Source: a virus. Taken from it: 64,000 nucleotides of DNA. A program made the position numbers and the translations under genes. This document shows, one piece after another, positions 1 through 64,000 of this stretch. The stretch is taken from the IMG/VR virus record IMGVR_UViG_3300008117_000445, positions 1 through 64,000 of that record. One strand, written 5' to 3'. Under the pieces are notes generated by a model. It was not told where the DNA came from, made no database searches, and saw only the letters and a list, made by a program, of their open reading frames with translations. Numbering within the stretch: position 1 is the first letter of the stretch; every line of letters starts with the position of its first letter.

Positions 1-13
1 ATTTAATCAAAAA

Positions 14-45
14 AATTTGACACTTTTTATAATATCAATATATTT
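14..45 (+). promoter_or_regulatory. Bacteroidetes-type sigmaA promoter (TTTG -33 / TAtaTTTA -7)
   Basis: TTTGacactttttataatatcaaTATATTTA; same architecture repeated at 410-445, 590-632, 735-776. Confidence 0.35.
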
Positions 46-76
46 ATATATTATAAATAATAAATCAAAAAAAACG

Positions 77-406
77 ATGAAAAAAATAGTTAGACTAACT
101 GAAAGAGATTTAACAAGAATTGTTAAACGAGTAATTAAAGAAAGTAACCTTAGCCCATATAGTGATGAAGATATGGCCGAAGACGAAAGACTTGACAGAA
201 TATCAAATGAATGGCGAGATTCATTTTATGATGCTTTTGATTTTGACTTTGAAGGTGCATTTCCAGAATACAATAAAGAATCAGATAAATTTGATGATAA
301 TTTAAATGATTTTATTGTTGATATGATGGGTGAAGACCCAGAACATGCTGTTAGAGTGTTACGTAAAGAACCTTGGTTTAGACCATATGTAAAATATCTT
401 AGATAA
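77..406 (+). CDS. hypothetical protein; N-terminus MKKIVRLTERDLTRIVKRVIKE resembles the shared leader family
   Basis: ORF 17..406 in track; internal Met at aa21 follows promoter; acidic C-terminal half. Confidence 0.45.
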   Translation: MKKIVRLTERDLTRIVKRVIKESNLSPYSDEDMAEDERLDRISNEWRDSFYDAFDFDFEGAFPEYNKESDKFDDNLNDFIVDMMGEDPEHAVRVLRKEPWFRPYVKYLR

Positions 407-409
407 AAA

Positions 410-445
410 ACTTGACACTTTTAAAATTATTAGTATATTTATAAA
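410..445 (+). promoter_or_regulatory. Bacteroidetes-type promoter (TTG ... TAtaTTTA)
   Basis: cTTGacacttttaaaattattagTATATTTAtaaaac, near-duplicate of the promoter at 14-45. Confidence 0.35.
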
Positions 446-589
446 ACAAAATAAAAAACCGCAAATGAAAAATTTACACATATCATTGATAGGAGGCGAT
501 TTAGCTGAGGCAACTTTCAAGGAGAGGGTGTAAGATTTTATACATATATAAAGGTTCTTTGACATATTGGTTTGAATTAAAAAAAATTA

Positions 590-632
590 AAAAAAGATTT
601 GGTGGATTAAAAAATTCTACATATCTTTGTAA
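590..632 (+). promoter_or_regulatory. strong Bacteroidetes-type promoter with A-rich UP-like element
   Basis: aaaaattaaaaaaagaTTTGgtggattaaaaaattctacaTAtcTTTGtaag; 20-nt spacer between TTTG and TAnnTTTG. Confidence 0.45.
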
Positions 633-734
633 GACAAAACGGTTTAGAAGTTAATTGCCTGATTATACAGTAATCCTCCCATCCACAGGCAGAAAGGAGG
701 TAAACAACTAAACCAAAAAAAAATTAAAAAAAGA

Positions 735-776
735 TTTGGTAGATTCAAAAATATTTTATAATTTTGTAGAACAAAC
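735..776 (+). promoter_or_regulatory. strong Bacteroidetes-type promoter with A-rich UP-like element (tandem copy)
   Basis: aaaattaaaaaaagaTTTGgtagattcaaaaatattttaTAatTTTGtagaac; direct repeat of the 590-632 unit. Confidence 0.45.
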
Positions 777-779
777 AAC

Positions 780-815
780 GGAGGTGGAGATGTTAGGGAT
801 GGTAACTCCACCTCC
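780..815 (+). other. perfect 10-bp stem-loop (GGAGGTGGAG ... CTCCACCTCC) immediately downstream of promoter
   Basis: inverted repeat read directly; candidate 5' structure of a short transcript / sRNA. Confidence 0.4.
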
Positions 816-839
816 GGAGATAGGGAAAGTTCATTGACA

Positions 840-1240
840 TATTAAAATATTGTGGTTGTAAGAAAGGGGAAACTCGTTAAGTTCATCAACCAGTTGACTC
901 AAGATGGTGAAACGAGAGTGTGGGTCAACTACTGAATCACAAAAAAACATTATAATGCGAGGGGGAGGTATAGTATCTCATCGGTCTCATAAGTCGACTT
1001 AACTTGATGCGATTTCAAGCCTACGCAACTAATAGGATGGATAGGTGGAAGGGCCTTTCCTGAAAGACGGCTTGCTAGGCCCGTGTCCATCCTTAAAAAA
1101 TTGATAGTGATCACCTCTACAGTGGTTGTCGACAAACTACGTAGGTTGAGGGTAGATAACACCCACTGCCGGTGCACCATAAAACTTAGGAAGGCAGTTA
1201 AGATTGGAAATAGGAGGGTACACCAACACTATCAACATTA
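840..1240 (+). ncRNA. ORF-free, GC-enriched, highly structured RNA segment of unknown family
   Basis: nested inverted repeats (AACTCGTT/AACGAGAG; AGTTGAC/GTCAACT), no credible ORF, lies between promoters and tRNAs. Confidence 0.3.
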
Positions 1241-1243
1241 TTT

Positions 1244-1317
1244 ACTGATGTAGCTCAATCGGTGAGTACGAGGTGTTCATACCTCAAGGTTATGGGTTCA
1301 AGTCCCTTCATCAGTAC
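1244..1317 (+). tRNA. tRNA, anticodon uncertain (loop reads UGUUCAUA: 8 nt as transcribed; GTT or TCA possible)
   Basis: acceptor ACTGATG/CATCAGT perfect 7 bp, D-arm GCTC..GAGT, T-arm ATGGG-TTCAAGT-CCCTT. Confidence 0.55.
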
Positions 1318-1319
1318 TG

Positions 1320-1900
1320 GGAGTGTACACAGTAGAGTTCAGCTTGAGAACAGATGTAACACACACTTTAAAGGGGGTTACAAGGTGTTAAGCCGTTTAT
1401 CAGATTTGGTCGTTAAAATCTGCCGTTGTTGATGAGATAGGTTTAACGTATAAACTTTCCTCCGTGATGTTAGTGGGTTTGATCACCCCTTTCACGTAAA
1501 TGTGATGAAACGAAACCCAAAGGAGTAGTCACAACTTGCGGGTATAGCATAAAATTAATGCTTCGCCATCTATCCGCTCAAAATGAAACAACAGAAGACG
1601 AATTAGCGTCGTTGAAAGGAACCTTGGCTCTCACAAGATCGCAACTTTTACTGAGAGTTGGAATGCCCCAAGGTACTCTGTTCAGATCCCTGCTCTGATG
1701 TGCACGTCAACAGGTTATGGGGAACAAACCATAAGTAAAAATCGTAGAAATGTTTCATTCTTATTAAATGGGAAAGAGATGCCCGAAGTTTTTAAGTTTC
1801 CTTCATAAAAACTTAACGAGAGTGGTACTAACGCGTGAAAATAGTACTCATTGGGAATCGGTTTGGAATATCCTCCTCTCCCCCAAGTATAAGGATTGAC
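1320..1900 (+). ncRNA. ORF-free structured RNA segment (unknown; not tRNA)
   Basis: many local hairpins (e.g. GCGGGTA...TATCCGC mini-helix at ~1541-1583), no ORF, GC-enriched. Confidence 0.25.
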
Positions 1901-1902
1901 TT

Positions 1903-1978
1903 TTTTAAAGGGGATGCCCAGCAGGTTTTTGAAAAAGAAAAACCGATGTAACTACTCACCAGTAATCTCAAGGTGGGG
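1903..1978 (+). ncRNA. conserved ~75-nt element, copy 1 (GGGGATGCCCrGCAGGTTTTT...AAAAACCGAT.T.ACTACTC...)
   Basis: near-identical second copy at 8647-8722; contains GGTTTTT/AAAAACC hairpin. Confidence 0.4.
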
Positions 1979-1984
1979 AAATTT

Positions 1985-2061
1985 GGGGGTGTAGCTCAAT
2001 TGGCTGAGCGGCTCGTTTGCAACGAGAGGGTTTTATGTGGGTTCAAGTCCCACCTCCTCCA
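1985..2061 (+). tRNA. tRNA-Ala (anticodon UGC)
   Basis: acceptor GGGGGTG/CTCCTCC with G3:U70 Ala identity pair; D-arm GCTC-AATTGGCT-GAGC; anticodon loop TTTGCAA; T-arm GTGGG-TTCAAGT-CCCAC. Confidence 0.75.
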
Positions 2062-2156
2062 CAAAGTTCGGAGTAATTAACCGAACCTAACAAGAAGATG
2101 GGTCATATAGCCTAAGGAAATTTGGTACCACTAATTCCTGTCTGTCTTCTTGATTA

Positions 2157-2233
2157 ACTACTTATGGTGTAAATTGGATTGCACATCGGTCACTAAGGCC
2201 GAAGGGTTGTAGGTTCAAGTCCTATGGGTAGTT
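2157..2233 (+). tRNA. tRNA-like gene; anticodon loop reads CACUAAG (CUA in anticodon position: amber-suppressor-like), lacks U33
   Basis: acceptor CTACTTA/TGGGTAG (2 G:U), anticodon stem TCGGT/GCCGA, T-arm GTAGG-TTCAAGT-CCTAT. Confidence 0.4.
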
Positions 2234-2240
2234 CAAATAG

Positions 2241-2357
2241 TCAGGTGGCGAGAGGAACACGCCCCGAAAGTGGAGAGTAACAATACCAACGGGACTCACG
2301 GAGATACTGCGTCCACTGCTGATGGTATCTATCACCGGTTTAAATCCGGTCCTGACT
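2241..2357 (+). tRNA. atypical long (117 nt) tRNA-like gene, acceptor AGTCAGG/CCTGACT
   Basis: perfect 7-bp acceptor, D-arm GGCG-AGAGGAACA-CGCC, T-arm CCGG-TTTAAAT-CCGG, ~35 extra nt between D- and T-arms. Confidence 0.3.
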
Positions 2358-2524
2358 ACATGAAGGTAAAAATATGAAACTTGGTAGTTCTTGTGGATTA
2401 TGATTACCCTGAATGTTTTTACAACTTTCATTCAGAAACCAAAAAATAAATGTTGTTGCAGGTTTAATAAAGGAATGGAGGAAAGTCTAACTAACGAGTA
2501 CTTCATAACCTACTGTATAAAATA

Positions 2525-2609
2525 GTCAGGTGGCGGAATTGGAAGACGCTATCCATTGGAAAGGCTGAGTTAAAAACGGCATTCAAGGTTCAAATCCTTG
2601 CCTGACTAC
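2525..2609 (+). tRNA. 85-nt tRNA-like gene (type-II-sized), acceptor AGTCAGG/CCTGACT; loop TTGGAAA (GGA, Ser-like) but anticodon stem does not pair as read
   Basis: perfect acceptor and T-arm CAAGG-TTCAAAT-CCTTG; shares 5' 15 nt and 3' end with the 2241-2357 gene. Confidence 0.35.
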
Positions 2610-2708
2610 AATCAGTTGCTTGATTCCTGGTAGTAGAGTAACAACCATTGGGATATTCGGGAAAATTCCGTGAATGGTGGTGTAAGATATAAAAGGGAAA
2701 CTTACAAT

Positions 2709-2781
2709 GGTGGAGTACCAAAGACAAAGGAAACGAGACATATGGGTGATCATATGTTGGCGCAAATCTCCACCTTTTTAA
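2709..2781 (+). terminator. stem-loop plus T-run (rho-independent terminator-like)
   Basis: GGTGGAG...CATATGGGTGATCATATG...CTCCACC followed by TTTTTAAATT. Confidence 0.4.
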
Positions 2782-2792
2782 ATTAAAAAATT

Positions 2793-2981
2793 ATGACACT
2801 AAAAGAACAAATTAATGCCGACTTTATGTCCGCATTTAAGAACAAAGAAATGGATAAGAAAAACTTCCTTGGAGTTGTTAAAGGTGAAATCCAAAATGAA
2901 GAAGGAAGGAGTGGGACCGTAACTGATGAGGTTGTTTTGTCCATCTTAAAGAAAATAAACCACCCATCGGCTAAAGACCAA
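2793..2981 (+). pseudogene. yqeY: 5' fragment of yqeY-like (GatB/YqeY-domain) gene, truncated by the IS insertion
   Basis: MTLKEQINADFMSAFKNKEMDKKNFLGVVKGEIQNEEGRSGTVTDEVVLSILKKI matches the YqeY N-terminal consensus (M.LKE.I..D.K.A.KAKDK.....L..A.KNEEI..G..LTDEEVL.VIKK); ORF then runs into IS sequence. Confidence 0.5.
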
Positions 2982-4385
2982 TGGGTTTTGTAGGATTAAT
3001 CCTAACTGGGTGGTTTATAACACCGCTTACATCCGTAAGAGATAAATCTCCATCAGATTTACTTTTATATTTTCTTAATATATTACAAGCACCATTCACA
3101 TCAGCATTAATTAATTTACCTTTTTTTGTTCTAAATAAACCTCGTTTAATGCGTTTACCTAAATATTCTTCGTGTTTCTCTATTTTTTCCAAATCCAACG
3201 ACGAACATTTTGATGTGTATGATTCTTCCTGTAGAACATAATTAATTCCGTAATATTCACATTTTGTTTCTAATTTTCTTTTTAAAATACCAAATGGTAC
3301 CGAAACAAAGTTCTGATTATTTACTTTACCGATATTAATTTCATTTTTCATACCTTTAAAATCACCTATAACTATTGTACCAATATCGTTATTAATACAA
3401 TATTTAACTATTTTATTCACACTCTGATTAAAGTAGTTATTTATATAATTTTTTCTATATTCACTTAATTTAATAAATTTTTTTGTGTTTTTATCTTTTA
3501 ATTTATTTTTTTCATATTCACTTTGTAATCTAGCTTTTTCTTTATTGTAATGATGGTTTACAGATTTAAGTGGTTTACCATCTATAATAAATGATGATTT
3601 ATTTTTAGTGTTATAAGATGTCAAAAGATTATCCAATCCACAATCAATACTTAATATATTATTATGGTTTAATTTCTTTACATTATCTTCAGCAACATAT
3701 GTTATAATTAACTCATACTCTTTACCACCATAAATGGGTTTAATCTGTAATTGTTGTAATTTATTGGTTTTAATATTTTTCGGTAGGTTAAATATGATAT
3801 CACGTTTTAATACATTATATTCTTCTCTAAATTGTTTACTAAGACCCATATATATTTTACCATTTTTAACCCTAGAACTTCTACCGGCAACTAATACTGA
3901 CCACCCAGAATCCTTATCTAAATAAGATGGGACATTAACCGGATTAGAGTACTTACCTTTTTGTTTTAATTTAAGTAATGAGAAAAATGATTTAAAATTT
4001 CTATCAACTAACCTATGTGTTTGTTGTGCGGAGTCTGTTATAAGTAATTTATAGTTCACATCATCTTTAATTAAATGATATTGATCAACATAATTTAAAT
4101 AAGAATTATTATTAAAGTAATACTGTCTAATGTTATAAACACAACTATTATATAAACGAGCAGAATGATATGATAACTTATCTATAATAAATTTTTCATC
4201 TTCATTCAATTTAAGTTTATATTTTTGTGTTAACATCATAATCTCCTATATATAAATATAGGGAAAGTGTGAAAAAACTTGTTTTATATAAAAAAAATAT
4301 TATATTTTAATCATTAACTAAAACATAAAGAAGGAAAAGTGATTCGTTTCCTCCCACAAACTAAAGATTTGTGGGTTTCCACGAA
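2960..4385 (-). mobile_element. IS200/IS605-family element, TnpB-only (IS1341-like), no tnpA
   Basis: tnpB ORF plus subterminal imperfect hairpins: CCCACAAActaaagaTTTGTGGG at 4349-4371 (left end) and CCACCCA...TGGGTGG near 2960-3015 (right end); flanked by the two yqeY fragments. Confidence 0.6.
2971..4239 (-). CDS. tnpB: TnpB/OrfB RNA-guided endonuclease (IS605 family)
   Basis: RuvC-I ILSIDCGLDNLLT, RuvC-III NADVNGACNILRK (DxDxNAAxNI consensus), C-terminal Cys/His zinc-finger region, N-terminal QKYKLKLNEDEK typical of OrfB. Confidence 0.75.
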   Translation of the reverse strand: MMLTQKYKLKLNEDEKFIIDKLSYHSARLYNSCVYNIRQYYFNNNSYLNYVDQYHLIKDDVNYKLLITDSAQQTHRLVDRNFKSFFSLLKLKQKGKYSNPVNVPSYLDKDSGWSVLVAGRSSRVKNGKIYMGLSKQFREEYNVLKRDIIFNLPKNIKTNKLQQLQIKPIYGGKEYELIITYVAEDNVKKLNHNNILSIDCGLDNLLTSYNTKNKSSFIIDGKPLKSVNHHYNKEKARLQSEYEKNKLKDKNTKKFIKLSEYRKNYINNYFNQSVNKIVKYCINNDIGTIVIGDFKGMKNEINIGKVNNQNFVSVPFGILKRKLETKCEYYGINYVLQEESYTSKCSSLDLEKIEKHEEYLGKRIKRGLFRTKKGKLINADVNGACNILRKYKSKSDGDLSLTDVSGVINHPVRINPTKPIGL

Positions 4386-4496
4386 TTAAAAATTATGAAT
4401 AACATTGGTCAAATAATGGGTGAGTTCAACAAACATTACAAAGGTTTGGTTGATAACAAACTGGTGAGTCAAATAACAAAGGAGATTTTAAATTAA
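4360..4496 (+). pseudogene. yqeY: 3' fragment of yqeY-like gene (resumes right after IS left end)
   Basis: FVGFHELKIMNNIGQIMGEFNKHYKGLVDNKLVSQITKEILN matches YqeY C-terminus (..SMKDMGKVMG.LM.K.KG.ADGKLVNQLVKEKL); central ~50 aa of YqeY missing. Confidence 0.45.
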
Positions 4497-4518
4497 TATA
4501 TTGTTTTTGTTTAATTAA

Positions 4519-4551
4519 AAAAGGAGACCAAATTAATGATCTCCTTTTTTT
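4519..4551. terminator. bidirectional rho-independent terminator
   Basis: AAAAAAGGAGAccaaattaatgaTCTCCTTTTTTTTT between the convergent yqeY fragment and the tail-fibre gene. Confidence 0.6.
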
Positions 4552-4570
4552 TTGATATTAACTAAGTTGA

Positions 4571-7500
4571 TTAGTTTGTACCTTTTTCACCGTAAACAAG
4601 GATTTTATTTCCTGTTAATGGTGGAACTGTAAACGTAACAACTGTTCCGTCAAATGTATAGTCTTCAGTCTCTGTTTGACCAAGACCATTCAACATCACA
4701 AGTTCAGTTCCAATGATGATTTCATCATTCAAAGTGAACGCTGAGATTACACCATTTGGAGTTCCAGCATATCCAATTCTTTGGAATGAATTTGTATCCA
4801 GACCAGCAATCGCATCATCAACATATAGTTTTGTAACCAACGTTAAATCATCAAACTGAGTCAATCCAGATGGTTGAGCTGTCAATCTAATATTATCAGA
4901 CATTGTTAAACCTGTTGTATAGAACTCAGCAAGGTTTGATCTGTTGTTGTTATCAGCACCATTACCAATAATTGCAAGTTGAGTGTCACCAGATACGTTA
5001 AATGTTCCTTGAACGTGTTGTGCTCTACCTGCTGCAATTGTTCCTTCACCTTCAGCATGCGAATAATCGCTTGTCCTTCAGCGTGAGAATATAATCCAGA
5101 TGCGATTGTTGAAGCACCTTCAGCGTGAGAATATAATCCAGATGCCGTTGTATTATAACCTTCAGCGTGAGAATAATATCCAGATGCCGTTGTTAAATAT
5201 CCTTCAGCGTGAGAATAATTTCCTAATGCCGTTGTTGCATAACCTTCAGCGTGAGACATATCACCAACAGAAGTTGTATTAAATCCTTCAGCGTGAGAAC
5301 CAACACCAATTGCATAACCTCCAGCAAAATCATTAGCTTGATCTCCACCTTCTGCGTGAGAGTTAACACCTTCAGCTATTGTTTTGTATCCTTCAGCGTG
5401 AGAAGCATATCCTGATGCCGTTGTTGTATTACCTTCAGCGTGAGAAACATATCCGGACGCCGTTGTTGATCTACCTTCAGCGTGAGAATAATTTCCAGAT
5501 GCCGTTGTGTAATAACCTTCAGCGTGAGAACCTAAACCAACAGAAGTCGTCTGAATACCTTCAGCGTGAGAACCATACCCGGAGGCTGTTGTAGATGAAC
5601 CTTCAGCGTGAGAATAATTTCCAGATGCAGTTGTAGAATTACCTTCAGCGTGAGAACTTTGACCCAATGCCGTTGTGTAATTACCTTCAGCGTGAGAATA
5701 ATTTCCAGATGCCGTTGTCTGAATACCTTCGGCGTGAGAAGCACTACCTATAGCTACTGAGTAATTACCTTCAGCGTGAGAACCATTACCAACAGAAGTT
5801 GTCTGAATACCTTCAGCGTGTGAACTTTGACCCAATGCCGTTGTTCCAATACCTTCAGCATGAGAATAATATGCGGATGCTGTCGTTAAAGAACCTTCAA
5901 CGTGAGAATGATATCCAGATGCCGTTGTTAATCTACCCTCAGCGTGAGAATAATTTCCAGATGCCGTTGTTCCTTCACCTTCAGCGTGAGAATAATTTCC
6001 AGACGCAACGGTATTATAACCTGACGCAGTTGAATTTAAACCACTTGCCGTTGAACCAGTTGTTCCAAGAACGATTGAACCCTCAAATGTTCTGGTACCA
6101 CCACTATTTGCTGCAACAACTTGTTTTAACTCAAGTTTGTTATCACCATTTACAATTACGGTAACACCATCAGCATCAGCAAGACCATCAATTTCATTTT
6201 CTAATGATGTGTCAGCACTTGCTCTTACACTTTCTTCAGTTGAAACTCTTGAATCCAATGATCCTTCCGCACTTTCTGCTCTTGAAGTTTCAGAAGAAAC
6301 TTTTGAATCTAATGAGCCTTCAGCAGATTCTGCTCTTGAAGTTTCCGTAGAAACTTTTGAATCTAATGAACCTTCAGCTGACTCAGCTCTACTAACTTCT
6401 TGAGAAATTAAAGCTTCAAGTGAATCGTCACCTGATTCGTTACTTGAAATTCTCGCAGATAATGAATCTTCAGCTGACTCCGCTCTTGAAGTTTCTGTAG
6501 ATACTTTACTGTCTAAAGAACTATCAGCAGATTCTCTGTTTGAAACCTCAGTAGAAATATCAGATGAAATCTTAGAATCCAATGAACCTTCAACACTTTC
6601 AGCTCTTGACGTTTCGTTAGAAACTTTTGAATCTAATGAAGTTTCAGCTGAATCTCTTTTACTTTCTTCAGTTGAAATTCTGGACTCAAGCGAATCTTCA
6701 GTACTTTCCGCTCTTGATGTTTCTGTAGAAACTTTTGAATCCAAAGAACCTTCAGCGGATTCCGCTCTACTAACTTCTTGAGAAATTAAAGCTTCAAGTG
6801 AATCATCACCAGATTCGTTTTGAGAAATTCTAGCAGATAATGAATCTTCAGCAGATTCTGCTCTACTTGTTTCAGAAGATACTTTACTGTCTAATGAACC
6901 TTCAGCAGATTCTGCTCTTGAAATCTCGTTAGAAACTTTTGAATCCAATGAACCTTCAGTAGATTCTGCCCTTGAAGTCTCGTTAGAAACTTTTGAATCT
7001 AATGATCCTTCAGCACTTTCAGCTCTACTTGTTTCGTTAGAAACTTTTGAATCCAAAGAACTATCAGCAGATTCTCTGTTTGAAGTTTCAGAAGAAACTT
7101 TTGAATCCAAAGAACTATCAGCAGATGCTCTGTTACTTTCTTCAGTAGATACTCTAGAATCTAATGAACCTTCAGCAGATTCTGCTCTTGATGTTTCTTG
7201 AGAAATCAACGCTTCCAATGAATCATCACCTGATTCGTTACTTGAAATTCTTGCAGATAATGAATCTTCAGCAGACTCAGCTCTACTTGTTTCGTTAGAA
7301 ACTTTTGCATCCAATGAATCGTCACCAGAAACTCTGTTTGAAATCTCAGCAGAAATTTCAGAAGAAATTTTTGAATCTAATGATCCTTCAGCACTTTCAG
7401 CTCTTGAAGTTTCAGTTGAAACTTTTGCATCCAATGAATCGTCAGCAGATTCTCTTGTACTTTCTTCAACAGATACTCTGTCGGTTAATGAGCCTTCAGC

Positions 7501-7818
7501 CGATTCGGCTCTTGATACTTCAGACGATAAGTCTGCTTCAAGAGAATCATTACCTGATACTCTGTTTGAGATTTCAGTTGAAATCTCGGATGAAATTTTG
7601 TTATCCAATGAACCTTCAGCTGATGTTGCTCTGGACGTTTCATTTGATACTTTCGCATCCAATGAAGCATCACCAGAGATTCTGCTAGAATCCTGACTGG
7701 ATAAGGTTGAACTTAACTCCGCGATATCCGTAATTGTTAAACCGGATGGAGTTAAAATCGTTGCGTTCGTCAGCAATAAGTCGGACTGACGGTCTAATAC
7801 AATTTTAGTTTCTGCCAT
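4571..7818 (-). CDS. tail-fibre / adhesin-like repeat protein (~1080 aa if read through); frame broken at ~5055-5080 inside the repeat array
   Basis: N-terminal ~36 x 14-aa repeats (SRAESAEGSLDSKVSxET), then ~28 x 14-aa Hep_Hag/YadA-head-like repeats (TTASGNYSHAEGxx, 42-nt DNA period), then non-repetitive C-terminus in frame of ORF 4571..4903; one repeat unit is 26 nt instead of 42. Confidence 0.6.
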
Positions 7819-7894
7819 TTTTTAATTTTTAAAATGATAGTTTATTCTGTATCTCTTTATACAGCATGTTTTTCTGGATACGTATATACATACG

Positions 7895-7930
7895 GATATG
7901 TGATATGTGATATTGGATATGTGATATAGA
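7895..7930. repeat. short tandem GATATGT heptamer repeats upstream of tail-fibre gene
   Basis: GATATGTGATATGTGATATTGGATATGTGATATAGATA; adjacent inverted repeat CCGCAT...ATGCGG at 7941-7975. Confidence 0.4.
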
Positions 7931-8091
7931 TACTAGTTACCCGCATCCCTGCCGATACATTATATAAATATGCGGTACTTTACAAAAAGTCACTAATTGT
8001 TTAATTTTTTTTTAAAAAAAATAAAAAAATGAGTTTTTTGTTGTTAATATCATTTATTTCAATTATATTTGTTGTCAGAAAAAAGAAATAA

Positions 8092-8198
8092 GGTCAGAAG
8101 CGTAATGCGGGACGGTACCCAAACCCTCAAGACACCACGGTCCAAGAGCAATTTGGACGCGAGAAGTTATAAGGTTGCATATTGTTGGTTCAAATCCA
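8092..8198 (+). tRNA. atypical long (107 nt) tRNA-like gene, acceptor GGTCAGA/TCTGACC
   Basis: perfect 7-bp acceptor, T-arm GTTGG-TTCAAAT-CCAAC; internal arms not resolvable by eye. Confidence 0.3.
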
Positions 8199-8226
8199 AC
8201 TCTGACCTCAAAAAAATTAAAATAAG

Positions 8227-8511
8227 ATGAAAGAAAAACATCAAGAAGCCATTGATGAAATTATGGATTGGTTTGACTTTGAAAGAGTTGTCAAAGTAAT
8301 GGAGTTTTTAAACTGGAAGTGGATTACCGCCGAAGAAGGTGTACCCAGTATTGGTGAAATCAAAAAAACGGCCAGACGATTATTAAAAGAAGCGATTAAA
8401 AAGAAAACATCAATTGCAACCGGAGGATTCAAGGTGACTTATTTACCAAAAGAAGATTTTTTACATCTTGAATTTGTTATTAGTGAGTTTGATGCTGTAA
8501 TCAAAAAGTAA
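8227..8511 (+). CDS. hypothetical protein
   Basis: 94-aa ORF between two tRNA-like genes. Confidence 0.45.
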   Translation: MKEKHQEAIDEIMDWFDFERVVKVMEFLNWKWITAEEGVPSIGEIKKTARRLLKEAIKKKTSIATGGFKVTYLPKEDFLHLEFVISEFDAVIKK

Positions 8512-8553
8512 CCACTTGACTTATTAAATATTGTTTGTTATAATTATATAGAA

Positions 8554-8632
8554 AGTCAGTTAGCTCAACTGGTAGAGCAATCCCCAACCCTAAGAAGGGG
8601 ACGTGCCGTAGGTTCAAGTCCTTCACTGACTT
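8554..8632 (+). tRNA. tRNA; anticodon arm TCCCC-AACCCTAAGAA-GGGGA (11-nt loop, or 7-nt CCCUAAG closed by A.A pairs: CUA, amber-suppressor-like)
   Basis: acceptor AGTCAGT/ACTGACT perfect, D-arm GCTC-AACTGGTA-GAGC canonical, T-arm GTAGG-TTCAAGT-CCTTC. Confidence 0.5.
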
Positions 8633-8646
8633 CACTTTTTCAATAA

Positions 8647-8722
8647 GGGGATGCCCGGCAGGTTTTTCAACTGGAAAAAACCGATATGACTACTCCTCGT
8701 TATCTTTAAGAGGGGGTGATAT
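8647..8722 (+). ncRNA. conserved ~75-nt element, copy 2
   Basis: GGGGATGCCCGGCAGGTTTTTcaactggAAAAAACCGATATGACTACTC... aligns with 1903-1978. Confidence 0.4.
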
Positions 8723-8732
8723 AGATACAAAA

Positions 8733-8760
8733 AAAGGGACTTTATTGTCCCTTTTTTTTG
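8733..8760. terminator. bidirectional rho-independent terminator
   Basis: AAAAAAAGGGACtttattGTCCCTTTTTTTT. Confidence 0.65.
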
Positions 8761-9690
8761 TTAGATACTTAATAACATATCCATTAATTCTTGTTGTGGA
8801 AACATATCCACCTTGTCACGTCTTGTATTTGTGTGGGTATACATTCCCTTAACTCTACCATAATAAGCATTCTCATTAAATTCAAAACCACCAGCACCAT
8901 TCTTTCTTATTTCCTCAATCAACCCCTTTCTTACATCAATGTTATCTCTATTTGCAATAAATAAGATAAGATCTTTTAATACTTCCAACTGAGTGTCAGA
9001 ATATCTATGCCAGGTTTTATGACCTCTAAATGGTTTATCCAATGTGGTAACGTGAGATTCAATTACTTCACCACCACCGTAGTTATAGAATTTATTGGCA
9101 TCTTTTGCTACCCAGGTTTTTCCCTTTCTATAACCACCTTTAGTTACATAACCATAATTACATACTTCAATACCAACGGAACATTTGTGCATATGCATTG
9201 AACCGTTATCACCCAAATGCCAACCATAACCACCATCCGGTATACATTTAACTATTTCACCATCATATTGGTCGTTCTTTCCGTTACAAGCAGGACCACC
9301 CAATACAAACTCAGTTGCGATTCTACCTCTGGTGTCCTTTGCCCACATATCAACCACTTGGTATGGGTTTGGTCCACCGGCCGTGTGATGCAAGAACAAA
9401 TATTCTTTATCTGTTGGTCCGGCCAAATATTCATCCTTTGGTAAAAAATATTGTTTGAATGACAATGTTTCGTTGTCTGAATTAAATTGTTCATTTAGAT
9501 CAGTTGTTGCAAGTCCCATCGCTTCCCAAGTTTTTGGTCCAACAATTCCATCATCTTTTAACTTATTTTCTTTTTGCCATTTTTTAACGGCCGCTTCGGT
9601 TTTTGGTCCAAAGTCACCATCATCACTAAGTTTTAAAAATCTTTGCAAGATTTTCACATTTTCTCCTTTACTTCCAAGTTTTAAAATCAT
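8761..9690 (-). CDS. endolysin: N-terminal peptidoglycan-binding repeats + N-acetylmuramoyl-L-alanine amidase (Amidase_2/PGRP-like)
   Basis: two PG_binding_1-like repeats (LKLSDDGDFGPKTEAAVKKWQ; LKDDGIVGPKTWEAMG); HHTAGG... and H/C-rich catalytic region. Confidence 0.6.
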   Translation of the reverse strand: MILKLGSKGENVKILQRFLKLSDDGDFGPKTEAAVKKWQKENKLKDDGIVGPKTWEAMGLATTDLNEQFNSDNETLSFKQYFLPKDEYLAGPTDKEYLFLHHTAGGPNPYQVVDMWAKDTRGRIATEFVLGGPACNGKNDQYDGEIVKCIPDGGYGWHLGDNGSMHMHKCSVGIEVCNYGYVTKGGYRKGKTWVAKDANKFYNYGGGEVIESHVTTLDKPFRGHKTWHRYSDTQLEVLKDLILFIANRDNIDVRKGLIEEIRKNGAGGFEFNENAYYGRVKGMYTHTNTRRDKVDMFPQQELMDMLLSI

Positions 9691-9766
9691 CTTATTTGTT
9701 TTTTTGTTTTTTATTTTCTAAATAAATATATATTTATATGTAAATAAACTTTTAAAATTTAGAATT

Positions 9767-9934
9767 ATGAATTTTACAAGAGAGCAAGTTTTGGGTATTG
9801 TTAGACACGTATTAACCTTCGCTGGTGGTATTGTAGTAGCCAAAGGAATTGCAGATGAAGCAACTGTAACTGAAGTTATCGGTGGTGTGATTACATTAAT
9901 CGGTGCTATTTGGTCAATCGTTGCAAAAAAATAA
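9767..9934 (+). CDS. small two-TM membrane protein (holin-like candidate), divergent from endolysin
   Basis: MNFTREQVLGIVRHVLTFAGGIVVAKGIADEATVTEVIGGVITLIGAIWSIVAKK; below the 60-aa track cutoff, read by hand. Confidence 0.35.
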   Translation: MNFTREQVLGIVRHVLTFAGGIVVAKGIADEATVTEVIGGVITLIGAIWSIVAKK

Positions 9935-9954
9935 TTTTATTTAATTTTTTTAAA

Positions 9955-9985
9955 TTTCCCCTTCTTAACCGGAGGGGTTTTTAAT
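9955..9985 (+). terminator. rho-independent terminator
   Basis: CCCCTtcttaaccggAGGGGTTTTT. Confidence 0.55.
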
Positions 9986-10017
9986 TTAACAGATATTTAT
10001 TAATTAAAACAAAAATT

Positions 10018-10629
10018 ATGGGAGATTACGTGGGAATTGTTGTTGCTTTTATTACTGGTGTTTTGGGTCCGTTATCAGTAATTTATTTAAAAAACTATTT
10101 GGACAAAAGAAAAAAGAAACCAGATATGGTTCACGACACATTAAGAGTTAGTGAATTAATTAATCAAAAAATTGAACATATCAAAGAGGAGTTTGATGCT
10201 GATAGGGTGTGGGTAACACAATTTCACAACGGAGGTAACTTCTACCCAACCGGAAAATCAATGGCGAAATTCTCAATTATGTATGAAACTGTAACTGCCG
10301 GAGTTAATTCAGTACAATCAAACTTTCATAATATTCCGGTAAATTTATTCTCAAAATCAATTAATGAACTATTGCAAAATGATGTCATTGAAATTGCGGA
10401 TTTTAAAGATGATTCAATTGCGACCTTTGGTTTAAAGTATATCGCCGAAGAATCAGGTTGTCAATCAGGTTATTTATTTGCAATTAAAACAATTGATGAA
10501 AGATTCATCGGTACCTTGGGACTTGATTATACAAAGAAAAAAATAAAACTTGACATTGAATCAATTAATCATTTAATGGTTCACGCTTCTTCAATCGGTG
10601 GTGTTTTAATTTCACACTTGGAACAATGA
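10018..10629 (+). CDS. membrane-anchored protein, possible GAF-like small-molecule-binding fold (weak)
   Basis: N-terminal TM helix; remainder resembles GAF-type sensor domains loosely. Confidence 0.45.
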   Translation: MGDYVGIVVAFITGVLGPLSVIYLKNYLDKRKKKPDMVHDTLRVSELINQKIEHIKEEFDADRVWVTQFHNGGNFYPTGKSMAKFSIMYETVTAGVNSVQSNFHNIPVNLFSKSINELLQNDVIEIADFKDDSIATFGLKYIAEESGCQSGYLFAIKTIDERFIGTLGLDYTKKKIKLDIESINHLMVHASSIGGVLISHLEQ

Positions 10630-11270
10630 GAAAAAGTCTAATTATTGAACGACTTATTAAAAAAATCAAAAACAAATTAATTTCTGAAAGAAAATCAGAT
10701 CAACTATCATTATATATCTCAAGATTAATTATTAATCAATTTAAAAAGAAAGAAGATTTTCAACTTGAGGATCTTGAGTTTGAGAGGGGTGATGAATATG
10801 CCTTATTTAATTTATATTGTTATTTTATTGAAGATGAAAATCTAAACGAACCGTTCTCAATCAGAGCTGAGGCCGATATGGAAACAATGGAAATTGAAAT
10901 AACATTCAACCCAAGTTATTTTCCGGATGTTATGCAAGATTTGGTTGGTGAAGTCAAGGAAACGGTTGAACATGAACTTGAACATATTGAACAACAAAAC
11001 TTTGAGGATGTTGAATTGGCGGATAAAAGTACCGGTGAAGATTTTGTTGAATATTTAACATCAGACAAAGAAGTCCCAGCGTTTGTTAGAGGATTAATCA
11101 AAAGGGCAAAAACCAAAAAGATTTCATTGAACAAAGCAATGAACGAATGGTTTAATGAAAATTTCAGACAATTTAACGACCCTTCAACTGAATGGCCAAT
11201 GGTTAAAGATGTGTGGATGGAATATGCCACCGAAATGCGAGAAAAAGAAAAAATCAAAAAATTTAATTAA
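10626..11270 (+). CDS. hypothetical acidic protein
   Basis: 214-aa ORF, 4-nt overlap with upstream gene. Confidence 0.45.
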   Translation: MRKSLIIERLIKKIKNKLISERKSDQLSLYISRLIINQFKKKEDFQLEDLEFERGDEYALFNLYCYFIEDENLNEPFSIRAEADMETMEIEITFNPSYFPDVMQDLVGEVKETVEHELEHIEQQNFEDVELADKSTGEDFVEYLTSDKEVPAFVRGLIKRAKTKKISLNKAMNEWFNENFRQFNDPSTEWPMVKDVWMEYATEMREKEKIKKFN

Positions 11271-11326
11271 TTATTTTTTTAATTGAAAAAAAGTTCTTAT
11301 ATTTGTCCTTATATATAAATAAGGAT

Positions 11327-11764
11327 ATGACAAAGTTTGAATTGTGGCTCAAACGCCAATACAAGAGATTAAAGGTTAAATATTATATTTGGGAAAGAGG
11401 AAAGAGTTGGTTTAAAGCACCGGAGGATAAAACCGGTTATGAAAAAATAACTTGTTCAATTGTTAGACAATTGGTTAACCACCCAGATTCCAAATTCACA
11501 ATGGCACCATTGTCCGGAAAAAGATATATTGTCAACAAAACCCTTGATATCTTTTTAATCATTGAAGGAAGCAAAGTTGAAATCACAAACCATGTTTATC
11601 ATTATGTGACAACATTGGGTGAGAGGGACATTGAAAAAATCACCACACATTATGATAGGAAAGTTGAAAATCAACGAATCAGTCACGAAGAACAAATTAA
11701 ATCACAAATATCCAATACCCTACAATCAATTTATGACAAAATCACAATCCAATCTGAAAATTAA
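11327..11764 (+). CDS. hypothetical protein
   Basis: track ORF 11303..11764 begins at TTG inside the TATATTTG promoter box; first ATG (MTKFELW) at 11327. Confidence 0.45.
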   Translation: MTKFELWLKRQYKRLKVKYYIWERGKSWFKAPEDKTGYEKITCSIVRQLVNHPDSKFTMAPLSGKRYIVNKTLDIFLIIEGSKVEITNHVYHYVTTLGERDIEKITTHYDRKVENQRISHEEQIKSQISNTLQSIYDKITIQSEN

Positions 11765-11948
11765 AACATCAAAGGGTTTCGGTCAATTACATAATATATA
11801 TGTTTCCGAACTTGGATTTTTGATGGTGAAAATTGAATATGACAACGGAACTTTTGTTGGTTATAACCTGGGCAAGTTTGACCCAGAAAATAATATAATA
11901 ACAAACGAATTATTCAAAGATGAACTCATTGGATCTCCACGGGATTAA
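11733..11948 (+). CDS. hypothetical protein (overlaps neighbours in alternate frames)
   Basis: internal Met of track ORF 11619..11948. Confidence 0.3.
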   Translation: MTKSQSNLKIKTSKGFGQLHNIYVSELGFLMVKIEYDNGTFVGYNLGKFDPENNIITNELFKDELIGSPRD

Positions 11949-12141
11949 ACATATTGAAGTTCAAAAACTTGTTGACAATTTTATTTGGGAAAATATGCAA
12001 AAAAAGATAAATGAGGTTGAAATCATAACCGGAATATCGGACCAGATGAAAGATATTGTTAAACAAACCGTTGAGGATTATAAAATGGAATGTACGGTGG
12101 ATCCATTGAATGTTGGTAAATTAATTATAAAATTAAAATGA
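11920..12141 (+). CDS. Smr-domain-like small protein
   Basis: LDLHGIKHIEV ... EVEIITGIS resembles Smr LDLHG / ITGKG motifs. Confidence 0.4.
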   Translation: MNSLDLHGIKHIEVQKLVDNFIWENMQKKINEVEIITGISDQMKDIVKQTVEDYKMECTVDPLNVGKLIIKLK

Positions 12142-12401
12142 AAGAACTAAACGAAGAACAATTATTGAAATTATGTGAGATTGAACTCAAAAAAATGAAA
12201 AACCATAACATATCTTGTTTAATTTTTTCAATTATAATATTCGTCCAAGCTTTTTTGTTGTTGTTTGGTTATTTACCAATCACAATCTATCTTATAATAC
12301 TTGGAATTATTATGTTGTTATATTATTTCCACGATTGGAAATTCAAAAAAGCTGACAAAAAACTTAAAGAAATTTTGGAAGAATTGGACAATAGAGTTTG
12401 A
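12138..12401 (+). CDS. small membrane protein
   Basis: two hydrophobic helices. Confidence 0.45.
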   Translation: MKELNEEQLLKLCEIELKKMKNHNISCLIFSIIIFVQAFLLLFGYLPITIYLIILGIIMLLYYFHDWKFKKADKKLKEILEELDNRV

Positions 12402-12444
12402 TTATTAAAAAATGATTTTGTAACTTTGTTTTAAAATATAAAAA

Positions 12445-12693
12445 ATGACAGAAAGAGAATTAATATTATTGGGTTTCCAAAAGGAAGAAATTAATGAATT
12501 TGAAGGCGACGATTCCTATTATTATGTATTGGACATCGCAAATGGACTGACCTTCATTACACCAACAAATGAAGAAATTAAAGATGAGAATTGGTATGTT
12601 GAGGCGTTTAACACGGATCCATTGATTAGATTTTACGAGTTCGGTGAAGTCCAAGCGTTGATTAACACACTAACAAAAGCGATAGTAAAATGA
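12445..12693 (+). CDS. hypothetical protein
   Basis: 82-aa ORF. Confidence 0.45.
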   Translation: MTERELILLGFQKEEINEFEGDDSYYYVLDIANGLTFITPTNEEIKDENWYVEAFNTDPLIRFYEFGEVQALINTLTKAIVK

Positions 12694-12789
12694 TATATAA
12701 TTTTTTTAGAATGTTTGTTCTGTTGACTATTGGTGCATTTTTCATTATAGTTGCTGGTACATATTCATTAACCGAAATAATAAAACCAA

Positions 12790-12966
12790 ATGGAAAGTAA
12801 AAAAGTAATGTATGAGAGTCTATTAAACCAACATAGGCAAGTCTCAAACCAAATCAGTGAAATCAAAGCAAGGAATTTTGAACCAACGGAACAAGATAAA
12901 AAAGAAATCCAAGCTCTTGAATTAAGATTAATCAGTATTATGAACCAAATGCAAAGTTTGTTTTAA
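12790..12966 (+). CDS. hypothetical small protein (58 aa)
   Basis: hand-read ORF MESKKVMYESLLNQHRQVSNQISEIKARNFEPTEQDKKEIQALELRLISIMNQMQSLF filling an otherwise empty gap. Confidence 0.3.
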   Translation: MESKKVMYESLLNQHRQVSNQISEIKARNFEPTEQDKKEIQALELRLISIMNQMQSLF

Positions 12967-12967
12967 G

Positions 12968-13336
12968 ATGAACAAAATACCAACACATGATCCTTACACC
13001 GGTGAACTTAATCCTTATTATGAGGAATTAACCGGTGAAAGAAATCCTTTATCGCCAGAAATTGAAGAAACCTCACCAACGTTTGATTTAAAACAGTTGG
13101 TTGGAAAGGAATTTAGATATAATGGTAAATACGGACTATCAACTTGGACGGATGTTGTTAAAAACATTGAGGTCATTCACGGTATTGAAACAAACCTCCA
13201 ACTTCCAATTAAACCATTGAAGGATGGTGAAGGACAAAAACCATTTAAGCTATACGGATATAAGTATTATTTGCAAGTTAGGTCAACCAGGGGTAATCAT
13301 TTGTATGACTTCAGTGATTGTGTTTTTTTAGATTAG
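12968..13336 (+). CDS. hypothetical protein
   Basis: 122-aa ORF. Confidence 0.45.
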   Translation: MNKIPTHDPYTGELNPYYEELTGERNPLSPEIEETSPTFDLKQLVGKEFRYNGKYGLSTWTDVVKNIEVIHGIETNLQLPIKPLKDGEGQKPFKLYGYKYYLQVRSTRGNHLYDFSDCVFLD

Positions 13337-13356
13337 TAACCAAATAAAAACAATAT

Positions 13357-13539
13357 ATGGAATATTTTAAATTATTTTTGAAGTGGCTCGGGTTAATAAC
13401 GATGATTTCACTTTTTGCGGATTATGTTATAAGTAGAGAAGTTAACGGGTTCATCCAACTTTTAGGTATCGTCGGGTTGGTTGGGATCTTTATGTATTTA
13501 GCAGGCGAAACATTAAATAAATTAACAAACAAAAAATGA
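13357..13539 (+). CDS. small membrane protein (possible NfeD-like partner of the SPFH protein)
   Basis: 60 aa, two TM helices, 4-nt overlap with the SPFH gene. Confidence 0.4.
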   Translation: MEYFKLFLKWLGLITMISLFADYVISREVNGFIQLLGIVGLVGIFMYLAGETLNKLTNKK

Positions 13540-14480
13540 TTGGAACATTAATCGTCCTAGCAGGACTAGTAATCGCCGGTTTTACGGCATTTAAAACAAG
13601 TGGTAATATGTATGAGGTTACTGAAAGTATGTATGGTACACGTAAAAGATTAAATGGTGCGTGGCTCGTTAAACCGATTGGGATTTTTATCCTATCACTT
13701 ATCATTGCCGCAGTTCAACCATTTGCAATTGAGAAGATTGATGCCGGAAACAAAGGGTTGAAAATCAATTTGGTTGGAAATCAGAGAGGTGTTGCAAGTT
13801 ACCAATATAAAACAGGTTGGGTTATGTATAACGCTTGGACTGAACAAGTATTGGAGTTTCCAATTTACCAACAACATATTGAATATGATGACCAGAGTGT
13901 AATCTTAAAAGGTGGATTCTCGGCAACCATTAAACCAACATTTAATTATTCATTACGTGAAGATGCGATTGGTGATATGTTTGTGAACTTGAGACGACCA
14001 ATTGCCGATGTGGAACATGGATGGTTAAAGAACGCAATTATTGGTGCCGTTAATGACGTATCTAATACCTGGGAAGTGGATAGTATCTTTAATCACCGAC
14101 AAGCCTTTGAAGCTGCCATCGTTGCCGAATGTAATTTGAGATTATCAAAGTGGTTTAATGTATCACAATTAAGAACAAATATTACACCACCAGAAGCACT
14201 ACAAGAATCAATCATATCAAAGACAAAAGCAATCCAACAAGCCGAGGCTTCTCGTCAACAAGCAATTGCGGCAAAAGCCGATGGTGAAAGAAAGGTAGCC
14301 GTTGCAAGGGCCGATAGTGCTGAGACGGTAATTAATGCCGCAGCAAAAGCGAAAGCAATGGAACTTACACAACAAAAATTAACACCTTTGTATGTTGAGT
14401 TTAAAAAAGTTGAAAAATGGAATGGGGTTTTGCCTACAACAGTTACAAGTGGTTCTGGAACATTTTTAAATATTAAATAA
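13536..14480 (+). CDS. SPFH / band-7 (stomatin/prohibitin/HflK-like) membrane protein
   Basis: N-terminal TM, SPFH core, C-terminal Ala/Gln-rich coiled coil QQAEASRQQAIAAKADGERKVAVARADSAETVINAAAKAKA. Confidence 0.6.
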   Translation: MIGTLIVLAGLVIAGFTAFKTSGNMYEVTESMYGTRKRLNGAWLVKPIGIFILSLIIAAVQPFAIEKIDAGNKGLKINLVGNQRGVASYQYKTGWVMYNAWTEQVLEFPIYQQHIEYDDQSVILKGGFSATIKPTFNYSLREDAIGDMFVNLRRPIADVEHGWLKNAIIGAVNDVSNTWEVDSIFNHRQAFEAAIVAECNLRLSKWFNVSQLRTNITPPEALQESIISKTKAIQQAEASRQQAIAAKADGERKVAVARADSAETVINAAAKAKAMELTQQKLTPLYVEFKKVEKWNGVLPTTVTSGSGTFLNIK

Positions 14481-14481
14481 G

Positions 14482-14733
14482 ATGATAAGAAATTTTGGAA
14501 CAGTATATTTTGTAATTATTTTAAGTGGTTTAATATACGGTGGAATTATGTATATGGCGTTTAATAAAAACAATACGTGTGATAAATTAGTAAGGTTTAA
14601 TGACGGGACACAAATTGAGGTTAAAGATGTTAGTTCAGATGATAACGGAATGACAGTGATTAAAACCTGTACCGACGATATTTTAAGGACACCGACACTT
14701 AATATAAAAATGGTTGAAGAACTAAATAAATAA
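14482..14733 (+). CDS. small membrane protein
   Basis: 83-aa ORF with N-terminal TM. Confidence 0.4.
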   Translation: MIRNFGTVYFVIILSGLIYGGIMYMAFNKNNTCDKLVRFNDGTQIEVKDVSSDDNGMTVIKTCTDDILRTPTLNIKMVEELNK

Positions 14734-14740
14734 AATTAAA

Positions 14741-14775
14741 TCCCCATCTTAGTAGTGGGGATTTGTTTTTTTAAA
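14741..14775 (+). terminator. rho-independent terminator
   Basis: CCCCAtcttagtagTGGGGATTTGTTTTTTT. Confidence 0.6.
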
Positions 14776-14827
14776 ATAATATTATTAATTTTGGGGTTAT
14801 GAAAGGGGCTTCCAAAAAGCACTTGAG

Positions 14828-15046
14828 TTGATGGGTCATAAGATGTTTAGTGAGGAACAATTAAGAGAAGCGTTTTTCCATGTACAAAATGAACCCACTT
14901 TTGATGTTTTTAAACAATCACTACAACAAACTGAATGGGATGTTGAGATTGAGACTGTTCCGGCACTTTCAAATAATGGTAATGTTTATTATGGTGATAT
15001 TCCAAAACTTGATGAAGATGGTTGTTTAATTTTAAAAAGAATATAA
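14828..15046 (+). CDS. hypothetical protein
   Basis: 72-aa ORF. Confidence 0.4.
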   Translation: MMGHKMFSEEQLREAFFHVQNEPTFDVFKQSLQQTEWDVEIETVPALSNNGNVYYGDIPKLDEDGCLILKRI

Positions 15047-15288
15047 AAATGGATAAAAGAAGTACACACTACGGAGACGTAGCAAAATGGATAGAAAAGG
15101 TAATTGACTCTTGTGAGACATACCAACAGACATTTGCCGTTAAAACATTAATTAGTAATTTTAGAAAACAACTAATGAGAACTACACCTAACAAATATTG
15201 GAGAGATTATCAGTATAGTGTTATTTGGCCACTTGAAGCAAGGGTAACATCTAAAAGGCAGTCATTTATAAATAAGATTGAGGAATAA
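15022..15288 (+). CDS. hypothetical protein
   Basis: 88-aa ORF. Confidence 0.4.
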   Translation: MFNFKKNIKMDKRSTHYGDVAKWIEKVIDSCETYQQTFAVKTLISNFRKQLMRTTPNKYWRDYQYSVIWPLEARVTSKRQSFINKIEE

Positions 15289-15602
15289 TGGAAAACAGAA
15301 AATACCCAGTAGGTGGATTTGCACCTGGAAACTATATGTGTGAGTGTGTCACCTGTAAACACGATTTCTTAGGTGATAAATTAGCAGTACAATGCGAAAC
15401 TTGTGCTATTGAAATGGTTAAAACAAAAATTGAGGTTGCCGAAAATGGTGGTATTGAAATAGTACATGACTATTTACCGGGGTTTATAGAACAATTTGGT
15501 GACGGACCTCTTGGTGAACTAGACCCAAATGAATGGACCGCACTTGATTTTTTGGAATGGTTAAAAATTAATAATTTTAAAATAATAAAAGATGTCAGAT
15601 AA
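15288..15602 (+). CDS. zinc-ribbon protein
   Basis: CECVTCKH ... CETCAI. Confidence 0.45.
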   Translation: MENRKYPVGGFAPGNYMCECVTCKHDFLGDKLAVQCETCAIEMVKTKIEVAENGGIEIVHDYLPGFIEQFGDGPLGELDPNEWTALDFLEWLKINNFKIIKDVR

Positions 15603-15822
15603 TTTTAAAACAAAAAAGTGGATTGAAAAAGTAATTAAATCCTGTCAAAATTGGGAACAACTAACAACTTGTGAAAAACTGATATCCAATTTCAAAAACC
15701 AAATGATTAACAAAGGTTACGACAATATGTTGGCCTTACCATTCATATCGGATTTGGATTATAAAGTTAAATTAAAAAGAAACGAACTTATTGAATCAAA
15801 AAACTTGATTTTAAACAATTAA
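15592..15822 (+). CDS. hypothetical protein (paralog-like of 15022..15288: both contain KWIEKVI.SC...LISNF)
   Basis: shared motif KWIEKVIDSCETYQQTFAVKTLISNFRKQ / KWIEKVIKSCQNWEQLTTCEKLISNFKNQ. Confidence 0.45.
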   Translation: MSDNFKTKKWIEKVIKSCQNWEQLTTCEKLISNFKNQMINKGYDNMLALPFISDLDYKVKLKRNELIESKNLILNN

Positions 15823-15824
15823 AA

Positions 15825-16424
15825 ATGATTGACAACCTTGAACTTATTAAACCTTTATTAAATTTCTCAGAACCCGGAGATTTCTATTACTGTCTTATTT
15901 TAAAAAGAAAGAAAGATCAACCAGAAGGAGAACGAGATAATCACCAATCAGTAAGAACAATTAAAACTTATTGTATTGAATCCGTTGAATATCTTGAAAA
16001 ACGTTATGAAGAAATCAAACAACTTTGTGAGTTTTTTAAAGCCAGAGCTTATGTTCAGGTTCAAAAACAAAACCACAAAGATGTGTCATTAAATATGATG
16101 GTCGCATTAGCTCAGAGAATTCAGGACGGAAGTCATAAACAAGATGGTTTGTTTAGTTCGGTTGTTGGACAAATAAAAACACACGAAAAAAGGTGGGTAA
16201 TTGATATTGATGAAAAAACTCCGGAATTGGTTAATCAAGTTATTGATTTCATTGATTCACTTGAACCGGTTGGTCCCAAAATTGAAACGTGTTTACCAAC
16301 CAAAGATGGTTATCATCTTATAACCAAAAGGTTTGACAACAAAACGTTTGGTGAGAAATATCCAGAAATTACAGTACAAAAAAAGAACCCAACTTTACTT
16401 TTTTTACCAAAATCACTAAATTAA
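15825..16424 (+). CDS. hypothetical protein
   Basis: 199-aa ORF. Confidence 0.45.
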   Translation: MIDNLELIKPLLNFSEPGDFYYCLILKRKKDQPEGERDNHQSVRTIKTYCIESVEYLEKRYEEIKQLCEFFKARAYVQVQKQNHKDVSLNMMVALAQRIQDGSHKQDGLFSSVVGQIKTHEKRWVIDIDEKTPELVNQVIDFIDSLEPVGPKIETCLPTKDGYHLITKRFDNKTFGEKYPEITVQKKNPTLLFLPKSLN

Positions 16425-16429
16425 AAATT

Positions 16430-16612
16430 ATGAATAATATGTTTGATCCCAATACGTTAAAGAACCTTCAACAGATGATGAATGGTTTAACAAACTTTAC
16501 ACAACAACCGGCAATTGATTTTAAAACAATCAAAAAATTAATCCTAATAGTTGTGTTATCATTATTTTTATCCGGATTTGGTGTTGGTTTATTAATTGGG
16601 TTATTATTTTAA
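16430..16612 (+). CDS. small membrane protein
   Basis: C-terminal TM. Confidence 0.4.
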   Translation: MNNMFDPNTLKNLQQMMNGLTNFTQQPAIDFKTIKKLILIVVLSLFLSGFGVGLLIGLLF

Positions 16613-16720
16613 TATTATGTTGAAATTATTATTAATTGGTTGGACTATTAGTTCATTATTTGTTATTAATTTAACAATCCAATATTTTTACGACGAATAT
16701 AAAAACAGAAAAAAATAGAT

Positions 16721-16954
16721 ATGACAGAATACATCCATTACCCTTTACCGGGAGAAAAGTACCAACACTATAAAGGAGGTACATATGAGGTGATTTGTTT
16801 GGCAAATCACACAGATAATAATGAAGCATTGGTAATTTACAAATCATTATCTTTTGGTAGTACACACGCTAGACCATTAAAAGAGTGGATTGAAATTATT
16901 GGAAATGAAAAAGCGGGAACAACGTACCCATTACCAAGATTTACAAAAATATGA
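16721..16954 (+). CDS. hypothetical protein
   Basis: 77-aa ORF. Confidence 0.4.
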   Translation: MTEYIHYPLPGEKYQHYKGGTYEVICLANHTDNNEALVIYKSLSFGSTHARPLKEWIEIIGNEKAGTTYPLPRFTKI

Positions 16955-17200
16955 AAAAAGTAATTTACTACAGTTTAAGAGGTTTGTCGTTGGTTTTGGC
17001 AATTCCTTCGTTGGTTATCGGATTACCGGCCTTTATGGTAATGTTGGTTGCCGATTATATTGAAGATCCATATAATATGTCCGAAGATGTTAAAGAGAAT
17101 TAATAGATGGTTTGAACTCAACTGGGGTTGGTTCTTCATCAACGGTAGGAAACAAGCCGAATGGGCTGATTATTTAAGAAACAAATGTAAAAAATAAAAA

Positions 17201-17599
17201 ATGAAAAAAATAATTTTAAGTTTAGCACTTTTGTGTGGTAAAACAAGTTTCGCACAATTAGATTACGTCAAGAATTTCAAAAAAAATGAATATGGACTTT
17301 ATGAGTTGAGTTTCAAAGATCCTATCCAGGCTATACATGAATACAATAATGTTCTAGATAAAAATGGTTCCGACACGCTTAACGTTGTTTATAATATAAC
17401 TAAAAACCCAATTGATTTTGGTTTTTTTAGTAACGACCCAAATAGTGATAACATTATCGTTAGTATATTTTTAAGAGAAAATAACAAATACAAAATAATG
17501 TTTGGTGAAATTGACGGAACTATTGATAAGTATTTTTTTGAAGTAATTGACCAAAATGGTGTTATTACTGATTTATATTATAGGACACATAAAAAATAA
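17201..17599 (+). CDS. secreted protein, paralog A (signal peptide MKKIILSLALLCGKTSFAQ)
   Basis: signal peptide; paralogous to 17603..17992. Confidence 0.5.
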   Translation: MKKIILSLALLCGKTSFAQLDYVKNFKKNEYGLYELSFKDPIQAIHEYNNVLDKNGSDTLNVVYNITKNPIDFGFFSNDPNSDNIIVSIFLRENNKYKIMFGEIDGTIDKYFFEVIDQNGVITDLYYRTHKK

Positions 17600-17602
17600 A
17601 AT

Positions 17603-17992
17603 ATGAAAAAAATAATTTTAACAGTTGCGTTATTTTGTACTACAACCATAAATGGTCAAGTGAAACATTTAGATGGTTTTGAAAAAACAAAATTAGGTCA
17701 CATCAGAACTGTATTTACAGAAGATGAGGCCATTAAAACATTCAGTTATGTGATGGATATGAATGGAATTGACACTGTACAATCTAAATACACAAGAGGA
17801 GACAATCCGGTAGCGTTTAGTTTTTTTAAAACGGATGAAAAATCAAAGAAAGTTAATGTTGCCGCAATCATTCACTATGATGGTGTTTATGATGTTTTAT
17901 TTATGACCATCAAAGACCAAAATACAGTTTTATTTAATGTTAAAGATAAGAATGGTGAAATAATTGAATTAATATACGAAAAACCAGAATAA
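17603..17992 (+). CDS. secreted protein, paralog B (signal peptide MKKIILTVALFCTTTINGQ)
   Basis: same length and architecture as 17201..17599. Confidence 0.5.
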   Translation: MKKIILTVALFCTTTINGQVKHLDGFEKTKLGHIRTVFTEDEAIKTFSYVMDMNGIDTVQSKYTRGDNPVAFSFFKTDEKSKKVNVAAIIHYDGVYDVLFMTIKDQNTVLFNVKDKNGEIIELIYEKPE

Positions 17993-18258
17993 TGAAAAAA
18001 ATTGAAGTTAATTTAGGAATTGGGATGAATATGTTTTTTCCTGAACCAGTGGTAATTGAAATACCAGATAATGGAATCTTTGTTGAAGAACTTGTAAAGT
18101 CATATCAAAAATATCTTGAGTTTTGTAAAACTCTGGAACAACCAAATTATGATTACTTGGTTGACGACCCAAAGGAAAATAAAGTAAGAGAATTTACATT
18201 GGAAGAGTTTGTTAATGTTTGGGAAAGTAATGACGAGTTCCAAGGAAAGTTTAATTAA
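17992..18258 (+). CDS. hypothetical protein
   Basis: 88-aa ORF. Confidence 0.4.
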   Translation: MKKIEVNLGIGMNMFFPEPVVIEIPDNGIFVEELVKSYQKYLEFCKTLEQPNYDYLVDDPKENKVREFTLEEFVNVWESNDEFQGKFN

Positions 18259-18305
18259 TTTGTAAATTCAAAAAATGATTATTATATTTGTAAAAAAATA
18301 ATCAT

Positions 18306-18584
18306 ATGAAAAAAATATTAATCTTCAGTTTAATTTTAACATCTTGTAAAACTCAAGATATTGTTCAGTACGAAAAAAACAAATCAGTAGTCGTGAGTTG
18401 GGAAACCAATAGTCAAACTTTTGATGTTTATAGATCTGATTCGTTGGTAGTACAGAAAATACCTTGTGATGGCATCAATCAATTAACCTTACATAATTAT
18501 GACCAAGGTGACTATAAATTCATTTTCAAAAATGATGGTGTTGTTACTGAAGAAAAACTAATTAAAATTGTTGATAAAAAATAA
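18306..18584 (+). CDS. lipoprotein (lipobox LTSC)
   Basis: MKKILIFSLILTSCKT. Confidence 0.5.
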   Translation: MKKILIFSLILTSCKTQDIVQYEKNKSVVVSWETNSQTFDVYRSDSLVVQKIPCDGINQLTLHNYDQGDYKFIFKNDGVVTEEKLIKIVDKK

Positions 18585-18585
18585 T

Positions 18586-18846
18586 ATGGAAATAGAAAAA
18601 TTTGAAGAAGCAAAAAAAATCAAGGAAGAACTTGATAGGTTTGAAATACAAAAACGTAAATTGGAAGAAGCTTTTAAATCTTGTTCTTTGGGTGTGACAA
18701 TTGGTTATTCATATGGTGGAACCTTCCCAAGAAAAGGTGAGGTAAGTCTTTATAATAAAGACGCAATTAAAGAAATGATTTGTAGAGAACTACGAAGTTT
18801 AGAAGAGCAAATTGATTTAGTAAAAGAAGAATTTGAAAAATTATAG
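18586..18846 (+). CDS. hypothetical coiled-coil protein
   Basis: internal Met of track ORF 18568..18846. Confidence 0.4.
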   Translation: MEIEKFEEAKKIKEELDRFEIQKRKLEEAFKSCSLGVTIGYSYGGTFPRKGEVSLYNKDAIKEMICRELRSLEEQIDLVKEEFEKL

Positions 18847-18847
18847 T

Positions 18848-19027
18848 ATGGAACAGAACCCTATAGAATTTATTAAGGAAAAAATTGAACTTGATGGAGA
18901 CACCGATTTTTTACATATTAATTGGGACAAGTTTTATGATATTATAGAACAAGCCTATTTGATGGATATAAAAAGAATGGAATCCCTTAAAGATTTTGAT
19001 ACTTGGAAAGAATGGAAAAACTCATAA
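18848..19027 (+). CDS. hypothetical protein
   Basis: track ORF 18833..19027, internal Met. Confidence 0.35.
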   Translation: MEQNPIEFIKEKIELDGDTDFLHINWDKFYDIIEQAYLMDIKRMESLKDFDTWKEWKNS

Positions 19028-19031
19028 TGAT

Positions 19032-19307
19032 ATGTATAGAATTAAAATAGAAGAAAGTAACAACGGAGAAAAACGTTATATACCACAAGTTGGAACAAAT
19101 AAATTGAGAACTGGTAGGGTTGTTTGGTTGGGTACCAAATGGGAGAATATAATTACACATCACAATCGTTATACAACATCAAATGGTATAACAGAATTAC
19201 ATAATACCGAACAAGAAGCTCTTAATGTAATTGAATCGTTTAAGAAAAGTGTTTTAGAAGAAGATGGTAACAAAGTTAAATTCACAACATATAAAATGAT
19301 TGATTGA
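19032..19307 (+). CDS. hypothetical protein
   Basis: track ORF 18996..19307, internal Met MYRIKIEE. Confidence 0.4.
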   Translation: MYRIKIEESNNGEKRYIPQVGTNKLRTGRVVWLGTKWENIITHHNRYTTSNGITELHNTEQEALNVIESFKKSVLEEDGNKVKFTTYKMID

Positions 19308-19308
19308 T

Positions 19309-19569
19309 ATGAGTTATAAAGTAAAACATATAGGTGAAGGTAAATTTGAAGCAACACTTGATAATGGTGAAACAAAAGAAGTTGGAAAGAATATTATAGG
19401 GATGATTAGATATACTTATTTTGCAGATTTTAAATTACCACCAGTTAATTGGGAAATCACACAAAAACAATTATTGGAGGACTATCAGCCAAAAGTAATG
19501 AAAGACATTATGGAAGGTAAAATACTATATGGTAAACACGAATTTGGACAAACAGATTGGATTGAATAA
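19309..19569 (+). CDS. hypothetical protein
   Basis: track ORF 19300..19569. Confidence 0.4.
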   Translation: MSYKVKHIGEGKFEATLDNGETKEVGKNIIGMIRYTYFADFKLPPVNWEITQKQLLEDYQPKVMKDIMEGKILYGKHEFGQTDWIE

Positions 19570-19580
19570 AATTAAATAAT

Positions 19581-19799
19581 ATGAACGCACAAGAAGCAAG
19601 AAAGATGGCCGAGGAGTTTGAGTGGACTCCTGAGATAGACGAAACCATAGAGTTGATTAAGAAATCCGCAAACAGAGGAGAGTTCTCAACAACAACAAAT
19701 AGAATGAAACCATCAACACAGAGGTATCTTGAAAGAGTGGGGTATAAAGTTCGGTGGCATGATGTTCAAAGAGACGGTTATTGGGAAGTAAGTTGGTAA
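19581..19799 (+). CDS. hypothetical protein
   Basis: 72-aa ORF. Confidence 0.4.
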   Translation: MNAQEARKMAEEFEWTPEIDETIELIKKSANRGEFSTTTNRMKPSTQRYLERVGYKVRWHDVQRDGYWEVSW

Positions 19800-19809
19800 A
19801 AAAAAGATT

Positions 19810-20037
19810 ATGAGTGAACAAATTAAAATAGAAATTTCCTTTACTATGGAGGAAATGGAGAACTTCCTTTTATACAACTACCCAACAAATTATCACTGGA
19901 AAGATAGGGTTAAGAAAGATGTAATGGTGTACGGTAACGATATTGTTGTTGAAGACATAAAAGAAGAGTTTGTTAAGTGTTTCAAGGAAACATTATTGAG
20001 TCAAAGACTTAATTCAAGACCATCAATATACAAATAA
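19810..20037 (+). CDS. hypothetical protein
   Basis: 75-aa ORF. Confidence 0.4.
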   Translation: MSEQIKIEISFTMEEMENFLLYNYPTNYHWKDRVKKDVMVYGNDIVVEDIKEEFVKCFKETLLSQRLNSRPSIYK

Positions 20038-20103
20038 AATAAAAGATGAATAAAGAAACAAAATTTAAAGTGGGAGACAAGGCTCACAAACCAACAAGAA
20101 TTA

Positions 20104-20439
20104 TTGGACGAATGTTATAAAAACTATTGGGGGAAAGTGTCTGTTAATAATGAAGAAGATTGTTTAGTTAAACAAGAAGAAGGATCACTTCTAAAAGAAG
20201 TAAGAGTTCTTTATCAACAAGAATTTATCAACAAATGTAAAACTGATATTGAGTTCTCTGAAAAGTGGGGATTAAAGATTGAAGAACGAGAGCTGAGTTT
20301 GGAAGAGAGATGTGGTATTCAAATAAACAGAAATGATTATCAATCATACTACACAAAAGATGAGTTAGATGAAAATAACATTCCAACCAAACTAATCACA
20401 GTTAATTATAAAAACGAAAAAATAGAAGTTTATGAGTAA
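20104..20439 (+). CDS. hypothetical protein
   Basis: 111-aa ORF. Confidence 0.4.
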   Translation: MDECYKNYWGKVSVNNEEDCLVKQEEGSLLKEVRVLYQQEFINKCKTDIEFSEKWGLKIEERELSLEERCGIQINRNDYQSYYTKDELDENNIPTKLITVNYKNEKIEVYE

Positions 20440-20710
20440 AACAAGAGAAAAATTATTGAATGCAAATAAGTATTGTCACATCTATGTGGATGATGACGGG
20501 ATAACTAATTATCACGATACTGAAACAAATGAGACTTATAGGGTTATACCTGACAAAGGAGCATTAGGTTTTTATTTGGAATATTTTAAAGATGGTGTAT
20601 TAAAAGCAAGAAATTCACTTGAATTTAAAGAACTTAAAATACTTGCAAATCTTGCTGGGAGTAATTATTTACTGAATAATTTAATTGGTGGAGAACTTAA
20701 ATCAGAGTAA
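20432..20710 (+). CDS. hypothetical protein
   Basis: 92-aa ORF. Confidence 0.4.
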   Translation: MSKTREKLLNANKYCHIYVDDDGITNYHDTETNETYRVIPDKGALGFYLEYFKDGVLKARNSLEFKELKILANLAGSNYLLNNLIGGELKSE

Positions 20711-20711
20711 T

Positions 20712-20894
20712 ATGAGTTGGAAGAAAACAATTAAAGAAGTAAAAGTAGGTGATTCTGTGGAGAATAACCGAAATGGTAAAGGTATGGTAATTGCAAAAAC
20801 CGCAAGAACTGTTACGGTATTATTTGAAAATGGTAACAAAGTTAAAAACAGTTATAAATACTCTGATGATTATTTCTGGGAAACAGATTTTTAA
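20712..20894 (+). CDS. hypothetical protein
   Basis: track ORF 20685..20894, internal Met MSWKK. Confidence 0.4.
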   Translation: MSWKKTIKEVKVGDSVENNRNGKGMVIAKTARTVTVLFENGNKVKNSYKYSDDYFWETDF

Positions 20895-20922
20895 ACAAAA
20901 ACAAAGATTAAAAAATTAAAAG

Positions 20923-21144
20923 ATGAATAAAGAAACAAAATTTAAAGTGGGAGACAAGGCTCACAAACCAAAAGGTTATAAATTTCCTTGTACAATTGTG
21001 GGTGTATTTGAAACAATTGCTGGTGAAGTCCGGGTGATTGGTGAAATGGATGAATACGGATTATTACATATTTTTAACGAAGACCAATTGGAAAAAGTTC
21101 CACAACAAACAAATGGTGAAGTTAAAACAAAGTGGGATTTATGA
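20923..21144 (+). CDS. hypothetical protein (5' 50 nt duplicated at ~20045)
   Basis: MNKETKFKVGDKAHKPKGYKF... Confidence 0.45.
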   Translation: MNKETKFKVGDKAHKPKGYKFPCTIVGVFETIAGEVRVIGEMDEYGLLHIFNEDQLEKVPQQTNGEVKTKWDL

Positions 21145-21971
21145 GTAAAGCCGACAAATATTATATTCAAAACATCCAAAAAATTATGGAAGAAGGTTCT
21201 TGGGATGAAAATCCAAGACCAAAATACGAGGATGGAACACCGGCAAACTCAAAATTTATTACAGGAGTTTTTGAAGAGTATGACATATCAAAAGAAGAGT
21301 TTCCAATTCCGACATTAAGAAATACCGCAATTAAAACCGGTATTAAAGAAATTTTATGGATATATCAAAAACAAACTTCATCATTGAGAGTTGCTCGTGA
21401 AATGGGTATTAACTGGTGGGAAGAATGGAATATTGGTGACGATACAATCGGACAAAGATATGGTGCAACAATTGGAAGATACAATCTAATTGATAGATTA
21501 TTAGTAGGTTTAATTGATGATCCGTTTGGTAGAAGACATATCATCAATATGTTTCAGTATCAAGATTTATTTGAAACAAAAGGTTTATTTCCTTGCGCAT
21601 ACGAAATACTATTCTCGGTAAGAAAAAATAACGGAGAATTAACTCTTGATATGACACTAATCCAACGCAGCAACGATTATTTAGTTGCTGGTTATATTAA
21701 CAAAATTCAATATACAGCACTTTTAATGATGGTTGCGGGACATTGTGACTATAAAGTTGGTAAGTTTTGTCATTTGGTTCAGAACCTACATATATACGAT
21801 AGACATTTTGTTGGTGTTTCAGAATTATTAAACAAGGAACCATTAGACACACAACCAAAGTTAATTTTAAAAGAGAATAAAAACTTCTACGACTACACAA
21901 TTGATGATTTTGAGATTACCGGAATTGACAGTATAACTAAAATAAATTCAAAATTAGAGTTGGCAATTTAG
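21132..21971 (+). CDS. thyA: thymidylate synthase (ThyA family; dUMP-specific Asn retained)
   Basis: GRRHIINMFQY, FPCAYEILF (PCA rather than PCH), LIQRSNDYLVAGYINKIQY, NLHIYDRHF; GTG start. Confidence 0.8.
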   Translation: MGFMSKADKYYIQNIQKIMEEGSWDENPRPKYEDGTPANSKFITGVFEEYDISKEEFPIPTLRNTAIKTGIKEILWIYQKQTSSLRVAREMGINWWEEWNIGDDTIGQRYGATIGRYNLIDRLLVGLIDDPFGRRHIINMFQYQDLFETKGLFPCAYEILFSVRKNNGELTLDMTLIQRSNDYLVAGYINKIQYTALLMMVAGHCDYKVGKFCHLVQNLHIYDRHFVGVSELLNKEPLDTQPKLILKENKNFYDYTIDDFEITGIDSITKINSKLELAI

Positions 21972-22035
21972 GTTTTTTTAGGACTACCATTTAACTTTTT
22001 ATCTTTTGTAGATATTTATATTAAAAGGTAGTCCT

Positions 22036-22770
22036 ATGGTTGGTATTTATAGAATAAAAAATTTGGTAAATGGAAAGATTTATTATGGTTCGTCAAAAGA
22101 CATTAAAAAAAGATGGAGAACACATAAAAATAAATTAAACAATGGAAAACATCATAATTCACCATTGCTTAACGCTTGGAACAAATACGGGGAAGAAAAT
22201 TTTATTTTTGAAATTATTGAACTGTGTGATGAAAAAATTTTACTTGAAAGAGAACAACATTATTTAGATTTAAAACCAGAATATAATATCGGAATTAAAT
22301 CTAGTGGTGGTGACAACATAACAAAAAATCCAAATAAAAAAGATATTATTCGTAGAATTACAGAATCAATTAAAAAAAGATACAAATTGATGACAGACGA
22401 AGAAAAAAAAGAAATGTTTTCATTACCTATGGATAAGAATCCTAATTGGAAAGGTGGTATTAGTTATAAATATTGCGAATGTGGTGTAAAAATTAAACCA
22501 ATAAATGATACTTGTTATAAATGTAGACCCAGAAGTGAAGATAAAAATCCATTTTTTGGTAAACAACACTCCGAGGAAACAAAAAAGAAATTAAGTGAAG
22601 GTAAGAAAGGAAAATATCACGGAGAACAAAATATACCTATAATAATTGATGATGTTGAATACAGATCGGCTGGTGAAGCATCCAAAACACTTAATATCCC
22701 AATGGTTACGATAAGGTGGAGAGTAATTAGTAAAAACAAAAAGTTTGAAAATTACAAATATAAAGAGTAA
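22036..22770 (+). CDS. GIY-YIG homing endonuclease (I-TevI/Seg-like) with C-terminal Zn-finger/DNA-binding region
   Basis: VGIYRIKNLVNGKIYYGSSKDIKKRWRTHKN..N (GIY-YIG, R, H, N), CECGVKIKPINDTCYKC. Confidence 0.8.
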   Translation: MVGIYRIKNLVNGKIYYGSSKDIKKRWRTHKNKLNNGKHHNSPLLNAWNKYGEENFIFEIIELCDEKILLEREQHYLDLKPEYNIGIKSSGGDNITKNPNKKDIIRRITESIKKRYKLMTDEEKKEMFSLPMDKNPNWKGGISYKYCECGVKIKPINDTCYKCRPRSEDKNPFFGKQHSEETKKKLSEGKKGKYHGEQNIPIIIDDVEYRSAGEASKTLNIPMVTIRWRVISKNKKFENYKYKE

Positions 22771-22857
22771 GGGTTTACCCCCAATTTAACCAGAAGGTCT
22801 TTTCAAATCAAAATAGATTGTTTAAGTTTGTATAAGAAATTTAAAAAAAAGTAGAAT

Positions 22858-23145
22858 ATGAAAACAACAGTAGAATGGTTTGTAATAGAATTAAGAAAAC
22901 TAATTAAAGAATCAGAACTTAGTGATATGAGACCAAGTGAGTTTGATGCTAAAGAAGTGATGCTTATAGAACAAGCCAAAGAAATGGAAGAACAAGAACA
23001 AAAATCATTGTTAGAATGGATTAGAGATAATGCAGTTGAAGTAAGAGAAGGGTGGCATTGTGTAGGGCAGTATCCAGATAAAACATATACTGACGAAGAG
23101 ATAATTGAAGTGTATCAAAAACAAAAAACCTTTAAATCAGAATAG
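22858..23145 (+). CDS. hypothetical protein
   Basis: 95-aa ORF. Confidence 0.4.
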   Translation: MKTTVEWFVIELRKLIKESELSDMRPSEFDAKEVMLIEQAKEMEEQEQKSLLEWIRDNAVEVREGWHCVGQYPDKTYTDEEIIEVYQKQKTFKSE

Positions 23146-23146
23146 A

Positions 23147-23461
23147 ATGGAAGGAAAATACTTAATAACAACAGACAAGTGGTTTACTGCGCCAGACGGT
23201 TTTTCGTATCAAGCAGTTTGGGGTGATGTTAAAATCGTGGAGGATTCGGTCCTTGGAGTTAAGACCAACAGAAATAGTGCCAATTGGTATGCTGTTGTTG
23301 GTGGAAATGGTAAAGAAATTATAATTGCAGGATGTCAAATACATTATGCCGTTAAATCTGAATATAAACCATACACTGGTAGAGTAAGGGATTGGCATAC
23401 AGCAGACAACGGAAGTGTTGTTGAGAATGAAAGACCAACAAAAATTTATATTGCCGAATAA
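23147..23461 (+). CDS. hypothetical protein
   Basis: track ORF 23105..23461, internal Met MEGKYL. Confidence 0.4.
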   Translation: MEGKYLITTDKWFTAPDGFSYQAVWGDVKIVEDSVLGVKTNRNSANWYAVVGGNGKEIIIAGCQIHYAVKSEYKPYTGRVRDWHTADNGSVVENERPTKIYIAE

Positions 23462-23857
23462 TATGGAAGAAGATTATACATTTAAATCAATAAAACCCCC
23501 CACATATGCTGGAGGTTATAGATTAGGTAAACTTGAAACTAACTATACTCAATTTAATATGACCCATAAACCAAATTGGTTTCACAGACAAATGATGAGA
23601 ATATTTTTTGGTTGGTATTGGTTTGATAATGGTGTAAAATAGTTTTAACAAAAACAGATAAAATTGTAAAAAGTAATTAAAGTTATGGACATAAAAAACT
23701 TACCACCAACAGAACTCATCGCCCTTAAAAAATACTTTGAAAGTAGGTATGAAAAATTGGACCCAAAATATTGGGATAAACAAAAAGATGCGATAGAGGT
23801 TGTCAAAAAAATTGAGACAATATTAGATAAAATGGGTAAAAGAATAATAACTGATTT

Positions 23858-24139
23858 ATGAAATTAGGAAAACAAACATTAATTGACAATGACTATTGGG
23901 AAAGTGGCGAATGGAAACAACCGCCGGTAAAAATAAAACACGGAGATTTGGTGGACATTAAATGCGAAAACTACCCAATTATGCTTGGAAGATATATTGG
24001 TAAAGGTATGGGTGTCGTAGAATTACATAATTATTCAACTGGAACTAGTTACCATATCGGTAAAGTTGTATCAAGAGGTTTAGACAGAAATCCACGTCTA
24101 ATATCGGATGAAAAATTATTTGAATTTATAAAAGATTAA
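23858..24139 (+). CDS. hypothetical protein
   Basis: 93-aa ORF. Confidence 0.4.
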   Translation: MKLGKQTLIDNDYWESGEWKQPPVKIKHGDLVDIKCENYPIMLGRYIGKGMGVVELHNYSTGTSYHIGKVVSRGLDRNPRLISDEKLFEFIKD

Positions 24140-24151
24140 AAATTATTAAAA

Positions 24152-24463
24152 ATGAAATTAGGAGAATTCATAGAAAAATTTAGTCATAATAATTTGATTA
24201 GATTACATTACAAGGAAAAAGGTGGAAACCGACTTGTATTGGAAGATTGGAATGATGTGTCAATGGACTGGGAAGTTAATAAACAAAAAGGAAAGTTCAG
24301 ACATTATGTAAATAATGAAGTATTGAGCCTTGCCAGTATTTACTTTCCACCAGGAATGAACCATCGTTATCCGGAAGCAATCAATATTGTAATTGAAGAA
24401 TTGGAAAATCAACCTATGATTGATGAGGTTGAAGATGAAATAAATTATGAATCAGCAGGATAA
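24152..24463 (+). CDS. hypothetical protein
   Basis: 103-aa ORF. Confidence 0.4.
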   Translation: MKLGEFIEKFSHNNLIRLHYKEKGGNRLVLEDWNDVSMDWEVNKQKGKFRHYVNNEVLSLASIYFPPGMNHRYPEAINIVIEELENQPMIDEVEDEINYESAG

Positions 24464-25020
24464 TGAAAGACATAGGTTTAGAAATAACAAAAGAAGAGAT
24501 CCAAGAAATTGAAAGATTAACCGGAGGAAAAATTGGGACACACACATTTGGACCAAACAACGAATACACATTAGAAAATTCATTCTTATCACTTGATGGG
24601 ACATACATTGGTAGTATGGACGAAGCAAGATGGTACGTGAAAAACAAAATGATGGTAGATGAAAAATACCCACATGGAGTTGCCGCAGTTATTACCGAAG
24701 AAACATATGGAACCGATAAACCTGTTATTGAAGGAATGTATGGGTATACGCATAGAGGAGGAAATCTATTTAAAATTGGTGATAGGTTGTTTGATGAAAA
24801 ATACAAACCAACCAAAGAAGATTATCCTAAAGATGAATGGAATGAATATGAAACCAGATTTAAAGAACTTTATGAGTCAGAAGATGAACTTGGAAAAAGA
24901 TGGATGGATGCTGACGGAATATCATATGTGATACCTTATAAATTAAGAGGTTCAAGAATCATTGAAACAATGGAAGATGCGTTTGAAGCAGCCAAAAATA
25001 TGTCAAATTATTTAAGTTAA
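24463..25020 (+). CDS. hypothetical protein
   Basis: 185-aa ORF. Confidence 0.45.
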   Translation: MKDIGLEITKEEIQEIERLTGGKIGTHTFGPNNEYTLENSFLSLDGTYIGSMDEARWYVKNKMMVDEKYPHGVAAVITEETYGTDKPVIEGMYGYTHRGGNLFKIGDRLFDEKYKPTKEDYPKDEWNEYETRFKELYESEDELGKRWMDADGISYVIPYKLRGSRIIETMEDAFEAAKNMSNYLS

Positions 25021-25024
25021 TATT

Positions 25025-25531
25025 ATGAACGAAAAACAAACTTACGACTACGGATGTGTAATGTTATATTTTGATTTCCCTGAGATCAAAAACCTACATT
25101 CACTAATTGATGAAGAAGACATCTACACCGAAGATGGTGATAGAAGTTTTGGTTTAGAAGACGAACCACACACCACATTACTCTATGGATTGCATGATGA
25201 TGTTACTGAAGGTGATGTTGCAGATGTGATAAACAACTTTGATTATGGAACTTGTAGAATTACAAATCCATCTTTATTTGAAAATGAAAAATATGATGTT
25301 TTGAAGTTTGATACTAGTGGACCAAACTTACATGAAACAAATAAAGAGTTATCAAATTATCCACACACAACATCATTTCCTGACTACCACCCCCATTTAA
25401 CAATCGGTTATTTAAAATCAGGAATGGGTAAGAAATATGCAAATAAATTAAAAGGAATCCAATTCAAATTGGAACCAACCCATGTTGTATATTCTATGGC
25501 AAATGGAGATAAAATAAATTATAACATATAA
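25025..25531 (+). CDS. 2H phosphoesterase superfamily (LigT / 2',3'-cyclic phosphodiesterase-like)
   Basis: two H-x-T-x motifs: EPHTTLLYGL and HPHLTIGY. Confidence 0.55.
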   Translation: MNEKQTYDYGCVMLYFDFPEIKNLHSLIDEEDIYTEDGDRSFGLEDEPHTTLLYGLHDDVTEGDVADVINNFDYGTCRITNPSLFENEKYDVLKFDTSGPNLHETNKELSNYPHTTSFPDYHPHLTIGYLKSGMGKKYANKLKGIQFKLEPTHVVYSMANGDKINYNI

Positions 25532-25546
25532 TTAAATAATTAAAAT

Positions 25547-26230
25547 ATGTTAGGACTAAAAAAGGTTGAACCCGGTAGATGGAAAAATGATTGGATGGAA
25601 TTTTATCCCGGATTTCACAAGTGGAACTTTAGGTACCTACCAAGTAATGGGTTAAATTGGAAATTGGATTTTTGTTTTATTTGGGGGCAATTTTATATGA
25701 CGTTCAAAACAAACAAACCACCAAAATATAAAGATGAAAGACCAACATATGGATTTTATTTTTATTCTGTAAGTAATTGGTTTCCTGATTCATTATGGTT
25801 CCACAGAGGAACTAAAAAAATAAAATGTATAGATTTACCTTGGCAATATGATTGGGTTAGAACTTCCGTATTTTTAAAGGATGGAACTTGGACTCACGAT
25901 ACTAAAAAAAATAAAACGGACTTTTATGACCCAAAGTTTAAAAATAAAATACATACAGAAAAACATACCTATTATTATATCCACGATGGTATTTTTCAAG
26001 AAACCGAAGCCATTTGTACACTAGAAGAACGAGAATGGAGACCCAAATGTTTTAAATGGACTGGTTTGTTTAAAAAAGTAAGAACAACTATTGACGTTGA
26101 ATTTACAAATCCCATCGGTAGTGGTGTTAACACATATAAAGGTGGTACTTACGGTGCCGGACATGATATTAAAAAAGGTGAAACAATTAGGGATTGTCTA
26201 ATAAGGATGATGGACGAAAGAAAGTTTTAA
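25547..26230 (+). CDS. hypothetical protein (Trp/Tyr-rich)
   Basis: 227-aa ORF. Confidence 0.45.
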   Translation: MLGLKKVEPGRWKNDWMEFYPGFHKWNFRYLPSNGLNWKLDFCFIWGQFYMTFKTNKPPKYKDERPTYGFYFYSVSNWFPDSLWFHRGTKKIKCIDLPWQYDWVRTSVFLKDGTWTHDTKKNKTDFYDPKFKNKIHTEKHTYYYIHDGIFQETEAICTLEEREWRPKCFKWTGLFKKVRTTIDVEFTNPIGSGVNTYKGGTYGAGHDIKKGETIRDCLIRMMDERKF

Positions 26231-26232
26231 AC

Positions 26233-26862
26233 TTATTTTATAACCACTTTTTCACCACCCCCCCTTATTAACCCATTAACCGATTTTAGATCCGAAATTA
26301 TAATTTTCCCATCCAAGTTTGAACCAACCCAAACGTATTTCTTTTTTCCAATGAACAAAACTTTAAAAAACTTGGATGGTATTGGAATTTTACTACCACC
26401 CATATAGTTAACACCATCATAAATAACACCAGTTATAATAACCACATCTTTTTTGTATTTGGAAACAGAATCCTCAACTGATCTCTCCAACCTCATCCAA
26501 GAACCCCTATTAAATTTTGGTAACTGAGGTACCGAATTAAACAAACTAAACGATCTATAATTAAGTTCATTGTCATATGATGTGATGTGTGATGGTGTTA
26601 AATGTCCCATATCATATCCGGATTTGTAGTAGTATTTTGTGTCGTACTTATCAACAAATACGTCCTGAAACCAGTTGTCACTTCTTTCTTTGTCAAGTTT
26701 TAAAAAATCAACATATTTTAGTTTGTGTATGGATATAAAAGTACACGTATCTTTTGTTAATATGAGTGTCATATCACCGTGGTTGATTTTTATATTGTTT
26801 GTTTTAATTGTTTGACAAAAATAGTTAAGTGATATTAGTAGGAAGAATAATAATGTTCGCAT
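26233..26862 (-). CDS. secreted DNA/RNA non-specific endonuclease (Endonuclease_NS-like)
   Basis: signal peptide MRTLLFFLLISLNYFCQ; GYDMGHLTPSH resembles the DRGH active-site motif. Confidence 0.5.
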   Translation of the reverse strand: MRTLLFFLLISLNYFCQTIKTNNIKINHGDMTLILTKDTCTFISIHKLKYVDFLKLDKERSDNWFQDVFVDKYDTKYYYKSGYDMGHLTPSHITSYDNELNYRSFSLFNSVPQLPKFNRGSWMRLERSVEDSVSKYKKDVVIITGVIYDGVNYMGGSKIPIPSKFFKVLFIGKKKYVWVGSNLDGKIIISDLKSVNGLIRGGGEKVVIK

Positions 26863-26983
26863 AATGAATCTTTAAAAATAAATATTAATCTTTAGTAAAG
26901 AAATAGTCGTTGGCTGTAAATATATGTCAAAATGTTTGGTCAGATTAAATATTATCATTATATTTGTTCATATTTATTAATTG

Positions 26984-28453
26984 ATGAAGTATTTACTTTC
27001 CATATTGACACTTATTGTAACTTTTTTTACTGTAGCACAAATTACAGCAAACGGAAATTCTGGAGTTAGACCAACGGTTTATACAAACGGATCACCAAAC
27101 AATTCAATCTTTATTTGGTGTGGTGTAGGAAATAATGGCTCATTGACTTATACACCAACTTCCGGAACGGCACCTTATACATTCAACTGGTTCTCATATT
27201 CCAATACAACTTTTTCTTGGAATACATTAACCACCCAAAACGGCGCAACATCTACTTTAAATAATTTGTCTAACGGTGGTTATAGAATTGAGGTTTATTC
27301 ATCAAACGGTACATTGGTTGGTTGTGATATTGCTTGGGTTTGGAATGTAAATAATCAAGTTACAGCCTCAAACACACAAGTTAGTTGTGGGTCAACAAAC
27401 TTAATTGGAACCAATACAGTTACACCAACATCGTTTACTTATTATAATCCACCACCACCACAATCAATAATAAACACCAACACAACAATTAAAGTTTGTT
27501 TTACCGGAAATCACACTTGGGTTTCAGATTTGGGATTCTATTTAATTGGACCGGCTTCTTGTGGTAGCCCAGTGATTACCTTATCACCAAATCCAGGATC
27601 CAATAGTCAAGGTAGTATTTGTAATGGTGGAAACAACTTCAATAACCTTTGTTTTACAAATGCGGCAAGTCCCAATTTAAATGTATGTTCATCACCAACA
27701 CCATTAACTGGAACTTATGATTCGTATGGACCAACTCCGGGAACCAATATTAATTTTTCACCACTTATTGGTTGTAACGCGGCACAAGGTGGTTGGAGAG
27801 TTCAGGTGTTTGATTGTATTTCATCCGATGTTGGTAAGTTAACTAATGCAAACATAACTTTTTCAAATTTAACATCCATTTGTGGTTCACCAACAACCAT
27901 AACTTATAGTTCAGGAACAATAAATTCAAACATAAATGATAATTCATGTTCACAAGCGACGGCATCCGTTTATCAGGTACCACCACCGACAAATTTAACA
28001 ACACCAATAACAATAAATGGTACCACCACAATTCAATGGACAAGTAATCCATCGGCAACAATTGCAAATTCAACAAACCTTAATACAACGACAACAAACG
28101 TGACACAACAAACAACATTTACTTTAACTTCAACATTCAGTGTAGGTGGAACAAATGTTTGTGTTTCAACAGCTCAAACAACCTTTACACCAACACCATT
28201 AACCGCCAACTTTACGTTTGTTAATCCATCTTGCTTTGGTTTGTGTGACGGTTCGGCAACCGCAACGCCAACATCAGGAACTTTACCTTATATATATGTT
28301 TGGACACCAAGTGGTTCCACACAAACAATATCTAATTTATGTTCCGGAACATATAATGTAACGGTCACTGACGCTAATGGTTGTACTGTAAGTGGAAGTG
28401 TAACCTTAACGGACCCAAATCAGTTAATATTAACCCCAATAAACCATAATTAA
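26984..28453 (+). CDS. secreted SprB-repeat / Ig-like-domain protein (Thr/Asn/Gly-rich)
   Basis: signal peptide; repeated ..[10 protein letters not shown].., ..[27 protein letters not shown].. SprB-like repeats. Confidence 0.5.
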
Positions 28454-28464
28454 ATCTAAACACC

Positions 28465-29040
28465 ATGAAAAAAGTAATTTTAATTTTAGCTCTTTTAGTA
28501 TCAAGCTCTTTGTTCTCACAACTTGTAACAACAAACCCTGATACGGTCTGTTTCCAATCAACAACACTATCCACTTATACAGTACAAAATATCGGTTCGG
28601 GGACCTATACGTGGACAATACCAGGTTCAGCAACCCTAGTTTCTGGACAAGGAACAAACTCAATCCAAGTGGATTGGTCAGCAACACCAGCCGGTCTTAT
28701 AAATAACGCCATATCTGTAACATATACTTCGGGTTCTGGATGTCAAGCTCAACCGGTAACATTAAACGTGTTGATCTACCAATTCACACCAACTATTGCT
28801 GCTTTAGGTCCATTTTGTGAATCTGATCCTTGTGTTACTTTGGTTGGTTCACCGGTTGGTGGTACTTGGTCTGGAACCGGAGTCTCTGGAAATCAATTTT
28901 GTCCAGATAACGTGGCAAACGGAACGAACGCAATTTCCAATGTGACATATACTGTAACAAATGGTGGATGTACGTTCTCAACTTCAACAACAGTACCAGT
29001 ATTTGGTACACCAACTTTATCACCAATTCAACATAACTAA
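28465..29040 (+). CDS. secreted Ig-like repeat protein
   Basis: signal peptide MKKVILILALLVSSSLFSQ; C-terminus TLSPIQHN parallels LTPINHN of upstream gene. Confidence 0.5.
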   Translation: MKKVILILALLVSSSLFSQLVTTNPDTVCFQSTTLSTYTVQNIGSGTYTWTIPGSATLVSGQGTNSIQVDWSATPAGLINNAISVTYTSGSGCQAQPVTLNVLIYQFTPTIAALGPFCESDPCVTLVGSPVGGTWSGTGVSGNQFCPDNVANGTNAISNVTYTVTNGGCTFSTSTTVPVFGTPTLSPIQHN

Positions 29041-29043
29041 AAT

Positions 29044-29610
29044 ATGAAATTTATTTCATCCATATTGGTTTTAATCATATGTTTTGTTTCTTCAGCACAA
29101 GATACACTTGAGATCTGTGCTGGGGAACCCAAAACGGTTAGCTATTTTGCCTCATCAACGAGTGATGGTGAAAATACCTGGAAGGTCAATGGTGAAACAT
29201 TTATTGGTGATGAATTAACTTATACTTATACTCAAGGTGGTTTATACAATATAACTGTACGTAGAGAAAATTGGTTATGTTATGTTGAACAAACACTCCA
29301 AGTTTTTGTAAGTGAATGTCCAGGTGTTACTTTTTGGGTACCAAACACATTTACACCAGATGGTGACGAATTTAATCAATATTTTGGCCCAGTAATGAAT
29401 GAAGGATTTGATGTTGATGGTTATTCGTTTTTGATTTTTAACAGATGGGGTGAAACCATATTTAGTTCATCTGACCCAAATGGAAAGTGGGATGGTATGT
29501 ACAATAACGTTTTATGTCAATACGGAACTTATAGTTGGGTGTTAAGGTTTAATGTTAAAGGTGATGATGGTGTCATTCAAAAATCAGGTAATGTTAATTT
29601 ACTTCGTTGA
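29044..29610 (+). CDS. protein with T9SS type-B C-terminal sorting domain (gliding motility-associated CTD)
   Basis: signal peptide + C-terminal VPNTFTPDGDEFNQYFGP...FNRWGETIF...DPNGKWDGMYNNVLCQYGTYSWVL. Confidence 0.6.
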   Translation: MKFISSILVLIICFVSSAQDTLEICAGEPKTVSYFASSTSDGENTWKVNGETFIGDELTYTYTQGGLYNITVRRENWLCYVEQTLQVFVSECPGVTFWVPNTFTPDGDEFNQYFGPVMNEGFDVDGYSFLIFNRWGETIFSSSDPNGKWDGMYNNVLCQYGTYSWVLRFNVKGDDGVIQKSGNVNLLR

Positions 29611-29613
29611 TTG

Positions 29614-30231
29614 TTAGTCCCACCACCATCTCATTCTTTCTTTTAAAATTTTAAACAATAAATTATGCGCTTTTTCTTGATTATGTTTTGAAACATAATG
29701 ACATAAATCTCTTTTATTTAGATTGGGATTTTCTTTTAATATTTTACGGACACTTGATGGGTATTTTTTTAAAAAATCATCATAAGTCTCACTTGAAACC
29801 TCTATATCTGCGGACCTAAGATTTTCATTACCTTCAACCGGTTTAAATACAACATCAGAGTCTTCATAATCAAGATATTCAGTGTTGTAGTATTCGTCTT
29901 TAACTCTTTCAATTAGGTTTAAAACAATAGTCATATCACGATTATCTCTATCAACCTCCATATGACGATTTGCATAGATAATTTCTTTTCTTTGAAATTC
30001 TATTTTCTTTTGAAGGATTGTAAAAATATACCAGTCATCCCAATCCTTATCTTTATATAAAGTTGGTATCCATCTAAAGATATTTTTTATACCTCCGATA
30101 AAGTATCTTATTCTCCAATTTGTGTTTCGCCATATGAATGGAAATACCCCCTTTCTATTCCAAGCGGATTCTTCAGGTATTGTTAGTTTCTTGTAATTTT
30201 TCATTGTATTGTAAATATAACGAAAAAACAA
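29614..30231 (-). CDS. hypothetical protein (possibly continuous with the overlapping TM ORF 30173..30376 via frameshift)
   Basis: 205-aa ORF; upstream overlapping ORF encodes hydrophobic helices. Confidence 0.4.
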   Translation of the reverse strand: MFFRYIYNTMKNYKKLTIPEESAWNRKGVFPFIWRNTNWRIRYFIGGIKNIFRWIPTLYKDKDWDDWYIFTILQKKIEFQRKEIIYANRHMEVDRDNRDMTIVLNLIERVKDEYYNTEYLDYEDSDVVFKPVEGNENLRSADIEVSSETYDDFLKKYPSSVRKILKENPNLNKRDLCHYVSKHNQEKAHNLLFKILKERMRWWWD

Positions 30232-30388
30232 CCAAAAAGTTAATAGTTAAACTCAAAAAAATCTCAAATAAATAATGCCAATTTGTTTGTGTTAAGGAAA
30301 CGTGGGTTCCAAACCACATAAATGAACCATATTTGTTCATAACTTCAATTAGTAGATATTTCAAAAAGTTTTTCATATATTTATAATT

Positions 30389-30661
30389 ATGGCGAAGGAC
30401 TTAAATACACCAAACCCAAAACTAGAGGTTGGTGATAGAATTGTTTTAATTCACATGGATGGTGAAGAAGTTCCGATTGGATCAAAAGGTAAAGTTGTTG
30501 GAATAAATAACCAACCAAGGTATAGACCGACAGACTCTGGTATGGGGTATTGGGTTGAGTTTTATGACTCAGATACCGATGAATTTATTTCCAAACTGAC
30601 TTTGATTCCGGAAGATGATATTTGGTTGTATGACAAAGATTATTATCAAAGTTTGGGTTGA
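30389..30661 (+). CDS. hypothetical protein
   Basis: 90-aa ORF. Confidence 0.4.
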   Translation: MAKDLNTPNPKLEVGDRIVLIHMDGEEVPIGSKGKVVGINNQPRYRPTDSGMGYWVEFYDSDTDEFISKLTLIPEDDIWLYDKDYYQSLG

Positions 30662-30705
30662 TATCCTTAATTTTTTTTTCTATTATTTGTTGTAAACAAA
30701 AAATT

Positions 30706-31026
30706 ATGGAAAAAAACGACATCTTAAAATACGGAGAAATTCAATATCTAAAAGGACGACTTGATGAATTATTTAAGTCATTTTATGTCATCACAGATTT
30801 ACACGAAAGTAGATTAATAGACCAGCGAATTGAAAAATATTTAAATAAGTTGAAACATGTGGATGAGGTTTCATACTACCTATATGAGGTTGAATTAACA
30901 TCAAGAAGAAAATCAAAAGAAAGATCCAAAAAAGAAGTTAAAACATTGTTGGAAAATGTTTTGAATGAGGAAAATATTTCAGAAGAACTTATTGAAAAAA
31001 TTAAAAAACAAATTGATAAATATTAA
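30706..31026 (+). CDS. hypothetical coiled-coil protein
   Basis: track ORF 30658..31026, internal Met MEKNDIL. Confidence 0.4.
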   Translation: MEKNDILKYGEIQYLKGRLDELFKSFYVITDLHESRLIDQRIEKYLNKLKHVDEVSYYLYEVELTSRRKSKERSKKEVKTLLENVLNEENISEELIEKIKKQIDKY

Positions 31027-31037
31027 TTAATTTTTGT

Positions 31038-31049
31038 TATATTTGTATC
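31038..31049 (+). promoter_or_regulatory. TATATTTGTA -7 box abutting the ATG (leaderless-type promoter)
   Basis: ttgtTATATTTGTAtcATG; same box before the genes at 35622, 38360, 40004, 46787. Confidence 0.4.
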
Positions 31050-31538
31050 ATGAAAAAGAGGTTAACATTTATATCGGATACACATACAAAACACAATTTG
31101 TTGGATGGGTTTTTACCTGGTGGTGATATATTGTTGTGTGCTGGAGACATATCCAGTCGTGGTTATGTTACCGAATTAGAGAATTTCTTTGGATGGTATG
31201 ATAAAATAGATAACTACGACACAAAAGTTTTTATCGCAGGTAATCATGATTTTGGGTTCCAGGATGATCCAGAAAAAATAAAAGGTTTGCTCACCGGTTA
31301 TAAAACAATAGACTACCTTCAAGATGATTGGATGTTGGTTGGTGAGGATTATGATAAATTGGTTAAAATCTGGGGTAGTCCATGGCAACCTGAATTTCAT
31401 AATTGGGCATTTAATTTACCTCGTGGTGAAAAACTAATGGATAAGTGGAACTTGATACCAAAAGATGTTGATATACTTGTAACTCACGGACCCGCTTTTG
31501 GTAAATTAGATTTTGTTCCATATGACAGAAACAAATGA
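31050..31538 (+). CDS. metallophosphoesterase (calcineurin-like)
   Basis: DTHTKHN, GDISSRG, GNHD motifs. Confidence 0.6.
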   Translation: MKKRLTFISDTHTKHNLLDGFLPGGDILLCAGDISSRGYVTELENFFGWYDKIDNYDTKVFIAGNHDFGFQDDPEKIKGLLTGYKTIDYLQDDWMLVGEDYDKLVKIWGSPWQPEFHNWAFNLPRGEKLMDKWNLIPKDVDILVTHGPAFGKLDFVPYDRNK

Positions 31539-31572
31539 AATTGAGTTTGTTGAAAATTAATGGTTGGATCTG

Positions 31573-33153
31573 TTATTGATAAACAGGTCCAATCTTTATA
31601 ACGTCAGCACCAAAACCTTTGTTTTTTAATGTGATTTCTTTTTCGTGTGGGTAAAGGATATTATTTTTAATTGATTCATAAAAGTCAATTAATTGTTTTT
31701 GAACTTCAACTTCAATCAAGAATCCTTTTGTTCCGTGTGTTTTATCTTTTGGTGACCTATAATGGTTTTTGATTAATTGTTTCTTGTTCATTGAGTAGTG
31801 ACTTCCAGGGTATTGTGTATCAATCGCATCTTCACTTTCAGCAAACACAACCCGATATAGTTTTAATGTTTCCGGTAGATTGTCATAATATTCCGTTAAG
31901 TCGTTTAATTCAAATATGGCATTATCATTTTCATAACCCATCTCATACAAACAACCAAGTAAGTTATCCGTATTATTTGCCGTTAATCTAACAAAACCTT
32001 CATTTAAATTATTTTCCTTATCTCGGTTCACTTTTTTGATTTCCAAAGGTGGATCCAATAGATATTTTTCATTCAACCAATGTCTCAATTCATTCTCAAC
32101 AAAAAACTCCGGAACTTCTTCATTGTCTGGTTTTTCTGAGGCGACTTCGGCAATGTGCCTGGCAAATTTAACTTTTAATTTATCATCCAACATGGTCATT
32201 AATCCATCGGAAATAAAAAAGATTTTGGACAATGGATCAGAAACACCCAACTCACCCTCAACAAGGTCAAACACCTTCATAATGGTTTTACCCCACCATG
32301 TTTTATATCCGGTAGTTTCTTCAAGTCCGGGTCTGAATATTTTATTAAACGCTCTAATAATTGAACCAGAAAAACCAGCCAGAGCAAGTTGGGGGAAGAA
32401 CCAAGGTAAAAGTCTCAATGTCGCCTTATAACCTCCTTCACCCACATGTAATAATAATCTATTTGTTTTTGCTTCTTCAACCAGTTCTTTTAATTGACCA
32501 AATGTGATTTTACCTTGAGCCTTACAGAATTTTTTGGCATCACAAATGTTTTTGATTGCTTTTGAGGATGGTGTTATATCTTCAGATATGGTGACAAACC
32601 CTTCATTCATTTTATTTTTTGTTTTCTTCAACAAACTTTTAATAAAAAACACAATTCCACTTAAAACGACTCCACTCAATAAAACCTGAATGTTATCCAT
32701 GGTTATACTTCTATCATTTATGATTGTATTAATAAGTTTCATAACCGGGTTCAATAAAAAAGCAAACCCCAATATTTCACTTAATGAATATGAAATACCC
32801 AACACGCTTTTTATAACGGTTCTTATGATGTCCAGGGTGTTCTTGATTAAATTTTTAACACCCTCAAGCGGTTTTGTTAGGTCAAGTTCTTTAATTTTAT
32901 TTAATAGTGAATCCTTATTTTTGTCATTAATTAAAAGTGCAACTGATGTTATAATTAAAAGAACAATTTCATTTTCATTTAATGAGAATCCAGAACCGGT
33001 TAATAACCTTTCCACTGGACCCATAAACGCACCCATTCCGGTACCAAAGGTAAATAAGATTCCGGTATTTATTTTAAGATCATTTAAGGTGTCCTTAAAT
33101 AAATTCTCATTTATTAATTCTAAATATTGTTCTTCTGTTAAAATTACTTTCAT
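31573..33153 (-). CDS. large membrane protein with shared N-terminal leader (MKVILTEEQYLELINEN)
   Basis: 526 aa, several TM segments (GILFTFGTGMGAFMG, VLLIITSVALLI, LLSGVVLSGIVFFI). Confidence 0.55.
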   Translation of the reverse strand: MKVILTEEQYLELINENLFKDTLNDLKINTGILFTFGTGMGAFMGPVERLLTGSGFSLNENEIVLLIITSVALLINDKNKDSLLNKIKELDLTKPLEGVKNLIKNTLDIIRTVIKSVLGISYSLSEILGFAFLLNPVMKLINTIINDRSITMDNIQVLLSGVVLSGIVFFIKSLLKKTKNKMNEGFVTISEDITPSSKAIKNICDAKKFCKAQGKITFGQLKELVEEAKTNRLLLHVGEGGYKATLRLLPWFFPQLALAGFSGSIIRAFNKIFRPGLEETTGYKTWWGKTIMKVFDLVEGELGVSDPLSKIFFISDGLMTMLDDKLKVKFARHIAEVASEKPDNEEVPEFFVENELRHWLNEKYLLDPPLEIKKVNRDKENNLNEGFVRLTANNTDNLLGCLYEMGYENDNAIFELNDLTEYYDNLPETLKLYRVVFAESEDAIDTQYPGSHYSMNKKQLIKNHYRSPKDKTHGTKGFLIEVEVQKQLIDFYESIKNNILYPHEKEITLKNKGFGADVIKIGPVYQ

Positions 33154-33156
33154 TTT

Positions 33157-33615
33157 TTATAATTTAAAACTATCTAATTTTTGATATAACCCCGAGTCCT
33201 TATATACATCAACATCTTCTACATTAAATTCAGGAAACATTTTTATCAATTCTTTAATAAAATCTCTTCTTACGTTTCTATATATTTCAACCATATCATC
33301 ACCTAATTTGATAAGAATTCTTTGTTCAATACCACTATTATAAACAATTAACGGTAACCCCCAAGATGATTTATTTTCTAATATATGAAGATGGTTATCA
33401 CGTAAAATGATATCACCACCCCTTTTTATTACATTTAAATCAGTAAAACAGGACATCAATATATCAATTATATTTTCTTCACCAATTATACTAAAAAGAT
33501 TTTTGAAACCACCAACCATTTCGGCAGTGTCAGCATAACCGTACTCTTCAATTGAATTAATTAAAGTTTGTTTTAATGACTCCTCTTTTAATATTTTTCT
33601 AATTAGTTGTTTCAT
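33157..33615 (-). CDS. leader-family protein (MKQLIRKILKEESLKQT)
   Basis: 152-aa ORF. Confidence 0.5.
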   Translation of the reverse strand: MKQLIRKILKEESLKQTLINSIEEYGYADTAEMVGGFKNLFSIIGEENIIDILMSCFTDLNVIKRGGDIILRDNHLHILENKSSWGLPLIVYNSGIEQRILIKLGDDMVEIYRNVRRDFIKELIKMFPEFNVEDVDVYKDSGLYQKLDSFKL

Positions 33616-33618
33616 AAA

Positions 33619-34005
33619 TTAAAAATTAACCCAAGCCTGCACCTTAAATTTTAAATCAATAGGTGAACCATAAGTGTACAGATCAAAAGAAAAATAATTT
33701 TTAAAAATATCTTCAATATCACTTCTTAATGGACGACTATTTTTTATTTCTTGATCTGTTAATTTAAATTTTAATGTGAATACCATTCTATCAACAACAG
33801 GATTCTCCATACCCAATTTTACGGATCCTAATTTAACTTTTTTCATACTTGTTTCAACTTCAAGTAAATTAGGAAATTCAGAATGAAGGTAATCAATTAT
33901 TTGGTCCTTCATACTTTCTAACCTACCCAACTCCTTATAGTAATGATCAATAAATTCTTGACCCTGAAGTTCCTCATTTAATATTTTTCTAATTAATTTC
34001 TCCAT
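33619..34005 (-). CDS. leader-family protein (MEKLIRKILNEELQGQE)
   Basis: track ORF 33619..34035, internal Met. Confidence 0.45.
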   Translation of the reverse strand: MEKLIRKILNEELQGQEFIDHYYKELGRLESMKDQIIDYLHSEFPNLLEVETSMKKVKLGSVKLGMENPVVDRMVFTLKFKLTDQEIKNSRPLRSDIEDIFKNYFSFDLYTYGSPIDLKFKVQAWVNF

Positions 34006-34058
34006 TATATCATAATAAATAGTTTGATATTTCAAAATAAATTATATATCTTTGTCCC

Positions 34059-35600
34059 ATGGAATTAAATGAAAAACTGGCAAAATTAATCTTTCAAGAG
34101 TTTGAAGACTCAATTAAAGGTACCGACATCTATAATCACGAAGGTTCCATGTGGTTAATTTTTACAGAAGAAAGAAAATGGGTTGTTGAATTTACAAAAC
34201 AAAAAACCTTATGGTATAATTATAAACATTTTAATGACATACTGGTTTTATTTGGCATGGAACTAAGTGAAGGTGCCGAATATATCAAAAAATGGTATGA
34301 AGACAAATTCATTTTTAATACGGTAAAACAAAATGCTTCAACATTACTATACGTTGATAATGTTATTGATAATGGTGTGAAAGAGACAGATAAATCATAC
34401 TCCAATTATCGTTTGTGTGTTGAAAACACCATTCAAAATGGGGTGAAACACATCTGTCGGGGATCTTATGAGAATACCCCTCTTGCTGAAGACATCATTA
34501 AAAATGGAGTTAAAAAAGTTGATGACTCAATTAAGGAAAGATTATTTTTTGTTGAAGACACCATTCAAAATGGGGTGAAGATTATGGATATTGATAGAGG
34601 TTCTTATTTAAGTTTTGTTGAAAATACTATTAAAAATGGCGTAAAAAATATCGTTTACGCAGGACCTGATCAAACATTTTGTGTTGAAGAAGCCATTCAA
34701 AATGGAGTGAAGGACACCCAATGGAATGATTTTGCTCGTTGGAATATTATTGACTACACCATTCAAAATGGGGTGAAGGACACAAATTGTAAATTTGAAT
34801 TCACTTCACAAGGAATTAACGACGCAATTAAAATTGGATTTAAAGATACCGACCCAAAAACCTACCAACCAAATGATAGGATTGAAGATGTAGTTGAAAA
34901 TGGGGTAAATGTTATTAGTTGGGCTCATCCCACCGCAAATTTCACAAATCAGGTTGAAGGTATTATTCAAAATGGGGTGAAGAACATATATTGTGGTTGC
35001 AACGAAACCTTACCGACTATAGAAGACACAATTAAAAATGGGGTAAAAGATATGTGGTGTATTGAAAGAACTAACACCTTTGATGTTGAAGATACCATTC
35101 AAAATGGGATTAAAAATACCCAATCGTTTGATGGTAAATCTTTGAAATTGGTTAATAAGATAATAAGCGATGGCGTAAAACGTACTGAATGGAACGGTTC
35201 TGATTTACCAACAGGTAAAGTTGAAGACACAATTCAAAATGGAGTTAAACACGCACAATTTGATAATGATTACACCAAAGAGTATGTTGGTAACATAATT
35301 CAAAATGGAGTTAAAGATGTGAAAGAAATATATGAACATACTTTAAACAGTGGTTTATTTGAGATTAATTGTAAAAAGGCAATAAAAAAAGGTGTTAAGT
35401 ATGTTTTTGAGGGAAAAGTGCAAGCATATTTAGTAAATGATGTTATTGAGGATGGTGTTAAAGAAGTTGAATATTATGATGGAGATGCCGAAGTTTTAGT
35501 TAATGAAGCAATTGAAAATGGTGTTAAATATATGATGTCAGGAAGTGAATTTAAAAATAATCAAGTAGAAGATGTTATTAAATATAGTGTTAAATTATAA
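34059..35600 (+). CDS. novel repeat protein: ~19 x 23-aa repeats with core (V/I)(E/D)(D/N)TIQNGVK
   Basis: NGVK recurs every ~23 residues from aa ~110 to C-terminus; promoter TAtcTTTG 5 nt upstream of ATG. Confidence 0.55.
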   Translation: MELNEKLAKLIFQEFEDSIKGTDIYNHEGSMWLIFTEERKWVVEFTKQKTLWYNYKHFNDILVLFGMELSEGAEYIKKWYEDKFIFNTVKQNASTLLYVDNVIDNGVKETDKSYSNYRLCVENTIQNGVKHICRGSYENTPLAEDIIKNGVKKVDDSIKERLFFVEDTIQNGVKIMDIDRGSYLSFVENTIKNGVKNIVYAGPDQTFCVEEAIQNGVKDTQWNDFARWNIIDYTIQNGVKDTNCKFEFTSQGINDAIKIGFKDTDPKTYQPNDRIEDVVENGVNVISWAHPTANFTNQVEGIIQNGVKNIYCGCNETLPTIEDTIKNGVKDMWCIERTNTFDVEDTIQNGIKNTQSFDGKSLKLVNKIISDGVKRTEWNGSDLPTGKVEDTIQNGVKHAQFDNDYTKEYVGNIIQNGVKDVKEIYEHTLNSGLFEINCKKAIKKGVKYVFEGKVQAYLVNDVIEDGVKEVEYYDGDAEVLVNEAIENGVKYMMSGSEFKNNQVEDVIKYSVKL

Positions 35601-35621
35601 AATTAGTTGTATATTTGTATT

Positions 35622-36014
35622 ATGGAAAAAAAACTTGTGATATGTCGCGGAATTTGTGGTGCTGGAAAATCAACATTTGCTAAAACATTGGGTGGAAAAC
35701 ATTATGAAGCCGATATGTATTTTATTAATCCAACTACCGGTGAATATAAATTTGATGGGACAAAAATTAAAAACGCCCACGCTTGGTGTTTAGATAGGGT
35801 TAAAACAGATATGGCTGTTGGTAGAGATAAAATAGTCGTTTCAAATACCTTCACACAAGAATGGGAGTTCCAACCATACTTTGAACTAGCAAAACAGTAT
35901 GGATATAAAGTGTTTTCAATAATTGTTGAAAATCGTCACGAAGGAATAAACCAACACGGAGTTCCAGAAGATAAAATAGAACAAATGAAAAACAGATTCA
36001 GTATAAAGTTATGA
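35622..36014 (+). CDS. P-loop NTPase, polynucleotide-kinase-like
   Basis: Walker A ICRGICGAGKSTFAK; track ORF starts at TTG inside promoter box, first ATG MEKKLVI. Confidence 0.55.
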   Translation: MEKKLVICRGICGAGKSTFAKTLGGKHYEADMYFINPTTGEYKFDGTKIKNAHAWCLDRVKTDMAVGRDKIVVSNTFTQEWEFQPYFELAKQYGYKVFSIIVENRHEGINQHGVPEDKIEQMKNRFSIKL

Positions 36015-36664
36015 AATTCAAAACATTAGAAACAACAGGAAAAGTCTGGATTAGTTCGGATACGCATTTCGGTCACAAAAATTTGTGTCGTGGAGTAACA
36101 AATTGGAGAACCCAGGACGGTGAAATTCCAATTGAATCAACAAGAGATTTTCAAACCATTGAACAAATGAATGAAAGGATAGTTGATGGTATTAACTTTA
36201 TGGTAGGTCAAGATGATACATTAATTATGTTGGGTGATGTTTCATTTGGTGGTTTTGAGAATATCGGAATATTCCTTGATAGATTGGTTTGCAAAAATAT
36301 TCATTTAATACTTGGAAATCATGATACACACATCGAAAAAAATAGAGAAGAAATTCAAAATAGATTTTTGAGTGTACAACATTATCTGGAGGTTAGAATC
36401 AACGATAAAGATTTTGTTTTGTGTCACTATCCACTACAAAGTTGGCACGGTCTAAATAAGGGTGTAATCCAATTACATGGGCACGTACACCTTAGTCCAG
36501 ATAAGAAATTTGGTAATGGAAAAAAAATGGATGTTGGTATGGATGGAAACGGATTGAATCCGTATAGTATTGATGAAATAATCAAAATTATGGATAAAAG
36601 ACCAGTTGGGTCCGATATGTCCGGAGATCACCACCTGGATGATTTGGTTGGAGTTGTTGGGTAA
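36011..36664 (+). CDS. calcineurin-type metallophosphoesterase (Pnkp-phosphatase-like), co-transcribed with the kinase
   Basis: SSDTHFGH, GDVSFGG, GNHD, HGHVH motifs; 4-nt overlap with kinase gene. Confidence 0.65.
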   Translation: MKFKTLETTGKVWISSDTHFGHKNLCRGVTNWRTQDGEIPIESTRDFQTIEQMNERIVDGINFMVGQDDTLIMLGDVSFGGFENIGIFLDRLVCKNIHLILGNHDTHIEKNREEIQNRFLSVQHYLEVRINDKDFVLCHYPLQSWHGLNKGVIQLHGHVHLSPDKKFGNGKKMDVGMDGNGLNPYSIDEIIKIMDKRPVGSDMSGDHHLDDLVGVVG

Positions 36665-36691
36665 AACCATAACTCCAACATATTTATATGT

Positions 36692-37903
36692 ATGAAAATC
36701 ATTATAACTGAATCTCAATTAAAACTTATTAAAGAAGCGGTTGGCGTTCCGGAAGGAATATTAAAAGCCGGTGAAGAACTATTTAAAATTGTTGCTTCCA
36801 ATCTAAAAAAAATCAACAATAAAGATAATAAACACGAATTCCACATAACTGAGGAAGAATTACAAATTTCTGATGTTACAATTGATTTCATTAAAATTAC
36901 AGTATCAGTTGAAGAAATTGAAGGTTATGATGGTAAGCCTGTTATCGCATCAATGGGTGTAAATAACGCATTTAGGTTTGATAAAGGAATAATGATGCAA
37001 GTAAGCAAAGTTGATAAGGTAATTGAATTGGAAATTAATTTCATTGTACCAAAAGAATGGGAACCGCAAGACTTATATGAAACATTCATATCAGACGAAA
37101 CACATAATGAATCAGTTATGGCCCACGAAATAATGCACAAATTTCATCGTACAAAAAAAACAAAAGGGTTTGTTGGCGACATTGCCGATTATCAAGCATA
37201 TTCATCTGGGAAAATAAGATTCAATATTCCGGTTCTTGATGATTTTATGCTATATAGTTATTATATCCAAGCTGCCGAAAATACTGTTAGACCAACTGAG
37301 GTTGCCTCAAGGATGATTAAAAAAGGAATAACAAAAGATCAATTTAAAGATTTTCTTAAAGAAGATGAGACATTTAAACAATTAAAACAAATCCAGAATT
37401 TTACTTATGATTATTTGATAAGTAGTTTACGTAAACAAATGGACAGAATTGATGGGTTAATAAAACATATTGGTGATGATCCGAGCAAAATGTCCGTAGA
37501 TTACAAAATTGAGTTTATTTTAAAAATAGCATATGTCAATCTCGTTAATTTAAAGATTGAAATATTTGATAACTATTTTTATGATAATGCGGAGAAGTTC
37601 CTTCAATCTATGGGTGGTTTGTTTGGTAAAGTGAGTAAAGAAAAAGAAGATGTTAGAAAAAAGTTCGTTAATCACGTTGTAAAATATGAAAATAAAGAAA
37701 TGGACTTTTTCAAAGACGAATGTGAACGGTTTAATTATGTTGCAACAAAACTTATGAAAAAAATATCAAAAATCTATGCACTCCTTCCTGATGAAAAGGA
37801 ACAAACAAATGAATCAATATTGGATTGGGAATTACACCAAAAACTTATGGAAAAGAAGTATGGTGAAAGACCAATTCAAAAATCTTATAATTTCAAAAAA
37901 TAA
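36692..37903 (+). CDS. putative HExxH zinc metallopeptidase with shared N-terminal leader (MKIIITESQLKLIKEAV)
   Basis: MAHEIMHKFH zincin motif. Confidence 0.45.
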   Translation: MKIIITESQLKLIKEAVGVPEGILKAGEELFKIVASNLKKINNKDNKHEFHITEEELQISDVTIDFIKITVSVEEIEGYDGKPVIASMGVNNAFRFDKGIMMQVSKVDKVIELEINFIVPKEWEPQDLYETFISDETHNESVMAHEIMHKFHRTKKTKGFVGDIADYQAYSSGKIRFNIPVLDDFMLYSYYIQAAENTVRPTEVASRMIKKGITKDQFKDFLKEDETFKQLKQIQNFTYDYLISSLRKQMDRIDGLIKHIGDDPSKMSVDYKIEFILKIAYVNLVNLKIEIFDNYFYDNAEKFLQSMGGLFGKVSKEKEDVRKKFVNHVVKYENKEMDFFKDECERFNYVATKLMKKISKIYALLPDEKEQTNESILDWELHQKLMEKKYGERPIQKSYNFKK

Positions 37904-38087
37904 TTTGTTTTATTAAAAAACATTCTTTACCTTTGTAAGGTGAAAAAACCATGTAAAGAATGTCCACATCTTATTCGTAATCGTCATAATGATATGATTG
38001 TGGAGTTCGGTGAGAGAACGGGAAAGAAACATAATTGTCATATGACGGAAGGAAAAAAAGATTTGTGGAATGTAACGGATAAGAAAC

Positions 38088-38285
38088 TTGAATGTTATGG
38101 AAGTAGAAATGTCTAAAGAAATGGATGAGTTCATCAACAAGTTGGATTCGTTATGTTGGGAATATCACATTGAAATAAAACCCACACATCCAGTGCCTGA
38201 TGATGAATACCCAACTATATCCATTATAAATGGTGATGAAGTTGTAAAATTAATTTATATTGATGGTGATGGAAGAGGTAAATAA
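38088..38285 (+). CDS. hypothetical protein
   Basis: 65-aa ORF. Confidence 0.35.
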   Translation: MNVMEVEMSKEMDEFINKLDSLCWEYHIEIKPTHPVPDDEYPTISIINGDEVVKLIYIDGDGRGK

Positions 38286-38359
38286 CGTCCGATGATAAAC
38301 AATCGTTTTAATGTTGTTGATCATTTGTTATATTAAAAAATAATTCTTATATTTGTCAA

Positions 38360-38668
38360 ATGAAAGTAGAATCAAAATTTGGAACATATACAATGGAAAC
38401 AATAAGTAGTACAAAAATAAGTACAGACAAACTCGCAGTGTTTGTTGAACGACTTAAAAAAATAGGAATTGATGTAAAACTATCAGGAAACTTTCCTTGG
38501 GTTTATATTAGTGAAATCAATGGTATAAGAGTTAAAGAAAATTTCCAAGCAAACCACGGATTTACTGTAATGTTTCTTCCAGGAAGAAATGATTCACCAC
38601 CATCTGAATTTACAGACATCAAAGAAATTTTTAATTTAATAAGAAAATATAAAAATGAAAAACGATAA
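38360..38668 (+). CDS. hypothetical protein
   Basis: 102-aa ORF, TATATTTG box upstream. Confidence 0.45.
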   Translation: MKVESKFGTYTMETISSTKISTDKLAVFVERLKKIGIDVKLSGNFPWVYISEINGIRVKENFQANHGFTVMFLPGRNDSPPSEFTDIKEIFNLIRKYKNEKR

Positions 38669-39077
38669 GTTATTTTTAGACGACCTTAGAATACCAAAGG
38701 ATGCTATAGGTTTGGTCCCTGATAAACATAATAAGTTTTATTGGGAAAATGATTGGGATATTGTAAGAAACTACGATGAGTTTGTTCAATATACTGAGGT
38801 TAATGGTGTTCCAGAGTTTGTTTCATTCGACCACGACTTGGCTGATTTTCATTACGACTTAAAACCTGAAGATTATGAAAATATGTCCGAAGATGAAATG
38901 GTTATGAAATTCGGTAGTATGGAAAAAACAGGACTTGATTGTGCAAAGTTCCTTGTTGAATATTGTGCAGATGAAAACCAACCATTACCTAAATACTTGG
39001 TACATTCAGCAAATCCTGCAGGAAAAGAAAATATTGAGAAATTTTTAGAAAACGCAAAAAAACATTTAAATATATAA
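38655..39077 (+). CDS. hypothetical protein
   Basis: 140-aa ORF. Confidence 0.45.
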   Translation: MKNDKLFLDDLRIPKDAIGLVPDKHNKFYWENDWDIVRNYDEFVQYTEVNGVPEFVSFDHDLADFHYDLKPEDYENMSEDEMVMKFGSMEKTGLDCAKFLVEYCADENQPLPKYLVHSANPAGKENIEKFLENAKKHLNI

Positions 39078-39078
39078 T

Positions 39079-39447
39079 ATGGTCCTTACAAAAATAACAA
39101 TGGACGATAAATATAAAAAAATAGACGAAAAATCAAAAATAATTACAGATAGACTTGGTTGTAAGATTGATGATGGTATTAGAGAATTAATAGTTTTACT
39201 AAACTATAACAATATTGGGACAACACAATCTTGTTGGGGACATAAAAACTGGGGTGAAAAATTTCCTTGGTTTGATATTGATGGTAAATACTATGATGAT
39301 ATAAAATCAATTATTTTTGATTTGGAAATTGGGTTTGAAAAGTATGATGTTAATACCATACGTTTTTATCCTAAATGTAAAACACTAATAAAGGGTAGAA
39401 GAGAATTTAATAAATTGAAAGATAAATTAAAACAAACTAATAATTGA
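39079..39447 (+). CDS. hypothetical protein (N-terminus MVLTKITMDDK paralogous to next gene)
   Basis: 122-aa ORF. Confidence 0.45.
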   Translation: MVLTKITMDDKYKKIDEKSKIITDRLGCKIDDGIRELIVLLNYNNIGTTQSCWGHKNWGEKFPWFDIDGKYYDDIKSIIFDLEIGFEKYDVNTIRFYPKCKTLIKGRREFNKLKDKLKQTNN

Positions 39448-39454
39448 ATATAAT

Positions 39455-39976
39455 ATGGACCTTACTAAACTAACAATGGACGAACTTATTTCTTTGAAAA
39501 ATAAAATTGAGGGACTTATTCATTCATATGAAGATGGATATTTGTATATCTGTTCTGTTCGTCAGTTCGGTAGTGTGTGGGAAGAAAGACCCACGAGTCT
39601 ATATTCATTAAAAGAACTTTGTGGTGAATACAATGGTGACAACGGTATTGTTGATGTTTATACTAACAACCCAAATTTAGAATTTCCTGAAATGGAGTTT
39701 TATAATTATGGTGATGTTATGTATATCAAATCAGAAGATGATTATAGAGAGTGGATTAAACACACTAAAAGAAAAAACCTTATTGAAGATGTAACACAAC
39801 GACTTGATGAATGGGAAAGTAGAGAAAATGTACCGTTTCAATATAGACCTTCTTTTGCTCCAATATGGACAAGAGAAGATGTTAGTGAATGGGTTACAGA
39901 ATTTGAAAGTAATAAGTGGGATTTTGTTGAACCAGTTTCAATGAAGAAAAATTATTTTGAAGAAAATGATGATTAA
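39455..39976 (+). CDS. hypothetical protein (N-terminus MDLTKLTMDEL)
   Basis: 173-aa ORF. Confidence 0.45.
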   Translation: MDLTKLTMDELISLKNKIEGLIHSYEDGYLYICSVRQFGSVWEERPTSLYSLKELCGEYNGDNGIVDVYTNNPNLEFPEMEFYNYGDVMYIKSEDDYREWIKHTKRKNLIEDVTQRLDEWESRENVPFQYRPSFAPIWTREDVSEWVTEFESNKWDFVEPVSMKKNYFEENDD

Positions 39977-40003
39977 TTAAAAAATTATTTGTATATTTGT
40001 ATT

Positions 40004-40156
40004 ATGAAAAATTTATCTATTAGCTTAATTTACTTAGGGTTTTTCGCCCTTATCGGAACCGCAACTTACATTACTAATAATGGTAATTGTTTGTGGGCCT
40101 TGTTATTAACACCAAGTTTAACTTATAAACAAGAAGATGATGGAGAATCAGAATAG
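40004..40156 (+). CDS. small hydrophobic upstream ORF (50 aa) overlapping the start of the RNA ligase gene
   Basis: MKNLSISLIYLGFFALIGTATYITNNGNCLWALLLTPSLTYKQEDDGESE; directly after TATATTTGTAttATG. Confidence 0.3.
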   Translation: MKNLSISLIYLGFFALIGTATYITNNGNCLWALLLTPSLTYKQEDDGESE

Positions 40157-41255
40157 TGTTGCGTATGTAGGAAAAATAGGTTCAGTATCTGAAATACCAG
40201 GTGCTGACAATATAGAATTAGTAACTGTTGGTGGATGGAACGCCATAACCAAAAAAGGAGAATATAAGGTTGATGATTTAGTGGTTGTCGCAACTACTGA
40301 CGCTGTTATACCACAAAAATTGTCAGATGGTTTAGGTGTTACTAACTACCTTCGTAAAGGGCAAAGGGTTAGAACTGTAAAACTTCGTGGTGTTTATTCT
40401 GAATGTTTGTTAATACCGGTTACTTTCGTACCTGAAAAATATCGTTATGAAGGTTCCGATTGTATGGAATTACTTGAAATATTCAAGTTTGAACCACCAG
40501 TTAAAACAATAACTTTATCATCTGGTGGACGTAAAGTAAAGTACCACCAAAATCCAAACTTCCACATATACTACAAGTTTCCAAACCAAAAGAATGTTCC
40601 GGATATGTTTAATGAGGAAGATATGGTTGTTATAACCAGAAAATTACATGGAACAAATTCCAGATTTGGTATAATAAGAAAGAAAAAACTTACTATATGG
40701 GACCGAGTTAAAATGTTCTTTGGTGACAAATGGGCTGGATTTGATTACATAGTAGGTAGTCATAATGTTGAGAAAGGATCTGACTCACAAGGATTTTATG
40801 ATACCAATGTTTGGGAAGAAATATCCATAAAGTATAACATAAGAGAAAAATTGTGGCAACACGTAAAAGATACTTATGAATATCTTGAAACTGGATTCAT
40901 AATATATGGTGAAATATATGGTGCCGGTATACAGAAGAACTACGACTACTGTTTAACTGATATAAAGTTTGCTGGGTTTGATGTTGAGGTGGACGGTAAA
41001 TACGAAAGTTATCCGGCTGAAGTTACACACTTTGACGTAATGGATTTACCAAAGGTTGAACTTTTACATTGGGGTCATTGGGACAAAGAAAAACAAGATA
41101 GTTTTGTTTATGATAACTTTATAGAAGGAACCAAAGTTCCACACGAAGGTGTTATAGTAAAACACGAATCTGGTGATCGTAAAAAAATATCAAAATGTAT
41201 AAATCCTGGATATTTAATCGCAAGTGAAAAACATAATTATGGTGATTCACATTGA
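40137..41255 (+). CDS. RNA ligase, Rnl2 family
   Basis: nucleotidyltransferase motif I KLHGTN (T4 Rnl2 KIHGTN), downstream motifs consistent with the ligase fold. Confidence 0.6.
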   Translation: MMENQNSVAYVGKIGSVSEIPGADNIELVTVGGWNAITKKGEYKVDDLVVVATTDAVIPQKLSDGLGVTNYLRKGQRVRTVKLRGVYSECLLIPVTFVPEKYRYEGSDCMELLEIFKFEPPVKTITLSSGGRKVKYHQNPNFHIYYKFPNQKNVPDMFNEEDMVVITRKLHGTNSRFGIIRKKKLTIWDRVKMFFGDKWAGFDYIVGSHNVEKGSDSQGFYDTNVWEEISIKYNIREKLWQHVKDTYEYLETGFIIYGEIYGAGIQKNYDYCLTDIKFAGFDVEVDGKYESYPAEVTHFDVMDLPKVELLHWGHWDKEKQDSFVYDNFIEGTKVPHEGVIVKHESGDRKKISKCINPGYLIASEKHNYGDSH

Positions 41256-41295
41256 TGGAATCAATTTTTTTCTTAACTTTGTAAAAAATTAAAAT

Positions 41296-41562
41296 ATGCC
41301 TTACATTAGATTACATGTGGATTTAGATGAAATCTACGACGATATGGATAGAAGTGATAAAAGAGAAATGGCCGAATGGTTATTTGATGACGGTGTTTTG
41401 GGTTCACATCCTAATCCAGAAATTAGAAAATTAGTTAGAGGTGATGAAGATTCAATAGGAGAAAAAGAGTTTAAAGACACTCTTGAGAAGTTATGGAGTG
41501 CTTATCACCGACTATCCAATGAAGATGAATTATTAATTAAACAAATCGCAGATAAAATATGA
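41296..41562 (+). CDS. hypothetical protein
   Basis: 88-aa ORF. Confidence 0.4.
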   Translation: MPYIRLHVDLDEIYDDMDRSDKREMAEWLFDDGVLGSHPNPEIRKLVRGDEDSIGEKEFKDTLEKLWSAYHRLSNEDELLIKQIADKI

Positions 41563-41792
41563 CAAGAGAAATAATATTTGGTGTTTGTGATAAAACAGAC
41601 AAATGTAATTCGTATTTCGGGTTTTTCAAACACGAGGATGATGCCAAAAAAGAAATCAGAATCCAAGCTGAAAGAATGAAAGATGAACTTGGAATGATGG
41701 ATTTGGTTGTCAAGGACGACCGTGCCGTTATTTTGAGAGACGATAGAGTTGAAGAAATTGTTTTGGTAATTCATCGGTATGTACTTAGGTAA
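41559..41792 (+). CDS. hypothetical protein
   Basis: 77-aa ORF. Confidence 0.4.
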   Translation: MTREIIFGVCDKTDKCNSYFGFFKHEDDAKKEIRIQAERMKDELGMMDLVVKDDRAVILRDDRVEEIVLVIHRYVLR

Positions 41793-41984
41793 AGAAGAAA
41801 AACCATTCGGTTTAAAAGTTATTCATTTTCTTGTCACCAACACTTTCTGGTATTTGATATTTTCTTTTATTTATCTTAATTTTGACATTAGAGAATGGTG
41901 GTTAATCCAGAATAGTTTCGGTAGATTCATTTTATTATTTTTGGAATTAACAATGTTTTACTCGGCGTTTAAAAAAGATTAAAT

Positions 41985-42185
41985 ATGGAAAAAATTGAAA
42001 TATATGTAAGGTTCGCAAACGAAGGTGTTTATTATGACAAAATAAAGTTAGATCCTTCAAAAATAAGTAATCCAAGGATTTTTACTCAAGAAGTATTTTT
42101 TGATATTGACGGGATTACAGTGGCTACAAGAAAAGAAGATTGGCAAAAGATAGAACAATGGAAAGAAACTGGCAAAAAGAATTAA
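41985..42185 (+). CDS. hypothetical protein
   Basis: 66-aa ORF. Confidence 0.35.
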   Translation: MEKIEIYVRFANEGVYYDKIKLDPSKISNPRIFTQEVFFDIDGITVATRKEDWQKIEQWKETGKKN

Positions 42186-43219
42186 GAGAAATTTTAAAAA
42201 GAAATAATATGAGTGAAGAGTATATTGAAAAAACGGTAGAGTATGGTGATACAATACCTGAAGTAGAAACAACATATGATGAATATCCAGGAATTGAAGA
42301 ACCAGTTATTGGTAGAATAATGGATTCTGAAGAAGATAGAAAAATTGATGCTGACGTACCTTCTTGTTGGAGTAATTTAAAAAATAATGAATATGCGCCC
42401 GCATATGTTACAGTACCAAAGGTTCCTGCCGGTGTTTATGAAATAGGTTGGAATGGTAATTTACAAACTTATACCGTTAAAAAACAACCATTCAAGTCTG
42501 ATGAGTTATACCATCTACCGTCATATGAAATTACAGACATCTTAAAAGATATTGATAATTTTTGGAATAGAGCCGACAATTATAAAAAATACAACTATAT
42601 CCACAAAAGAGGCATTTTAATGTATGGTGAACCAGGTTGTGGTAAGTCAGGTATAATCCAATTAATATCACAACAACTAATTGAAAAAGATGGTATTGTA
42701 ATTAATATCAAAGATGAAGAAGATGTTGAAAGGTTCACATCATTTATTGGAACGTTTAGAAAAGTTGAACCAAAAAGACCATTGATTGTTTTATTGGAGG
42801 ATATTGATTCACTTGCTGGTGAAGGTAGAAGTCAAACTGCTAGATTATTAAACATACTAGATGGTGTTAAACAAATTGAAGGTGTTGTATATATTGCAAC
42901 AACAAACTACCCGGAGAAGTTACAGGAAAGAATCACCAACCGTCCGTCCCGTTTTGATAGAAGATATAAAGTGGAACTTCCAAATGAAGATATTAGAAGG
43001 GCTTATATTGAACATAAATTAAGTGAAGAAGATTTAAAAGGTATTGATATTGAGGAATGGATCAAAAAAACTGAAGGGATGTCATTGTCACACTTAAAAG
43101 AAGTTGTAATTTCGGTTATTGTTATGGGTAGAACTTTTGAAGAAACAATTGAAAATCTTGAAGGGTTGAAAAAAACACCAACAATTAAAGGTTCTGGTAA
43201 GATGGGGTTTGGAAAATAA
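42140..43219 (+). CDS. classic AAA ATPase
   Basis: Walker A GEPGCGKSG, Walker B LLEDIDS, second region of homology ATTNYPEKLQERITNRPSRFDRR. Confidence 0.8.
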   Translation: MAKDRTMERNWQKELREILKRNNMSEEYIEKTVEYGDTIPEVETTYDEYPGIEEPVIGRIMDSEEDRKIDADVPSCWSNLKNNEYAPAYVTVPKVPAGVYEIGWNGNLQTYTVKKQPFKSDELYHLPSYEITDILKDIDNFWNRADNYKKYNYIHKRGILMYGEPGCGKSGIIQLISQQLIEKDGIVINIKDEEDVERFTSFIGTFRKVEPKRPLIVLLEDIDSLAGEGRSQTARLLNILDGVKQIEGVVYIATTNYPEKLQERITNRPSRFDRRYKVELPNEDIRRAYIEHKLSEEDLKGIDIEEWIKKTEGMSLSHLKEVVISVIVMGRTFEETIENLEGLKKTPTIKGSGKMGFGK

Positions 43220-43408
43220 TTAAAAATAACGGACAGGTTTATGAATAGTGCGATATAATACACTATATCGTTAAAATTAGGTTGAAATTGACTTAATTGA
43301 TATTAATAGTGAATTATACTACACTTTAAACATTACTCATATATTATGTCGTAAAAGAAAAATTTAATTAGATTTAAAAATTAATTACTATATTTGTAAA
43401 AAAAAGAT

Positions 43409-43573
43409 ATGGGAACAAGTCAGATTATAATGTTAGTGTTGTTGGGGTCAAATTTATTGTTTGGTGCTCATTTTCACGGGAAAGAAAGAACAGGGAATTA
43501 CAGTTTTTGGATTACATTTTTAAGTGTTGGAATTTATTTTACATTATTAATGACTGGTGGTTATTTTAATTAA
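43409..43573 (+). CDS. small two-TM membrane protein (54 aa)
   Basis: hand-read ORF MGTSQIIMLVLLGSNLLFGAHFHGKERTGNYSFWITFLSVGIYFTLLMTGGYFN after TATTTGTA box. Confidence 0.35.
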   Translation: MGTSQIIMLVLLGSNLLFGAHFHGKERTGNYSFWITFLSVGIYFTLLMTGGYFN

Positions 43574-43574
43574 T

Positions 43575-43766
43575 ATGGAAAAACATAAAAAAGTAACTTG
43601 GGAATGTGTTAGTTGTGGAAACCAACACGAATCATATTCAAACCGAAGATGGGATATGCAAGTTTGTGAATGTGGAAAAAGTGGGCTTGATTTGGAGGAA
43701 TTTTATTCAAGAACAATGGGTGAAATAAAAATTGTCAAGGAAGAAACAATTGAATCCGAAAATTAA
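43575..43766 (+). CDS. zinc-ribbon protein
   Basis: WECVSCGNQHES ... CECGKSG. Confidence 0.4.
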   Translation: MEKHKKVTWECVSCGNQHESYSNRRWDMQVCECGKSGLDLEEFYSRTMGEIKIVKEETIESEN

Positions 43767-43769
43767 ATA

Positions 43770-43949
43770 ATGGAAACCACAACAAAATTCAATGAACTGA
43801 AGGTTGGTGATAGAGTGGAAACCAGACTATCCGGTAAAGCGATGGTTATTGAAACTGGTTGTTACAACGGTAAAATGGTCAAACTTAAATGTGACAAACC
43901 AAGGTGGTGTTGTCCTTATTTTTACGAATCAGAATTAAAATTAAAATGA
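43770..43949 (+). CDS. hypothetical small protein (59 aa)
   Basis: hand-read ORF METTTKFNELKVGDRVETRLSGKAMVIETGCYNGKMVKLKCDKPRWCCPYFYESELKLK. Confidence 0.3.
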   Translation: METTTKFNELKVGDRVETRLSGKAMVIETGCYNGKMVKLKCDKPRWCCPYFYESELKLK

Positions 43950-44368
43950 GATATCACGCGAATTTTTACACAAATAGACTGGTCAAGGAATGGTTAAGAA
44001 ATGGTAAGATTATAATTGGTTGTGATCTTGACGACACTATTATTCCTTACAACGAAGAAATCAAAGAGAATTGTCAAAAAATGGTTGATTTGATTTTGGA
44101 ATGTCAAAAGGAAGGGATATACTTTTTGATAAATACGGCAAGAAGTTTAGATAGGTTAGAGAATGCAAAAGAACAAGTTGAATCTTTGGGTATTGAAGTC
44201 CATGGGGTAAATGAAATGCATCCAGAATGGGATAGACCATATGGGATTAATGGAAAATTATATGCGAACATTTTCCTTGATGACCGTGGAGGTTTTTGGG
44301 GTGGTTACTGGACATTGTCAAACGCATTAACTATTGTTAGAAAAATAAGAAATGATGAGAAAGAATGA
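43946..44368 (+). CDS. HAD-superfamily hydrolase-like
   Basis: motif I IIIGCDLDDTII (DxDxT). Confidence 0.45.
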   Translation: MRYHANFYTNRLVKEWLRNGKIIIGCDLDDTIIPYNEEIKENCQKMVDLILECQKEGIYFLINTARSLDRLENAKEQVESLGIEVHGVNEMHPEWDRPYGINGKLYANIFLDDRGGFWGGYWTLSNALTIVRKIRNDEKE

Positions 44369-44909
44369 TAACTATAGAACTGACGCTGAGTTTGAAGATT
44401 TTTTAGTTAGTATCGGTGGTGTTGTTAATGGTCGTAGAACTAACGAACCTTTAATTTTTGAAAGAAAGCGTTTCACGGTAGGAAATGGTTGGCTCGGGAT
44501 TGTTCAACGATTGTTTGAAACATTAATCGCCCTTGGTTGGAATAAGAAATTTATTTTAGTTAAAGAAAAATTCGGTGGAATGAGTATATTTTTGGACGAC
44601 CTTCCAGAGAATGGTTTACATTTTGTAATTGAAGCAGATAAAGAAACATTTTCAGTTTGTGAGGTTTGTGGCGAATCAGCCGAACAACACAAAATAAACA
44701 ACTGGGTTTATACTTTATGTGATACACACCGGGATGAAAAACTATATGTTGAGGTTGATGGTAAAACTTATCTTAAAAAATTAAAAGATCCGATATTAAA
44801 AGGTGACATATACTTCAACGCACTAGATAATGAAATATTAACGTGTGATGTGGACAAGTTATTTGATCCATGGTCGTTAAAAGTGGTGGAGGTTAAGAAC
44901 AATGATTGA
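44352..44909 (+). CDS. hypothetical protein with Cys/His cluster
   Basis: CEVCGESAEQH ... CDTH. Confidence 0.4.
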   Translation: MMRKNDNYRTDAEFEDFLVSIGGVVNGRRTNEPLIFERKRFTVGNGWLGIVQRLFETLIALGWNKKFILVKEKFGGMSIFLDDLPENGLHFVIEADKETFSVCEVCGESAEQHKINNWVYTLCDTHRDEKLYVEVDGKTYLKKLKDPILKGDIYFNALDNEILTCDVDKLFDPWSLKVVEVKNND

Positions 44910-45357
44910 TTTTTCAACATACAAATTAAGAGGTGACGACCTTAAACTTATTAGGTTTGATTTCAACTTCAGATCATCAGATGCTTATGATGTGATATAT
45001 GACATATTAAACAATGATGAAAAGAGAAACGTTGGATTCATAACTACAAAATATCCAAATAGTACATCGGATTTAAATGATGAACAATATTGGGATATAT
45101 TATTATTGGACAACGAAGTTTTGTTTTACTTAGAGAATATGTTGGTTAAATATGGAATTGTTTATACAATCACTGATATTACGGACCAATATATTAAAAA
45201 ATCAAAAAAACTAGAAAAGGATTTCATTGAAGAAATTGACAATTATGTTGAAAAGTTATATGATGTTGATCAGATATTGGATAGGATTAATGAAGTTGGA
45301 CTTGACAAGATAAACAAATTTGAATTAAATTATTTACAAAAACAATCAAAAAAATGA
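44902..45357 (+). CDS. hypothetical protein
   Basis: 151-aa ORF. Confidence 0.45.
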   Translation: MIDFSTYKLRGDDLKLIRFDFNFRSSDAYDVIYDILNNDEKRNVGFITTKYPNSTSDLNDEQYWDILLLDNEVLFYLENMLVKYGIVYTITDITDQYIKKSKKLEKDFIEEIDNYVEKLYDVDQILDRINEVGLDKINKFELNYLQKQSKK

Positions 45358-46082
45358 ACTACGGAAAAGAATTTAGAAGTTTTGCAAAAAGTGAAGGAAT
45401 CAGTTCACTAACATTGGATCAGTTTGAATCATCACTAACACCATATATTTTGGAAGAAAGGGAATTAAGGGCAACCCAAATTGATATTTTCTCAAGATTA
45501 ATGGTTGATAGGATTATTTGGTTATCCGGACCCGTTGACCAACGAATGTCAGATATTGTCCAAGCCCAATTATTATTTTTGGATTCGGTTCAAAAAAAGG
45601 ATATTACACTTTATATTAATAGTCCTGGAGGTTCGGTTATGTGTGGGTTGGGAATTGTTGATTTGATGAATTATGTTTCTTCAGATGTGGTAACAACAAA
45701 CATTGGAATGTGTGCGTCAATGGGTTCCGTTTTATTATCATCCGGAACAAAAGGTAAAAGATCGGCTTTGGTTCATTCAAAAGTTATGACACATTTTGTT
45801 AGTCACGGAACAAAAGGAAATATCCAAGATACCAGAATTGACCAAATGGAAGGTGAAAAATATAACTACATATTATTTAAAATATTGGCCGAGAATTGTG
45901 GAAAAACATTTGATGAAATGTACGAAACATCCAGAAGAGATAAGTGGTTCAATTCTGACGAAGCCCTTAATTTTGGTTTGGTTGATGAGGTAATTGGTGT
46001 TGATAAGAACAAAACGATTACAAACTATTTGGAGGGATTTGACGACTATTACAAAAAAGAAGTTTTAAACTACAAAAAATAA
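45354..46082 (+). CDS. clpP: ClpP-family serine protease
   Basis: IDIFSRLMVDRIIWLSGPVDQ, INSPGGSV, active-site GMCASMGSVLL, full-length alignment to ClpP fold. Confidence 0.8.
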   Translation: MNYGKEFRSFAKSEGISSLTLDQFESSLTPYILEERELRATQIDIFSRLMVDRIIWLSGPVDQRMSDIVQAQLLFLDSVQKKDITLYINSPGGSVMCGLGIVDLMNYVSSDVVTTNIGMCASMGSVLLSSGTKGKRSALVHSKVMTHFVSHGTKGNIQDTRIDQMEGEKYNYILFKILAENCGKTFDEMYETSRRDKWFNSDEALNFGLVDEVIGVDKNKTITNYLEGFDDYYKKEVLNYKK

Positions 46083-46119
46083 TTTGACATTTTAAAAAAC
46101 AATCCATATAATTAACATT

Positions 46120-46551
46120 ATGAATATAAAACAAGCACTAAAACAGAAAAACAAGTTGATCAAAGAGATCACTGAAAAAATCAAGTTGATGCAACAGTAC
46201 AACTCGGTTGAGGAAGGTAATGAGAGACCTTATAGCATCAACGAACTTTACGTTGATGTTACAGAAAAGTCAAAAGAATTGTCAGAATTAAAAGCAAGAA
46301 TTCACAGAGCAAACGCTCCGGTTTTGGAAGATATCTTTTTAATGGCGGAAATGAAATCAACAATTCAAGCACTTAAAAAAATGGATTGCACTTCAGGAAA
46401 ATCAAATAGAGATAGATATTCGTCAGCTGAAATTATTTTGACAGTTGAGATGAATTTGGTTGAGAGAAATAACAAAATCAAGGATTTGGAAGATAGAATT
46501 GAACAAATTCAAGATGTCCTTGACGTGTTTAATTCCAATACCGAAATATAA
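46120..46551 (+). CDS. hypothetical coiled-coil protein
   Basis: 143-aa ORF. Confidence 0.45.
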   Translation: MNIKQALKQKNKLIKEITEKIKLMQQYNSVEEGNERPYSINELYVDVTEKSKELSELKARIHRANAPVLEDIFLMAEMKSTIQALKKMDCTSGKSNRDRYSSAEIILTVEMNLVERNNKIKDLEDRIEQIQDVLDVFNSNTEI

Positions 46552-46722
46552 TAGTTTGAGGTTAAGATTAAATAATAGGTTGTTCAACTATACGATCCGA
46601 CGTGACTGATAATAGATTTTGATACTGTAATAGTCCCAAATTCAAAAGTCAAATTGTCAACGATCATTTTTTTAACCCTTAAAACTCTTTACTTTACCTT
46701 TTTTAATCTTGAATCAAACTAT

Positions 46723-46757
46723 TTAGAACCCCCAGTATTTTTATTGGGGGTTTGTTT
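46723..46757 (+). terminator. rho-independent terminator
   Basis: AACCCCCAgtatttttatTGGGGGTTTGTTTTTT. Confidence 0.6.
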
Positions 46758-46786
46758 TTTATAAATAAATTTATTATATTTGTATT

Positions 46787-47365
46787 ATGAAAGTTATATT
46801 CTTAGATAACGACGGAGTTATATGTCTATCCAATAATTGGGGTGGACGATTAAAAAAATGGGCAAAATACCGTAGTGAAAATCCAGATAGTAGTAAAGAT
46901 AAAAAAGATGCACCAGTATTTGTTCGTTTTGATGATTTTGATAAAAAAGCAATTAAGGTTCTTAATGAAATTATTGAAGAAACGGGTTGTGAGATTGTAG
47001 TTTCTTCAGATTGGAAATTACATGCGACTCTTGAAGAACTTGGTGATTACTACGAAAGTCAAGGGATTATCAAACGACCAATTGCATTAACACCAAATAT
47101 ACAGAACTGTAAGGATTACGACAGTAATTTTATTTGGTCACCACGATGGGAATCAGAACAAATACGAACTATTGAAATTAAACAATATCTTCACGACCAT
47201 CCTGAAATAACACATTGGGTTGCGGTTGATGATTTGAATATGGGAAAAATTGGTGAACCGTGGAAAGATGAATGGGCAATTGATAATTTTGTTTTAACAC
47301 CAAAACAAAACGAAGGAATAAAACAATTGGGTGTAAAAGAAAAAATATTAAATTATTTAATGTGA
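46787..47365 (+). CDS. HAD-superfamily phosphatase / nucleotidase-like
   Basis: motif I VIFLDNDGVI (DxDG). Confidence 0.5.
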   Translation: MKVIFLDNDGVICLSNNWGGRLKKWAKYRSENPDSSKDKKDAPVFVRFDDFDKKAIKVLNEIIEETGCEIVVSSDWKLHATLEELGDYYESQGIIKRPIALTPNIQNCKDYDSNFIWSPRWESEQIRTIEIKQYLHDHPEITHWVAVDDLNMGKIGEPWKDEWAIDNFVLTPKQNEGIKQLGVKEKILNYLM

Positions 47366-47676
47366 AAAGTATAAGTCAATTATTCAAAGGGAACGAACAT
47401 TTAATGGATTTAAGTCCTGTTGAAGAACTTATTGAATATACTCAAGAACTTGAAGGACAAGTGATGGAAAAAAAAATTGAAGATAACTATAATAAAGAAC
47501 ATATGTTAAAATCAATGTTGTCTGATATTCTTAATAGTTGTAGAGAATATGAAGAAAATAAAATACTTCAAGATCGGTACCCAGAATTATATAAAAATAT
47601 AGATGCCGACACTTTAGTTAAGAATTTAATGGCTTATATTCTATCTATGAATATAAAAAATAATCTTAACATATGA
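47362..47676 (+). CDS. hypothetical protein
   Basis: 104-aa ORF, GTG start. Confidence 0.4.
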   Translation: MKSISQLFKGNEHLMDLSPVEELIEYTQELEGQVMEKKIEDNYNKEHMLKSMLSDILNSCREYEENKILQDRYPELYKNIDADTLVKNLMAYILSMNIKNNLNI

Positions 47677-48074
47677 AAAAACGGGTTTATCTTTTTGACA
47701 TCGATGGAACTATTTGTACCGATATAAAAAATGAGGATTCACACCTTTATGAAAGTGCGGAACCAATTGATGGTGCAAAGGAAGAAATTAACAGATTATA
47801 TGATGAAGGCAACAAAATTGTTTTTTTCACCGCCAGAGAATATAAAGATAAAGGAATTACTTTAAAATGGTTATGGAATCACGGATTTAAATTTCACGAC
47901 CTAATAACTGACAAACCAAGATGTATTGAGGATGACTGCGAATATGTTTGGGTTGATAACAGACCGGTAAGAGGGATAACGTTCAAAGGGGATTGGAGTC
48001 CGATTGTTGAATTAAAAAACCAAGAAATTGAAACGCTATTAACATTTAAAAAACAAGATGGAACAAACATTTAA
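47673..48074 (+). CDS. HAD-superfamily phosphatase
   Basis: motif I VYLFDIDGTI (DxDGT). Confidence 0.5.
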   Translation: MKKRVYLFDIDGTICTDIKNEDSHLYESAEPIDGAKEEINRLYDEGNKIVFFTAREYKDKGITLKWLWNHGFKFHDLITDKPRCIEDDCEYVWVDNRPVRGITFKGDWSPIVELKNQEIETLLTFKKQDGTNI

Positions 48075-48369
48075 ACTATTTTTGGTTGATAACAAACCAT
48101 ACCTCACCATTGATGAAGATGTTAAAATCGGAGATAAGGTAATTGTAACAATGGGTAATTTATATCCAACACTTGTTGATTGTATACACGATGATCAGAT
48201 TAATTTGTTTCAAAAACCAAAAACAACAATGACAAAACGACATAAAGTTGTGATGTTACCAGATAAAATAAATTTGGATGAAACAACATTGGACACATTA
48301 AATAAAAACGAAGGACCATTGGTTGTCACATATAAAGATAACCAAATCAAAATTATATCCGATATGTAA
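48058..48369 (+). CDS. hypothetical protein
   Basis: 103-aa ORF. Confidence 0.4.
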   Translation: MEQTFKLFLVDNKPYLTIDEDVKIGDKVIVTMGNLYPTLVDCIHDDQINLFQKPKTTMTKRHKVVMLPDKINLDETTLDTLNKNEGPLVVTYKDNQIKIISDM

Positions 48370-48382
48370 GATAATTATAATT

Positions 48383-48736
48383 ATGGGAATTTCAAACGCC
48401 ATAAAGGTATATGTCAAAGAGTTCTACACAATAAGATATAATCCAAGGAAAAAACAAATATATCTTCACGACTTATCTGAAACTACCGGCCATAACATTA
48501 TTGACATCGGAAGGGTTGGAAGGGTAAAAATATCATTAATTTGGGGAACAATTGAAGAAGTTACCGGAATTCAATATCATCATAAAGAATTTCAATCGGA
48601 ATTATCAAAATTTTTTGTAAATTTGATAACCGAAAAAAAATCAAAAGAGTTTTTTAAATTATTGTTGGAAGAAAATCTGGATGTTAGTTTTAGATTAAAC
48701 GAAATAACAGATGAGTTTCCGGTTTTAAATGATTAA
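48383..48736 (+). CDS. hypothetical protein
   Basis: track ORF 48323..48736, internal Met. Confidence 0.4.
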   Translation: MGISNAIKVYVKEFYTIRYNPRKKQIYLHDLSETTGHNIIDIGRVGRVKISLIWGTIEEVTGIQYHHKEFQSELSKFFVNLITEKKSKEFFKLLLEENLDVSFRLNEITDEFPVLND

Positions 48737-48742
48737 CTATTT

Positions 48743-49105
48743 ATGGATATGACACGAATTATTTTAACCGAAGAAGAAAAAGGTGATTTGTTAAGTAAAC
48801 ACGAAGAAATTGATAGAAAGATTATGAACTTTTTATTAAGAAGATATAGTGTTGAAGAAAAAACAATCGGAGAAGATGATGACGCAATTAAGTGGGTTGA
48901 GGTTAATTTTGTTGATTTTCCAATGTACGGTTTCAACACTTTTATGAACCGAAAGGATATGGAATGGAGAATCCTTAATATGTTGGAAGATGCCGAAAAA
49001 CTAAACGCTGACGAATTTAGGTACAATAGACAATTGGACAAAAACAAACAAAAAACAATTAAAACAATCCGAGCTTTTTTAAATTTTGTATTACCTGTAA
49101 AATGA
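48743..49105 (+). CDS. hypothetical protein
   Basis: 120-aa ORF. Confidence 0.45.
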   Translation: MDMTRIILTEEEKGDLLSKHEEIDRKIMNFLLRRYSVEEKTIGEDDDAIKWVEVNFVDFPMYGFNTFMNRKDMEWRILNMLEDAEKLNADEFRYNRQLDKNKQKTIKTIRAFLNFVLPVK

Positions 49106-49446
49106 AAATAGAAGAAAATATCAAAATAAAAAACCTTCTTAAAGGTTTATTTGAAAACCAAGAGTTTGAAACAACATTCCAAGATAATGTGACTTCATGG
49201 AATGATGAAGAGGAAATTTATGAAGAATATACTTTCAAATATTACATGGAGGTCGGTAAAGTTTTAGGTGAAGGAACAAAGACAGTCGCTTCTATTAATG
49301 TTATTATAACTGAATTTACCAATGATGGAGAAGATAAGATGTTTGTTTGGAAAGAAGAAGGTTATGATGGATACACTTGGTATATTATATCATTAGAAAA
49401 TTTGGTTGGACGAGACGAAGAGCTGGTATGGACATTCTTATCATAG
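49102..49446 (+). CDS. hypothetical protein
   Basis: 114-aa ORF. Confidence 0.45.
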   Translation: MKIEENIKIKNLLKGLFENQEFETTFQDNVTSWNDEEEIYEEYTFKYYMEVGKVLGEGTKTVASINVIITEFTNDGEDKMFVWKEEGYDGYTWYIISLENLVGRDEELVWTFLS

Positions 49447-49675
49447 AATGTGGAGACATCACTCAGAAGGAATATTTGAGATGGAACAAAGGTTTGGTCC
49501 TGAGTTTAAAAATAGTGACGGCAAAACCGTTTATACTCGTTATGTTGGTGAGCAACACGTAAGAGAAGATTGTGATGGTTACATACCATCCGCAAAAGAA
49601 TGGTTCATGATTGTTGAAAATAAACAACGACCTATATGGGCAACTAAAACTCAAAAGTTAGAGTTTGAAGATTAA
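49406..49675 (+). CDS. hypothetical protein
   Basis: 89-aa ORF. Confidence 0.4.
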   Translation: MDETKSWYGHSYHRMWRHHSEGIFEMEQRFGPEFKNSDGKTVYTRYVGEQHVREDCDGYIPSAKEWFMIVENKQRPIWATKTQKLEFED

Positions 49676-49689
49676 GAGTATTTATTAAT

Positions 49690-50439
49690 ATGAATTCACT
49701 TGAGGATATTTTACAATCAAAATTAACGGATGAGTTAAAGAGAGAGTTTAGAAAGTTTTGTTTGTTACTTCAAGCACTTTCAGACGATAACTCTTGGGTG
49801 TATGAATGTGATTTTTATTTAACTGATTCTATATTCTGGGGAGTACCAGCTTTTTATGGTGGGGGTTCAGAAGAATTAATGTCAGAACCAATAAAAAACT
49901 ATTTCCAAAAAATAATCCAAAAATATATTACAGTTGATAATTTGTGGGGTTACATTGATGAAGAATATGAAGATAGGTTAACTGAAACTGGTTGGTTGTA
50001 TTTTACTCTATATCCTAAAATGAATAAATTAAACATTGAATTACATTATGATTATGGAGTTGATGACTATACACCATACGAAGATGAAATATCAACCATT
50101 GTTGAATTATACTCCAGAGGAAATGAGGATGATGTAAAAAAACAATTAAATGAATGGAAACAAAATAATGCAAAGTTTGAAGTGTATTATCAAGGATCCA
50201 ATTTTAATAGTTATGTTGATGACACTTGTAAAAGTAATATCGGTGTTACTAAGATACCGGATGTTATTGAAGTTTTATCTGAAATACTAATTAATATTTA
50301 TGAAAGAGGTTATCATTTGGAAAGAGATGGTGGTGAAGGAACCATTAATTTTGATTTTGGTAAAAACTATTTATTAATGGAACATAGACAATATAATACC
50401 AGACACCAAGAAGTTGATTTGGGAACTTTAAATTTTTAA
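49690..50439 (+). CDS. hypothetical protein
   Basis: 249-aa ORF. Confidence 0.45.
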   Translation: MNSLEDILQSKLTDELKREFRKFCLLLQALSDDNSWVYECDFYLTDSIFWGVPAFYGGGSEELMSEPIKNYFQKIIQKYITVDNLWGYIDEEYEDRLTETGWLYFTLYPKMNKLNIELHYDYGVDDYTPYEDEISTIVELYSRGNEDDVKKQLNEWKQNNAKFEVYYQGSNFNSYVDDTCKSNIGVTKIPDVIEVLSEILINIYERGYHLERDGGEGTINFDFGKNYLLMEHRQYNTRHQEVDLGTLNF

Positions 50440-50442
50440 ATT

Positions 50443-50787
50443 ATGGACGTAACAGAATTAGAGGACGGAGTATTAATTAGAATACTAGAAGCAATACAAG
50501 AAAGAATTGATGATGGAGAGGCCGATTTAGATGAAGACCCTTTTGACTCAACAAATATGGAAATGTTAGACAATGTTTGTGAGTATTTCGGTATGGTACT
50601 AGATGATTTTGTTGAAAGATCATTTTTTGTAAAACTATATAAAGATAACCCAAATTTTCAAACAGAACCGTTAAAAAGACCAACACTTGAAACGTATGAT
50701 GTGGTTCATGAAGAAGACGTTAGAGAAATTAAAACTAATTATTATAATACAAGAATTGATAGTTATTATCCTATAAAAAGAAAATGA
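50443..50787 (+). CDS. hypothetical acidic protein
   Basis: 114-aa ORF. Confidence 0.45.
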   Translation: MDVTELEDGVLIRILEAIQERIDDGEADLDEDPFDSTNMEMLDNVCEYFGMVLDDFVERSFFVKLYKDNPNFQTEPLKRPTLETYDVVHEEDVREIKTNYYNTRIDSYYPIKRK

Positions 50788-51551
50788 AAACAATAAAACT
50801 TACAGACGATCAAAAAAAGAACTTACACAAACCAAACCTGTATTTACAAGCGGTTTTTTCTGAAGGCATTGAATGGAATCGTTGGGTTGAATCAGAAGAA
50901 GGGTATGATTATCATGAAACTTATGGACCAACACCATCCGGACCTAGTGGTTACGATAGAAAAAATGAGTTGGATCCAATATTTAATGATGTGGGATTGG
51001 AAATACTTAACATAATGGCCGAAAATATTATTAATGATAGTGAAGATGAAGTATATGCTAATTTGGATTGTTACGATTGTAGTGGTGGAGGTCATATATA
51101 CGTTAATTACCAACCGGAAGATCAAACGTTCACTTTATTACTTGACAAATATTTAACTTTAACCAATGAAGAATATTTTTCCAAAACATTTAATGAATGG
51201 GCGAATGTTGAACCACAATATGAATGGCACCGAATCCCAAAAGACATAAAAAAATTGTTGGATCCAGATTTTATTGAAAAATATAAAAATGAAGGTGAAA
51301 ATGGGATTTTTGAAATCACATATAATGGTTATGGTGATAGTGGTGAAATTGAAACACCAGTAGATTTACCAGATGAAATTGAATATTTGGGTTATGCGAT
51401 AATAGATGTTTATTTCAGTGGTTGGGAAAATAATCAAGGAGCTGACGGTGAAATCATAATTGATTTCAACAAACAAACAATTTCCATAAGACATGACCAA
51501 CGTTACGAAGAAACCGAAAGAGTTGAGCTTAAAAAAATACAATTAGTTTAA
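50784..51551 (+). CDS. hypothetical acidic protein
   Basis: 255-aa ORF. Confidence 0.45.
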   Translation: MKTIKLTDDQKKNLHKPNLYLQAVFSEGIEWNRWVESEEGYDYHETYGPTPSGPSGYDRKNELDPIFNDVGLEILNIMAENIINDSEDEVYANLDCYDCSGGGHIYVNYQPEDQTFTLLLDKYLTLTNEEYFSKTFNEWANVEPQYEWHRIPKDIKKLLDPDFIEKYKNEGENGIFEITYNGYGDSGEIETPVDLPDEIEYLGYAIIDVYFSGWENNQGADGEIIIDFNKQTISIRHDQRYEETERVELKKIQLV

Positions 51552-52375
51552 TGGAAAAACTACAAGAAAATATTGTTAGAATTAAAAAATTAATGTTGGT
51601 TGAGAATGAAACATCAATTAACAAATACATTGACATTGTTGATTCGGAAGATAATAATCCAAATAATCTGGAAATTGAGTTTATTCAGAAAAACAGACGA
51701 TTTGCCAAAATGTTAAACACAATCTTATTTGAGTTATATAAAGATAATCTGGATTGGAATGAAGATAAAAGTAAGTTTGGCATTGTCGGAGTTTACACAT
51801 TAAATGATTTTACCAATTGGTCCATTTTAAATTATTTTGGTGGACACAAATTCGTAAAAAACAGATTATTAGATAACTTCAAAAAATCAAATCAAGGTGA
51901 TACACCAAAAGATTTTTATCAGTGGATAATTGATAACAAAGAAACATTATTAAAGGATGGTCCATTATTAAAAGAACTCATTAGGGCAAATATGAATACC
52001 TACAACAAGGGATGTATTACAGAAAAATATGTTATTGAAAAATTAAAAAATAAGGGTTTCAACATTAAATATTATCCTCCAGGTTCAACACAAGATAGAG
52101 ATCAAGGAATTGATATTGAAGTTAACGGAAACTCATTCCAGGTAAAGGAATTTACTGGTATGTCAGAAAAAGATGGAAAAATTCTACTAAATACACCTTT
52201 TCCAAAAAACTATCTAGGTATGGACGTTCAACGAATTATGTTGGTTAATATTTCCAATGGTGATTTTGTCTCGTTTCCAAATAAAGATTACATAATTGAC
52301 ATTAAGGATAATTGTTACGTTTTGGATTTACAACTAAAAAGTCAAATCAAATCCGGAAATTTCAATAAATTATGA
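51551..52375 (+). CDS. leader-family protein (MEKLQENIVRIKKLMLVE)
   Basis: 274-aa ORF. Confidence 0.45.
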   Translation: MEKLQENIVRIKKLMLVENETSINKYIDIVDSEDNNPNNLEIEFIQKNRRFAKMLNTILFELYKDNLDWNEDKSKFGIVGVYTLNDFTNWSILNYFGGHKFVKNRLLDNFKKSNQGDTPKDFYQWIIDNKETLLKDGPLLKELIRANMNTYNKGCITEKYVIEKLKNKGFNIKYYPPGSTQDRDQGIDIEVNGNSFQVKEFTGMSEKDGKILLNTPFPKNYLGMDVQRIMLVNISNGDFVSFPNKDYIIDIKDNCYVLDLQLKSQIKSGNFNKL

Positions 52376-52387
52376 TATTTATGTTAA

Positions 52388-53416
52388 ATGAGTGAAGCAG
52401 CAAGAGAACTATTAGACGAATTTAATGACGGTAATTGGAATGAAGTTGGTTCGTATTTCAACGACGACTTTGAAACATTTTTAGATTATCTAGAAAAAAA
52501 TGGTTTAGAAGGTGAATTAGATTATGAAAATGTTGACGATGAATGGCAAAATATAATATTACTTCGTAAATTAGAAAAATATCCTCAAGAGACATTAAAC
52601 TACATTTGTGATAATATAATTACAGATGTTTATTATATGGAAGGTGGATATTATCTATATCTAAGAGAAAGAGAAGAACTGGCAATTCTATTTAGTAATT
52701 CAGGAAGAGACTTTAGTTCAAGAGATGCCGCTGAAAAAGTATTAAGTGAAGACTTTTGGGATCCTTATTGGGACACAACAGATGATGTTTATAGTGATGT
52801 GATTGATGAACTAAATGAGGAAAATAAAAATCATTTAGCAAACTATATTGTAAAAATTATGGGGAACCAAGAATTATCACTTAATGATTATGATGATGGA
52901 CTATTTGAACAATTCTCAGAAAAACAAGGAACCGAAGGGGTTTTTAAAATAGATAGTGAAAATGTAATGCAACTTATTGGTGACGAAATGGCAATGAAAG
53001 AATTGTTTAGTAAAGATCTTGATGAATTAAAAAGTGAATTATATTCTTTACATAATAACGCATATAACGGAGCATATACTGATGAAATATATGATAGTGT
53101 ATGGAGTGAACTTTCAGAATACTTTGAACCAAAATCATGGAAATATGAACAAAAAGATAGATACGATGGTAAAAAAATTCAACATGAATATATTAAAATA
53201 AAAGATTTTTATAATGATATTCATACCTTTTTAAGTGAAAATGAAGATAGACAGTGGTCAGATCAAAGTTTAGAGTATTGGGGTTCATATACTGGATTTG
53301 TTTCACATATGATGGATAACGGAGAAAGGAGTTGGTTAGATTTTAGAATACCAGACTATCCAGATTGGACATTAATCAAAAAGAACATAAATGATAATTT
53401 AGATTCGTATATCTAA
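52388..53416 (+). CDS. hypothetical acidic protein
   Basis: 342-aa ORF. Confidence 0.45.
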   Translation: MSEAARELLDEFNDGNWNEVGSYFNDDFETFLDYLEKNGLEGELDYENVDDEWQNIILLRKLEKYPQETLNYICDNIITDVYYMEGGYYLYLREREELAILFSNSGRDFSSRDAAEKVLSEDFWDPYWDTTDDVYSDVIDELNEENKNHLANYIVKIMGNQELSLNDYDDGLFEQFSEKQGTEGVFKIDSENVMQLIGDEMAMKELFSKDLDELKSELYSLHNNAYNGAYTDEIYDSVWSELSEYFEPKSWKYEQKDRYDGKKIQHEYIKIKDFYNDIHTFLSENEDRQWSDQSLEYWGSYTGFVSHMMDNGERSWLDFRIPDYPDWTLIKKNINDNLDSYI

Positions 53417-54351
53417 TGAAAGTAATAGTAACACAAAAACAACTTGAACAAATTAGAGAAAATGTATCTAAAAAATTTAGTTGTGAAAAATGTGATCATT
53501 CCTGGAAAATAGAAAAAGAAGATAAACATCCATATCTATGTCATATGTGTGGTTATGATTCTGCAAAAGAAAAACATAACTACGACGAACTTGAAAACTT
53601 TTGGAAGAACTATAAAAAAGAAGAAGAGGTTACAGAAAAATGGTCAGAGAAATATAAAAAAAGTATTAACTGTAGTAACCCTAAAAAAATATTATCAACG
53701 GTGATTGAATTTGCAACACCTGAAATAAAAAACATTCTTAATGATGAAAATATCACTATAACCTATGAAATAGAACCTCATAGATATTCAGAATTAGGTT
53801 TTTACACTATCATCACAACATTAAATATTTTAGATAAAAATAGTAACACAATAAAATTAAGTTTGACTGAGAAAGAAGACATTATTGATATTCTTTTTGA
53901 TTATTTAAGTTATATGGGGGAAGATCAACAAACCGAAACATATGACTATAGTTTTGATTTTAAAAAATATAAAATTTCTTATAACTTGAATGAAAATGAT
54001 CAAACACACTTGAGATTAAAAAAATATGGTTACGACATTGAAAAAATAAAACAAGCCCTTCAAATGCTATCTCAAGTTTCAGAATCGGTTGGTGAATTTG
54101 TTCCACTAGAATTTAAACTATATGGTTATCATTTAAGAAAGTTTAATACTGGGTTGCCTGTGTTAATACTTTTTATTGATGTAGATACAGAAGGTGGTGT
54201 TTATAATACTATGAGCGAAAATTGGCACGACATCGGAATGCAATTATTAGATATTTTTCAAATGTTGGGTATTAGAGACGAGAGATATATGAGACCTATG
54301 TATGATTTTAAATTTAATAAAAGATCATTAGATAACATCACAATTGTTTGA
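53416..54351 (+). CDS. leader-family protein (MKVIVTQKQLEQIRENV) with Zn-ribbon
   Basis: CEKCDHSW...CHMCGYD. Confidence 0.5.
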   Translation: MKVIVTQKQLEQIRENVSKKFSCEKCDHSWKIEKEDKHPYLCHMCGYDSAKEKHNYDELENFWKNYKKEEEVTEKWSEKYKKSINCSNPKKILSTVIEFATPEIKNILNDENITITYEIEPHRYSELGFYTIITTLNILDKNSNTIKLSLTEKEDIIDILFDYLSYMGEDQQTETYDYSFDFKKYKISYNLNENDQTHLRLKKYGYDIEKIKQALQMLSQVSESVGEFVPLEFKLYGYHLRKFNTGLPVLILFIDVDTEGGVYNTMSENWHDIGMQLLDIFQMLGIRDERYMRPMYDFKFNKRSLDNITIV

Positions 54352-54415
54352 TTATTCAAAATAATATTATTACATTTGTATCATTATAAATCTTTTAAAA
54401 AAATAAACAAAAATT

Positions 54416-54664
54416 ATGGGAACAAAAGCAGGACAAAAGGGTCGTTACATTTGTAAAGTTGGTTATTTGGATGTATATGCTAAAGACGCACACAAACCAA
54501 AAAAAGCAAGTAGATACAAGTTTACTGTTGCTGACGTGAAATCAACAGCGTATCAGATTTTACACGGTAAAAAAGTGGTTAAAGGTGATTTAAAAACAAA
54601 AGATGATGCGGTAAATGAGGCAATCACATTAATGGGTGATAAAGCCAAAATTTATGGACTTTAA
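54416..54664 (+). CDS. small basic protein
   Basis: 82 aa, Lys-rich. Confidence 0.45.
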   Translation: MGTKAGQKGRYICKVGYLDVYAKDAHKPKKASRYKFTVADVKSTAYQILHGKKVVKGDLKTKDDAVNEAITLMGDKAKIYGL

Positions 54665-54682
54665 AAAAATAAAATAAACTAC

Positions 54683-54712
54683 AGAAAGTCAGGGCAAACT
54701 CCTGACTTTTTT
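54683..54712 (+). terminator. rho-independent terminator
   Basis: AAAGTCAGGgcaaactCCTGACTTTTTTG. Confidence 0.6.
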
Positions 54713-54734
54713 GTTTGGTTCAATATTTATTAGT

Positions 54735-55640
54735 ATGTTATTCAAAAAACGTGATTTGGTTACTGAAGATACCAGTGAAGAAAGTGTCATTAAAAAAGTG
54801 ATATCAAAATTAAAAGATGTTAAACAAAGAGCAACATCCGAAATAAAGGAAACCAGGGCTCTTGTTAGGATTTTAACACACGCTGTAAAATCTTATAGTA
54901 AAAAAAGAGATTTTGACTTAAACGAACAAGATAAAAAATTTATTAAAGGACAATCAACTGATGTGATTAAAAACATCATAATTATGATTGTTGCCATTAT
55001 ACCTTTACCAATACCATTAACTCCATTTTTGGTGATATTTGGAAAAAAACTTGGAGTTGACTTTATACCTCAAGAACAAGAAATACCAGAAAAGGGAAAA
55101 TCCAAAAAAGAAAAAGTTGAGGAATCAAAAAAGTTAAATATTGTAATAACCAAAGAACAATATGAGTTATTAAATGAGATTAACAAAACAGATAAAAATA
55201 GACTTCAGAGACTTTGTACAAATCAAAAAGAAAATAAACCATTTTGTAGTTTACTACAAATGAGAGAAAAACTAACTGATATTGATCAAGTACAACTTGA
55301 TAAATCAGTTAATATATTGGACGATTATTTTAGATTCAGTAACGTTGGGATGTTTCCTCGTATTGTTGAATTAGCACTTAAAGATGAAGGGAGAACTATC
55401 AACTATTTAAAATTGATTTCAGACTTTATTGTGGACGATCAATTTGATGATACCAATACTAAAAAAATATTGGATAAACAACGTTTTTCAAAAGATGTTC
55501 CGGAAAATTTGGATGATATTTTAAAACAAGCCAGAACCTTGGAACATCAAAAATATGAAGAAAGTTTTGTTGGTTACTCAGGGAAGTTATTATTTAAAGG
55601 CCGATCTTGTAACAACAAAAGATTTAAAATACGAAGGTGA
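54735..55640 (+). CDS. membrane protein carrying an internal copy of the leader motif (LNIVITKEQYELLNEINK at ~aa 140)
   Basis: N-terminal TM segments (IIIMIVAIIPLPIPLTPFLVIFG); track ORF 54711..55640. Confidence 0.45.
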   Translation: MLFKKRDLVTEDTSEESVIKKVISKLKDVKQRATSEIKETRALVRILTHAVKSYSKKRDFDLNEQDKKFIKGQSTDVIKNIIIMIVAIIPLPIPLTPFLVIFGKKLGVDFIPQEQEIPEKGKSKKEKVEESKKLNIVITKEQYELLNEINKTDKNRLQRLCTNQKENKPFCSLLQMREKLTDIDQVQLDKSVNILDDYFRFSNVGMFPRIVELALKDEGRTINYLKLISDFIVDDQFDDTNTKKILDKQRFSKDVPENLDDILKQARTLEHQKYEESFVGYSGKLLFKGRSCNNKRFKIRR

Positions 55641-56088
55641 GGTTATATTTCCAACAGGGACTTATTTTGAAGTTAAAAAAATGGATCCATTCATTGACAG
55701 TTATTTATCTGAGTTCTTCTCAATATTTAAAGAAACCGAAAAAATTGTATTTAAAGGTGAATACGTTGAACTTTATAATGAATTAATCCAAAGGATTTTT
55801 GAATGGTTAAATAATAACGAAGATGCTGAGGAATATTTGGATAAAGTTAAGTCACAAATCGGTGGAATAATTTATGAATATCAAACAATAGTACCAAGTG
55901 AATTTATTGATCTTTATTGGTCAAACAAAGGTCAACGTGGTTGTGATGAAAAGAGACTATCAATTAGGTTTAGAATTAAACCGGGCGTAAGTGAAATAAA
56001 AACATTTAGATTTGTTGATAGTGAAGAACTTGAACCAGTGGTTAAAAAGGTACCATATAATCAAAATGAAAAAGTTATTTGTATATGA
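55555..56088 (+). CDS. hypothetical protein (start uncertain; overlaps previous gene by ~85 nt)
   Basis: 177-aa ORF. Confidence 0.35.
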   Translation: MKKVLLVTQGSYYLKADLVTTKDLKYEGEVIFPTGTYFEVKKMDPFIDSYLSEFFSIFKETEKIVFKGEYVELYNELIQRIFEWLNNNEDAEEYLDKVKSQIGGIIYEYQTIVPSEFIDLYWSNKGQRGCDEKRLSIRFRIKPGVSEIKTFRFVDSEELEPVVKKVPYNQNEKVICI

Positions 56089-56375
56089 AAATAATAGTAA
56101 CGGAAGAACAATTTAGGGGACTTTTAGAATCACAACAAGATGATGAACGCGTTGTAAGAAACGCACTATACAGCATTTGGCAAGATGAACTTGACTCAAT
56201 AGGAGAAATTGACTTTGACCCAAAGATTGCAAATTATATAGGTTACAAACAAATAGGACATGTTCACGAAATATATAGAGATTTTCTTGGTGGTTGGGAC
56301 AATATGGTTGAAAAATCATTTGAACTAATGGATAGAACTTTTGATACTATGGATTATAATTTTAGTGGTGGATAA
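56088..56375 (+). CDS. leader-family protein (MKIIVTEEQFRGLLESQ)
   Basis: first of four tandem leader-family genes. Confidence 0.5.
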   Translation, partial: KIIVTEEQFRGLLESQQDDERVVRNALYSIWQDELDSIGEIDFDPKIANYIGYKQIGHVHEIYRDFLGGWDNMVEKSFELMDRTFDTMDYNFSGG

Positions 56376-56428
56376 GTCACAAAGAAAACGGGAATATTAA
56401 TTGAAGTAAACAACTTTTGGATAAAATA

Positions 56429-56833
56429 ATGAAAATAATAATAACAGAAAGTCAGTACAAAATGTTATTGGAATCAAATACTGAATCTATGCAAAGTCTT
56501 ATTGACCTTGCGTTTGATGCTGTAAAAGAAAATTGTGAAAAAGGTTATTACGTAATGGCACACCATGATTATATATGTAACCCAATAGAAATGATTGAAG
56601 AAATTAAAGTTGTTGAGGTATCAAAAAAACAAGTAATGGATTACTTTGAAAAAGATAAAAATGATATAATCAATATAACTGTTGATTTTTATATTGACTC
56701 TATTCGTGAATATAATAATTTAGATAATTTTATTTACGAATTACAAGAAGAAGCGAGAAGTGTTGTTGGTGGTAAATTTATTACGATAAATTATGGAGAA
56801 GTGATTAATAAAAGAAAAAACTTTGATTGGTGA
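56429..56833 (+). CDS. leader-family protein (MKIIITESQYKMLLESN)
   Basis: second of tandem array. Confidence 0.5.
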   Translation: MKIIITESQYKMLLESNTESMQSLIDLAFDAVKENCEKGYYVMAHHDYICNPIEMIEEIKVVEVSKKQVMDYFEKDKNDIINITVDFYIDSIREYNNLDNFIYELQEEARSVVGGKFITINYGEVINKRKNFDW

Positions 56834-56835
56834 TG

Positions 56836-57657
56836 AAAATAATAGTAACGGAAGAACAATTAAACCATTTAGTTGAAAACGTGAGTCCTTGTCCTAAAGG
56901 GAAAAAAGAAGATAAATTAGTGACGTTAAATGACCTTAAAAGGGGTTCAATAATTGAAAAAGGTTATTGTAATTCCAATAGTGAATCGGCGATTGTTAAA
57001 ATACAAAAAATGTTACAAGATAAAGGACTTTTGGATAGAAGTAGTTATCCAGGTTATTATGGTGATAAAACACAAGAAGCCATAAAAAAGTTGTTTACTG
57101 GGATTAATGTAACCGGTCAAAAAATAGGCCCAAAAACTTTAACAAAGTTAGAAACACCAAAAAAATCAGAAACTGTAACCAAAAAAAGTGGACTCGTAAG
57201 TAAAGTTGAAGCTGAAAAATTATTTAATGGATTAAGTTATAGTGAAAAAGTTTTAGTTTGTACATTATTAGGTGAAGCCGGAGGTGAAAAAAATCCAAGA
57301 AACGCAATGACCGCAATAGCTAATGTTTTAAGAAATAGAGCTAAAAAAGGACATTTAAAAAAAACAACAATGGTTGACCAAGCCTTAGCACCATTTCAAT
57401 TCTCTATGTGGAATAATAAAAGTACCTCAACCGTTTTTAATGAACTTAAAAATCACGGACAAATGGCAACTGCAATTGATATAGTAAAAAATATTAATTC
57501 ATTATCCGACATTACAAATGGGGCACTATATTATTACGCAAATTACGTTTCACCAAATTGGGCAAAAAATACAGATACAACTATATGGAAGGAAACGGCG
57601 GAAATAGGTAAACATATATTTGGAAATGTGTTACCTAAACGAAAAAAAAGAAAATAA
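56836..57657 (+). CDS. leader-family cell-wall hydrolase: PG-binding domain + SleB-like Hydrolase_2
   Basis: MKIIVTEEQLNHLVENV leader; IVKIQKMLQDKGLL..YYGDKTQEAIKKLF (PG_binding_1); LVCTLLGEAGGE...NVLRNR...APFQFSMWN (cell wall hydrolase SleB family). Confidence 0.6.
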   Translation, partial: KIIVTEEQLNHLVENVSPCPKGKKEDKLVTLNDLKRGSIIEKGYCNSNSESAIVKIQKMLQDKGLLDRSSYPGYYGDKTQEAIKKLFTGINVTGQKIGPKTLTKLETPKKSETVTKKSGLVSKVEAEKLFNGLSYSEKVLVCTLLGEAGGEKNPRNAMTAIANVLRNRAKKGHLKKTTMVDQALAPFQFSMWNNKSTSTVFNELKNHGQMATAIDIVKNINSLSDITNGALYYYANYVSPNWAKNTDTTIWKETAEIGKHIFGNVLPKRKKRK

Positions 57658-57658
57658 A

Positions 57659-58225
57659 ATGAAAATAATAATCACTGAAAATCAATTCAATATACTGAGT
57701 GAACAAAATCTTAAAGAGTTTTTGTACAAATTCTGGGATAGTCAAAAGAGACAGGGTGAAGAACCATCACTGGATGATATTATATTTCAAGTCACAGATA
57801 TAACAAAAAATAACACAGAAGATCACCGATTAATAAGACCTATATGGTATGAATATAATGGTGGATATGATAAGTTATTAAAAAAAATAGATGAGGAGTT
57901 TTTAGATAAAAAGTTTTATTTGGAAGGTAGAGAAAATCTTAAAATGGATTTTAAAGTTAATAATATTGAATCTTATGGTGTTGATGTTTACGGTGGAATG
58001 GTTGACGTTGGTTGTCGTATATTAGGGGGTACTGTTGATGGGTATGTTTATAATGAAGAAACTGAAGAATCGGAAATGGTTCCTAATATGGATATTAGAG
58101 ATCAATACGCGGAATTAGAATATGATACTGGTGATTTTGACGATTTTTTAAAGTCTGAAATTTATAAATTTTTGGACAATAAATTTGAAATTTATGGTGT
58201 ACCTTTTTATATAGAAATTAATTAA
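57659..58225 (+). CDS. leader-family protein (MKIIITENQFNILSEQN)
   Basis: fourth of tandem array; internal Met of track ORF 57620..58225. Confidence 0.5.
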   Translation: MKIIITENQFNILSEQNLKEFLYKFWDSQKRQGEEPSLDDIIFQVTDITKNNTEDHRLIRPIWYEYNGGYDKLLKKIDEEFLDKKFYLEGRENLKMDFKVNNIESYGVDVYGGMVDVGCRILGGTVDGYVYNEETEESEMVPNMDIRDQYAELEYDTGDFDDFLKSEIYKFLDNKFEIYGVPFYIEIN

Positions 58226-58264
58226 ACAATTTTCTTTTTAAACAATCTAAACTATTATTACAAT

Positions 58265-58516
58265 ATGAAAACTTTTAGACAGAATTTAAATATTTGGCTT
58301 GAAGAACAAAAAAACGAATCCGGTAGTCCGGAAGTTAAAATTGTTTTGGAACAAGTACAAACATATATTAAAAGTCAGGAAAAAGAGGAAGAAAATATGG
58401 TAAATTCCGCATACGATAGAGGGTACTTTGATAAGGAATTAAAACACACAAAAAAAGGAAATTATTACCAACAGACATATAAATTACATGATAAACTTAA
58501 AAAAATGATAAAATAA
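58265..58516 (+). CDS. hypothetical protein
   Basis: 83-aa ORF. Confidence 0.4.
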   Translation: MKTFRQNLNIWLEEQKNESGSPEVKIVLEQVQTYIKSQEKEEENMVNSAYDRGYFDKELKHTKKGNYYQQTYKLHDKLKKMIK

Positions 58517-58517
58517 A

Positions 58518-58832
58518 ATGGAAATAACAGCTAAAGAATTACAAGAAAAAATCCAAAACGGTGATAAAATAATATTGAAATTAGGTGCCGAATGGTGCCA
58601 TCCATGTAATATCCTTAATCCAATTTTTGAAAGGGTTTCAAGTAACAATGAAACTGATGTACAACTATTTACAATGGATGTTGACAAAAATAGTGACTTT
58701 GTTAAGTCATTAGGTGTGAGAAGTGTACCGACAATTAAATTATTTAACAACGGTGAAGTGATTGAAACCAAAGTCGGAATTCAAACTGAAGAACAAATCA
58801 AAACTTTGGTTAGTAATTTAAACTCCAATTAA
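58518..58832 (+). CDS. trx: thioredoxin
   Basis: active site AEWCHPC, thioredoxin fold length and downstream VPT cis-Pro. Confidence 0.7.
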   Translation: MEITAKELQEKIQNGDKIILKLGAEWCHPCNILNPIFERVSSNNETDVQLFTMDVDKNSDFVKSLGVRSVPTIKLFNNGEVIETKVGIQTEEQIKTLVSNLNSN

Positions 58833-58837
58833 AAAAA

Positions 58838-59002
58838 ATGAAAAAAATAATTGTCATATTAATTTTGTTTTATATTTTTGTTTCCTGTAAAACAACAAAA
58901 ACAAAATGTGACGCATATGGAAACTCAAAACAAATTAATGAAAATAGAGATAACAGTTCAAGAAATTTGGGCAGCAACTCGTCCTATTATTCAAAAATCT
59001 AA
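58838..59002 (+). CDS. small lipoprotein (54 aa)
   Basis: hand-read ORF MKKIIVILILFYIFVSCKTTK... with lipobox. Confidence 0.3.
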   Translation: MKKIIVILILFYIFVSCKTTKTKCDAYGNSKQINENRDNSSRNLGSNSSYYSKI

Positions 59003-59058
59003 AAAACAATATTCACGTAAAGAAAAACATAAAAAAAGATTTTGATATAAATTAAAAA

Positions 59059-59085
59059 AGGAAGTGAATTACTTCCTTTTTGTTA
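59059..59085. terminator. bidirectional rho-independent terminator
   Basis: AAAAAAGGAAGTgaattACTTCCTTTTTG. Confidence 0.6.
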
Positions 59086-59367
59086 CATATTTTTTAAAAC
59101 CATTTCCAATGAATAAATTGATTCCTTATCCTGTTTCGTTTTAATATTTTTGGATTTCAGATAATTCAAGGTTTCAACCACTTCATCTTTTTTGGATTTT
59201 ACGGGAACCGTTTTGACAGACATATTACTCTCAACTTGAGAAGTAATAGGTACTTCAACATAAACGATTTCTTTTTGTGTGTGATACAAATGGTTATAGA
59301 TGTCAATTGCGGTTTTAGCGTGACGAGTTGTGCAACGAATCACAAGATATTTAAGTAGTTCTTTCAT
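59083..59367 (-). CDS. hypothetical protein
   Basis: 94-aa ORF on minus strand. Confidence 0.4.
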   Translation of the reverse strand: MKELLKYLVIRCTTRHAKTAIDIYNHLYHTQKEIVYVEVPITSQVESNMSVKTVPVKSKKDEVVETLNYLKSKNIKTKQDKESIYSLEMVLKNM

Positions 59368-59562
59368 ATAACAAAGATAAGGAAAATATTTCTATTGACC
59401 TAACTCTTTGTAATATTTTTGAAGAAGTTTGTTGTTATTTTCAATCAATCTTAAAGTTTTTTTGATGCTCTTTAACGATTTACCTTTTGTTCCTTGTTTT
59501 TTTGCTTTTGCCATTTTACTTTAGTTTAGTTATAAATATTATTAAAGTGATATTTATACTTT

Positions 59563-59976
59563 ATGAGACGGTTAATTAGAGAAAATCACAACAAACAAAA
59601 ACTAAGAGAAAATCTTGAAACCTTAATTTATATAATTGAGACAAATAAAAAAACAAATCTTATTGAATCAATTGAACTTACAGATGTAAACTATTATGAA
59701 AAATCAGGATCATTTGATGCTGAAATTAAAGTTAAAAGTTGGTTTGAAGAACATGATTTGACCGCGTTAGCTGATACATTAAAAGAAATTGATAGTGATA
59801 TATGGCAAACAATGGGACGTTATGAATTTGATAAAAATTTAAATATTAAAAAAATACCTATACACGGTTTTTCAAATTTAATGTGGGCAACAACTGCCGT
59901 TGATTGGGACATACAAACAAATCAAGATTTAAATATTAGATTCGCAATTATCCAAGATAAATTTAGAGATGAATAA
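59563..59976 (+). CDS. leader-family-like protein (MRRLIRENHNKQKLREN)
   Basis: 137-aa ORF. Confidence 0.45.
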   Translation: MRRLIRENHNKQKLRENLETLIYIIETNKKTNLIESIELTDVNYYEKSGSFDAEIKVKSWFEEHDLTALADTLKEIDSDIWQTMGRYEFDKNLNIKKIPIHGFSNLMWATTAVDWDIQTNQDLNIRFAIIQDKFRDE

Positions 59977-61861
59977 TTTAATTCAAAATATAATCAGAGA
60001 AGAAACGGATCAAAGTAAATTATATTTGAAGGGTATAGATATTACTGTATCAATCCTAAAAAAATATTATCCATTTATAATTGGTTGGGAGTTAAAAAAC
60101 GAATACACATCATTTTTTGAAATTGATGTGATATGTGATATTAATAAAACATCTGAATTTTATGATAGTCCGATACTTCCTGAGTTTTTTGAATATGGTT
60201 TCAGATCGGTTCCTTATCCGCACTGGTTACTTGATTTATGTAATAAATTAAATGAGGATGAAAATTTCGCTTTATACAGAGATATAAAGAATGAACTCAA
60301 CGAAATATACGATGAGATTCCTAATGAATTTAAAAAATTATTTGGTACCGCCAAAAATGTGTATTTAGACATTACAATTGATAGGTTCATATTCGTTAAT
60401 CCAGAAAAACTTGAAGAATCAAAAAGAGTTAACTTAAAAGAAAAATATAAAATACCCAAAGATGAATTTGTTGAATTATATAGGGATAATGATTTTATTT
60501 TGACAATACCATTAACACACGAAGCATCAAAGAAATATGGTTCTGACACCAAATGGTGTACGACAACCAAAGAGTGTTCAAAAAAGTTTGAGGATCACAC
60601 AAATTTAGGTGTTTTAGGTTATATTACAATAAGAGATAAAGAACTAAAAAATAAGTTAGAAAATAACGCCTTTGCTTTATATAGATTGTATGGTGACGAC
60701 GTAAATAGAACCATAGTTTTTGATGATCAAAACAATGAATATAGAAACGGAGAGCAATGGTTATCCAACAAGTTTGATAGAGTTGATAAGTTGTTTCAAT
60801 TTTACAAAATGTTTAGAAATTTCAATGAGTATTTTGAAAAACAAAATGTTAAAAAACAAATTAACGAATCTGAAGATAGACCAAATAAAGAGATTATTAA
60901 TAATGTAGTAAACGAATTAATATTACCAAATTATAAAGATGTTATTTGTGATATTGAATATATTGATAAAGACGAAAGATTAGATTTTTGGGGTGAACCA
61001 TCCTTTAATCAATCTAGAGTTACTATTACCTTTATTGGTGAAAAACCATTAAAAATTAAAGAACGGGACAAATATGATAATATAATGAATGAAATTTGGG
61101 ACACAATTCACGATTATGTGGGTATAAGTGTTGATCTTTATGCGAGGTATAGTGATAAGTGTGAAAAAGAAAATATAAATGAATCTAAAGACAGACCAAA
61201 CTATTTGGGTGTAATTGAAAAATTGGTTACCAGTTATAAAGATAGGGAATTTGTTTGTGATGTTGAGGTTTTATACGATGAAGAAGATGATTTTTATGTT
61301 GTAACATTATGGTTTGATCCAGAACAAATGGGTGAAAGACCTGATTTTTATGTTAAAAATTTAAGAAAAGAATTAACCACCGAAATTAAAAATTATCTAC
61401 CAATAGATAATATATATGTTGGTTCCGGTGGTAATGTTGGTTGTAGTAAGAAACGAATAACAGAAAATAAAATTCCATCATCAGATTATAATTCGTTAGA
61501 GAAGGTTATGAATCTGGTAATGGAAGAAAAATATGATTGGTGGAAAGATATAAAAATTAATAACATATTCAACTGGGGTGGACCCAATGATTATAATAAC
61601 TACACAAATATAGAAGCCGAAATAACAGTTGACGAAGATTGGGGCGGTAACCAATGGAATGAATATAATCCTCATATGGAATTTCCTGGAAATAAAGGGT
61701 GGGAAGATAATGAAGAATACGAACTAGTGAGTCTTGGTGACATAATTGGGTCAAACTTAGCTAACGAAATAAGAGAAACCATTTCGGAAGTTTTAAAATA
61801 TACATTAGGTATTGAAATAAACACAATGTCCTTTAGGAATTTAATGTTAATTTTTGAGTAA
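59969..61861 (+). CDS. large leader-family protein (MNNLIQNIIREETDQ) with internal domain duplication
   Basis: 630 aa; NESEDRPNKEIINNVVNEL... and NESKDRPNYLGVIEKLV... mark two copies of a ~100-aa module. Confidence 0.5.
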   Translation: MNNLIQNIIREETDQSKLYLKGIDITVSILKKYYPFIIGWELKNEYTSFFEIDVICDINKTSEFYDSPILPEFFEYGFRSVPYPHWLLDLCNKLNEDENFALYRDIKNELNEIYDEIPNEFKKLFGTAKNVYLDITIDRFIFVNPEKLEESKRVNLKEKYKIPKDEFVELYRDNDFILTIPLTHEASKKYGSDTKWCTTTKECSKKFEDHTNLGVLGYITIRDKELKNKLENNAFALYRLYGDDVNRTIVFDDQNNEYRNGEQWLSNKFDRVDKLFQFYKMFRNFNEYFEKQNVKKQINESEDRPNKEIINNVVNELILPNYKDVICDIEYIDKDERLDFWGEPSFNQSRVTITFIGEKPLKIKERDKYDNIMNEIWDTIHDYVGISVDLYARYSDKCEKENINESKDRPNYLGVIEKLVTSYKDREFVCDVEVLYDEEDDFYVVTLWFDPEQMGERPDFYVKNLRKELTTEIKNYLPIDNIYVGSGGNVGCSKKRITENKIPSSDYNSLEKVMNLVMEEKYDWWKDIKINNIFNWGGPNDYNNYTNIEAEITVDEDWGGNQWNEYNPHMEFPGNKGWEDNEEYELVSLGDIIGSNLANEIRETISEVLKYTLGIEINTMSFRNLMLIFE

Positions 61862-61863
61862 AA

Positions 61864-62559
61864 ATGAAACAACTAATTAGAAAAATATTAAAAGAAGAAA
61901 TTAACAAGAAGTTTACAAAACCTAATGAGAAATTAGATAGTCTTGTTTATAATTGGTTAGACAACTATTTTGAAGGTTCACAAATTTACAAAGAAGAATA
62001 TTGGAAATATTATGGTTTCACATACCAATTTTGTAAAAATAGTAGAGAAATTGCAGATTTAAGAATTGAATTTGATGACAGAAGCCCTGATTGGGGACCA
62101 AGTGATAAAAGACCAACAAGTGAAAGAAGTGTTAAAGAAGTAATGTTATACATTTATCCTATTATGGTAAATGAGTTAGTTACAGATATACCAATTAGAA
62201 AAAACTATTTATTATATCTTATTGAAGAATGGTTTGAAGATACAAAATTAGATGAAATCCAACAAGAGTTCAACAGAAATGATTTATCTTTAGATTATGT
62301 TTCCGTATTTGAAAGTAGAAAAAGAGGAGATATATGTGTTCCACCACCAACAAAACCTGAAGGTGTAACAATGCAAGAAATGATGGATTACATCAAAAAA
62401 AATACTTTGTTTTCTTACAAAGACATGGAAGAACATGAAGAAGATGAACCAGGTTGGATTGAAAAAACATATTTAGGAAAACTTCAAGGAAAAGAAAAAG
62501 AAAGAATTAATCAAGAAGATAGAGAAAATAATCCTGAACCATTTGATGATAGATATTAA
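61864..62559 (+). CDS. leader-family protein (MKQLIRKILKEEINKKF)
   Basis: 231-aa ORF. Confidence 0.5.
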   Translation: MKQLIRKILKEEINKKFTKPNEKLDSLVYNWLDNYFEGSQIYKEEYWKYYGFTYQFCKNSREIADLRIEFDDRSPDWGPSDKRPTSERSVKEVMLYIYPIMVNELVTDIPIRKNYLLYLIEEWFEDTKLDEIQQEFNRNDLSLDYVSVFESRKRGDICVPPPTKPEGVTMQEMMDYIKKNTLFSYKDMEEHEEDEPGWIEKTYLGKLQGKEKERINQEDRENNPEPFDDRY

Positions 62560-62564
62560 ATAAG

Positions 62565-62933
62565 ATGAATCTACAAGAAAACATAAGAAGAATATTAAAA
62601 GAAGAAACAGAAGGTATGTCACCACTAGAGCAGACAGTTGCTGATTTTATTAATATGAATCTATCTGAATATGATTTACCAGAAGACTTTGATAGAGTTG
62701 CCGTAGATATATTTGATAATGAATATGATAGAAAAGAGTGTGTAGTGACCATATTATTTGAGAAACCATTTAATTTAAAAGATTCAGATAGAATGCATGA
62801 TATAATGAATGAAATAAAAAAAGAAATCAAAAAATATTTTGGTGATACTTTTTGGTATATAAAATTAGGAACATCGACGGTAGATGTTTATAACAGTACC
62901 AAAGATTGGTACACCAAAAGAAAGAATAAATAA
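62565..62933 (+). CDS. leader-family protein (MNLQENIRRILKEETEG)
   Basis: 122-aa ORF. Confidence 0.5.
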   Translation: MNLQENIRRILKEETEGMSPLEQTVADFINMNLSEYDLPEDFDRVAVDIFDNEYDRKECVVTILFEKPFNLKDSDRMHDIMNEIKKEIKKYFGDTFWYIKLGTSTVDVYNSTKDWYTKRKNK

Positions 62934-63259
62934 TGGAAGACATTAAAATCCTTCACCTAAAAAGTAACGCACAAAAATTGGAAACTTGGGTTGCCATGTT
63001 AAATGGTGAAATAGTTGGACACATTTATTTGGAAAGGGAGGATAACAAAAAAATTAAATTCCTTGATGCTTGGGTTCATCACGACCATAGAAGAAAGGGA
63101 ATCTACCGAATGTTGTGGGACACAAGGTGGGAATATGTTCAAGAAAATTATAAAGGGTGGATTGCCTTTGCCTGGTGTAAACCATCATCACTACCATTAC
63201 TATTAGAAAAAGATTTCACAACCGGTGAAACTTGTACCTACGTTGAAAGAGAAATTTAA
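62933..63259 (+). CDS. GNAT-family N-acetyltransferase-like
   Basis: motif A-like VHHDHRRKGIYRMLW (R-x-x-G-x-G/A region). Confidence 0.45.
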   Translation: MEDIKILHLKSNAQKLETWVAMLNGEIVGHIYLEREDNKKIKFLDAWVHHDHRRKGIYRMLWDTRWEYVQENYKGWIAFAWCKPSSLPLLLEKDFTTGETCTYVEREI

Positions 63260-63307
63260 TCACAATTAATTTAGAAAAATCAAATATTTTTTTGTATATT
63301 TACCATT

Positions 63308-63577
63308 ATGGTTAGTGGTACTATTTTAGAATATTTTGAAGATATAATGAGGGGTGGTTTCAGAGAGGATGTGCAAAAATATTTAAGTTTTTTTAATGGT
63401 GATTGCGGACGTTTACTTATGACCGTCACAATTCCTTATGACTTACTTTCAAACATGAACAATAAACATTTTGATGATTATATGGTGCGGTTTACGAATT
63501 CAATAAATGAAAGAATGGTGAGGTATGGTTTTGAACTTAATAAAGATTACGTAATTGATGTAATAAGAACAGAATGA
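63308..63577 (+). CDS. hypothetical protein
   Basis: 89-aa ORF; TATATTTA box upstream. Confidence 0.4.
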   Translation: MVSGTILEYFEDIMRGGFREDVQKYLSFFNGDCGRLLMTVTIPYDLLSNMNNKHFDDYMVRFTNSINERMVRYGFELNKDYVIDVIRTE

Positions 63578-63837
63578 ACCCAAAGTTAGAATATATCGAA
63601 GAATTGGTTAGAAATAATATTAGTGATGAACTTAAACATACATTAAACTTCACACTAAATGAAAATAATGTAGTACTAATCAATGTTAAATATGAAACAT
63701 TAGATATGGTGCCTAGTGTATGGGGACAAATTATACGTAGAAGAATAGTTGAAACACTTTACTCATTTGGTATGAGAGTAAATGAAGATTACAAAATAGA
63801 AACAGAAATATCATGGAAAAACACCTTACGACAATAG
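63574..63837 (+). CDS. hypothetical protein
   Basis: 87-aa ORF. Confidence 0.4.
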   Translation: MNPKLEYIEELVRNNISDELKHTLNFTLNENNVVLINVKYETLDMVPSVWGQIIRRRIVETLYSFGMRVNEDYKIETEISWKNTLRQ

Positions 63838-64000
63838 AATACATCAAAGACATACTTGAAGAAGATGATTTAGATATTACTTTTAAAAAAGGCAAATACG
63901 TCATTAAATTTATAATTGACGCTAAAAATAGCATGACTATGGATGCCATTGCAAAACTTAGAGGTATTGGTAAAAAAACTATGACAGAATCAAAACTATT
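63813..64000 (+). CDS. hypothetical protein, 5' partial (runs off window)
   Basis: MEKHLTTIEYIKDILEEDDLDITFKKGKYVIKF... open to the window end. Confidence 0.35.
   Translation, partial: MEKHLTTIEYIKDILEEDDLDITFKKGKYVIKFIIDAKNSMTMDAIAKLRGIGKKTMTESKL

What the first reader, a model, noticed from the sequence alone, without database searches (positions are those of the whole stretch)
410..2780. ~2.4-kb ORF-free island of promoters, structured RNA and tRNA genes
After the first gene there is no credible ORF for ~2.4 kb. Listed track ORFs such as 950..1180, 2222..2431 and 2583..2765 overlap tRNA/RNA structure and are spurious.

The island has four near-identical Bacteroidetes-type promoters. Two of them (590-632, 735-776) are tandem direct repeats with A-rich UP elements, each followed by a strong hairpin (CCTCC..GGAGG; the 10-bp GGAGGTGGAG/CTCCACCTCC).

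Next comes ~1.1 kb of GC-enriched sequence dense in nested inverted repeats, at 840-1240 and 1320-1900. tRNA genes are interspersed.

This looks like a phage small-RNA / tRNA expression locus. The non-tRNA structured segments could be sRNAs, a ribozyme or intron, or processed spacers. I could not match them to tmRNA (no tag ORF), RNase P or 6S RNA by eye.
Basis: seen in the sequence. Interest (0 to 1): 0.65.

Follow-up and report, generated by a model that had tools for sequence, protein, structure and literature searches.

The report
Phage island of self-pairing small RNAs
This gene-free stretch of a freshwater phage genome is a conserved cluster of tRNA-like genes and at least eight structured RNAs, several of which carry loops that look built to pair with a second copy of the same RNA, as in the giant phage RNAs GOLLD and ROOL.

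Summary
Window 535-2780 has no credible ORF under any stop-codon reassignment. A conserved 22-aa ORF sits at 466-534.

The region is GC-enriched and consists of discrete modules: A, B, B2, C, D, E, F, G, I, plus tRNA and tRNA-like genes. These modules recur, in shuffled order, in more than 200 IMG/VR phage contigs.

Covariation supports RNA structure on the + strand for A (a pseudoknot), B2, C, D, E, G and I. Module E is a ~155-nt RNA whose 3' third is Rfam freshwater-1. No other module matches Rfam.

Only tRNA-Ala is canonical. The "tRNA-CTA suppressor" is a tRNA-like element with no conserved anticodon.

C, E and G (more weakly D and F) have apical loops that are always palindromes and covary between palindromes, even at adjacent nucleotides. 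This is the published signature of intermolecular kissing loops in OLE and GOLLD.

Relatives carry GOLLD and tmRNA in the same island. The same phage has 11 more tRNAs just upstream of the window.

Best reading: a promoter-driven RNA island, punctuated by tRNA-like elements, that yields self-associating small RNAs of unknown role. These are new members of a known kind.

The parts
412..439 (+). Sigma-70-like promoter TTGACA-N16-TATATT, a copy of 17-44. It drives the small ORF S.
   Evidence: Conserved with S in relatives.
466..534 (+). Small ORF S, 22 aa (MKNLHISLIGGDLAEATFKERV). It marks the usual start of the island in relatives.
   Evidence: One search shows the conserved reading frame in 6 relatives. 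One search finds 48 loci.
579..638 (+). Promoter repeat copy 1. An A-rich upstream tract is followed by TTTG (598-601), 20 nt, then TAtcTTTG (622-629).
   Evidence: It is 92% identical to a stretch of a 634-kb uncultured phage.
641..713 (+). Small RNA downstream of promoter copy 1, closed by GGUUUAG/CUAAACC. A GCCUG/CAGGC x CCUCC/GGAGG pseudoknot is possible.
   Evidence: Only one distinct relative (L038), so the structure is untested.
716..775 (+). Promoter repeat copy 2 (TTTG 735-738 ... TAatTTTG 759-766).
779..815 (+). Hairpin RNA with an 11-bp stem, CGGAGGUGGAG/CUCCACCUCCG.
   Evidence: compensatory changes in L178 and L045.
826..861 (+). Conserved promoter-like region upstream of module A (TTGACA ... 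TGgtTGTAAG).
   Evidence: GTGGTTGTAAGAAA is nearly invariant.
862..945 (+). Module A, a pseudoknotted RNA. Helices: S1 873-877/912-916, hairpin 884-887/903-906, S2 893-901/921-929.
   Evidence: 89 viral contigs. The count of structure pairs on A6 gives 99.7% paired, 5 compensatory pairs and 0/500 shuffles.
956..1028 (+). Module B, a tRNA-Met/Ile2-like cloverleaf. The anticodon loop CUCAUAA is conserved. The D-loop lacks GG and the T-loop is UGCGAUU.
   Evidence: ARAGORN and Rfam do not call it.
1034..1093 (+). Module B2, two nested covarying stems (AGGAUGGA/UCCAUCCU and GGGCCU/AGGCCC).
   Evidence: 24 unique homologues.
1102..1234 (+). Module C, a four-helix RNA. Helices: P1 1102-1109/1227-1234, P3 1166-1169/1194-1197, P4 1205-1209/1221-1225. 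It has an invariant 7-nt loop GUCGACA (1128-1134) and a self-complementary element at 1170-1179.
   Evidence: At least 120 viral contigs. A3 gives 96.7% paired against 84.6% shuffled, with 20/26 pairs covarying. Palindromes.
1244..1317 (+). tRNA (Rfam 47 bits), homologous to the tRNA-Ile(UAU) of relatives. Here the anticodon arm is remodelled and has a 6-nt loop.
1320..1535 (+). Module D, a multi-helix RNA. Helices include 1342-1347/1388-1393 and 1356-1360/1377-1381. A candidate pseudoknot is 1321-1326/1363-1368. A hairpin at 1475-1478/1485-1488 has the loop UUGAUC.
   Evidence: 24 viral contigs. Helices and covariation. The loop reads GAUC in 27, GGCC in 5 and GACC in 1.
1540..1583 (+). Truncated remnant of tRNA-Gly(UCC): an acceptor-like stem GCGGGUA/UAUCCGC plus one hairpin.
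   Evidence: relatives have a full tRNA-Gly at this position.
1590..1745 (+). Module E, a ~155-nt RNA. Helices: P1 1590-1594/1678-1682, P2 1597-1601/1609-1613, P3 1622-1627/1668-1673, then the two hairpins of Rfam freshwater-1 (1679-1740). The self-complementary 10-mer AUGUGCACGU is at 1697-1706.
   Evidence: A4 gives 98.6% paired against 79.4% shuffled, with 22/33 pairs covarying.
1766..1982 (+). Module F, a conserved ~215-nt RNA whose structure is only partly resolved. A hairpin at 1823-1850 has the loop ACGCGU.
   Evidence: 40 loci..
1985..2062 (+). tRNA-Ala (UGC), the only canonical tRNA in the island.
   Evidence: 52.7 bits.
2063..2156 (+). Module G: a hairpin at 2066-2087, then a long hairpin at 2092-2153 whose apical loop carries the palindrome GGUACC (2125-2130).
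   Evidence: A5 gives 95.7% paired, and loop pairs 67-70 and 68-69 are 100% paired with 3-4 pair types each. In 29 instances there are 5 different hexamers, all palindromes.
2157..2234 (+). tRNA-like element, always fused to G. The acceptor, D and T arms are invariant. The 'anticodon' loop is 4-9 nt and not conserved. ARAGORN's 'tRNA-Pyl CTA' call is spurious.
   Evidence: (23.6 bits, below GA).
2239..2358 (+). tRNA-like scaffold. It shares acceptor, D and T arms with 2524-2609. A ~77-nt two-hairpin insert replaces the anticodon region.
   Evidence: 24.4 bits; repeats D3 and D9. One homologue, L045.
2360..2520 (+). AT-rich spacer, poorly conserved. Role unknown.
   Evidence: One weak homologue, L097.
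2524..2609 (+). tRNA-Leu-like scaffold with an 8-nt 'anticodon' loop. The central region of this family is hypervariable.
   Evidence: 36.3 bits; 26 unique homologues.
2610..2776 (+). Module I, a multi-hairpin RNA. Helices: 2616-2620/2637-2641, 2645-2649/2673-2677, 2682-2686/2701-2705, 2709-2715/2768-2774, 2739-2745/2750-2756.
   Evidence: 24 loci. Searches, with 14 covarying pairs in 17 sequences.

Best explanation
Window ~410-2780 is the distal part of a phage tRNA/non-coding-RNA island at least 8 kb long. Repeated phage promoters drive + strand transcripts. These transcripts are strings of tRNA or tRNA-like elements alternating with compact structured RNAs (A, B2, C, D, E, F, G, I; 60-220 nt).

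The tRNA-like elements abut the modules within 0-10 nt. Most likely they serve as punctuation: host RNase P and RNase Z cut at them and release the modules as stable small RNAs.

Several released RNAs (C, E and G; probably D and F) then pair with a second copy of themselves through palindromic apical loops. This would give homodimers or larger RNA-only assemblies, as shown for OLE, GOLLD and ROOL.

Shown here:
- The region is non-coding.
- The modules are conserved and shuffled among phages.
- RNA structure covaries on the + strand.
- Loop palindromes covary.
- GOLLD co-occurs in relatives' islands.

Inferred:
- Transcription from these promoters.
- Processing at the tRNA-like elements.
- Actual multimerisation.

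The biological role is unknown. The most plausible area is tRNA or translation biology, or countering host defence during infection.
For: **Non-coding.**

**Phage context.**

**Conservation and shuffling of modules.**

**Covariation, with shuffle and slide controls.**
- E: 98.6% paired against 79.4% shuffled; 22/33 pairs covary.
- C: 96.7% against 84.6%; 20/26 pairs.
- G.
- A pseudoknot: 99.7% paired.
- D, I and B2.

**Strand.** Invariant G-U pairs (for example E column 16-34, GU in 38/40), plus the orientation of the tRNAs and promoters.

**Promoters.** TTTG-N17-21-TAnnTTTG occurs 15 times in the window against 5.8+-2.5 expected, mostly in front of + strand ORFs. Copies of the repeat precede E in L010 and GOLLD in L185.

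**Punctuation.** Gaps between modules and tRNA(-like) elements are 0-10 nt. In most loci E starts ~10 nt after a tRNA 3' end.

**Palindromic loops.**
- E hexamers: GUGCAC, UGGCCA, AGCGCU, AUGCAU. The adjacent-nucleotide pair is 100% paired (GC:39, CG:1), and the next pair reads UA:30, GC:10.
- G hexamers: GGUACC 11, GUCGAC 9, GGAUCC 5, GCUAGC 2, GACGUC 2; all 29 are palindromes. The adjacent pair reads CG:11, UA:11, AU:4.
- C centre: GGCC, UGCA, GAUC, GCGC. Its GUCGAC loop is invariant in 70/70.
- Kretsch et al. use the same signature as evidence for intermolecular kissing loops in OLE L9.3 and GOLLD L21a (bioRxiv 10.1101/2024.12.08.627333, section 6).

**GOLLD and tmRNA.** Both occur in relatives' islands.

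**Upstream tRNAs.** The same phage has 11 canonical tRNAs immediately upstream of the window.
Against: - No expression or processing data exist for this phage.
- Multimerisation is inferred from sequence alone.
- Seven of 110 C instances have an 11-nt element with an odd central base. One D and one F instance break the palindrome.
- RNAcofold predicts dimers for every module, so it does not discriminate.
- The window's copy of E scores 70.3 bits, 1.7 below Rfam's gathering score.
- In this phage two tRNAs are damaged: T1 has a 6-nt anticodon loop and tRNA-Gly is truncated. This could mean local decay.
- Modules F, 641-713 and 2360-2520 have little or no structural support.
Confidence: 0.6

Rival explanations
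1. The modules are cis-acting only. They would be spacers that fold to help transcription, processing or stability of the neighbouring tRNAs, and would have no function once released.
For: The modules abut tRNA(-like) elements. They are always found inside tRNA arrays.
Against: - The same module sits next to different tRNAs in different phages. E follows Gly, Leu, Met or Glu.
- Some modules have their own promoter and no adjacent tRNA, such as A.
- Spacers would not need 130-220 nt of pseudoknotted, deeply conserved structure.
- Spacers would not need palindromic loops that covary.
Confidence: 0.15
2. The island is mainly a set of tRNA mimics. These decoys or nuclease-resistant variants would soak up or evade host anticodon nucleases and other tRNA-targeting defences, and the other modules would be accessories.
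For: - Four to five elements keep tRNA acceptor, D and T arms but have altered anticodon regions.
- B keeps a strictly conserved CAU anticodon loop while its elbow is remodelled.
- The phage encodes an RNA ligase of the tRNA-repair type.
- From my own knowledge, phage T5 uses a variant tRNA against the PARIS defence system.
Against: - The G-linked tRNA-like element and the 2524-2609 family have no conserved anticodon loop (4-9 nt, hypervariable). That is the opposite of what an anticodon-nuclease decoy needs.
- Modules A, C, D, E, F and I have no tRNA-like features.
Confidence: 0.12
3. The island is a decaying tRNA array. The sequences between tRNAs would be junk or pseudogenes that look conserved only because the phages are closely related.
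For: In this phage one tRNA is truncated and another has a 6-nt anticodon loop. The island has far fewer intact tRNAs than relatives, which carry 19-26.
Against: - The modules are retained at 60-85% identity across more than 100 contigs, in rearranged order.
- Changes are compensatory far beyond the shuffled and slid controls.
- The same phage keeps 11 intact tRNAs upstream.
Confidence: 0.04
4. The palindromes and inverted repeats act at the DNA level. They would be binding sites for dimeric proteins, restriction or methylation decoys, or an origin or packaging site.
For: The loop palindromes are also classic restriction-site sequences, such as GTCGAC, GGTACC, GGATCC and GTGCAC.
Against: - The helices contain conserved G-U pairs, which would be A-C mismatches on the other strand.
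- The palindromes always sit at the apex of covarying RNA stems.
- A protein site would be conserved, not swapped among five unrelated palindromes.
Confidence: 0.04
5. The region encodes proteins after all, either as short ORFs or through a reassigned stop codon read by the 'CTA' tRNA.
For: ARAGORN calls a CTA-anticodon tRNA. Short open frames exist. One conserved 22-aa ORF is real.
Against: - Recoding any stop codon opens no long ORF.
- The CTA loop is not conserved in relatives.
- There is no codon periodicity, and indels are not multiples of 3.
- The rest of the window is densely coding with the standard code.
Confidence: 0.02

Closest known systems
GOLLD RNA (Rfam RF02032)
   Same: It is phage-encoded, lies in or beside tRNA islands and is highly structured. 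Palindromic loops that covary between palindromes mark its intermolecular kissing contacts. GOLLD is physically present in the homologous islands of at least 20 related contigs.
   Different: GOLLD is 800 nt or longer and forms a 14-mer cage. The modules here are 60-220 nt and unrelated to it in sequence and fold. No GOLLD is found in this 64-kb window. Assembly of the modules has not been shown.
ROOL RNA
   Same: It is a phage or prophage RNA found near tRNA islands. It has no known protein partner and multimerises through kissing loops.
   Different: There is no Rfam match here. It belongs to a different size class and fold.
freshwater-1 RNA motif (Rfam RF02979; Weinberg et al. 2017)
   Same: Window 1679-1740 aligns end to end with the 62-nt model at E 1.3e-15. 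Orthologues in relatives score 82-88 bits, above the gathering score.
   Different: - The Rfam motif is only the 3' third of a ~155-nt RNA.
- Its 'unpaired' 5' end (CUGU) pairs with an upstream ACAG, closing a junction with two further covarying helices.
- Its 'UGCA tetraloop' is a covarying palindrome.
- The window copy scores 70.3, against a gathering score of 72.
Phage T4 tRNA cluster with stable RNAs C and D (species 1 and 2) - from my own knowledge
   Same: Small stable RNAs of unknown function are embedded in a phage tRNA gene cluster. They are co-transcribed and matured by the host tRNA-processing enzymes.
   Different: No sequence similarity was tested or is expected. T4 has two such RNAs, whereas this island has eight or more. 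Self-pairing loops have not been described for the T4 RNAs.
tRNA-like elements used as processing signals (MALAT1-mascRNA; murine gammaherpesvirus 68 tRNA-miRNA units) - from my own knowledge
   Same: In both cases a tRNA-like fold without decoding function is fused to another RNA and recruits RNase P or RNase Z to define its end. This matches the G + tRNA-like unit (2063-2234) and the scaffolds at 2239-2358 and 2524-2609.
   Different: Those examples are eukaryotic or from eukaryotic viruses. Processing here is inferred, not shown.
HIV-1 dimerisation initiation site - from my own knowledge
   Same: A 6-nt palindrome (GUGCAC or GCGCGC) in an apical loop mediates a symmetric kissing dimer. Natural variants switch between palindromes.
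   Different: It is a retroviral genome element, unrelated in context.

Membership tests
freshwater-1 (RF02979) | Covariance-model score at or above Rfam's gathering score (72 bits) | tested here: not met
   The window copy scores 70.3 bits at E 1.3e-15, with a full-length match to model positions 1-62. It was absent from the gathering-threshold scan.
freshwater-1 (RF02979) | Both hairpins and the invariant core CCCUGCUCUG..CAACAGG are present, and the copy is orthologous to members above threshold | tested here: met
   The alignment shows both features. Orthologues in L009, L023, L012, L019, L010 and L020 score 82-88 bits and align with the window copy over ~155 nt.
GOLLD (RF02032) | Match to the conserved 3' domain model | tested here: not met
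   There is no hit in the window at gathering score or at E<=10 in 350-3050. nhmmer with two GOLLD copies hits only the promoter repeats.
ROOL, tmRNA, RNase P RNA, 6S RNA, group I/II introns, known self-cleaving ribozymes, riboswitches | Match to the Rfam covariance model | tested here: not met
   cmscan of 350-3050 at E<=10 returned only freshwater-1, tRNA and two noise hits.
Canonical decoding tRNA | Cloverleaf with a 7-nt anticodon loop and an anticodon conserved among orthologues | tested here: met
   Met only for 1985-2062, tRNA-Ala UGC, at 52.7 bits.
Canonical decoding tRNA (amber suppressor, 2157-2234) | Conserved CUA anticodon in a 7-nt loop with U33 | tested here: not met
   - The loop is CACUAAG, with A at position 33.
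- The 13 orthologues have loops of 4-9 nt with no common sequence.
- Rfam scores it 23.6 bits, below the gathering score of 29.
Canonical decoding tRNA (1244-1317; 2524-2609; 2239-2358; 956-1028) | 7-nt anticodon loop and canonical D- and T-loops | tested here: not met
   - 1244-1317 has a 6-nt loop.
- 2524-2609 has an 8-nt loop and a hypervariable middle across 26 homologues.
- 2239-2358 has a 77-nt insert.
- 956-1028 has no GG in the D-loop and the T-loop UGCGAUU, but its CAU loop is conserved.
RNAs with symmetric intermolecular kissing loops (OLE L9.3, GOLLD L21a type) | An apical-loop palindrome that covaries between palindromes, including at adjacent nucleotides | tested here: met
   Met for E, G and C. 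Weaker for D and F. The criterion follows Kretsch et al..
RNAs with symmetric intermolecular kissing loops | Physical homodimer or multimer formation | not testable with these tools
   This needs native PAGE, SEC-MALS or cryo-EM. RNAcofold predicts dimers for every module, so it is uninformative.
tRNA-cluster stable RNAs (T4 RNA C/D type) | Co-transcription with the tRNAs and maturation by RNase P and 3' processing enzymes | not testable with these tools
   Only the geometry is shown: gaps of 0-10 nt between modules and tRNA(-like) elements.

The most novel reading that the evidence does not exclude
Freshwater Bacteroidota phages carry, next to GOLLD, a toolkit of at least five previously undescribed small RNA families (C, D, E/extended freshwater-1, F, G; 95-220 nt). 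Each would assemble into symmetric RNA-only homodimers or larger complexes through programmable palindromic kissing loops. tRNA-like elements would act as the built-in processing and expression scaffold. On this reading, RNA self-assembly is a general property of phage tRNA-island RNAs and not a peculiarity of the giant ones.
Probability: 0.4. Interest if true: 0.8.

Novelty: new member of a known kind. Interest (0 to 1): 0.66.

Why it matters
1. **Missing context for an orphan Rfam motif.** freshwater-1 becomes the 3' part of a ~155-nt RNA that lives in phage tRNA arrays.
2. **New RNA families.** At least seven covariation-supported families (A, B2, C, D, F, G, I) are absent from Rfam. They share islands with GOLLD, whose function is a long-standing open question.
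3. **Small, tractable test systems.** Three of them carry the same sequence signature that marks intermolecular contacts in OLE and GOLLD. At 95-155 nt they can be used to test why phage tRNA-island RNAs multimerise.
4. **An annotation trap.** tRNA finders call a 'CTA suppressor' and 4-base anticodons here. An annotator could wrongly infer stop-codon recoding or frameshift suppression. The elements are tRNA-like scaffolds without a conserved anticodon.

Tried and rejected
- **Rfam at E<=10.** Apart from freshwater-1 and tRNA, it found nothing: no tmRNA, RNase P, 6S, intron, ribozyme or riboswitch.
- **Alternative genetic codes.** No long ORF appears.
- **INPHARED blastn of the island.** It returned only a tRNA-Ala hit and a promoter hit.
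- **Literature.** No paper in the library mentions freshwater-1. The main text of Weinberg 2017 does not discuss it and its supplements are not held. The Fremin 2023 csRNA catalogue may include some modules, but this could not be checked.
- **GTDB genome scan with the C pattern.** It gave 57 hits, about what chance predicts for 17 specified bases. Only 2 are real C modules, both on tiny MAG contigs. There is therefore no evidence for a bacterial chromosomal home, and only a weak pointer to a Bacteroidota host.
- **Modules as pieces of GOLLD.** Rejected: no similarity.
- **RNAcofold dimer energies.** Every module 'dimerises', so the result does not discriminate.
- **mafft-qinsi structural alignment.** Not available.
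- **Structures of F and of the 3' half of D.** These stay poorly resolved with MAFFT plus RNAalifold.
- **Longest-ORF test on short modules.** Uninformative. Periodicity and indel tests replaced it.
- **A resemblance seen by eye.** 'GGAGGAAAGUC' at 2477-2487 looks like RNase P CR-I. That segment is unconserved and Rfam finds nothing, so I dismissed it.
- **Matching or orthogonal palindromes within one phage.** No consistent rule. C and E share GUGCAC in the window but not in L009; G equals C's GUCGAC in L038.

Full report
**Observation**

Between the stop of the first gene (406) and the next gene (2793), the standard code gives no ORF longer than 76 aa. Reassigning TAG, TGA or TAA opens nothing long. 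GC rises to 0.40-0.465 over ~800-2300, against 0.24-0.31 in the flanks.

- A 22-aa ORF (466-534, MKNLHI...) with a TTGACA-N16-TATATT promoter is conserved in 48 related loci.
- The promoters are of two types, not four near-identical copies. There are two TTTG-N19-TAnnTTTG copies at 598-629 and 735-766 (83% identical repeat). There are two TTGACA-type sites at 412-439 and ~834-860.
- Only tRNA-Ala (1985-2062) is a canonical tRNA.
- The structured sequence is a chain of separate modules that continues to 2776.

**What the window is**

It is a phage. Genes include a tail fibre with YadA-head repeats, an SprB-repeat protein, an amidase endolysin, an RNA ligase and a TnpB insertion. The promoter type TTTG-N17-21-TAnnTTTG occurs 15 times, against 5.8+-2.5 expected by chance, mostly just upstream of + strand ORFs. 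The tail fibre resembles those of Flavobacterium phages. A Bacteroidota host is therefore likely, but this is an inference.

**Rfam**

At gathering thresholds only tRNAs are found. A permissive scan of 350-3050 adds three things:
- freshwater-1 (RF02979) at 1679-1740, 70.3 bits against a gathering score of 72, E 1.3e-15;
- a tRNA-like match with a 77-nt insertion at 2239-2358;
- the weak 'tRNA' at 2158-2232.

No tmRNA, RNase P, 6S, intron, ribozyme or riboswitch model matches, even at E<=10.

**Relatives and modularity**

Scanning IMG/VR with short conserved patterns gave:

| Pattern | Contigs |
|---|---|
| freshwater-1 core | 39 |
| freshwater-1 core, loop left free | 53 |
| module D | 24 |
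| module A | 89 |
| tRNA-like element after G | 19 |

Comparing the island with these loci shows discrete blocks: S, A, B+B2, C, T1, D, E, F, G+tRNA-like, T6 and I. Each is conserved at 60-90% identity, but their order and combination differ. The usual start is S-promoters-A-B, and later blocks are shuffled.

One contig (L311) is the same phage, 99.6-100% identical over window 1-1377. It shows 11 canonical tRNAs in the 6 kb upstream of the window start. The finding is therefore the distal end of a tRNA/ncRNA region at least 8 kb long.

Related islands hold up to 26 tRNAs, a tmRNA and GOLLD RNA at 317-325 bits. nhmmer finds GOLLD in at least 20 of the fetched loci, but not in this window.

A scan of GTDB genomes with the C pattern gave mostly chance hits. 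Only two tiny MAG contigs hold a real C module, so the modules look phage-restricted.

**RNA structure**

| Module | Sequences | Result |
|---|---|---|
| E | 40 | 33 pairs, 98.6% of cells paired vs 79.4% shuffled and 29-43% when partners are slid; 22 pairs compensatory |
| C | 70 | 96.7% vs 84.6% shuffled; 20/26 pairs compensatory |
| G | 26 | 95.7% vs 87.9% shuffled |
| A | 34 | double pseudoknot, 99.7% paired, 5 compensatory pairs, 0/500 shuffles |

D, I and B2 have several helices each with compensatory changes. F is conserved in 40 loci but its fold is only partly resolved.

Invariant G-U pairs, together with the orientation of the tRNAs and promoters, put the RNAs on the + strand. Modules C and E show no codon periodicity, and their indels are mostly not multiples of three.

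**Module E and freshwater-1**

The Rfam motif covers only the last 62 nt. Its 'unpaired' 5' end (CUGU, 1678-1681) pairs with ACAG at 1591-1594. That pairing closes a junction holding two further covarying helices, 1597-1601/1609-1613 and 1622-1627/1668-1673. In most loci the RNA begins ~10 nt after the 3' end of a tRNA.

**tRNAs and tRNA-like elements**

- 2157-2234, called tRNA-Pyl/CTA by ARAGORN, has invariant acceptor, D and T arms. Its 'anticodon' loop is 4-9 nt with no common sequence in 13 orthologues. It is always fused to module G. It is not a suppressor.
- 2524-2609 belongs to a family of 26 unique sequences with tRNA-Leu-like acceptor, D and T arms and a hypervariable middle.
- 2239-2358 shares those arms and carries a 77-nt two-hairpin insert.
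- 956-1028 is a cloverleaf with a conserved CAU anticodon loop but non-canonical D- and T-loops.
- 1244-1317 is the orthologue of tRNA-Ile(UAU) with a remodelled 6-nt anticodon loop.
- 1540-1583 is a truncated tRNA-Gly.

Every non-tRNA module from C onwards touches one of these elements within 0-10 nt.

**Palindromic loops**

- *E.* The 10 nt between CUCUG and CAACAGG are self-complementary in all 41 distinct instances. Central hexamers are GUGCAC, UGGCCA, AGCGCU and AUGCAU. The two innermost pairs, including the adjacent-nucleotide pair, are 100% complementary (UA:30/GC:10 and GC:39/CG:1).
- *G.* The apical-loop hexamer is GGUACC (11), GUCGAC (9), GGAUCC (5), GCUAGC (2) or GACGUC (2) in 29 instances, some from metagenome contigs. 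All are palindromes. The adjacent-nucleotide pair reads CG:11, UA:11, AU:4.
- *C.* A 10-nt element switches among CGAGGCCUCG, CGGUGCACCG, CAGUGCACUG, CUGGGCCCAG, CGAUGCAUCG, CUGGCGCCAG and CUGGAUCCAG. A 7-nt loop GUCGACA is invariant in 70/70.
- *D and F.* D has GAUC (27), GGCC (5) and one exception. F has mostly ACGU, CGCG, GGCC or GCGC, with exceptions.

Adjacent nucleotides cannot pair within one strand. Kretsch et al. used exactly this kind of covariation (GGCC to GAUC or AGCU; GC to CG) as evolutionary evidence for the intermolecular kissing loops they saw by cryo-EM in OLE and GOLLD. By that criterion C, E and G are predicted to self-associate. This is an inference from sequence. RNAcofold is uninformative, because every hairpin can domain-swap.

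**Mechanism proposed**

- *Shown:* the island is non-coding, conserved, modular, structured on the + strand, rich in tRNA-like elements, and carries covarying loop palindromes. GOLLD shares the island in relatives.
- *Inferred:* phage promoters drive one or several precursors. Host RNase P and RNase Z cut at the tRNA and tRNA-like elements and release the modules, as in the T4 tRNA cluster with RNAs C and D and in tRNA-like processing signals (my own knowledge). The released RNAs C, E, G and probably D and F form symmetric dimers or larger assemblies.
- *Unknown:* their role. The company they keep (tRNAs, tmRNA, GOLLD, an RNA ligase) points to translation or tRNA biology, or to defence evasion.

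**Rivals**

- Cis-only spacers. The modules change tRNA neighbours and some have their own promoters.
- tRNA decoys. The anticodon regions are the least conserved parts.
- A decaying array. Covariation and deep conservation argue against it.
- DNA-level palindromes. G-U pairs and swapping among unrelated palindromes argue against it.
- Hidden coding. Refuted.

**Comparison and novelty**

The kind is known: structured RNAs of unknown function in phage tRNA islands (GOLLD, ROOL, T4 RNAs C/D). One piece, freshwater-1, is already in Rfam. New here:
- the full extent and context of freshwater-1;
- seven further families absent from Rfam, some of which may be unnamed entries in the Fremin 2023 catalogue;
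- tRNA-like scaffolds with hypervariable cores;
- the kissing-loop signature in small RNAs.

I file it as new members of a known kind, with moderately high interest.

Noticed in passing
window 2793-4496: A TnpB/IS605-OrfB gene (2971-4239, - strand; Pfam OrfB_IS605 + Cas12f1-like TNB) interrupts a yqeY/GatB-like phage gene. The N-terminal part is at 2793-2993 and the C-terminal part at 4371-4496. A terminator-like hairpin at 2962-2986(-) lies where the element's guide RNA would be expected.
   Followed up: partly
window 8554-8632 (+): Rfam finds a further tRNA here (43.6 bits), but ARAGORN does not. It lies 6 kb beyond the island.
   Followed up: no
window 40137-41255 (+): An RNA ligase (PHA02142 OB-fold + RNA_ligase domains), the type used by phages to repair cleaved tRNAs, in the same genome as the tRNA-like island.
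   Followed up: no
L311 1-9925 (same phage, upstream of window position 1): Eleven canonical tRNAs (Thr, Ser, Gln, Pro, Tyr, Ile, His, Trp, Phe, Cys, Leu), interspersed with small ORFs, lie just upstream of the window. L311 also has ~89 extra nt at window position ~550.
   Followed up: partly
L009 11836-12243 and 13561-13958; L185 2193-2606: GOLLD RNA (317-325 bits) and a tmRNA lie in the homologous islands of related phages. nhmmer finds GOLLD in at least 20 of the fetched loci, preceded by the same promoter repeat.
   Followed up: partly
L010 6193-6268, L023 3232-3307, L038 6462-6540: ARAGORN calls tRNAs with 4-base 'anticodons' (ttaa, gtat) in relatives. Like window 2524-2609 (tgga), these are probably tRNA-like scaffolds and not quadruplet decoders.
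   Followed up: partly
window 579-639 vs LR745206.1 420029-420088: The promoter repeat is 92% identical to a stretch of a 634-kb uncultured 'huge phage' genome. The promoter type is therefore shared with very large phages.
   Followed up: no
window 2239-2358: The two hairpins that replace the anticodon arm carry complementary loop sequences (GUGGA / UCCAC). These could form an intramolecular kissing contact. Only one homologue (L045) exists, so this is untested.
   Followed up: no
window 1171-1178 and 1699-1706: In this phage modules C and E carry the same palindrome, GUGCAC, so a C-E hetero-contact is possible. The match is not kept in other phages such as L009.
   Followed up: partly
window 466-534: The conserved micro-ORF (22-24 aa, hydrophobic N-terminus MKNLHI) marks the start of the island in 48 related loci. 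Its function is unknown.
   Followed up: partly

What the first reader, a model, noticed from the sequence alone, without database searches (positions are those of the whole stretch)
1903..8722. A ~75-nt conserved non-coding element present twice, each time flanking a tRNA gene
Two segments align over ~75 nt with a shared internal hairpin:
- 1903-1978: GGGGATGCCCAGCAGGTTTTTgaaaaagAAAAACCGATGTAACTACTCACCAGTAATCTCAAGGTGGGG
- 8647-8722: GGGGATGCCCGGCAGGTTTTTcaactggAAAAAACCGATATGACTACTCCTCGTTATCTTTAAGAGGGGG

The hairpin pairs GGTTTTT with AAAAACC. The loop differs between copies, which reads as a compensatory or variable loop.

Copy 1 sits immediately 5' of tRNA-Ala. Copy 2 sits immediately 3' of the tRNA at 8554-8632.

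Conservation of a non-coding 75-mer within one AT-rich phage genome implies function. Candidates are an sRNA, a tRNA-processing signal, a recombination site for a mobile tRNA cassette, or a terminator/antiterminator.
Basis: seen in the sequence. Interest (0 to 1): 0.6.

Follow-up and report, generated by a model that had tools for sequence, protein, structure and literature searches.

The report
New pseudoknotted RNA in phage tRNA arrays
The repeated 75-base element is real: it is the 3' domain of an undescribed, roughly 210-base folded non-coding RNA found between tRNA genes in hundreds of uncultivated, often very large, phages, and its function is unknown.

Summary
Window 1910-1978 and 8647-8716 are two copies of one structured module, and no third copy exists in the 64 kb.

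The module has three helices, all supported by covariation across 96 distinct sequences.

Copy 1 is not a free-standing element. It is the 3' domain of a conserved unit of about 210-260 nt (window 1766-1981). The 5' domain of that unit holds a hairpin followed by three consecutive H-type pseudoknots; two of them were tested and covary.

More than 230 viral and metagenomic contigs carry the unit. It almost always starts at the last base of an upstream tRNA and ends a few bases before the next tRNA, on the tRNA strand.

It has no Rfam 15 match and is absent from 185,579 bacterial and archaeal species genomes. It does not thread as an HDV-like (theta) ribozyme and is not homologous to T4 rnaC/rnaD.

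Copy 2 is an old, diverged, structurally intact stand-alone 3' domain with its own promoter-tRNA-module-terminator unit.

Best reading: a new family of stable structured RNA, co-transcribed with phage tRNAs and released by tRNA-processing enzymes. It belongs beside GOLLD, ROOL and T4 rnaC/rnaD. Its molecular function is unknown.

The parts
1766..1981 (+). Full copy of the conserved RNA unit: 5' pseudoknot domain, U-rich linker and 3' domain
   Evidence: nhmmer hits of the 5'-domain HMM at 1767-1907 and the 3'-domain HMM at 1909-1980; CM R1 hit at 1898-1981; alignment with homologues
1770..1784 (+). Hairpin h0: GGGAA / AGAGA loop / UGCCC. The loop holds the family-invariant GAGAU
   Evidence: Five pairs, 98.7% paired, three with double changes across 60 sequences; loop invariance
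1787..1813 (+). Stem 1 of pseudoknot 1 (AGUUUUU/AAAAACU) and its loop. The window's version is divergent and its stem 2 partner is unclear
   Evidence: Direct reading of the sequence and single-sequence fold. In the family, stem 1 and the loop-to-downstream stem 2 both covary
1824..1848 (+). Hairpin GGUACUA/UAGUACU, at the position of the variable middle pseudoknot (PK2)
   Evidence: Fold; by-eye comparison with PK2 of L114 and L024
1851..1896 (+). Pseudoknot 3: UUGGG (1851-1855) pairs with CCCAA (1882-1886); AUCCU (1870-1874) pairs with AGGAU (1892-1896)
   Evidence: MI/APC top pair; permutation test of the d/d' stem, 4.77 against 4.11 +/- 0.07; many distinct complementary d/d' pairs listed
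1897..1909 (+). Linker UGAC-UUUUUU-AAA between the domains. The same U-rich leader precedes copy 2
   Evidence: Conserved columns 1-12 of alignments A2 and A3
1910..1978 (+). 3' domain, copy 1 of the finding: h0' 1910-1912/1917-1919; hairpin A 1922-1930/1938-1945; helix B 1955-1960/1972-1977, whose loop holds the invariant AAUCUC
   Evidence: CM hit; three helices with covariation, 14 of 18 pairs with double changes, 0 of 500 shuffles
1985..2062 (+). tRNA-Ala(UGC), starting 6 nt after the unit. Its 5' processing would define the unit's 3' end
   Evidence: ARAGORN; Rfam tRNA 52.7 bits
8516..8544 (+). Promoter-like site TTGACT-17-TATAAT with an extended -10 TG, upstream of the tRNA that precedes copy 2
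   Evidence: Consensus scan, 11 of 12 matches. A consensus match only
8554..8632 (+). Atypical tRNA (about 11-nt anticodon loop) immediately upstream of copy 2
   Evidence: Rfam tRNA 43.6 bits; not called by ARAGORN
8633..8716 (+). Stand-alone 3' domain, copy 2, with its U-rich leader: h0' 8647-8649/8654-8656; hairpin A 8659-8667/8676-8683; helix B 8693-8698/8710-8715
   Evidence: CM R1 hit at 8635-8719, 70.2 bits; no 5' domain nearby; 73% identity to copy 1 with all pairs intact
8736..8759 (+). Terminator-like hairpin GGGAC-UUUAUU-GUCCC followed by U8, closing the tRNA-module unit
   Evidence: Read directly from the sequence; not listed by the consensus scan

Best explanation
The repeat is the 3' domain of a previously undescribed family of structured non-coding RNA carried in phage tRNA arrays.

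The full unit is about 210-260 nt. It holds a 5' hairpin with an invariant GAGAU loop, then three consecutive H-type pseudoknots, then a U-rich linker. The 3' domain has three helices, and the last helix carries an invariant AAUCUC loop.

The unit is transcribed together with the tRNAs. It is most likely released as a discrete stable RNA by the enzymes that mature the neighbouring tRNAs. A cut after the discriminator of the CCA-less upstream tRNA (RNase Z type) would make its 5' end. The RNase P cut at the downstream tRNA would leave its 3' end with a 5-8 nt tail.

It then acts in trans as a folded RNA, alone or with a protein or other RNA partner, as proposed for the other non-tRNA passengers of phage tRNA islands (GOLLD, ROOL, T4 rnaC/rnaD). 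The two complementary invariant loops, GAGAU and AUCUC, probably form a kissing contact within one molecule or between molecules.

The 3' domain can function alone: the window keeps a second, old, intact copy behind its own promoter and tRNA.

Shown here: existence, family, secondary structure, genomic placement. Inferred: processing route, action in trans, kissing contact. The molecular function is not known.
For: - Family and extent: 121 of 139 viral loci with a match, and 111 of 116 metagenome loci, hold one 5' domain next to one 3' domain.
- 3' domain structure: 92.5% of cells paired, 14 of 18 pairs with double changes, 118 compensatory cells, 0 of 500 shuffles as high; slid controls 37-60% paired.
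- 5' hairpin and pseudoknot 1: 96.4% paired; all four pairs of the pseudoknot stem covary in 13-18 sequences each.
- Pseudoknot 3: the top MI pair; second stem 4.77 bp observed against 4.11 +/- 0.07 with permuted partners.
- Placement: the unit start abuts an ARAGORN tRNA end at one fixed offset in 55 of 123 loci. 75 of 92 unique units have a T-arm motif within 40 nt upstream. A tRNA starts 2-5 nt after the model end in 78 of 123. All 1161 tRNAs are on the same strand and none on the opposite strand. The flanking tRNA identities vary.
- Not bacterial: only two chance matches in 185,579 species genomes.
- Same islands also hold tmRNA and GOLLD.
- Independence of the 3' domain: copy 2 is 73% identical to copy 1 and at most 79% identical to any other member, yet every pair is kept, with two compensatory changes in helix B. 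A promoter-like site and a terminator flank its tRNA-module unit.
- Invariant complementary loops GAGAU and AUCUC.
Against: - No expression or end-mapping data, so processing by RNase Z and RNase P is inferred from position and from textbook tRNA maturation.
- The kissing contact has no covariation support. Both loops are invariant apart from A/G transitions that would keep G-U pairs.
- The exact abutment to the tRNA 3' end and the conserved unpaired CAAU at the 5' end would equally suit a cis-acting cleavage or processing role.
- The window's own 5' domain is the most divergent in the family (47 bits against about 90) and follows a freshwater-1-like RNA rather than a tRNA.
- Alignments fitted to a covariance model lean towards the modelled structure.
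Confidence: 0.6

Rival explanations
1. It is a cis-acting tRNA-maturation device: a self-cleaving ribozyme of a new fold, or a dedicated nuclease-recognition structure. It would cut at its own 5' edge to make the 3' end of the upstream CCA-less tRNA, doing the job that HDV-like theta ribozymes do in gut phages. Copy 2 would serve the odd tRNA at 8554-8632.
For: The unit begins at a fixed offset from the upstream tRNA's last base, the same geometry reported for theta ribozymes (cleavage site within 5 nt of the tRNA 3' end, PMC10879173). The RNA is rich in pseudoknots, like several self-cleaving classes. Copy 2 sits directly 3' of a tRNA. The window phage encodes an RNA ligase, an enzyme class enriched in theta-ribozyme phages.
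Against: No Rfam ribozyme family matches, even at E up to 10 on a 236-nt query. HDV-like threading is no better than in shuffles for the full unit and absent for copy 2. Covariation supports hairpin h0 rather than an HDV-type P1. The 3' domain lies about 140 nt from the tRNA in the full unit and 14 nt from it in copy 2, so no common cleavage geometry holds for the repeated module. Roughly a tenth of units, the window's among them, lack an upstream tRNA. A 210-nt device per single tRNA junction is extravagant when the other junctions in the same arrays have none.
Confidence: 0.15
2. It is a tRNA-related mimic or decoy. It would dock tRNAs or tRNA-handling proteins such as anticodon nucleases, CCA-adding enzyme, elongation factors or the ribosome, for instance through T-loop-like loops (AGAGA in h0, UAAGA in h0' of class II members).
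For: It is found only inside tRNA arrays. The 3' domain has three successive hairpins, reminiscent of a cloverleaf without an acceptor stem. The AGAGA and UAAGA loops resemble T-loop pentanucleotides, such as the T-box stem I AG bulge; this resemblance is from memory and is a lead only. The arrays also carry tmRNA.
Against: The tRNA covariance model gives no hit on the unit at E up to 10. There is no acceptor stem and no CCA end. Most members have GAUG rather than UAAGA in h0', so a paired T-loop platform is not conserved. No binding data exist.
Confidence: 0.12
3. It is a DNA-level feature: a recombination or attachment site, or the boundary of a mobile tRNA cassette. Alternatively, it is a decaying duplicated tRNA pseudogene with no function of its own.
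For: It occurs twice in the window next to tRNAs. Phage tRNA arrays are mosaic, with differing flanking tRNAs. One metagenome contig (L567) carries a partly degraded stand-alone 3' domain.
Against: The conservation pattern is RNA base pairing with compensatory changes on one strand, including pseudoknots. The minus strand folds no better than its shuffles. The unit is always on the tRNA strand. Copy 2 is diverged in sequence but intact in structure, the opposite of decay. No integrase or recombinase is adjacent; the TnpB at 2971-4239 is on the other strand and lies 1 kb away.
Confidence: 0.04

Closest known systems
GOLLD and ROOL RNAs (Rfam RF02032, RF03087), large ornate phage and prophage RNAs
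   Same: Encoded by phages, typically in or next to tRNA islands. Multi-pseudoknot, covariation-supported folds. No known protein partner and unknown function (PMC12286853). GOLLD occurs in the same array as this RNA in L381.
   Different: No sequence or structure homology: neither model hits the unit. This RNA is about 210-260 nt, against about 580 and 800 nt. Nothing is known about whether it oligomerises. It was absent from bacterial genomes in the scan, whereas ROOL and GOLLD are common in prophages.
T4 rnaC and rnaD (species 1 and 2 stable RNAs)
   Same: Small stable RNAs of unknown function placed directly after a tRNA in a phage tRNA cluster. rnaD starts 1 nt after tRNA-Arg and rnaC follows 6 nt later, about 260 nt together. 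The layout matches a 5' domain plus a 3' domain after a tRNA.
   Different: No detectable homology: nhmmer --max at E 100 finds nothing, and CM R1 scores at most 11 bits elsewhere in the region. The T4 RNAs end in tRNA-like T-arm and CCA features, which this RNA lacks.
Theta ribozymes, minimal HDV-like ribozymes next to phage tRNAs (PMC10879173)
   Same: A structured, pseudoknotted RNA whose 5' edge coincides with the 3' end of a phage tRNA that lacks an encoded CCA. Carriers are uncultivated Caudoviricetes. An RNA ligase is present in the genome.
   Different: The nested double-pseudoknot topology with a catalytic C in J4/2 cannot be threaded. There is no Rfam HDV-family hit. This RNA is three to four times larger. 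Theta ribozymes are mainly in gut phages, whereas several of the carrier contigs here are labelled marine metagenome assemblies and two IMG/VR carriers were from the same samples as GOLLD and tmRNA arrays.
tmRNA
   Same: A string of H-type pseudoknots; the 3' domain starts with GGGGAUG, which resembles a tmRNA 5' end; phage tRNA arrays with this RNA often also encode tmRNA.
   Different: No tRNA-like domain, no pairing of the 5' and 3' ends, no conserved tag reading frame. ARAGORN and the Rfam tmRNA model do not call it.

Membership tests
HDV-like / theta ribozyme | Nested double pseudoknot (P1, P1.1, P2, P3, optional P4) with P1 starting at the cleavage site | tested here: not met
   A custom descriptor search gave 3 threadings for the full unit, all in the U-run at 1901-1904 (shuffles average 2.3), and none for copy 2. 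Covariation supports h0 and PK1 in a different topology.
HDV-like / theta ribozyme | Catalytic cytosine at the first position of J4/2 | tested here: not met
   No threading places a C in that context at a conserved site. There is no Rfam HDV-family hit at E up to 10.
HDV-like / theta ribozyme | 5' edge within 5 nt of a tRNA 3' end | tested here: met
   Fixed abutment in 55 of 123 loci by ARAGORN, and a T-arm motif upstream of 75 of 92 unique units. This is a positional feature only.
HDV-like / theta ribozyme | Self-scission in vitro | not testable with these tools
   Needs in vitro transcription and a cleavage assay.
tRNA / tRNA-like structure | Cloverleaf with acceptor stem and T-arm, recognised by tRNA models | tested here: not met
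   ARAGORN and Rfam RF00005 call the flanking tRNAs but not the unit.
tmRNA | tRNA-like domain formed by the 5' and 3' ends, plus a tag reading frame | tested here: not met
   No ARAGORN tmRNA call and no RF00023 hit on the unit, while true tmRNAs are found elsewhere in the same arrays. A short ORF at the 5' end is not conserved in frame across members (read from the sequences).
GOLLD / ROOL | Match to the family covariance model | tested here: not met
   No hit on the window unit. In L381 GOLLD is at 8171-8578 while the unit is at about 2163-2384.
Phage tRNA-island structured ncRNA (descriptive kind) | Phage-encoded, located within a tRNA array on the tRNA strand, non-coding, with a covariation-supported complex fold | tested here: met
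Phage tRNA-island structured ncRNA (descriptive kind) | Accumulates as a discrete stable RNA during infection | not testable with these tools
   No transcriptome data available.
T4 rnaC/rnaD | Sequence or profile homology | tested here: not met
   nhmmer --max at E 100 gives no hit, and CM R1 gives no hit in the rnaC/rnaD region.

The most novel reading that the evidence does not exclude
The unit is a new functional class of RNA specific to large phages with tRNA islands. One version is a new self-cleaving or tRNA-processing ribozyme fold. The other is a small RNA-only assembly whose invariant GAGAU and AUCUC loops kiss between molecules to build rings or cages, as recently found for GOLLD, ROOL and the manA motif. 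In the second version the stand-alone 3' domain would act as a separate subunit or a competitor.
Probability: 0.2. Interest if true: 0.85.

Novelty: new member of a known kind. Interest (0 to 1): 0.68.

Why it matters
Complex, pseudoknot-rich RNAs with strong covariation are rare, and they have repeatedly turned out to be ribozymes, riboswitches or self-assembling particles.

This family is abundant: more than 230 contigs, many of 100-460 kb. It is confined to phages and sits at a precise position in tRNA arrays, next to tmRNA and GOLLD. It is missing from Rfam 15, and I found no description of it in the searched literature.

It adds a compact, tractable member of about 210 nt to the unexplained set of RNA passengers in phage tRNA islands. 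That question has been open since T4 rnaC and rnaD were sequenced in the 1970s. The family also comes with testable features: two modular domains, two complementary invariant loops, and a natural stand-alone 3' domain.

Tried and rejected
- My first idea, a pseudoknot between the 5' GGGGAU and the helix-B loop AAUCUC within the 3' domain, is rejected. The 5' Gs form hairpin h0', whose stem covaries (GGG/CCC, GAGG/CCUC, GCG/CGC, GUG/CAC, GGA/UCC), while AAUCUC stays invariant.
- An HDV-like fold for either domain is rejected. That includes a P1 made of AAUGAG and CUCAUU: compensatory changes follow h0 instead, and several members delete CAU.
- A conserved small ORF starting at the AUG in CAAUGAG is rejected. 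Single-base indels shift the frame in L073, L002, L116 and L066.
- RNase P RNA, group I intron, T-box, hammerhead, hatchet, pistol and twister are not supported. Rfam gives no hit at E up to 10, and the word-level resemblances I recalled did not survive inspection.
- Pairing of GUAGU (before UGAC) with ACUAC is rejected, because the first segment varies while the second is invariant.
An 18-mer specific to copy 2 found only chance matches.
- The genome-contig scan gave two chance hits.
- A tblastn search of a large window ORF against cultured phages found nothing, so the host remains unknown.
- Four literature searches found no description of this RNA. It could still be an unnamed entry among the 10,006 candidates of PMC10690425; I could not check this.
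Full report
**1. The observation**

The two segments are present as described. The repeat finder pairs 1908-1942 with 8645-8679 at 86% identity and 1938-1978 with 8676-8716 at 71%.

A covariance model (R1) built from relatives in other phages scores 93.3 bits at 1898-1981 and 70.2 bits at 8635-8719. It finds nothing else in the 64 kb.

Copy 1 ends 6 nt before tRNA-Ala (1985-2062). Copy 2 begins 14 nt after a tRNA at 8554-8632; Rfam calls this tRNA at 43.6 bits and ARAGORN does not call it.

**2. The element has many relatives and belongs to a larger unit**

A first scan of viral contigs gave about 25 true relatives among chance hits. Aligning 330 nt upstream of them showed that conservation continues for about 140 nt further 5'. 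It stops at the 3' end of an upstream tRNA.

I built HMMs for the 5' part and the 3' part and ran more specific scans.
- 121 of 139 viral loci with a match hold exactly one 5' domain directly followed by one 3' domain.
- Twelve more have a 5' domain followed by a divergent class II 3' domain.
111 of the 116 with a match hold both domains, and four of the five exceptions are cut by a contig end.
- A scan of one genome from each of 185,579 bacterial and archaeal species gave only two chance matches.

Carrier contigs are often very large. At least two dozen exceed 100 kb and the largest is 464,605 bp.

The window's full unit is 1766-1981. Its 5' domain is the most divergent found (47 bits against about 90). 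L069 is a near-identical relative.

**3. Structure of the 3' domain, the repeated module**

On the model-fitted alignment of 96 distinct sequences, the three helices are 92.5% paired. Fourteen of 18 pairs show changes on both sides, in 118 cells. None of 500 shuffles reaches any measure, and sliding the partner by 1-3 columns drops pairing to 37-60%.
- h0' is a 3-4 bp hairpin. Stem variants are GGG/CCC, GAGG/CCUC, GCG/CGC, GUG/CAC and GGA/UCC. The loop is GAUG in most members and GUAAGA or UAAGA in class II.
It carries an extra C-G pair beyond a bulged A, and that pair switches to G-C in L432. Its loop is variable.
- Helix B is 6-7 bp with a 9-11 nt loop that contains an invariant AAUCUC.

Copies 1 and 2 differ in helix B by two compensatory pair changes (A-U to C-G and C-G to U-A).

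This alignment was fitted to the model, so it leans towards the modelled structure. The MAFFT alignment A2 and the MI analysis on an unfitted alignment point to the same helices.

**4. Structure of the 5' domain**

RNAalifold and an MI/APC scan pointed to the following parts.
- Hairpin h0: GAGUA-AGAGA-UACUC.
- Pseudoknot 1: stem AGUCUU/AAGACU, whose loop (AUCC) pairs with GGAU about 11 nt downstream.
- A variable middle pseudoknot, PK2.
- Pseudoknot 3: UGGG pairs with CCCA across an A-rich bulge (AAUAAAG) and a second short stem. The apical loop pairs with the segment just before UGAC.

On a plain MAFFT alignment of 60 sequences, h0 plus PK1 are 96.4% paired. All four pairs of the pseudoknot stem change on both sides in 13-18 sequences each, and 0 of 500 shuffles reach these values.

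For the second stem of PK3, the longest helix between loop and tail averages 4.77 bp against 4.11 +/- 0.07 when tails are permuted among sequences. More than 40 distinct complementary pairs occur, for example GACAC/GUGUU, GGUUC/GAACU, AAUCCU/AGGAUU and AUCGU/ACGAU.

I assigned PK2 by eye in several subtypes and did not test it formally.

**5. Genomic placement**

In 123 oriented loci all 1161 ARAGORN tRNAs lie on the unit's strand and none on the other.
- In 55 loci a tRNA ends at one fixed offset from the unit start; the unit's first base is the tRNA's last.
- In 78 loci a tRNA starts 2-5 nt after the model end.
- Of 92 unique units, 75 have a canonical T-arm motif within 40 nt upstream. Most of the remaining 17 have a variant T-arm, and about six have none.

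The identities of the flanking tRNAs vary widely, so the unit is an independent gene rather than part of a particular tRNA. The upstream tRNAs lack an encoded CCA. Ten such arrays also contain four tmRNA genes and one GOLLD RNA.

**6. Copy 2**

Copy 2 is a 3' domain with no 5' domain. It keeps the same U-rich leader (ACUUUUUCAA) that links the domains in the full unit.

It is 73% identical to copy 1 and at most 79% identical to any other member, yet every modelled pair is standard. It is therefore an old paralogue under structural selection, not a recent duplicate.

It sits in a compact unit:
- a promoter-like TTGACT-17-TATAAT at 8516-8544;
- the atypical tRNA at 8554-8632;
- the module;
- a GGGAC/GUCCC hairpin followed by U8 at 8736-8759.

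Only one other stand-alone 3' domain was seen (metagenome locus L567). It has a damaged helix B.

**7. What it is not**

- Rfam 15 gives no plus-strand hit on the unit, even at E up to 10 on a 236-nt query.
- An HDV-like descriptor threads no better than in shuffles, and covariation contradicts an HDV-type P1.
- It is not tRNA-like by the models and is not tmRNA.
- T4 rnaC and rnaD occupy an analogous position: tRNA-Arg, then rnaD after 1 nt, then rnaC after 6 nt. They show no homology.
- No cultured phage record matches the region beyond tRNA-Ala.
- Literature searches found no description.

**8. Mechanism**

From established knowledge, RNase P cuts at tRNA 5' ends, and RNase Z-type enzymes cut CCA-less precursors after the discriminator. 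Given the placement above, the unit would be excised from the array transcript as a discrete RNA with a conserved unpaired CAAU at its 5' end and a short 3' tail. This is inference; no ends were mapped.

The invariant GAGAU in the h0 loop and AUCUC in the helix-B loop are exact complements. The only variation in GAGAU is A/G transitions that keep G-U pairing. Copy 2's AUCUU is also compatible. A kissing contact, within one molecule or between molecules, is therefore plausible but unproven.

The closest known kind is the set of phage tRNA-island RNAs of unknown function. GOLLD and ROOL are now known to form RNA-only cages (PMC12286853), and small phage motifs such as manA also assemble (bioRxiv 10.64898/2026.07.01.735769).

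A ribozyme or processing role remains the main rival, because of the exact tRNA abutment.

**9. Verdict**

The finding is real and leads to an undescribed, widespread, pseudoknot-rich phage RNA family. I file it as a new family within the known kind of structured RNAs in phage tRNA islands. It is not a member of any named family.

Noticed in passing
window 1679-1740 (+): Full-length match to the Rfam freshwater-1 RNA (RF02979): 70.3 bits against a gathering score of 72, E 5e-15. It lies 26 nt upstream of the unit, where most relatives have a tRNA.
   Followed up: partly
window 2794-4497; ORF 2971-4239 (-): A TnpB-like ORF (OrfB_IS605 plus Cas12f1-like TNB domain) on the minus strand. By eye it appears to split a small YqeY/GatB-like gene, with an N-terminal piece from 2794 and a C-terminal piece at 4395-4497. 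This could be an insertion or an IStron-like arrangement.
   Followed up: partly
window 1244-1317, 2157-2234, 2239-2358, 2524-2609, 8090-8210, 8554-8632: The phage's tRNA genes are unusual. They include an amber-suppressor-like tRNA(CUA), tRNAs with 8-nt and about 11-nt anticodon loops, and tRNA-like genes with insertions of 45-77 nt. 2239-2358 scores only 24 bits, and 8090-8210 has acceptor and T arms by eye but no model hit. tRNA hits of 107-155 nt also occur in the related arrays L373, L349 and L386.
   Followed up: no
L349 374-755, L381 11150-11553, L392 4300-4667, L016 5724-6218; L381 8171-8578: The same phage tRNA arrays that carry the new RNA also encode tmRNA (four of ten loci) and, in L381, a GOLLD RNA at 314 bits. 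These arrays therefore act as general RNA-gene islands.
   Followed up: partly
alignment A3, leader columns 1-11 against hairpin A (for example L077, L358, L360, L374, L394, L421, L434, L441): Variants of the U-rich linker co-occur with particular hairpin A variants. ACUAAUUU goes with GGUUUAUU...AAGAAAACC, and U/CUGUUUU goes with ...GAAAACC. This holds across members that differ in h0', helix B and the 5' domain. It could reflect a linker-hairpin A tertiary contact such as a U-A-U triplex, or shared ancestry.
   Followed up: partly
window 40137-41255 (+): ORF matching phage RNA ligase (phrog_968, E 1.4e-52). This enzyme class is linked to tRNA repair and is reported as enriched in phages with tRNA-adjacent theta ribozymes.
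   Followed up: no
window 4906-7818 (-): A 970-aa ORF built from 42-nt and 54-nt tandem periodicities (19 and 10 copies), with YadA head-domain repeats. It is probably a fibre or adhesin.
   Followed up: no
window 10-63, 391-450, 579-638, 716-775: Repeated AT-rich intergenic blocks of about 55-60 nt carry strong TTGACA-16/17-TATATT promoter-like sites upstream of the tRNA/RNA cluster.
   Followed up: no
L448 3852-4116 and 5836-6055: One viral contig carries two full units 2 kb apart. One of them has a structured insertion of about 60 nt in hairpin A.
   Followed up: no
L567 (metagenome), reverse strand about 728-800: A second stand-alone 3' domain. It follows a protein-coding ORF rather than a tRNA and has a disrupted helix B, so it is possibly a decaying copy.
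   Followed up: partly

Follow-up and report, generated by a model that had tools for sequence, protein, structure and literature searches.

An apparently undescribed phage-borne family of tRNA-like RNAs with a shared GUCAG acceptor stem

The window analysed in the current work, a stretch of 64,000 nt of viral DNA, probably encodes a single genuine tRNA, tRNA-Ala(UGC), together with six tRNA-derived RNAs that do not decode, four of them being members of a family with a GUCAG acceptor stem, the tRNA frame acting as a scaffold for payloads. As judged from sequence comparison, these RNAs most likely undergo tRNA-type processing and end up as stable molecules that have a tRNA scaffold but do not decode, and the GUCAG-acceptor RNAs constitute a large phage-borne family that has apparently been undescribed so far. 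The tRNA-derived RNAs were shown not to read codons; for the genes named T1 and T7 below, since the loop is the sole difference between these two and their canonical relatives, unusual decoding is formally conceivable.

The tRNA-like genes of the window

The T-loop motif GGTTYRANTCC is present seven times in the 64 kb, always on the + strand and once per tRNA-like gene, against a chance expectation of 0.72 (seven matches were reached in 0 of 100 shuffles). This count bears out the odd tRNA set described in an earlier note and fixes it at exactly seven genes:

T1, 1244..1317, + strand: derivative of the phage tRNA-Ile(UAU) family (ARAGORN 'tc'; Rfam tRNA model, 47.4 bits)
T2, 1985..2062, + strand: canonical tRNA-Ala(UGC) with G3:U70 (ARAGORN Ala-UGC; Rfam 52.7 bits)
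T3, 2157..2234, + strand: predicted non-decoding tRNA-like RNA (ARAGORN 'Pyl(cta)', CUA, with A33; Rfam 23.6 bits, 2158-2232)
T4, 2239..2358, + strand: GUCAG-acceptor tRNA-like RNA with an H-type pseudoknot as its middle (Rfam 24.4 bits; 11 homologues)
T5, 2524..2609, + strand: GUCAG-acceptor RNA with a tRNA-Leu-type D arm and A73 (ARAGORN 'tgga', 8-nt loop; Rfam 36.3 bits)
T6, 8092..8208, + strand: GUCAG-acceptor tRNA-like RNA, GGUCAGA/UCUGACC, U73 (homologue alignments; no ARAGORN call, no Rfam match)
T7, 8554..8633, + strand: GUCAG-acceptor RNA, AGUCAGU/ACUGACU, U73, with a tRNA-Asn-like body (Rfam 43.6 bits)

With the Rfam tRNA cut-off being 29 bits, T1, T2, T5 and T7 lie above the gathering threshold and T3 and T4 below it, while T7 is called by ARAGORN in intron mode only, with a 4-nt 'intron'. 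T2 is indeed the sole canonical member, the G3:U70 pair included; its variable region is unusually long (about 9 nt) and a copy in contig L063 is 98.7% identical. The GUCAG/CUGAC acceptor stem common to four genes, read from the sequence and verified by script, has its exact complement in each case (AGUCAGG/CCUGACU in T4 and T5, the remaining two as listed). All four of these genes exist as had been claimed, but their limits were corrected to those given above: the gene thought to start at 2241 and to measure 117 nt starts at 2239 and is 120 nt long with its discriminator, and the gene put at 107 nt extends to 8208 instead of 8198, which makes it 117 nt long. Their acceptor stems are perfect, as had been stated, but the T arms are not uniformly so, because the T stem of T7 contains a U.U mismatch. 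Of the proposal that the shared acceptor marks paralogs with one aminoacylation identity, the single family was retained and the single identity was not, the discriminators being A73 or U73 and the D arms differing.

The anticodon loop of T1 is non-canonical (UGUUCAUA), comprising 8 nt, or 6 nt if a U-A pair closes it; the 8-nt loop noted earlier is one of these two drawings, and the ARAGORN 'tc' call represents the 6-nt form. Homologues in four contigs (L038, L063, L071 and L077) carry the canonical loop CUUAUAU, with the stem being kept by compensatory change (GACG/CGUC to GAGG/CCUC). T3, located 4 nt from T4, has the acceptor ACUACUU/GGGUAGU and a CACUAAG loop at the anticodon position, also drawable as 6 bp with a 5-nt loop. 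For its alignment of 13 sequences (A1), 24 pairs were predicted, compensatory changes being seen at 7 of them; the loop, which measures 4-8 nt, is not conserved (UGGU, AAUC, CAAAAG, CACUAAG, CACUAUG, CUUAAUUG or CUACUUCG).

The pseudoknot of T4 consists of helices P1 (GUGGA/UCCAC) and P2 (AGAUAC/GUAUCU), for which the 11 homologues present three and five versions, respectively, every one of them paired and interleaved; the homologue in L137 is devoid of the inner hairpin. In T5, a UCC-AUU-GGA hairpin at the anticodon position is followed by a GCUG-AGUUAAAAA-CGGC hairpin, and six anticodon-loop positions of the Rfam model have no aligned residue. The stems covary in the orthologues of contigs L071 and L218, in which the loops are 3-5 nt long and the acceptor stem is different. 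In T6 the D-like hairpin is small, and a long arm of irregular shape replaces the anticodon arm; 31 pairs were predicted from homologue alignments (8 with compensatory changes), and relatives of 83 nt are missing the inner part of that arm. T7 possesses an 11-nt loop, AACCCUAAGAA, its Rfam alignment placing 12 nt where the model has 6, and the loops of its family, 7-13 nt in length, are AACCCUAAGAA, AACCAUAAGAA, AACUCAUAAGGAA, CCUUAAAA, AUUUAAAC or AAAAAAA. Canonical Asn(GUU) relatives of T7 are present in L268, L269 and L276.

The GUCAG-acceptor family and its variable middles

A first collection of the family comprised 222 distinct members from 154 contigs, later extended to 398 distinct members from 263 viral or metagenomic contigs. 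Members are 58-160 nt long, are embedded in tRNA arrays and number up to 13 per contig (all 13 of L318 within 4.5 kb). In their architecture, an acceptor of 7 bp is stacked on a T stem of 5 bp, the T loop is canonical and a D arm with GG is usually present, while the 3' end is represented by the discriminator and C74, CCA not being encoded. Near-invariant are the acceptor stem, T arm, U-1, A73 and C74, the D arm usually being tRNA-Leu-like; among the 222 members of the first collection, A73 was counted in 183, C74 in 216, C75 in 6, U-1 in 188 and the T stem ACAGG in 141. Ordinary tRNAs on the same contigs have different acceptor stems and equal N73-C74 flanks, mostly also U-1.

All members derive from viral contigs, metagenome contigs and 11 MAG contigs, the last being the sole yield of a scan of bacterial genomes and all phage-like in appearance; the family was absent from the isolate genomes and cultured phages searched. 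Rfam holds no separate family for these RNAs, only weak tRNA matches being obtained, and no partner protein co-occurs with them, the best protein family being found at 13 of 114 loci.

The segment found where a tRNA has its anticodon and variable arms spans 13-109 nt across the family and falls into 178 BLAST clusters (150 singletons), corresponding to 178 or more unrelated types. Middles of one type are conserved with compensatory changes, as observed for the T4 pseudoknot, T6, T3 and T5. An anticodon arm of canonical geometry in the correct place was found in 2 of 132 Leu-framed members. A relaxed test allowing any position was passed by 93 of the 222, as compared to 35% after shuffling of the middle and 512 of 530 ordinary tRNAs of the same contigs; ARAGORN called 45 of the 222, with scattered anticodons.

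One and the same body was found to carry more than one kind of acceptor stem, and GUCAG stems were found on bodies of the Leu, Asn and Ile types. Some GUCAG-acceptor genes, a minority, look like functional tRNAs (Cys-GCA with U73, Gln-UUG with G73, and Ile-UAU); therefore, a non-tRNA is not recognisable by this stem alone, and there may be a gradual transition from the family to real tRNAs.

Possible roles and competing explanations

The tRNA parts that are kept would be those read by the maturation machinery. Based on these features, RNase P and a 3' nuclease would cut the RNAs from polycistronic transcripts, CCA would be added and stable L-shaped RNAs would accumulate. The anticodon and variable arms would have given way to a module that differs by lineage: T4 carries a pseudoknot, T6 a long rod and T5 a mini-hairpin, and in T7 and T3 the loop is enlarged. 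Considering that the frame is kept and these arms are swapped for modules, the tRNA frame would represent a natural scaffold and the module its payload. Among the options offered in the earlier note, that of decoy or processed tRNA-like RNAs is the one favoured by the comparative data; tRNAs with small insertions fit the origin of T1, given its Ile(UAU) homologues, and of T7, given its Asn(GUU) relatives, but not the genes of 117-120 nt. The likeliest role, itself a plausible one, would be to bind or decoy host factors that recognise tRNAs, tRNA-targeting defence enzymes included, and those members that have A73 and a D arm of the tRNA-Leu type may be leucylated as well.

A more specific form of this scaffold reading, not exclusive of it, is that the invariant acceptor stem and elbow bait a tRNA-reading host enzyme, which is thereby soaked up or inhibited, the middle varying since it is dispensable or under an arms race. 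Candidate targets are toxSAS, GNAT or MenT-type toxins and nucleases docking on class II tRNAs. This proposal is tentative. Because RNase P and the CCA-adding enzyme need no particular sequence, the acceptor is conserved far beyond processing needs; moreover, the anticodon domain shrinks to as little as 13 nt, many different copies occur per genome, and anti-defence and RNA-repair genes share the window. Toxins that read acceptor stems exist, FaRel2 reading pairs 1, 2, 4 and 5 (PMC11559606), as do nucleases that cut the tRNA variable loop, Septu and retron-Eco7 doing so in class II tRNA-Tyr, for which a phage tRNA has been discussed as a decoy (PMC13096335). However, no host tRNA with a GUCAG acceptor was found, the bacterial scan having returned the phage-like MAG contigs only, no defence system could be linked, and a pure bait would not need the compensatory conservation of middles within a type.

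The swapping of stems and bodies, the several copies per genome with unrelated middles and the similarly repeated promoter module that accompanies the genes would also suit a DNA-level element, whose conserved 26-nt 5' and 27-nt 3' frames serve as recombination handles or as the ends of a SINE-like selfish cassette, the RNA being incidental. What is conserved, however, is the exact tRNA fold with T loop and D-loop GG, pairs 1:72, 6:67 and 7:66 being kept through G.U and compensatory changes; strand and orientation are always those of the tRNA array and no recombinase or endonuclease co-occurs, which renders this explanation improbable. Drifting, decaying relics of a formerly larger tRNA set are very unlikely: related contigs do carry 10-23 canonical tRNAs versus one in this phage, and T1 and T7 have canonical relatives, but the acceptor, D and T arms are near-invariant across hundreds of contigs, stems covary, the same non-canonical types recur in many contigs at 72-99% identity, and a spared frame with a replaced middle is not expected from drift. 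Equally slight are the chances, taken jointly, that quadruplet or shifted codons are decoded by the enlarged loops of T1 and T5 (8 nt each) and of T7 (11 nt), or that a phage nuclease and RNA ligase remove short inserts to yield normal tRNAs. Natural tRNAs with 8-nt loops are known, such as yeast mitochondrial tRNA-Thr (PMC7609411), ARAGORN in intron mode turns T7 into Leu(AAG) by removing 4 nt, and genes for an RNA ligase and for phosphoesterases are present in the phage. Yet homologous loops are conserved neither in sequence nor in length, the long members lack any anticodon stem that resembles an exon, the window contains no group I intron, and the one interrupted reading frame that was seen, that of the tail fibre near 5060, would require a shift of -1 or +2 and not +1, the break resembling a 16-nt deletion in a repeat.

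That T3 and T7 are amber suppressors reading TAG in a recoded part of the genome is barely conceivable, this candidate being largely refuted by variable loops, the missing U33 and TAG-terminated ORFs. CUA does occupy the ARAGORN anticodon position of T3, CACUAAG recurs in L215 and L219 and AACCCUAAGAA in L272, and TAG is the rarest stop of the window, ending 7 of 93 ORFs (TAA 62, TGA 24). Neither CUA loop, however, has U33, as had been noted previously, and among homologues the loops vary in sequence and from 4 to 13 nt above a covarying stem, most of them losing CUA. The postulated TAG-recoded late genes did not materialise in the window, where the standard code gives open frames for the 970-aa tail fibre, the endolysin and 82% of the sequence. 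Read-through at the seven TAG stops adds 0-30 aa (at most 34 aa for ORFs in the window), and ORF coverage rises merely from 74% to 77% if TAG is made a sense codon.

Related systems and genomic setting

Species 1 RNA of phage T4 (rnaC), encoded like rnaD in the T4 tRNA cluster, is a stable, 139-nt non-coding RNA whose gene lies last in a phage tRNA array, with a canonical T arm (CCGGGUUCGAAUCCCGG), ends able to pair in an acceptor-like manner and a long structured middle replacing the anticodon arm. However, it has no sequence similarity to the present RNAs and neither a GUCAG stem nor a Leu-type D arm, and it occurs as one copy per genome with Escherichia as host, in contrast to a diversified family associated with Bacteroidota; it is not known to have an assigned function. 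YrlA is a bacterial and phage Y RNA-like RNA whose ends form a Ro-binding helix and whose acceptor-like stem is closed. Such RNAs are reportedly tRNA mimics processed by tRNA enzymes (PMC4201824). They are tRNA-like, as is the GUCAG family, but no Pfam match to Ro60 (TROVE) was seen among the 45 proteins or protein fragments scanned, and Rfam yielded no match. Irregular tRNA-like polycistrons of unassigned role occur in soil metatranscriptomes (PMC7609411); such allo-tRNA-like RNAs share the tRNA likeness, but allo-tRNA acceptor/T stems are 8/4 or 9/3 (PMC5389517), as opposed to 7/5 here.

In the engineered tRNA scaffold of Ponchon and Dardel, an arbitrary structured RNA is swapped for the anticodon arm, while the retained acceptor, D and T arms let the cell process and stabilise the chimera (PMC3753655); that scaffold is man-made, whereas the GUCAG family occurs in nature and combines hundreds of different inserts with an acceptor of fixed sequence. 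Phage-encoded tRNAs in tRNA arrays also include the anti-defence tRNA-Tyr and tRNA-Lys of phage T5 and the amplified tRNA-Tyr of phage T6, which differ from those of the host in the nuclease-attacked loop (PMC11555353, PMC13096335); these are working tRNAs with normal anticodon loops, unlike GUCAG RNAs, which are without an anticodon arm. GOLLD, ROOL and freshwater-1 RNAs share the setting of phage 'tRNA islands', as reported for the first two (PMC12286853, PMC5737381), but their folds are unrelated and show no tRNA features. At 1679-1740 the window contains a freshwater-1 RNA (70.3 bits, cut-off 72), and a GOLLD RNA is located in the related contig L214 (325 bits).

The phage is a freshwater Bacteroidota phage, and the setting of its tRNA-like genes includes the following features:

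407..2792, + strand: RNA island without ORFs, with five of the seven tRNA-like genes and other conserved non-coding modules
598..629, + strand: Bacteroidota-type promoter motif TTTG-N-TAnnTTTG, within a repeated promoter module (578-642)
735..766, + strand: second copy of this motif and module (716-778)
8516..8544, + strand: promoter-like TTGACT-17-TATAAT with TG (11 of 12 consensus positions; consensus match alone)

The island contains no fitting ORF of at least 80 aa, its GC content is 40-42% versus about 30% in the flanks, and almost every segment has counterparts of 70-94% identity in other viral contigs. Window proteins include Tad6, Acb3, an Acb1-like protein, an RNA ligase, HAD_SAK_2 and phosphoesterases, the phage carrying inhibitors of Thoeris and of CBASS as well as an RNA-repair kit. 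The motif TTTG-N-TAnnTTTG was matched 15 times in the window against 5.8 expected, and the module is 83-94% identical across many contigs, with several copies per contig; the promoter-like site at 8516..8544 ends 9 nt upstream of T7.

Seven tRNA-like genes in two non-coding stretches

The window is AT-rich (about 30% GC) and forms part of a large phage, for which a Bacteroidota host is indicated by the promoter motif TTTG-N17-21-TAnnTTTG (15 occurrences versus 5.8 expected), by SprB, PKD-like and CHU_C (type IX secretion signal) domains in the phage ORFs at 26981-29610, and by the labels (Flavobacterium, Sediminibacterium or Chitinophagaceae) of several among 11 MAG contigs in which the RNA family described below occurs. 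Domains of these three kinds are typical of Bacteroidota surface proteins. Positions 407-2792 (plus strand) contain no plausible ORF and are higher in G+C, a second, small non-coding stretch is located at approximately 7819-8226, and a further tRNA-like sequence is present at 8554-8633. The T-loop motif GGTTYRANTCC occurs at exactly seven sites in the 64 kb (0.72 expected), all on the plus strand and each corresponding to one of the genes designated T1 to T7.

tRNA-like genes of the window, each with the T-loop motif
1244-1317, plus strand, T1
1985-2062, plus strand, T2
2157-2234, plus strand, T3
2239-2358, plus strand, T4
2524-2609, plus strand, T5
8092-8208, plus strand, T6
8554-8633, plus strand, T7

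Genes were called with ARAGORN and with Infernal/Rfam. Against a gathering threshold of 29 bits, the Rfam tRNA model RF00005 scored T2 at 52.7, T1 at 47.4, T7 at 43.6 and T5 at 36.3 bits, while T4 (24.4) and T3 (23.6) fell below it and T6 gave no match. All seven genes possess a 7-bp acceptor stem, a 5-bp T stem (containing one U.U in T7), a T loop of the form UUCRAnU and a discriminator, and only T2 displays a 5-bp stem and 7-nt loop with U33 and a purine at 37 in the canonical position. Both programs identify T2 as the canonical tRNA-Ala(UGC) with G3:U70 that the earlier note had described, and the oddities which that note had listed for the other genes were likewise recovered: an anticodon-position loop of 8 or 6 nt in T1, CUA preceded by A33 instead of U33 in T3 (ARAGORN), 11 nt between the anticodon-stem strands of T7, and the acceptor stem N-GUCAG-N/N-CUGAC-N common to T4, T5, T6 and T7. 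The corresponding loop of T5 measures 3 or 8 nt, with none in the Rfam alignment, and T4 and T6 are devoid of any canonical anticodon arm. The unusual length noted previously for the latter two genes holds (120 and 117 nt, respectively), with boundaries corrected to a T4 start at 2239 and a T6 end at 8208; ARAGORN called neither gene alone, and included them in intron mode only within implausible calls of 371 and 475 nt.

A common frame with variable middles

T4, T5, T6 and T7 share all four features of what is here named the GUCAG family, i.e. the acceptor stem, a canonical T arm, an N73-C74 end without CCA and a non-canonical middle, and the acceptor stems of T1, T2 and T3 differ from it. 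A search pattern derived from T4 and T5 (GTCAGGTGGCG ... AAATCC NNNN CTGAC) unexpectedly matched 114 viral contigs. A stricter structural search, requiring seven paired acceptor positions, GUCAG/CUGAC and the T arm, retrieved at least 222 distinct sequences from at least 154 loci, and inclusion of one metagenome scan extended the catalogue to at least 398 distinct sequences from at least 263 loci, these being lower bounds obtained by applying rules to loci (fragments of up to 15 kb) fetched with family-derived patterns.

The 5' frame, AGUCAGG-UG-GCGGAAU(U)GGUAGACGC, and the 3' frame, (U)ACAGG-UUCRAAU-CCUGU-CCUGACU-A-C, are near-invariant, an invariance that the viral-contig pattern partly imposed (GUCAG, part of the D arm and the T-loop AAATCC) and that, for the 3' frame, receives no independent evidence from the metagenome-scan members, whose pattern imposed almost all of it. 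No such constraint applied in the viral-contig set to the T stem, N73, C74, U-1 and the remainder of the D arm; of its 222 members, 183 have A73, 216 have C74, 188 have U-1 and only 6 have C75. The D arm (GGCGGAAUUGGWAGACGC) is of the enterobacterial and phage tRNA-Leu type.

The segment between D arm and T arm varies from 13 to 109 nt and falls into 178 BLAST clusters, 150 of which are singletons. Anticodon-arm geometry at the right position was detected in only 2 of 132 Leu-framed members, and a relaxed version of this test was passed by 93 of 222 family members, a share near the 35% seen with shuffled middles, and by 512 of 530 ordinary tRNAs from the same contigs. Members with different inserts are found side by side in dense arrays, in which genes are spaced by 56-806 nt.

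Dense GUCAG arrays in related contigs (L-numbers)
L318, 57-4484, 13 genes in 4.5 kb
L299, 2155-4326, 8 genes in 2.2 kb
L350, 29-1102, 4 genes in 1.2 kb

Conservation of the middle within each type, together with covariation in its helices, indicates on comparative grounds that the middles are functional rather than debris and that the inserts are under structural selection. In the T4 type (11 sequences) two interleaved helices constitute a predicted H-type pseudoknot, bordered by invariant CCGAAA, UGC and GCUGAUG and enclosing an inner hairpin that is dispensable, being missing in L137. Its pairs were counted by script, MAFFT having misaligned the 3' strand of P1, and P1 occurs as GUGGA/UCCAC, CAUUGA/UCAAUG and CAAUGG/CCAUUG, while P2 occurs as AGAUAC/GUAUCU, AGUAUC/GAUACU, AGUGUC/GAUAUU, AGUCUC/GAGACU and GAUCCC/GGGAUU. 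In the T6 type, the acceptor stem encloses a small D-like hairpin, an irregular arm of 61 nt (the inner part of which is absent from 83-nt relatives) and the T arm, with compensatory changes in 8 of 31 predicted pairs. In the T5 type, the hairpin at the anticodon position has a loop measuring 3-5 nt and precedes a second, conserved hairpin, GCYG-AGUUAAAAA-CGGC. The homologues of T1 are canonical tRNA-Ile(UAU), the window copy having kept the stem by a compensatory change and possessing the loop UGUUCAUA. Members of 101-120 nt in L115, L093, L089 and L107 harbour an extra hairpin within the D loop (e.g. GGCGGAAGGUUAGGGGUGUCCCCUGACGUGGUAGACGC), so that this loop appears to tolerate expansion as well.

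Stem and body are not strictly coupled: the T5 body is associated with acceptor AGGUGAG in L071 and L218, the T4 body with AGUUAAA and UGUCAAA, and the GUCAG stem with Leu-type, Asn-type (T7) and Ile-type (L033) bodies. A few GUCAG genes resemble working tRNAs with a discriminator that fits the anticodon (Cys-GCA with U73, Gln-UUG with G73), which renders the stem compatible with tRNA function; genuine phage tRNAs are the probable source from which the family radiated. Ordinary tRNAs of the same contigs, tRNA-Leu included, have other acceptor stems. Like the family, they end in N73-C74 with no CCA and mostly have U-1, a similarity that argues for a common maturation pathway. The tRNA-like genes are embedded in tRNA arrays, with a gap of 4 nt between T3 and T4.

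The frame was not found among GenBank cultured phages, where a typical member matches only the ordinary tRNA-Leu D arm, and Rfam 15 holds no family for these RNAs beyond weak tRNA matches. No description was encountered in open-access papers and bioRxiv, and one may exist elsewhere. A bacterial origin of the frame was rejected, the only MAG matches being the 11 contigs, all short and phage-like and several labelled Bacteroidota. All-against-all ORF clustering across the 114 loci, performed in search of a partner protein, revealed no family in more than 13 loci, and the YqeY gene adjoining T5 was present in 7 loci only. When payloads were considered as spacer-like copies or antisense of other phage sequences, the best 40 of 480 matches all corresponded to further family members.

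Decoding and known RNA classes

Homologues of every gene were gathered from IMG/VR with DNA patterns. The earlier note had raised the possibility that the CUA-bearing genes T3 and T7 are amber suppressors for TAG-recoded genes. The T3 family (13 sequences) does form a cloverleaf, with compensatory changes in 7 of 24 predicted pairs; its anticodon-position loops read UGGU, AAUC, CAAAAG, CACUAAG, CACUAUG, CUUAAUUG and CUACUUCG, and CUA is contained in 3 of the 13. The T7 family derives from a tRNA-Asn-like body and keeps the canonical loop CUGUUAA in L268, L269 and L276, the remaining loops being AACCCUAAGAA, AACCAUAAGAA, AACUCAUAAGGAA, CCUUAAAA, AUUUAAAC and AAAAAAA; a CCUA loop is confined to 2 of the 16 distinct sequences found by search (the window and L272), and the closest relatives possess CAUA (L223) or UCAUA (L282). 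With lengths ranging between 4 and 13 nt above a stem that covaries, such loops are not anticodon loops. Regarding codon usage, TAA terminates 62 ORFs of the 64-kb window, TGA 24 and TAG 7, read-through would add at most 34 aa at any TGA or TAG and at most 30 aa at the seven TAG ORFs, and ORF coverage is 77% with TAG as sense versus 74%. The late genes for a 970-aa tail fibre and an endolysin are open under the standard code, and no late gene open only through TAG was found in this window. Amber suppression was rejected because CUA is not conserved and the 64-kb window is without recoding. The alternative that the note had also listed, that of processed tRNA-like RNAs, is upheld by the sequence comparisons and widened into a large, apparently undescribed family.

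Other classes were assessed on their diagnostic features. A tRNA-Pyl possesses a 6-bp anticodon stem, a 3-nt variable loop, a small D loop and a single base between acceptor and D stem. In the ARAGORN drawing of T3, the anticodon stem spans 5 bp, the D loop about 10 nt and the variable region about 5 nt. The pyl genes expected nearby were not seen among the scanned window ORFs, and this identity was rejected. A tmRNA, which combines tRNA-Ala-like ends bearing G3:U70 with a tag reading frame, was dismissed since ARAGORN in tmRNA mode returned none and the GUCAG stems contain U3-A70. A tRNA with a group I intron in its anticodon loop was rejected, the inserts measuring 13-109 nt and the window giving no Intron_gpI match; the same model does detect such an intron within a tRNA island of the related contig L106 (3187-3375, plus strand). 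In YrlA/Y RNA a Ro60-binding helix is formed by the 5' and 3' ends and a Ro60 (TROVE) gene is expected; here the ends form an open acceptor stem, there is no Rfam match, and no TROVE domain was found among 45 scanned window proteins or fragments, so this class was rejected. Allo-tRNAs, defined by an 8/4 or 9/3 acceptor/T-stem configuration (PMC5389517), were excluded because all members are 7/5.

Proposed processing, possible roles and genomic setting

Judged from their primary and predicted secondary structure, these RNAs cannot decode and yet retain the features read by RNase P, 3' trimming, the CCA-adding enzyme and T-loop enzymes. It is proposed that they would be excised and finished like tRNAs and would persist as L-shaped molecules in which a tRNA frame carries a payload. 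The same anatomy is that of the engineered tRNA scaffold (PMC3753655) and of phage T4 species 1 RNA, which upon re-examination comprises 139 nt with a canonical T arm and a long structured middle. Since LeuRS identity depends on A73, U8:A14 and a Leu-type D arm and elbow, with a dispensable anticodon arm (PMC9976931), and these features are present in T5 and in the main family, which keeps A73 and the Leu-type elbow, charging of the main family with leucine is possible. The D arm of T4 is divergent; those of T6 and T7 are of other kinds, and the discriminator of both genes is U73.

Involvement in the conflict between phage and host immune systems is plausible, given the counter-defence and RNA-repair genes of the window, a toxin (FaRel2) that reads acceptor-stem base pairs (PMC11559606), and defence nucleases whose cleavage site is the variable loop of class II tRNAs, for which phage tRNAs have been discussed as decoys (PMC13096335).

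Counter-defence and RNA-repair genes
24463-26862, counter-defence cluster: Tad6 (Thoeris inhibitor), Acb1-like 2H phosphoesterase, Acb3 (CBASS inhibitor)
31050-31538, 36011-36664, 40137-41255 and 46787-47365, RNA-repair set: two metallophosphoesterases, RNA ligase, HAD_SAK_2

The RNA ligase belongs to PF09414 with a PHA02142 OB fold, and HAD_SAK_2 is the 'Swiss Army Knife RNA repair' domain. After the three listed genes, the counter-defence cluster includes a non-specific DNA/RNA endonuclease encoded on the opposite strand.

A further proposal, which we regard as rather unlikely, is that the GUCAG RNAs represent a diversified, tRNA-scaffolded effector library, in which one dedicated factor would read the invariant acceptor stem and elbow, while the hundreds of varying payloads would act in an aptamer-like manner on different host targets. 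This factor could be an immune enzyme of the host that targets tRNA, an RNA nanocage of the GOLLD kind or an as yet unrecognised phage protein, and some members may be aminoacylated. If correct, phages would carry an RNA-based, modular counter-defence or host-takeover system on the tRNA fold.

The genomic setting is that of GOLLD and ROOL, which are likewise housed in phage 'tRNA islands' (PMC12286853, PMC5737381), and a GOLLD RNA is present within a tRNA island of the related contig L214 (2193-2606, minus strand, 325 bits). Such islands would contain, beside tRNAs, GOLLD and ROOL, a very large class of small tRNA-fold carrier RNAs, a natural counterpart to the engineered scaffold. That a near-invariant acceptor coexists with no fewer than 178 unrelated types of insert, each conserved internally, points to a recognition event not yet known. 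Gene finders miss these genes or assign arbitrary anticodons, including 'Pyl/CTA', which can give a false impression of stop-codon recoding in phages. Freshwater metagenomes contain the family in abundance, and its host phylum, Bacteroidota, has cultivable members and known phages, so that function, including action against tRNA-targeting immunity, is directly testable.

The ORF-free island itself has no near relatives in GenBank phages, where only a tRNA-Ala match and a 60-nt match were obtained, and relatives sought through the neighbouring 94-aa protein amounted to one weak locus. As each of the island segments listed below has counterparts elsewhere, the island is a mosaic of additional conserved, unnamed RNA modules.

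Further non-coding elements
1679-1740, plus strand, freshwater-1 RNA motif match (Rfam; 70.3 bits, E = 1e-15, gathering score 72)
1910-1980 and 8647-8716, plus strand, two copies of a conserved element of about 70 nt (GGGGAUGCCCRGCAGGUUUUU...AAAAACCGAU...)
405-552, 716-946, 842-1098, 1095-1242, 1319-1541, 1766-1984 and 2586-2799, island segments with 72-94% identity to several other viral contigs
578-642 and 716-778, repeated promoter-bearing module of about 60 nt (AAAAAAUUAAAAAAAGAUUUGGU...TAnnTTTG)
17-44, 412-439 and 8516-8544, three near-perfect sites of a second promoter type, TTGACA-N16/17-TATAWT

The freshwater-1 match is flanked by T1 and T2. The 70-nt element, located upstream of T2 and directly downstream of T7, has homologues in L048, L059 and L063, and the 60-nt module occurs in several copies per contig in many relatives.

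Other genes of the window
2793-2993 and 4395-4496, split YqeY-like gene (PF09424), beginning directly after the tRNA-like array
2971-4239, minus strand, IS605-family TnpB (OrfB_IS605 and Cas12f-like TNB domain), interrupting the YqeY-like gene
4571-7818, minus strand, tail-fibre gene with 14-aa YSHAEG repeats and a single frame change at about 5040-5100
21132-22770, thymidylate synthase, directly followed by a GIY-YIG / I-TevI-type homing endonuclease

The GatB/YqeY domain binds tRNA; the window copy has lost about 43 codons relative to intact copies in L063, L102, L032 and L214. A link between the 8-nt loop of T1 and the frame break in the tail-fibre gene was rejected, as only a -1 or +2 shift would bridge the break and its junction resembles a 16-nt deletion within one 42-nt repeat; the frame change reflects either a genuine disruption or misassembly of the repeats.
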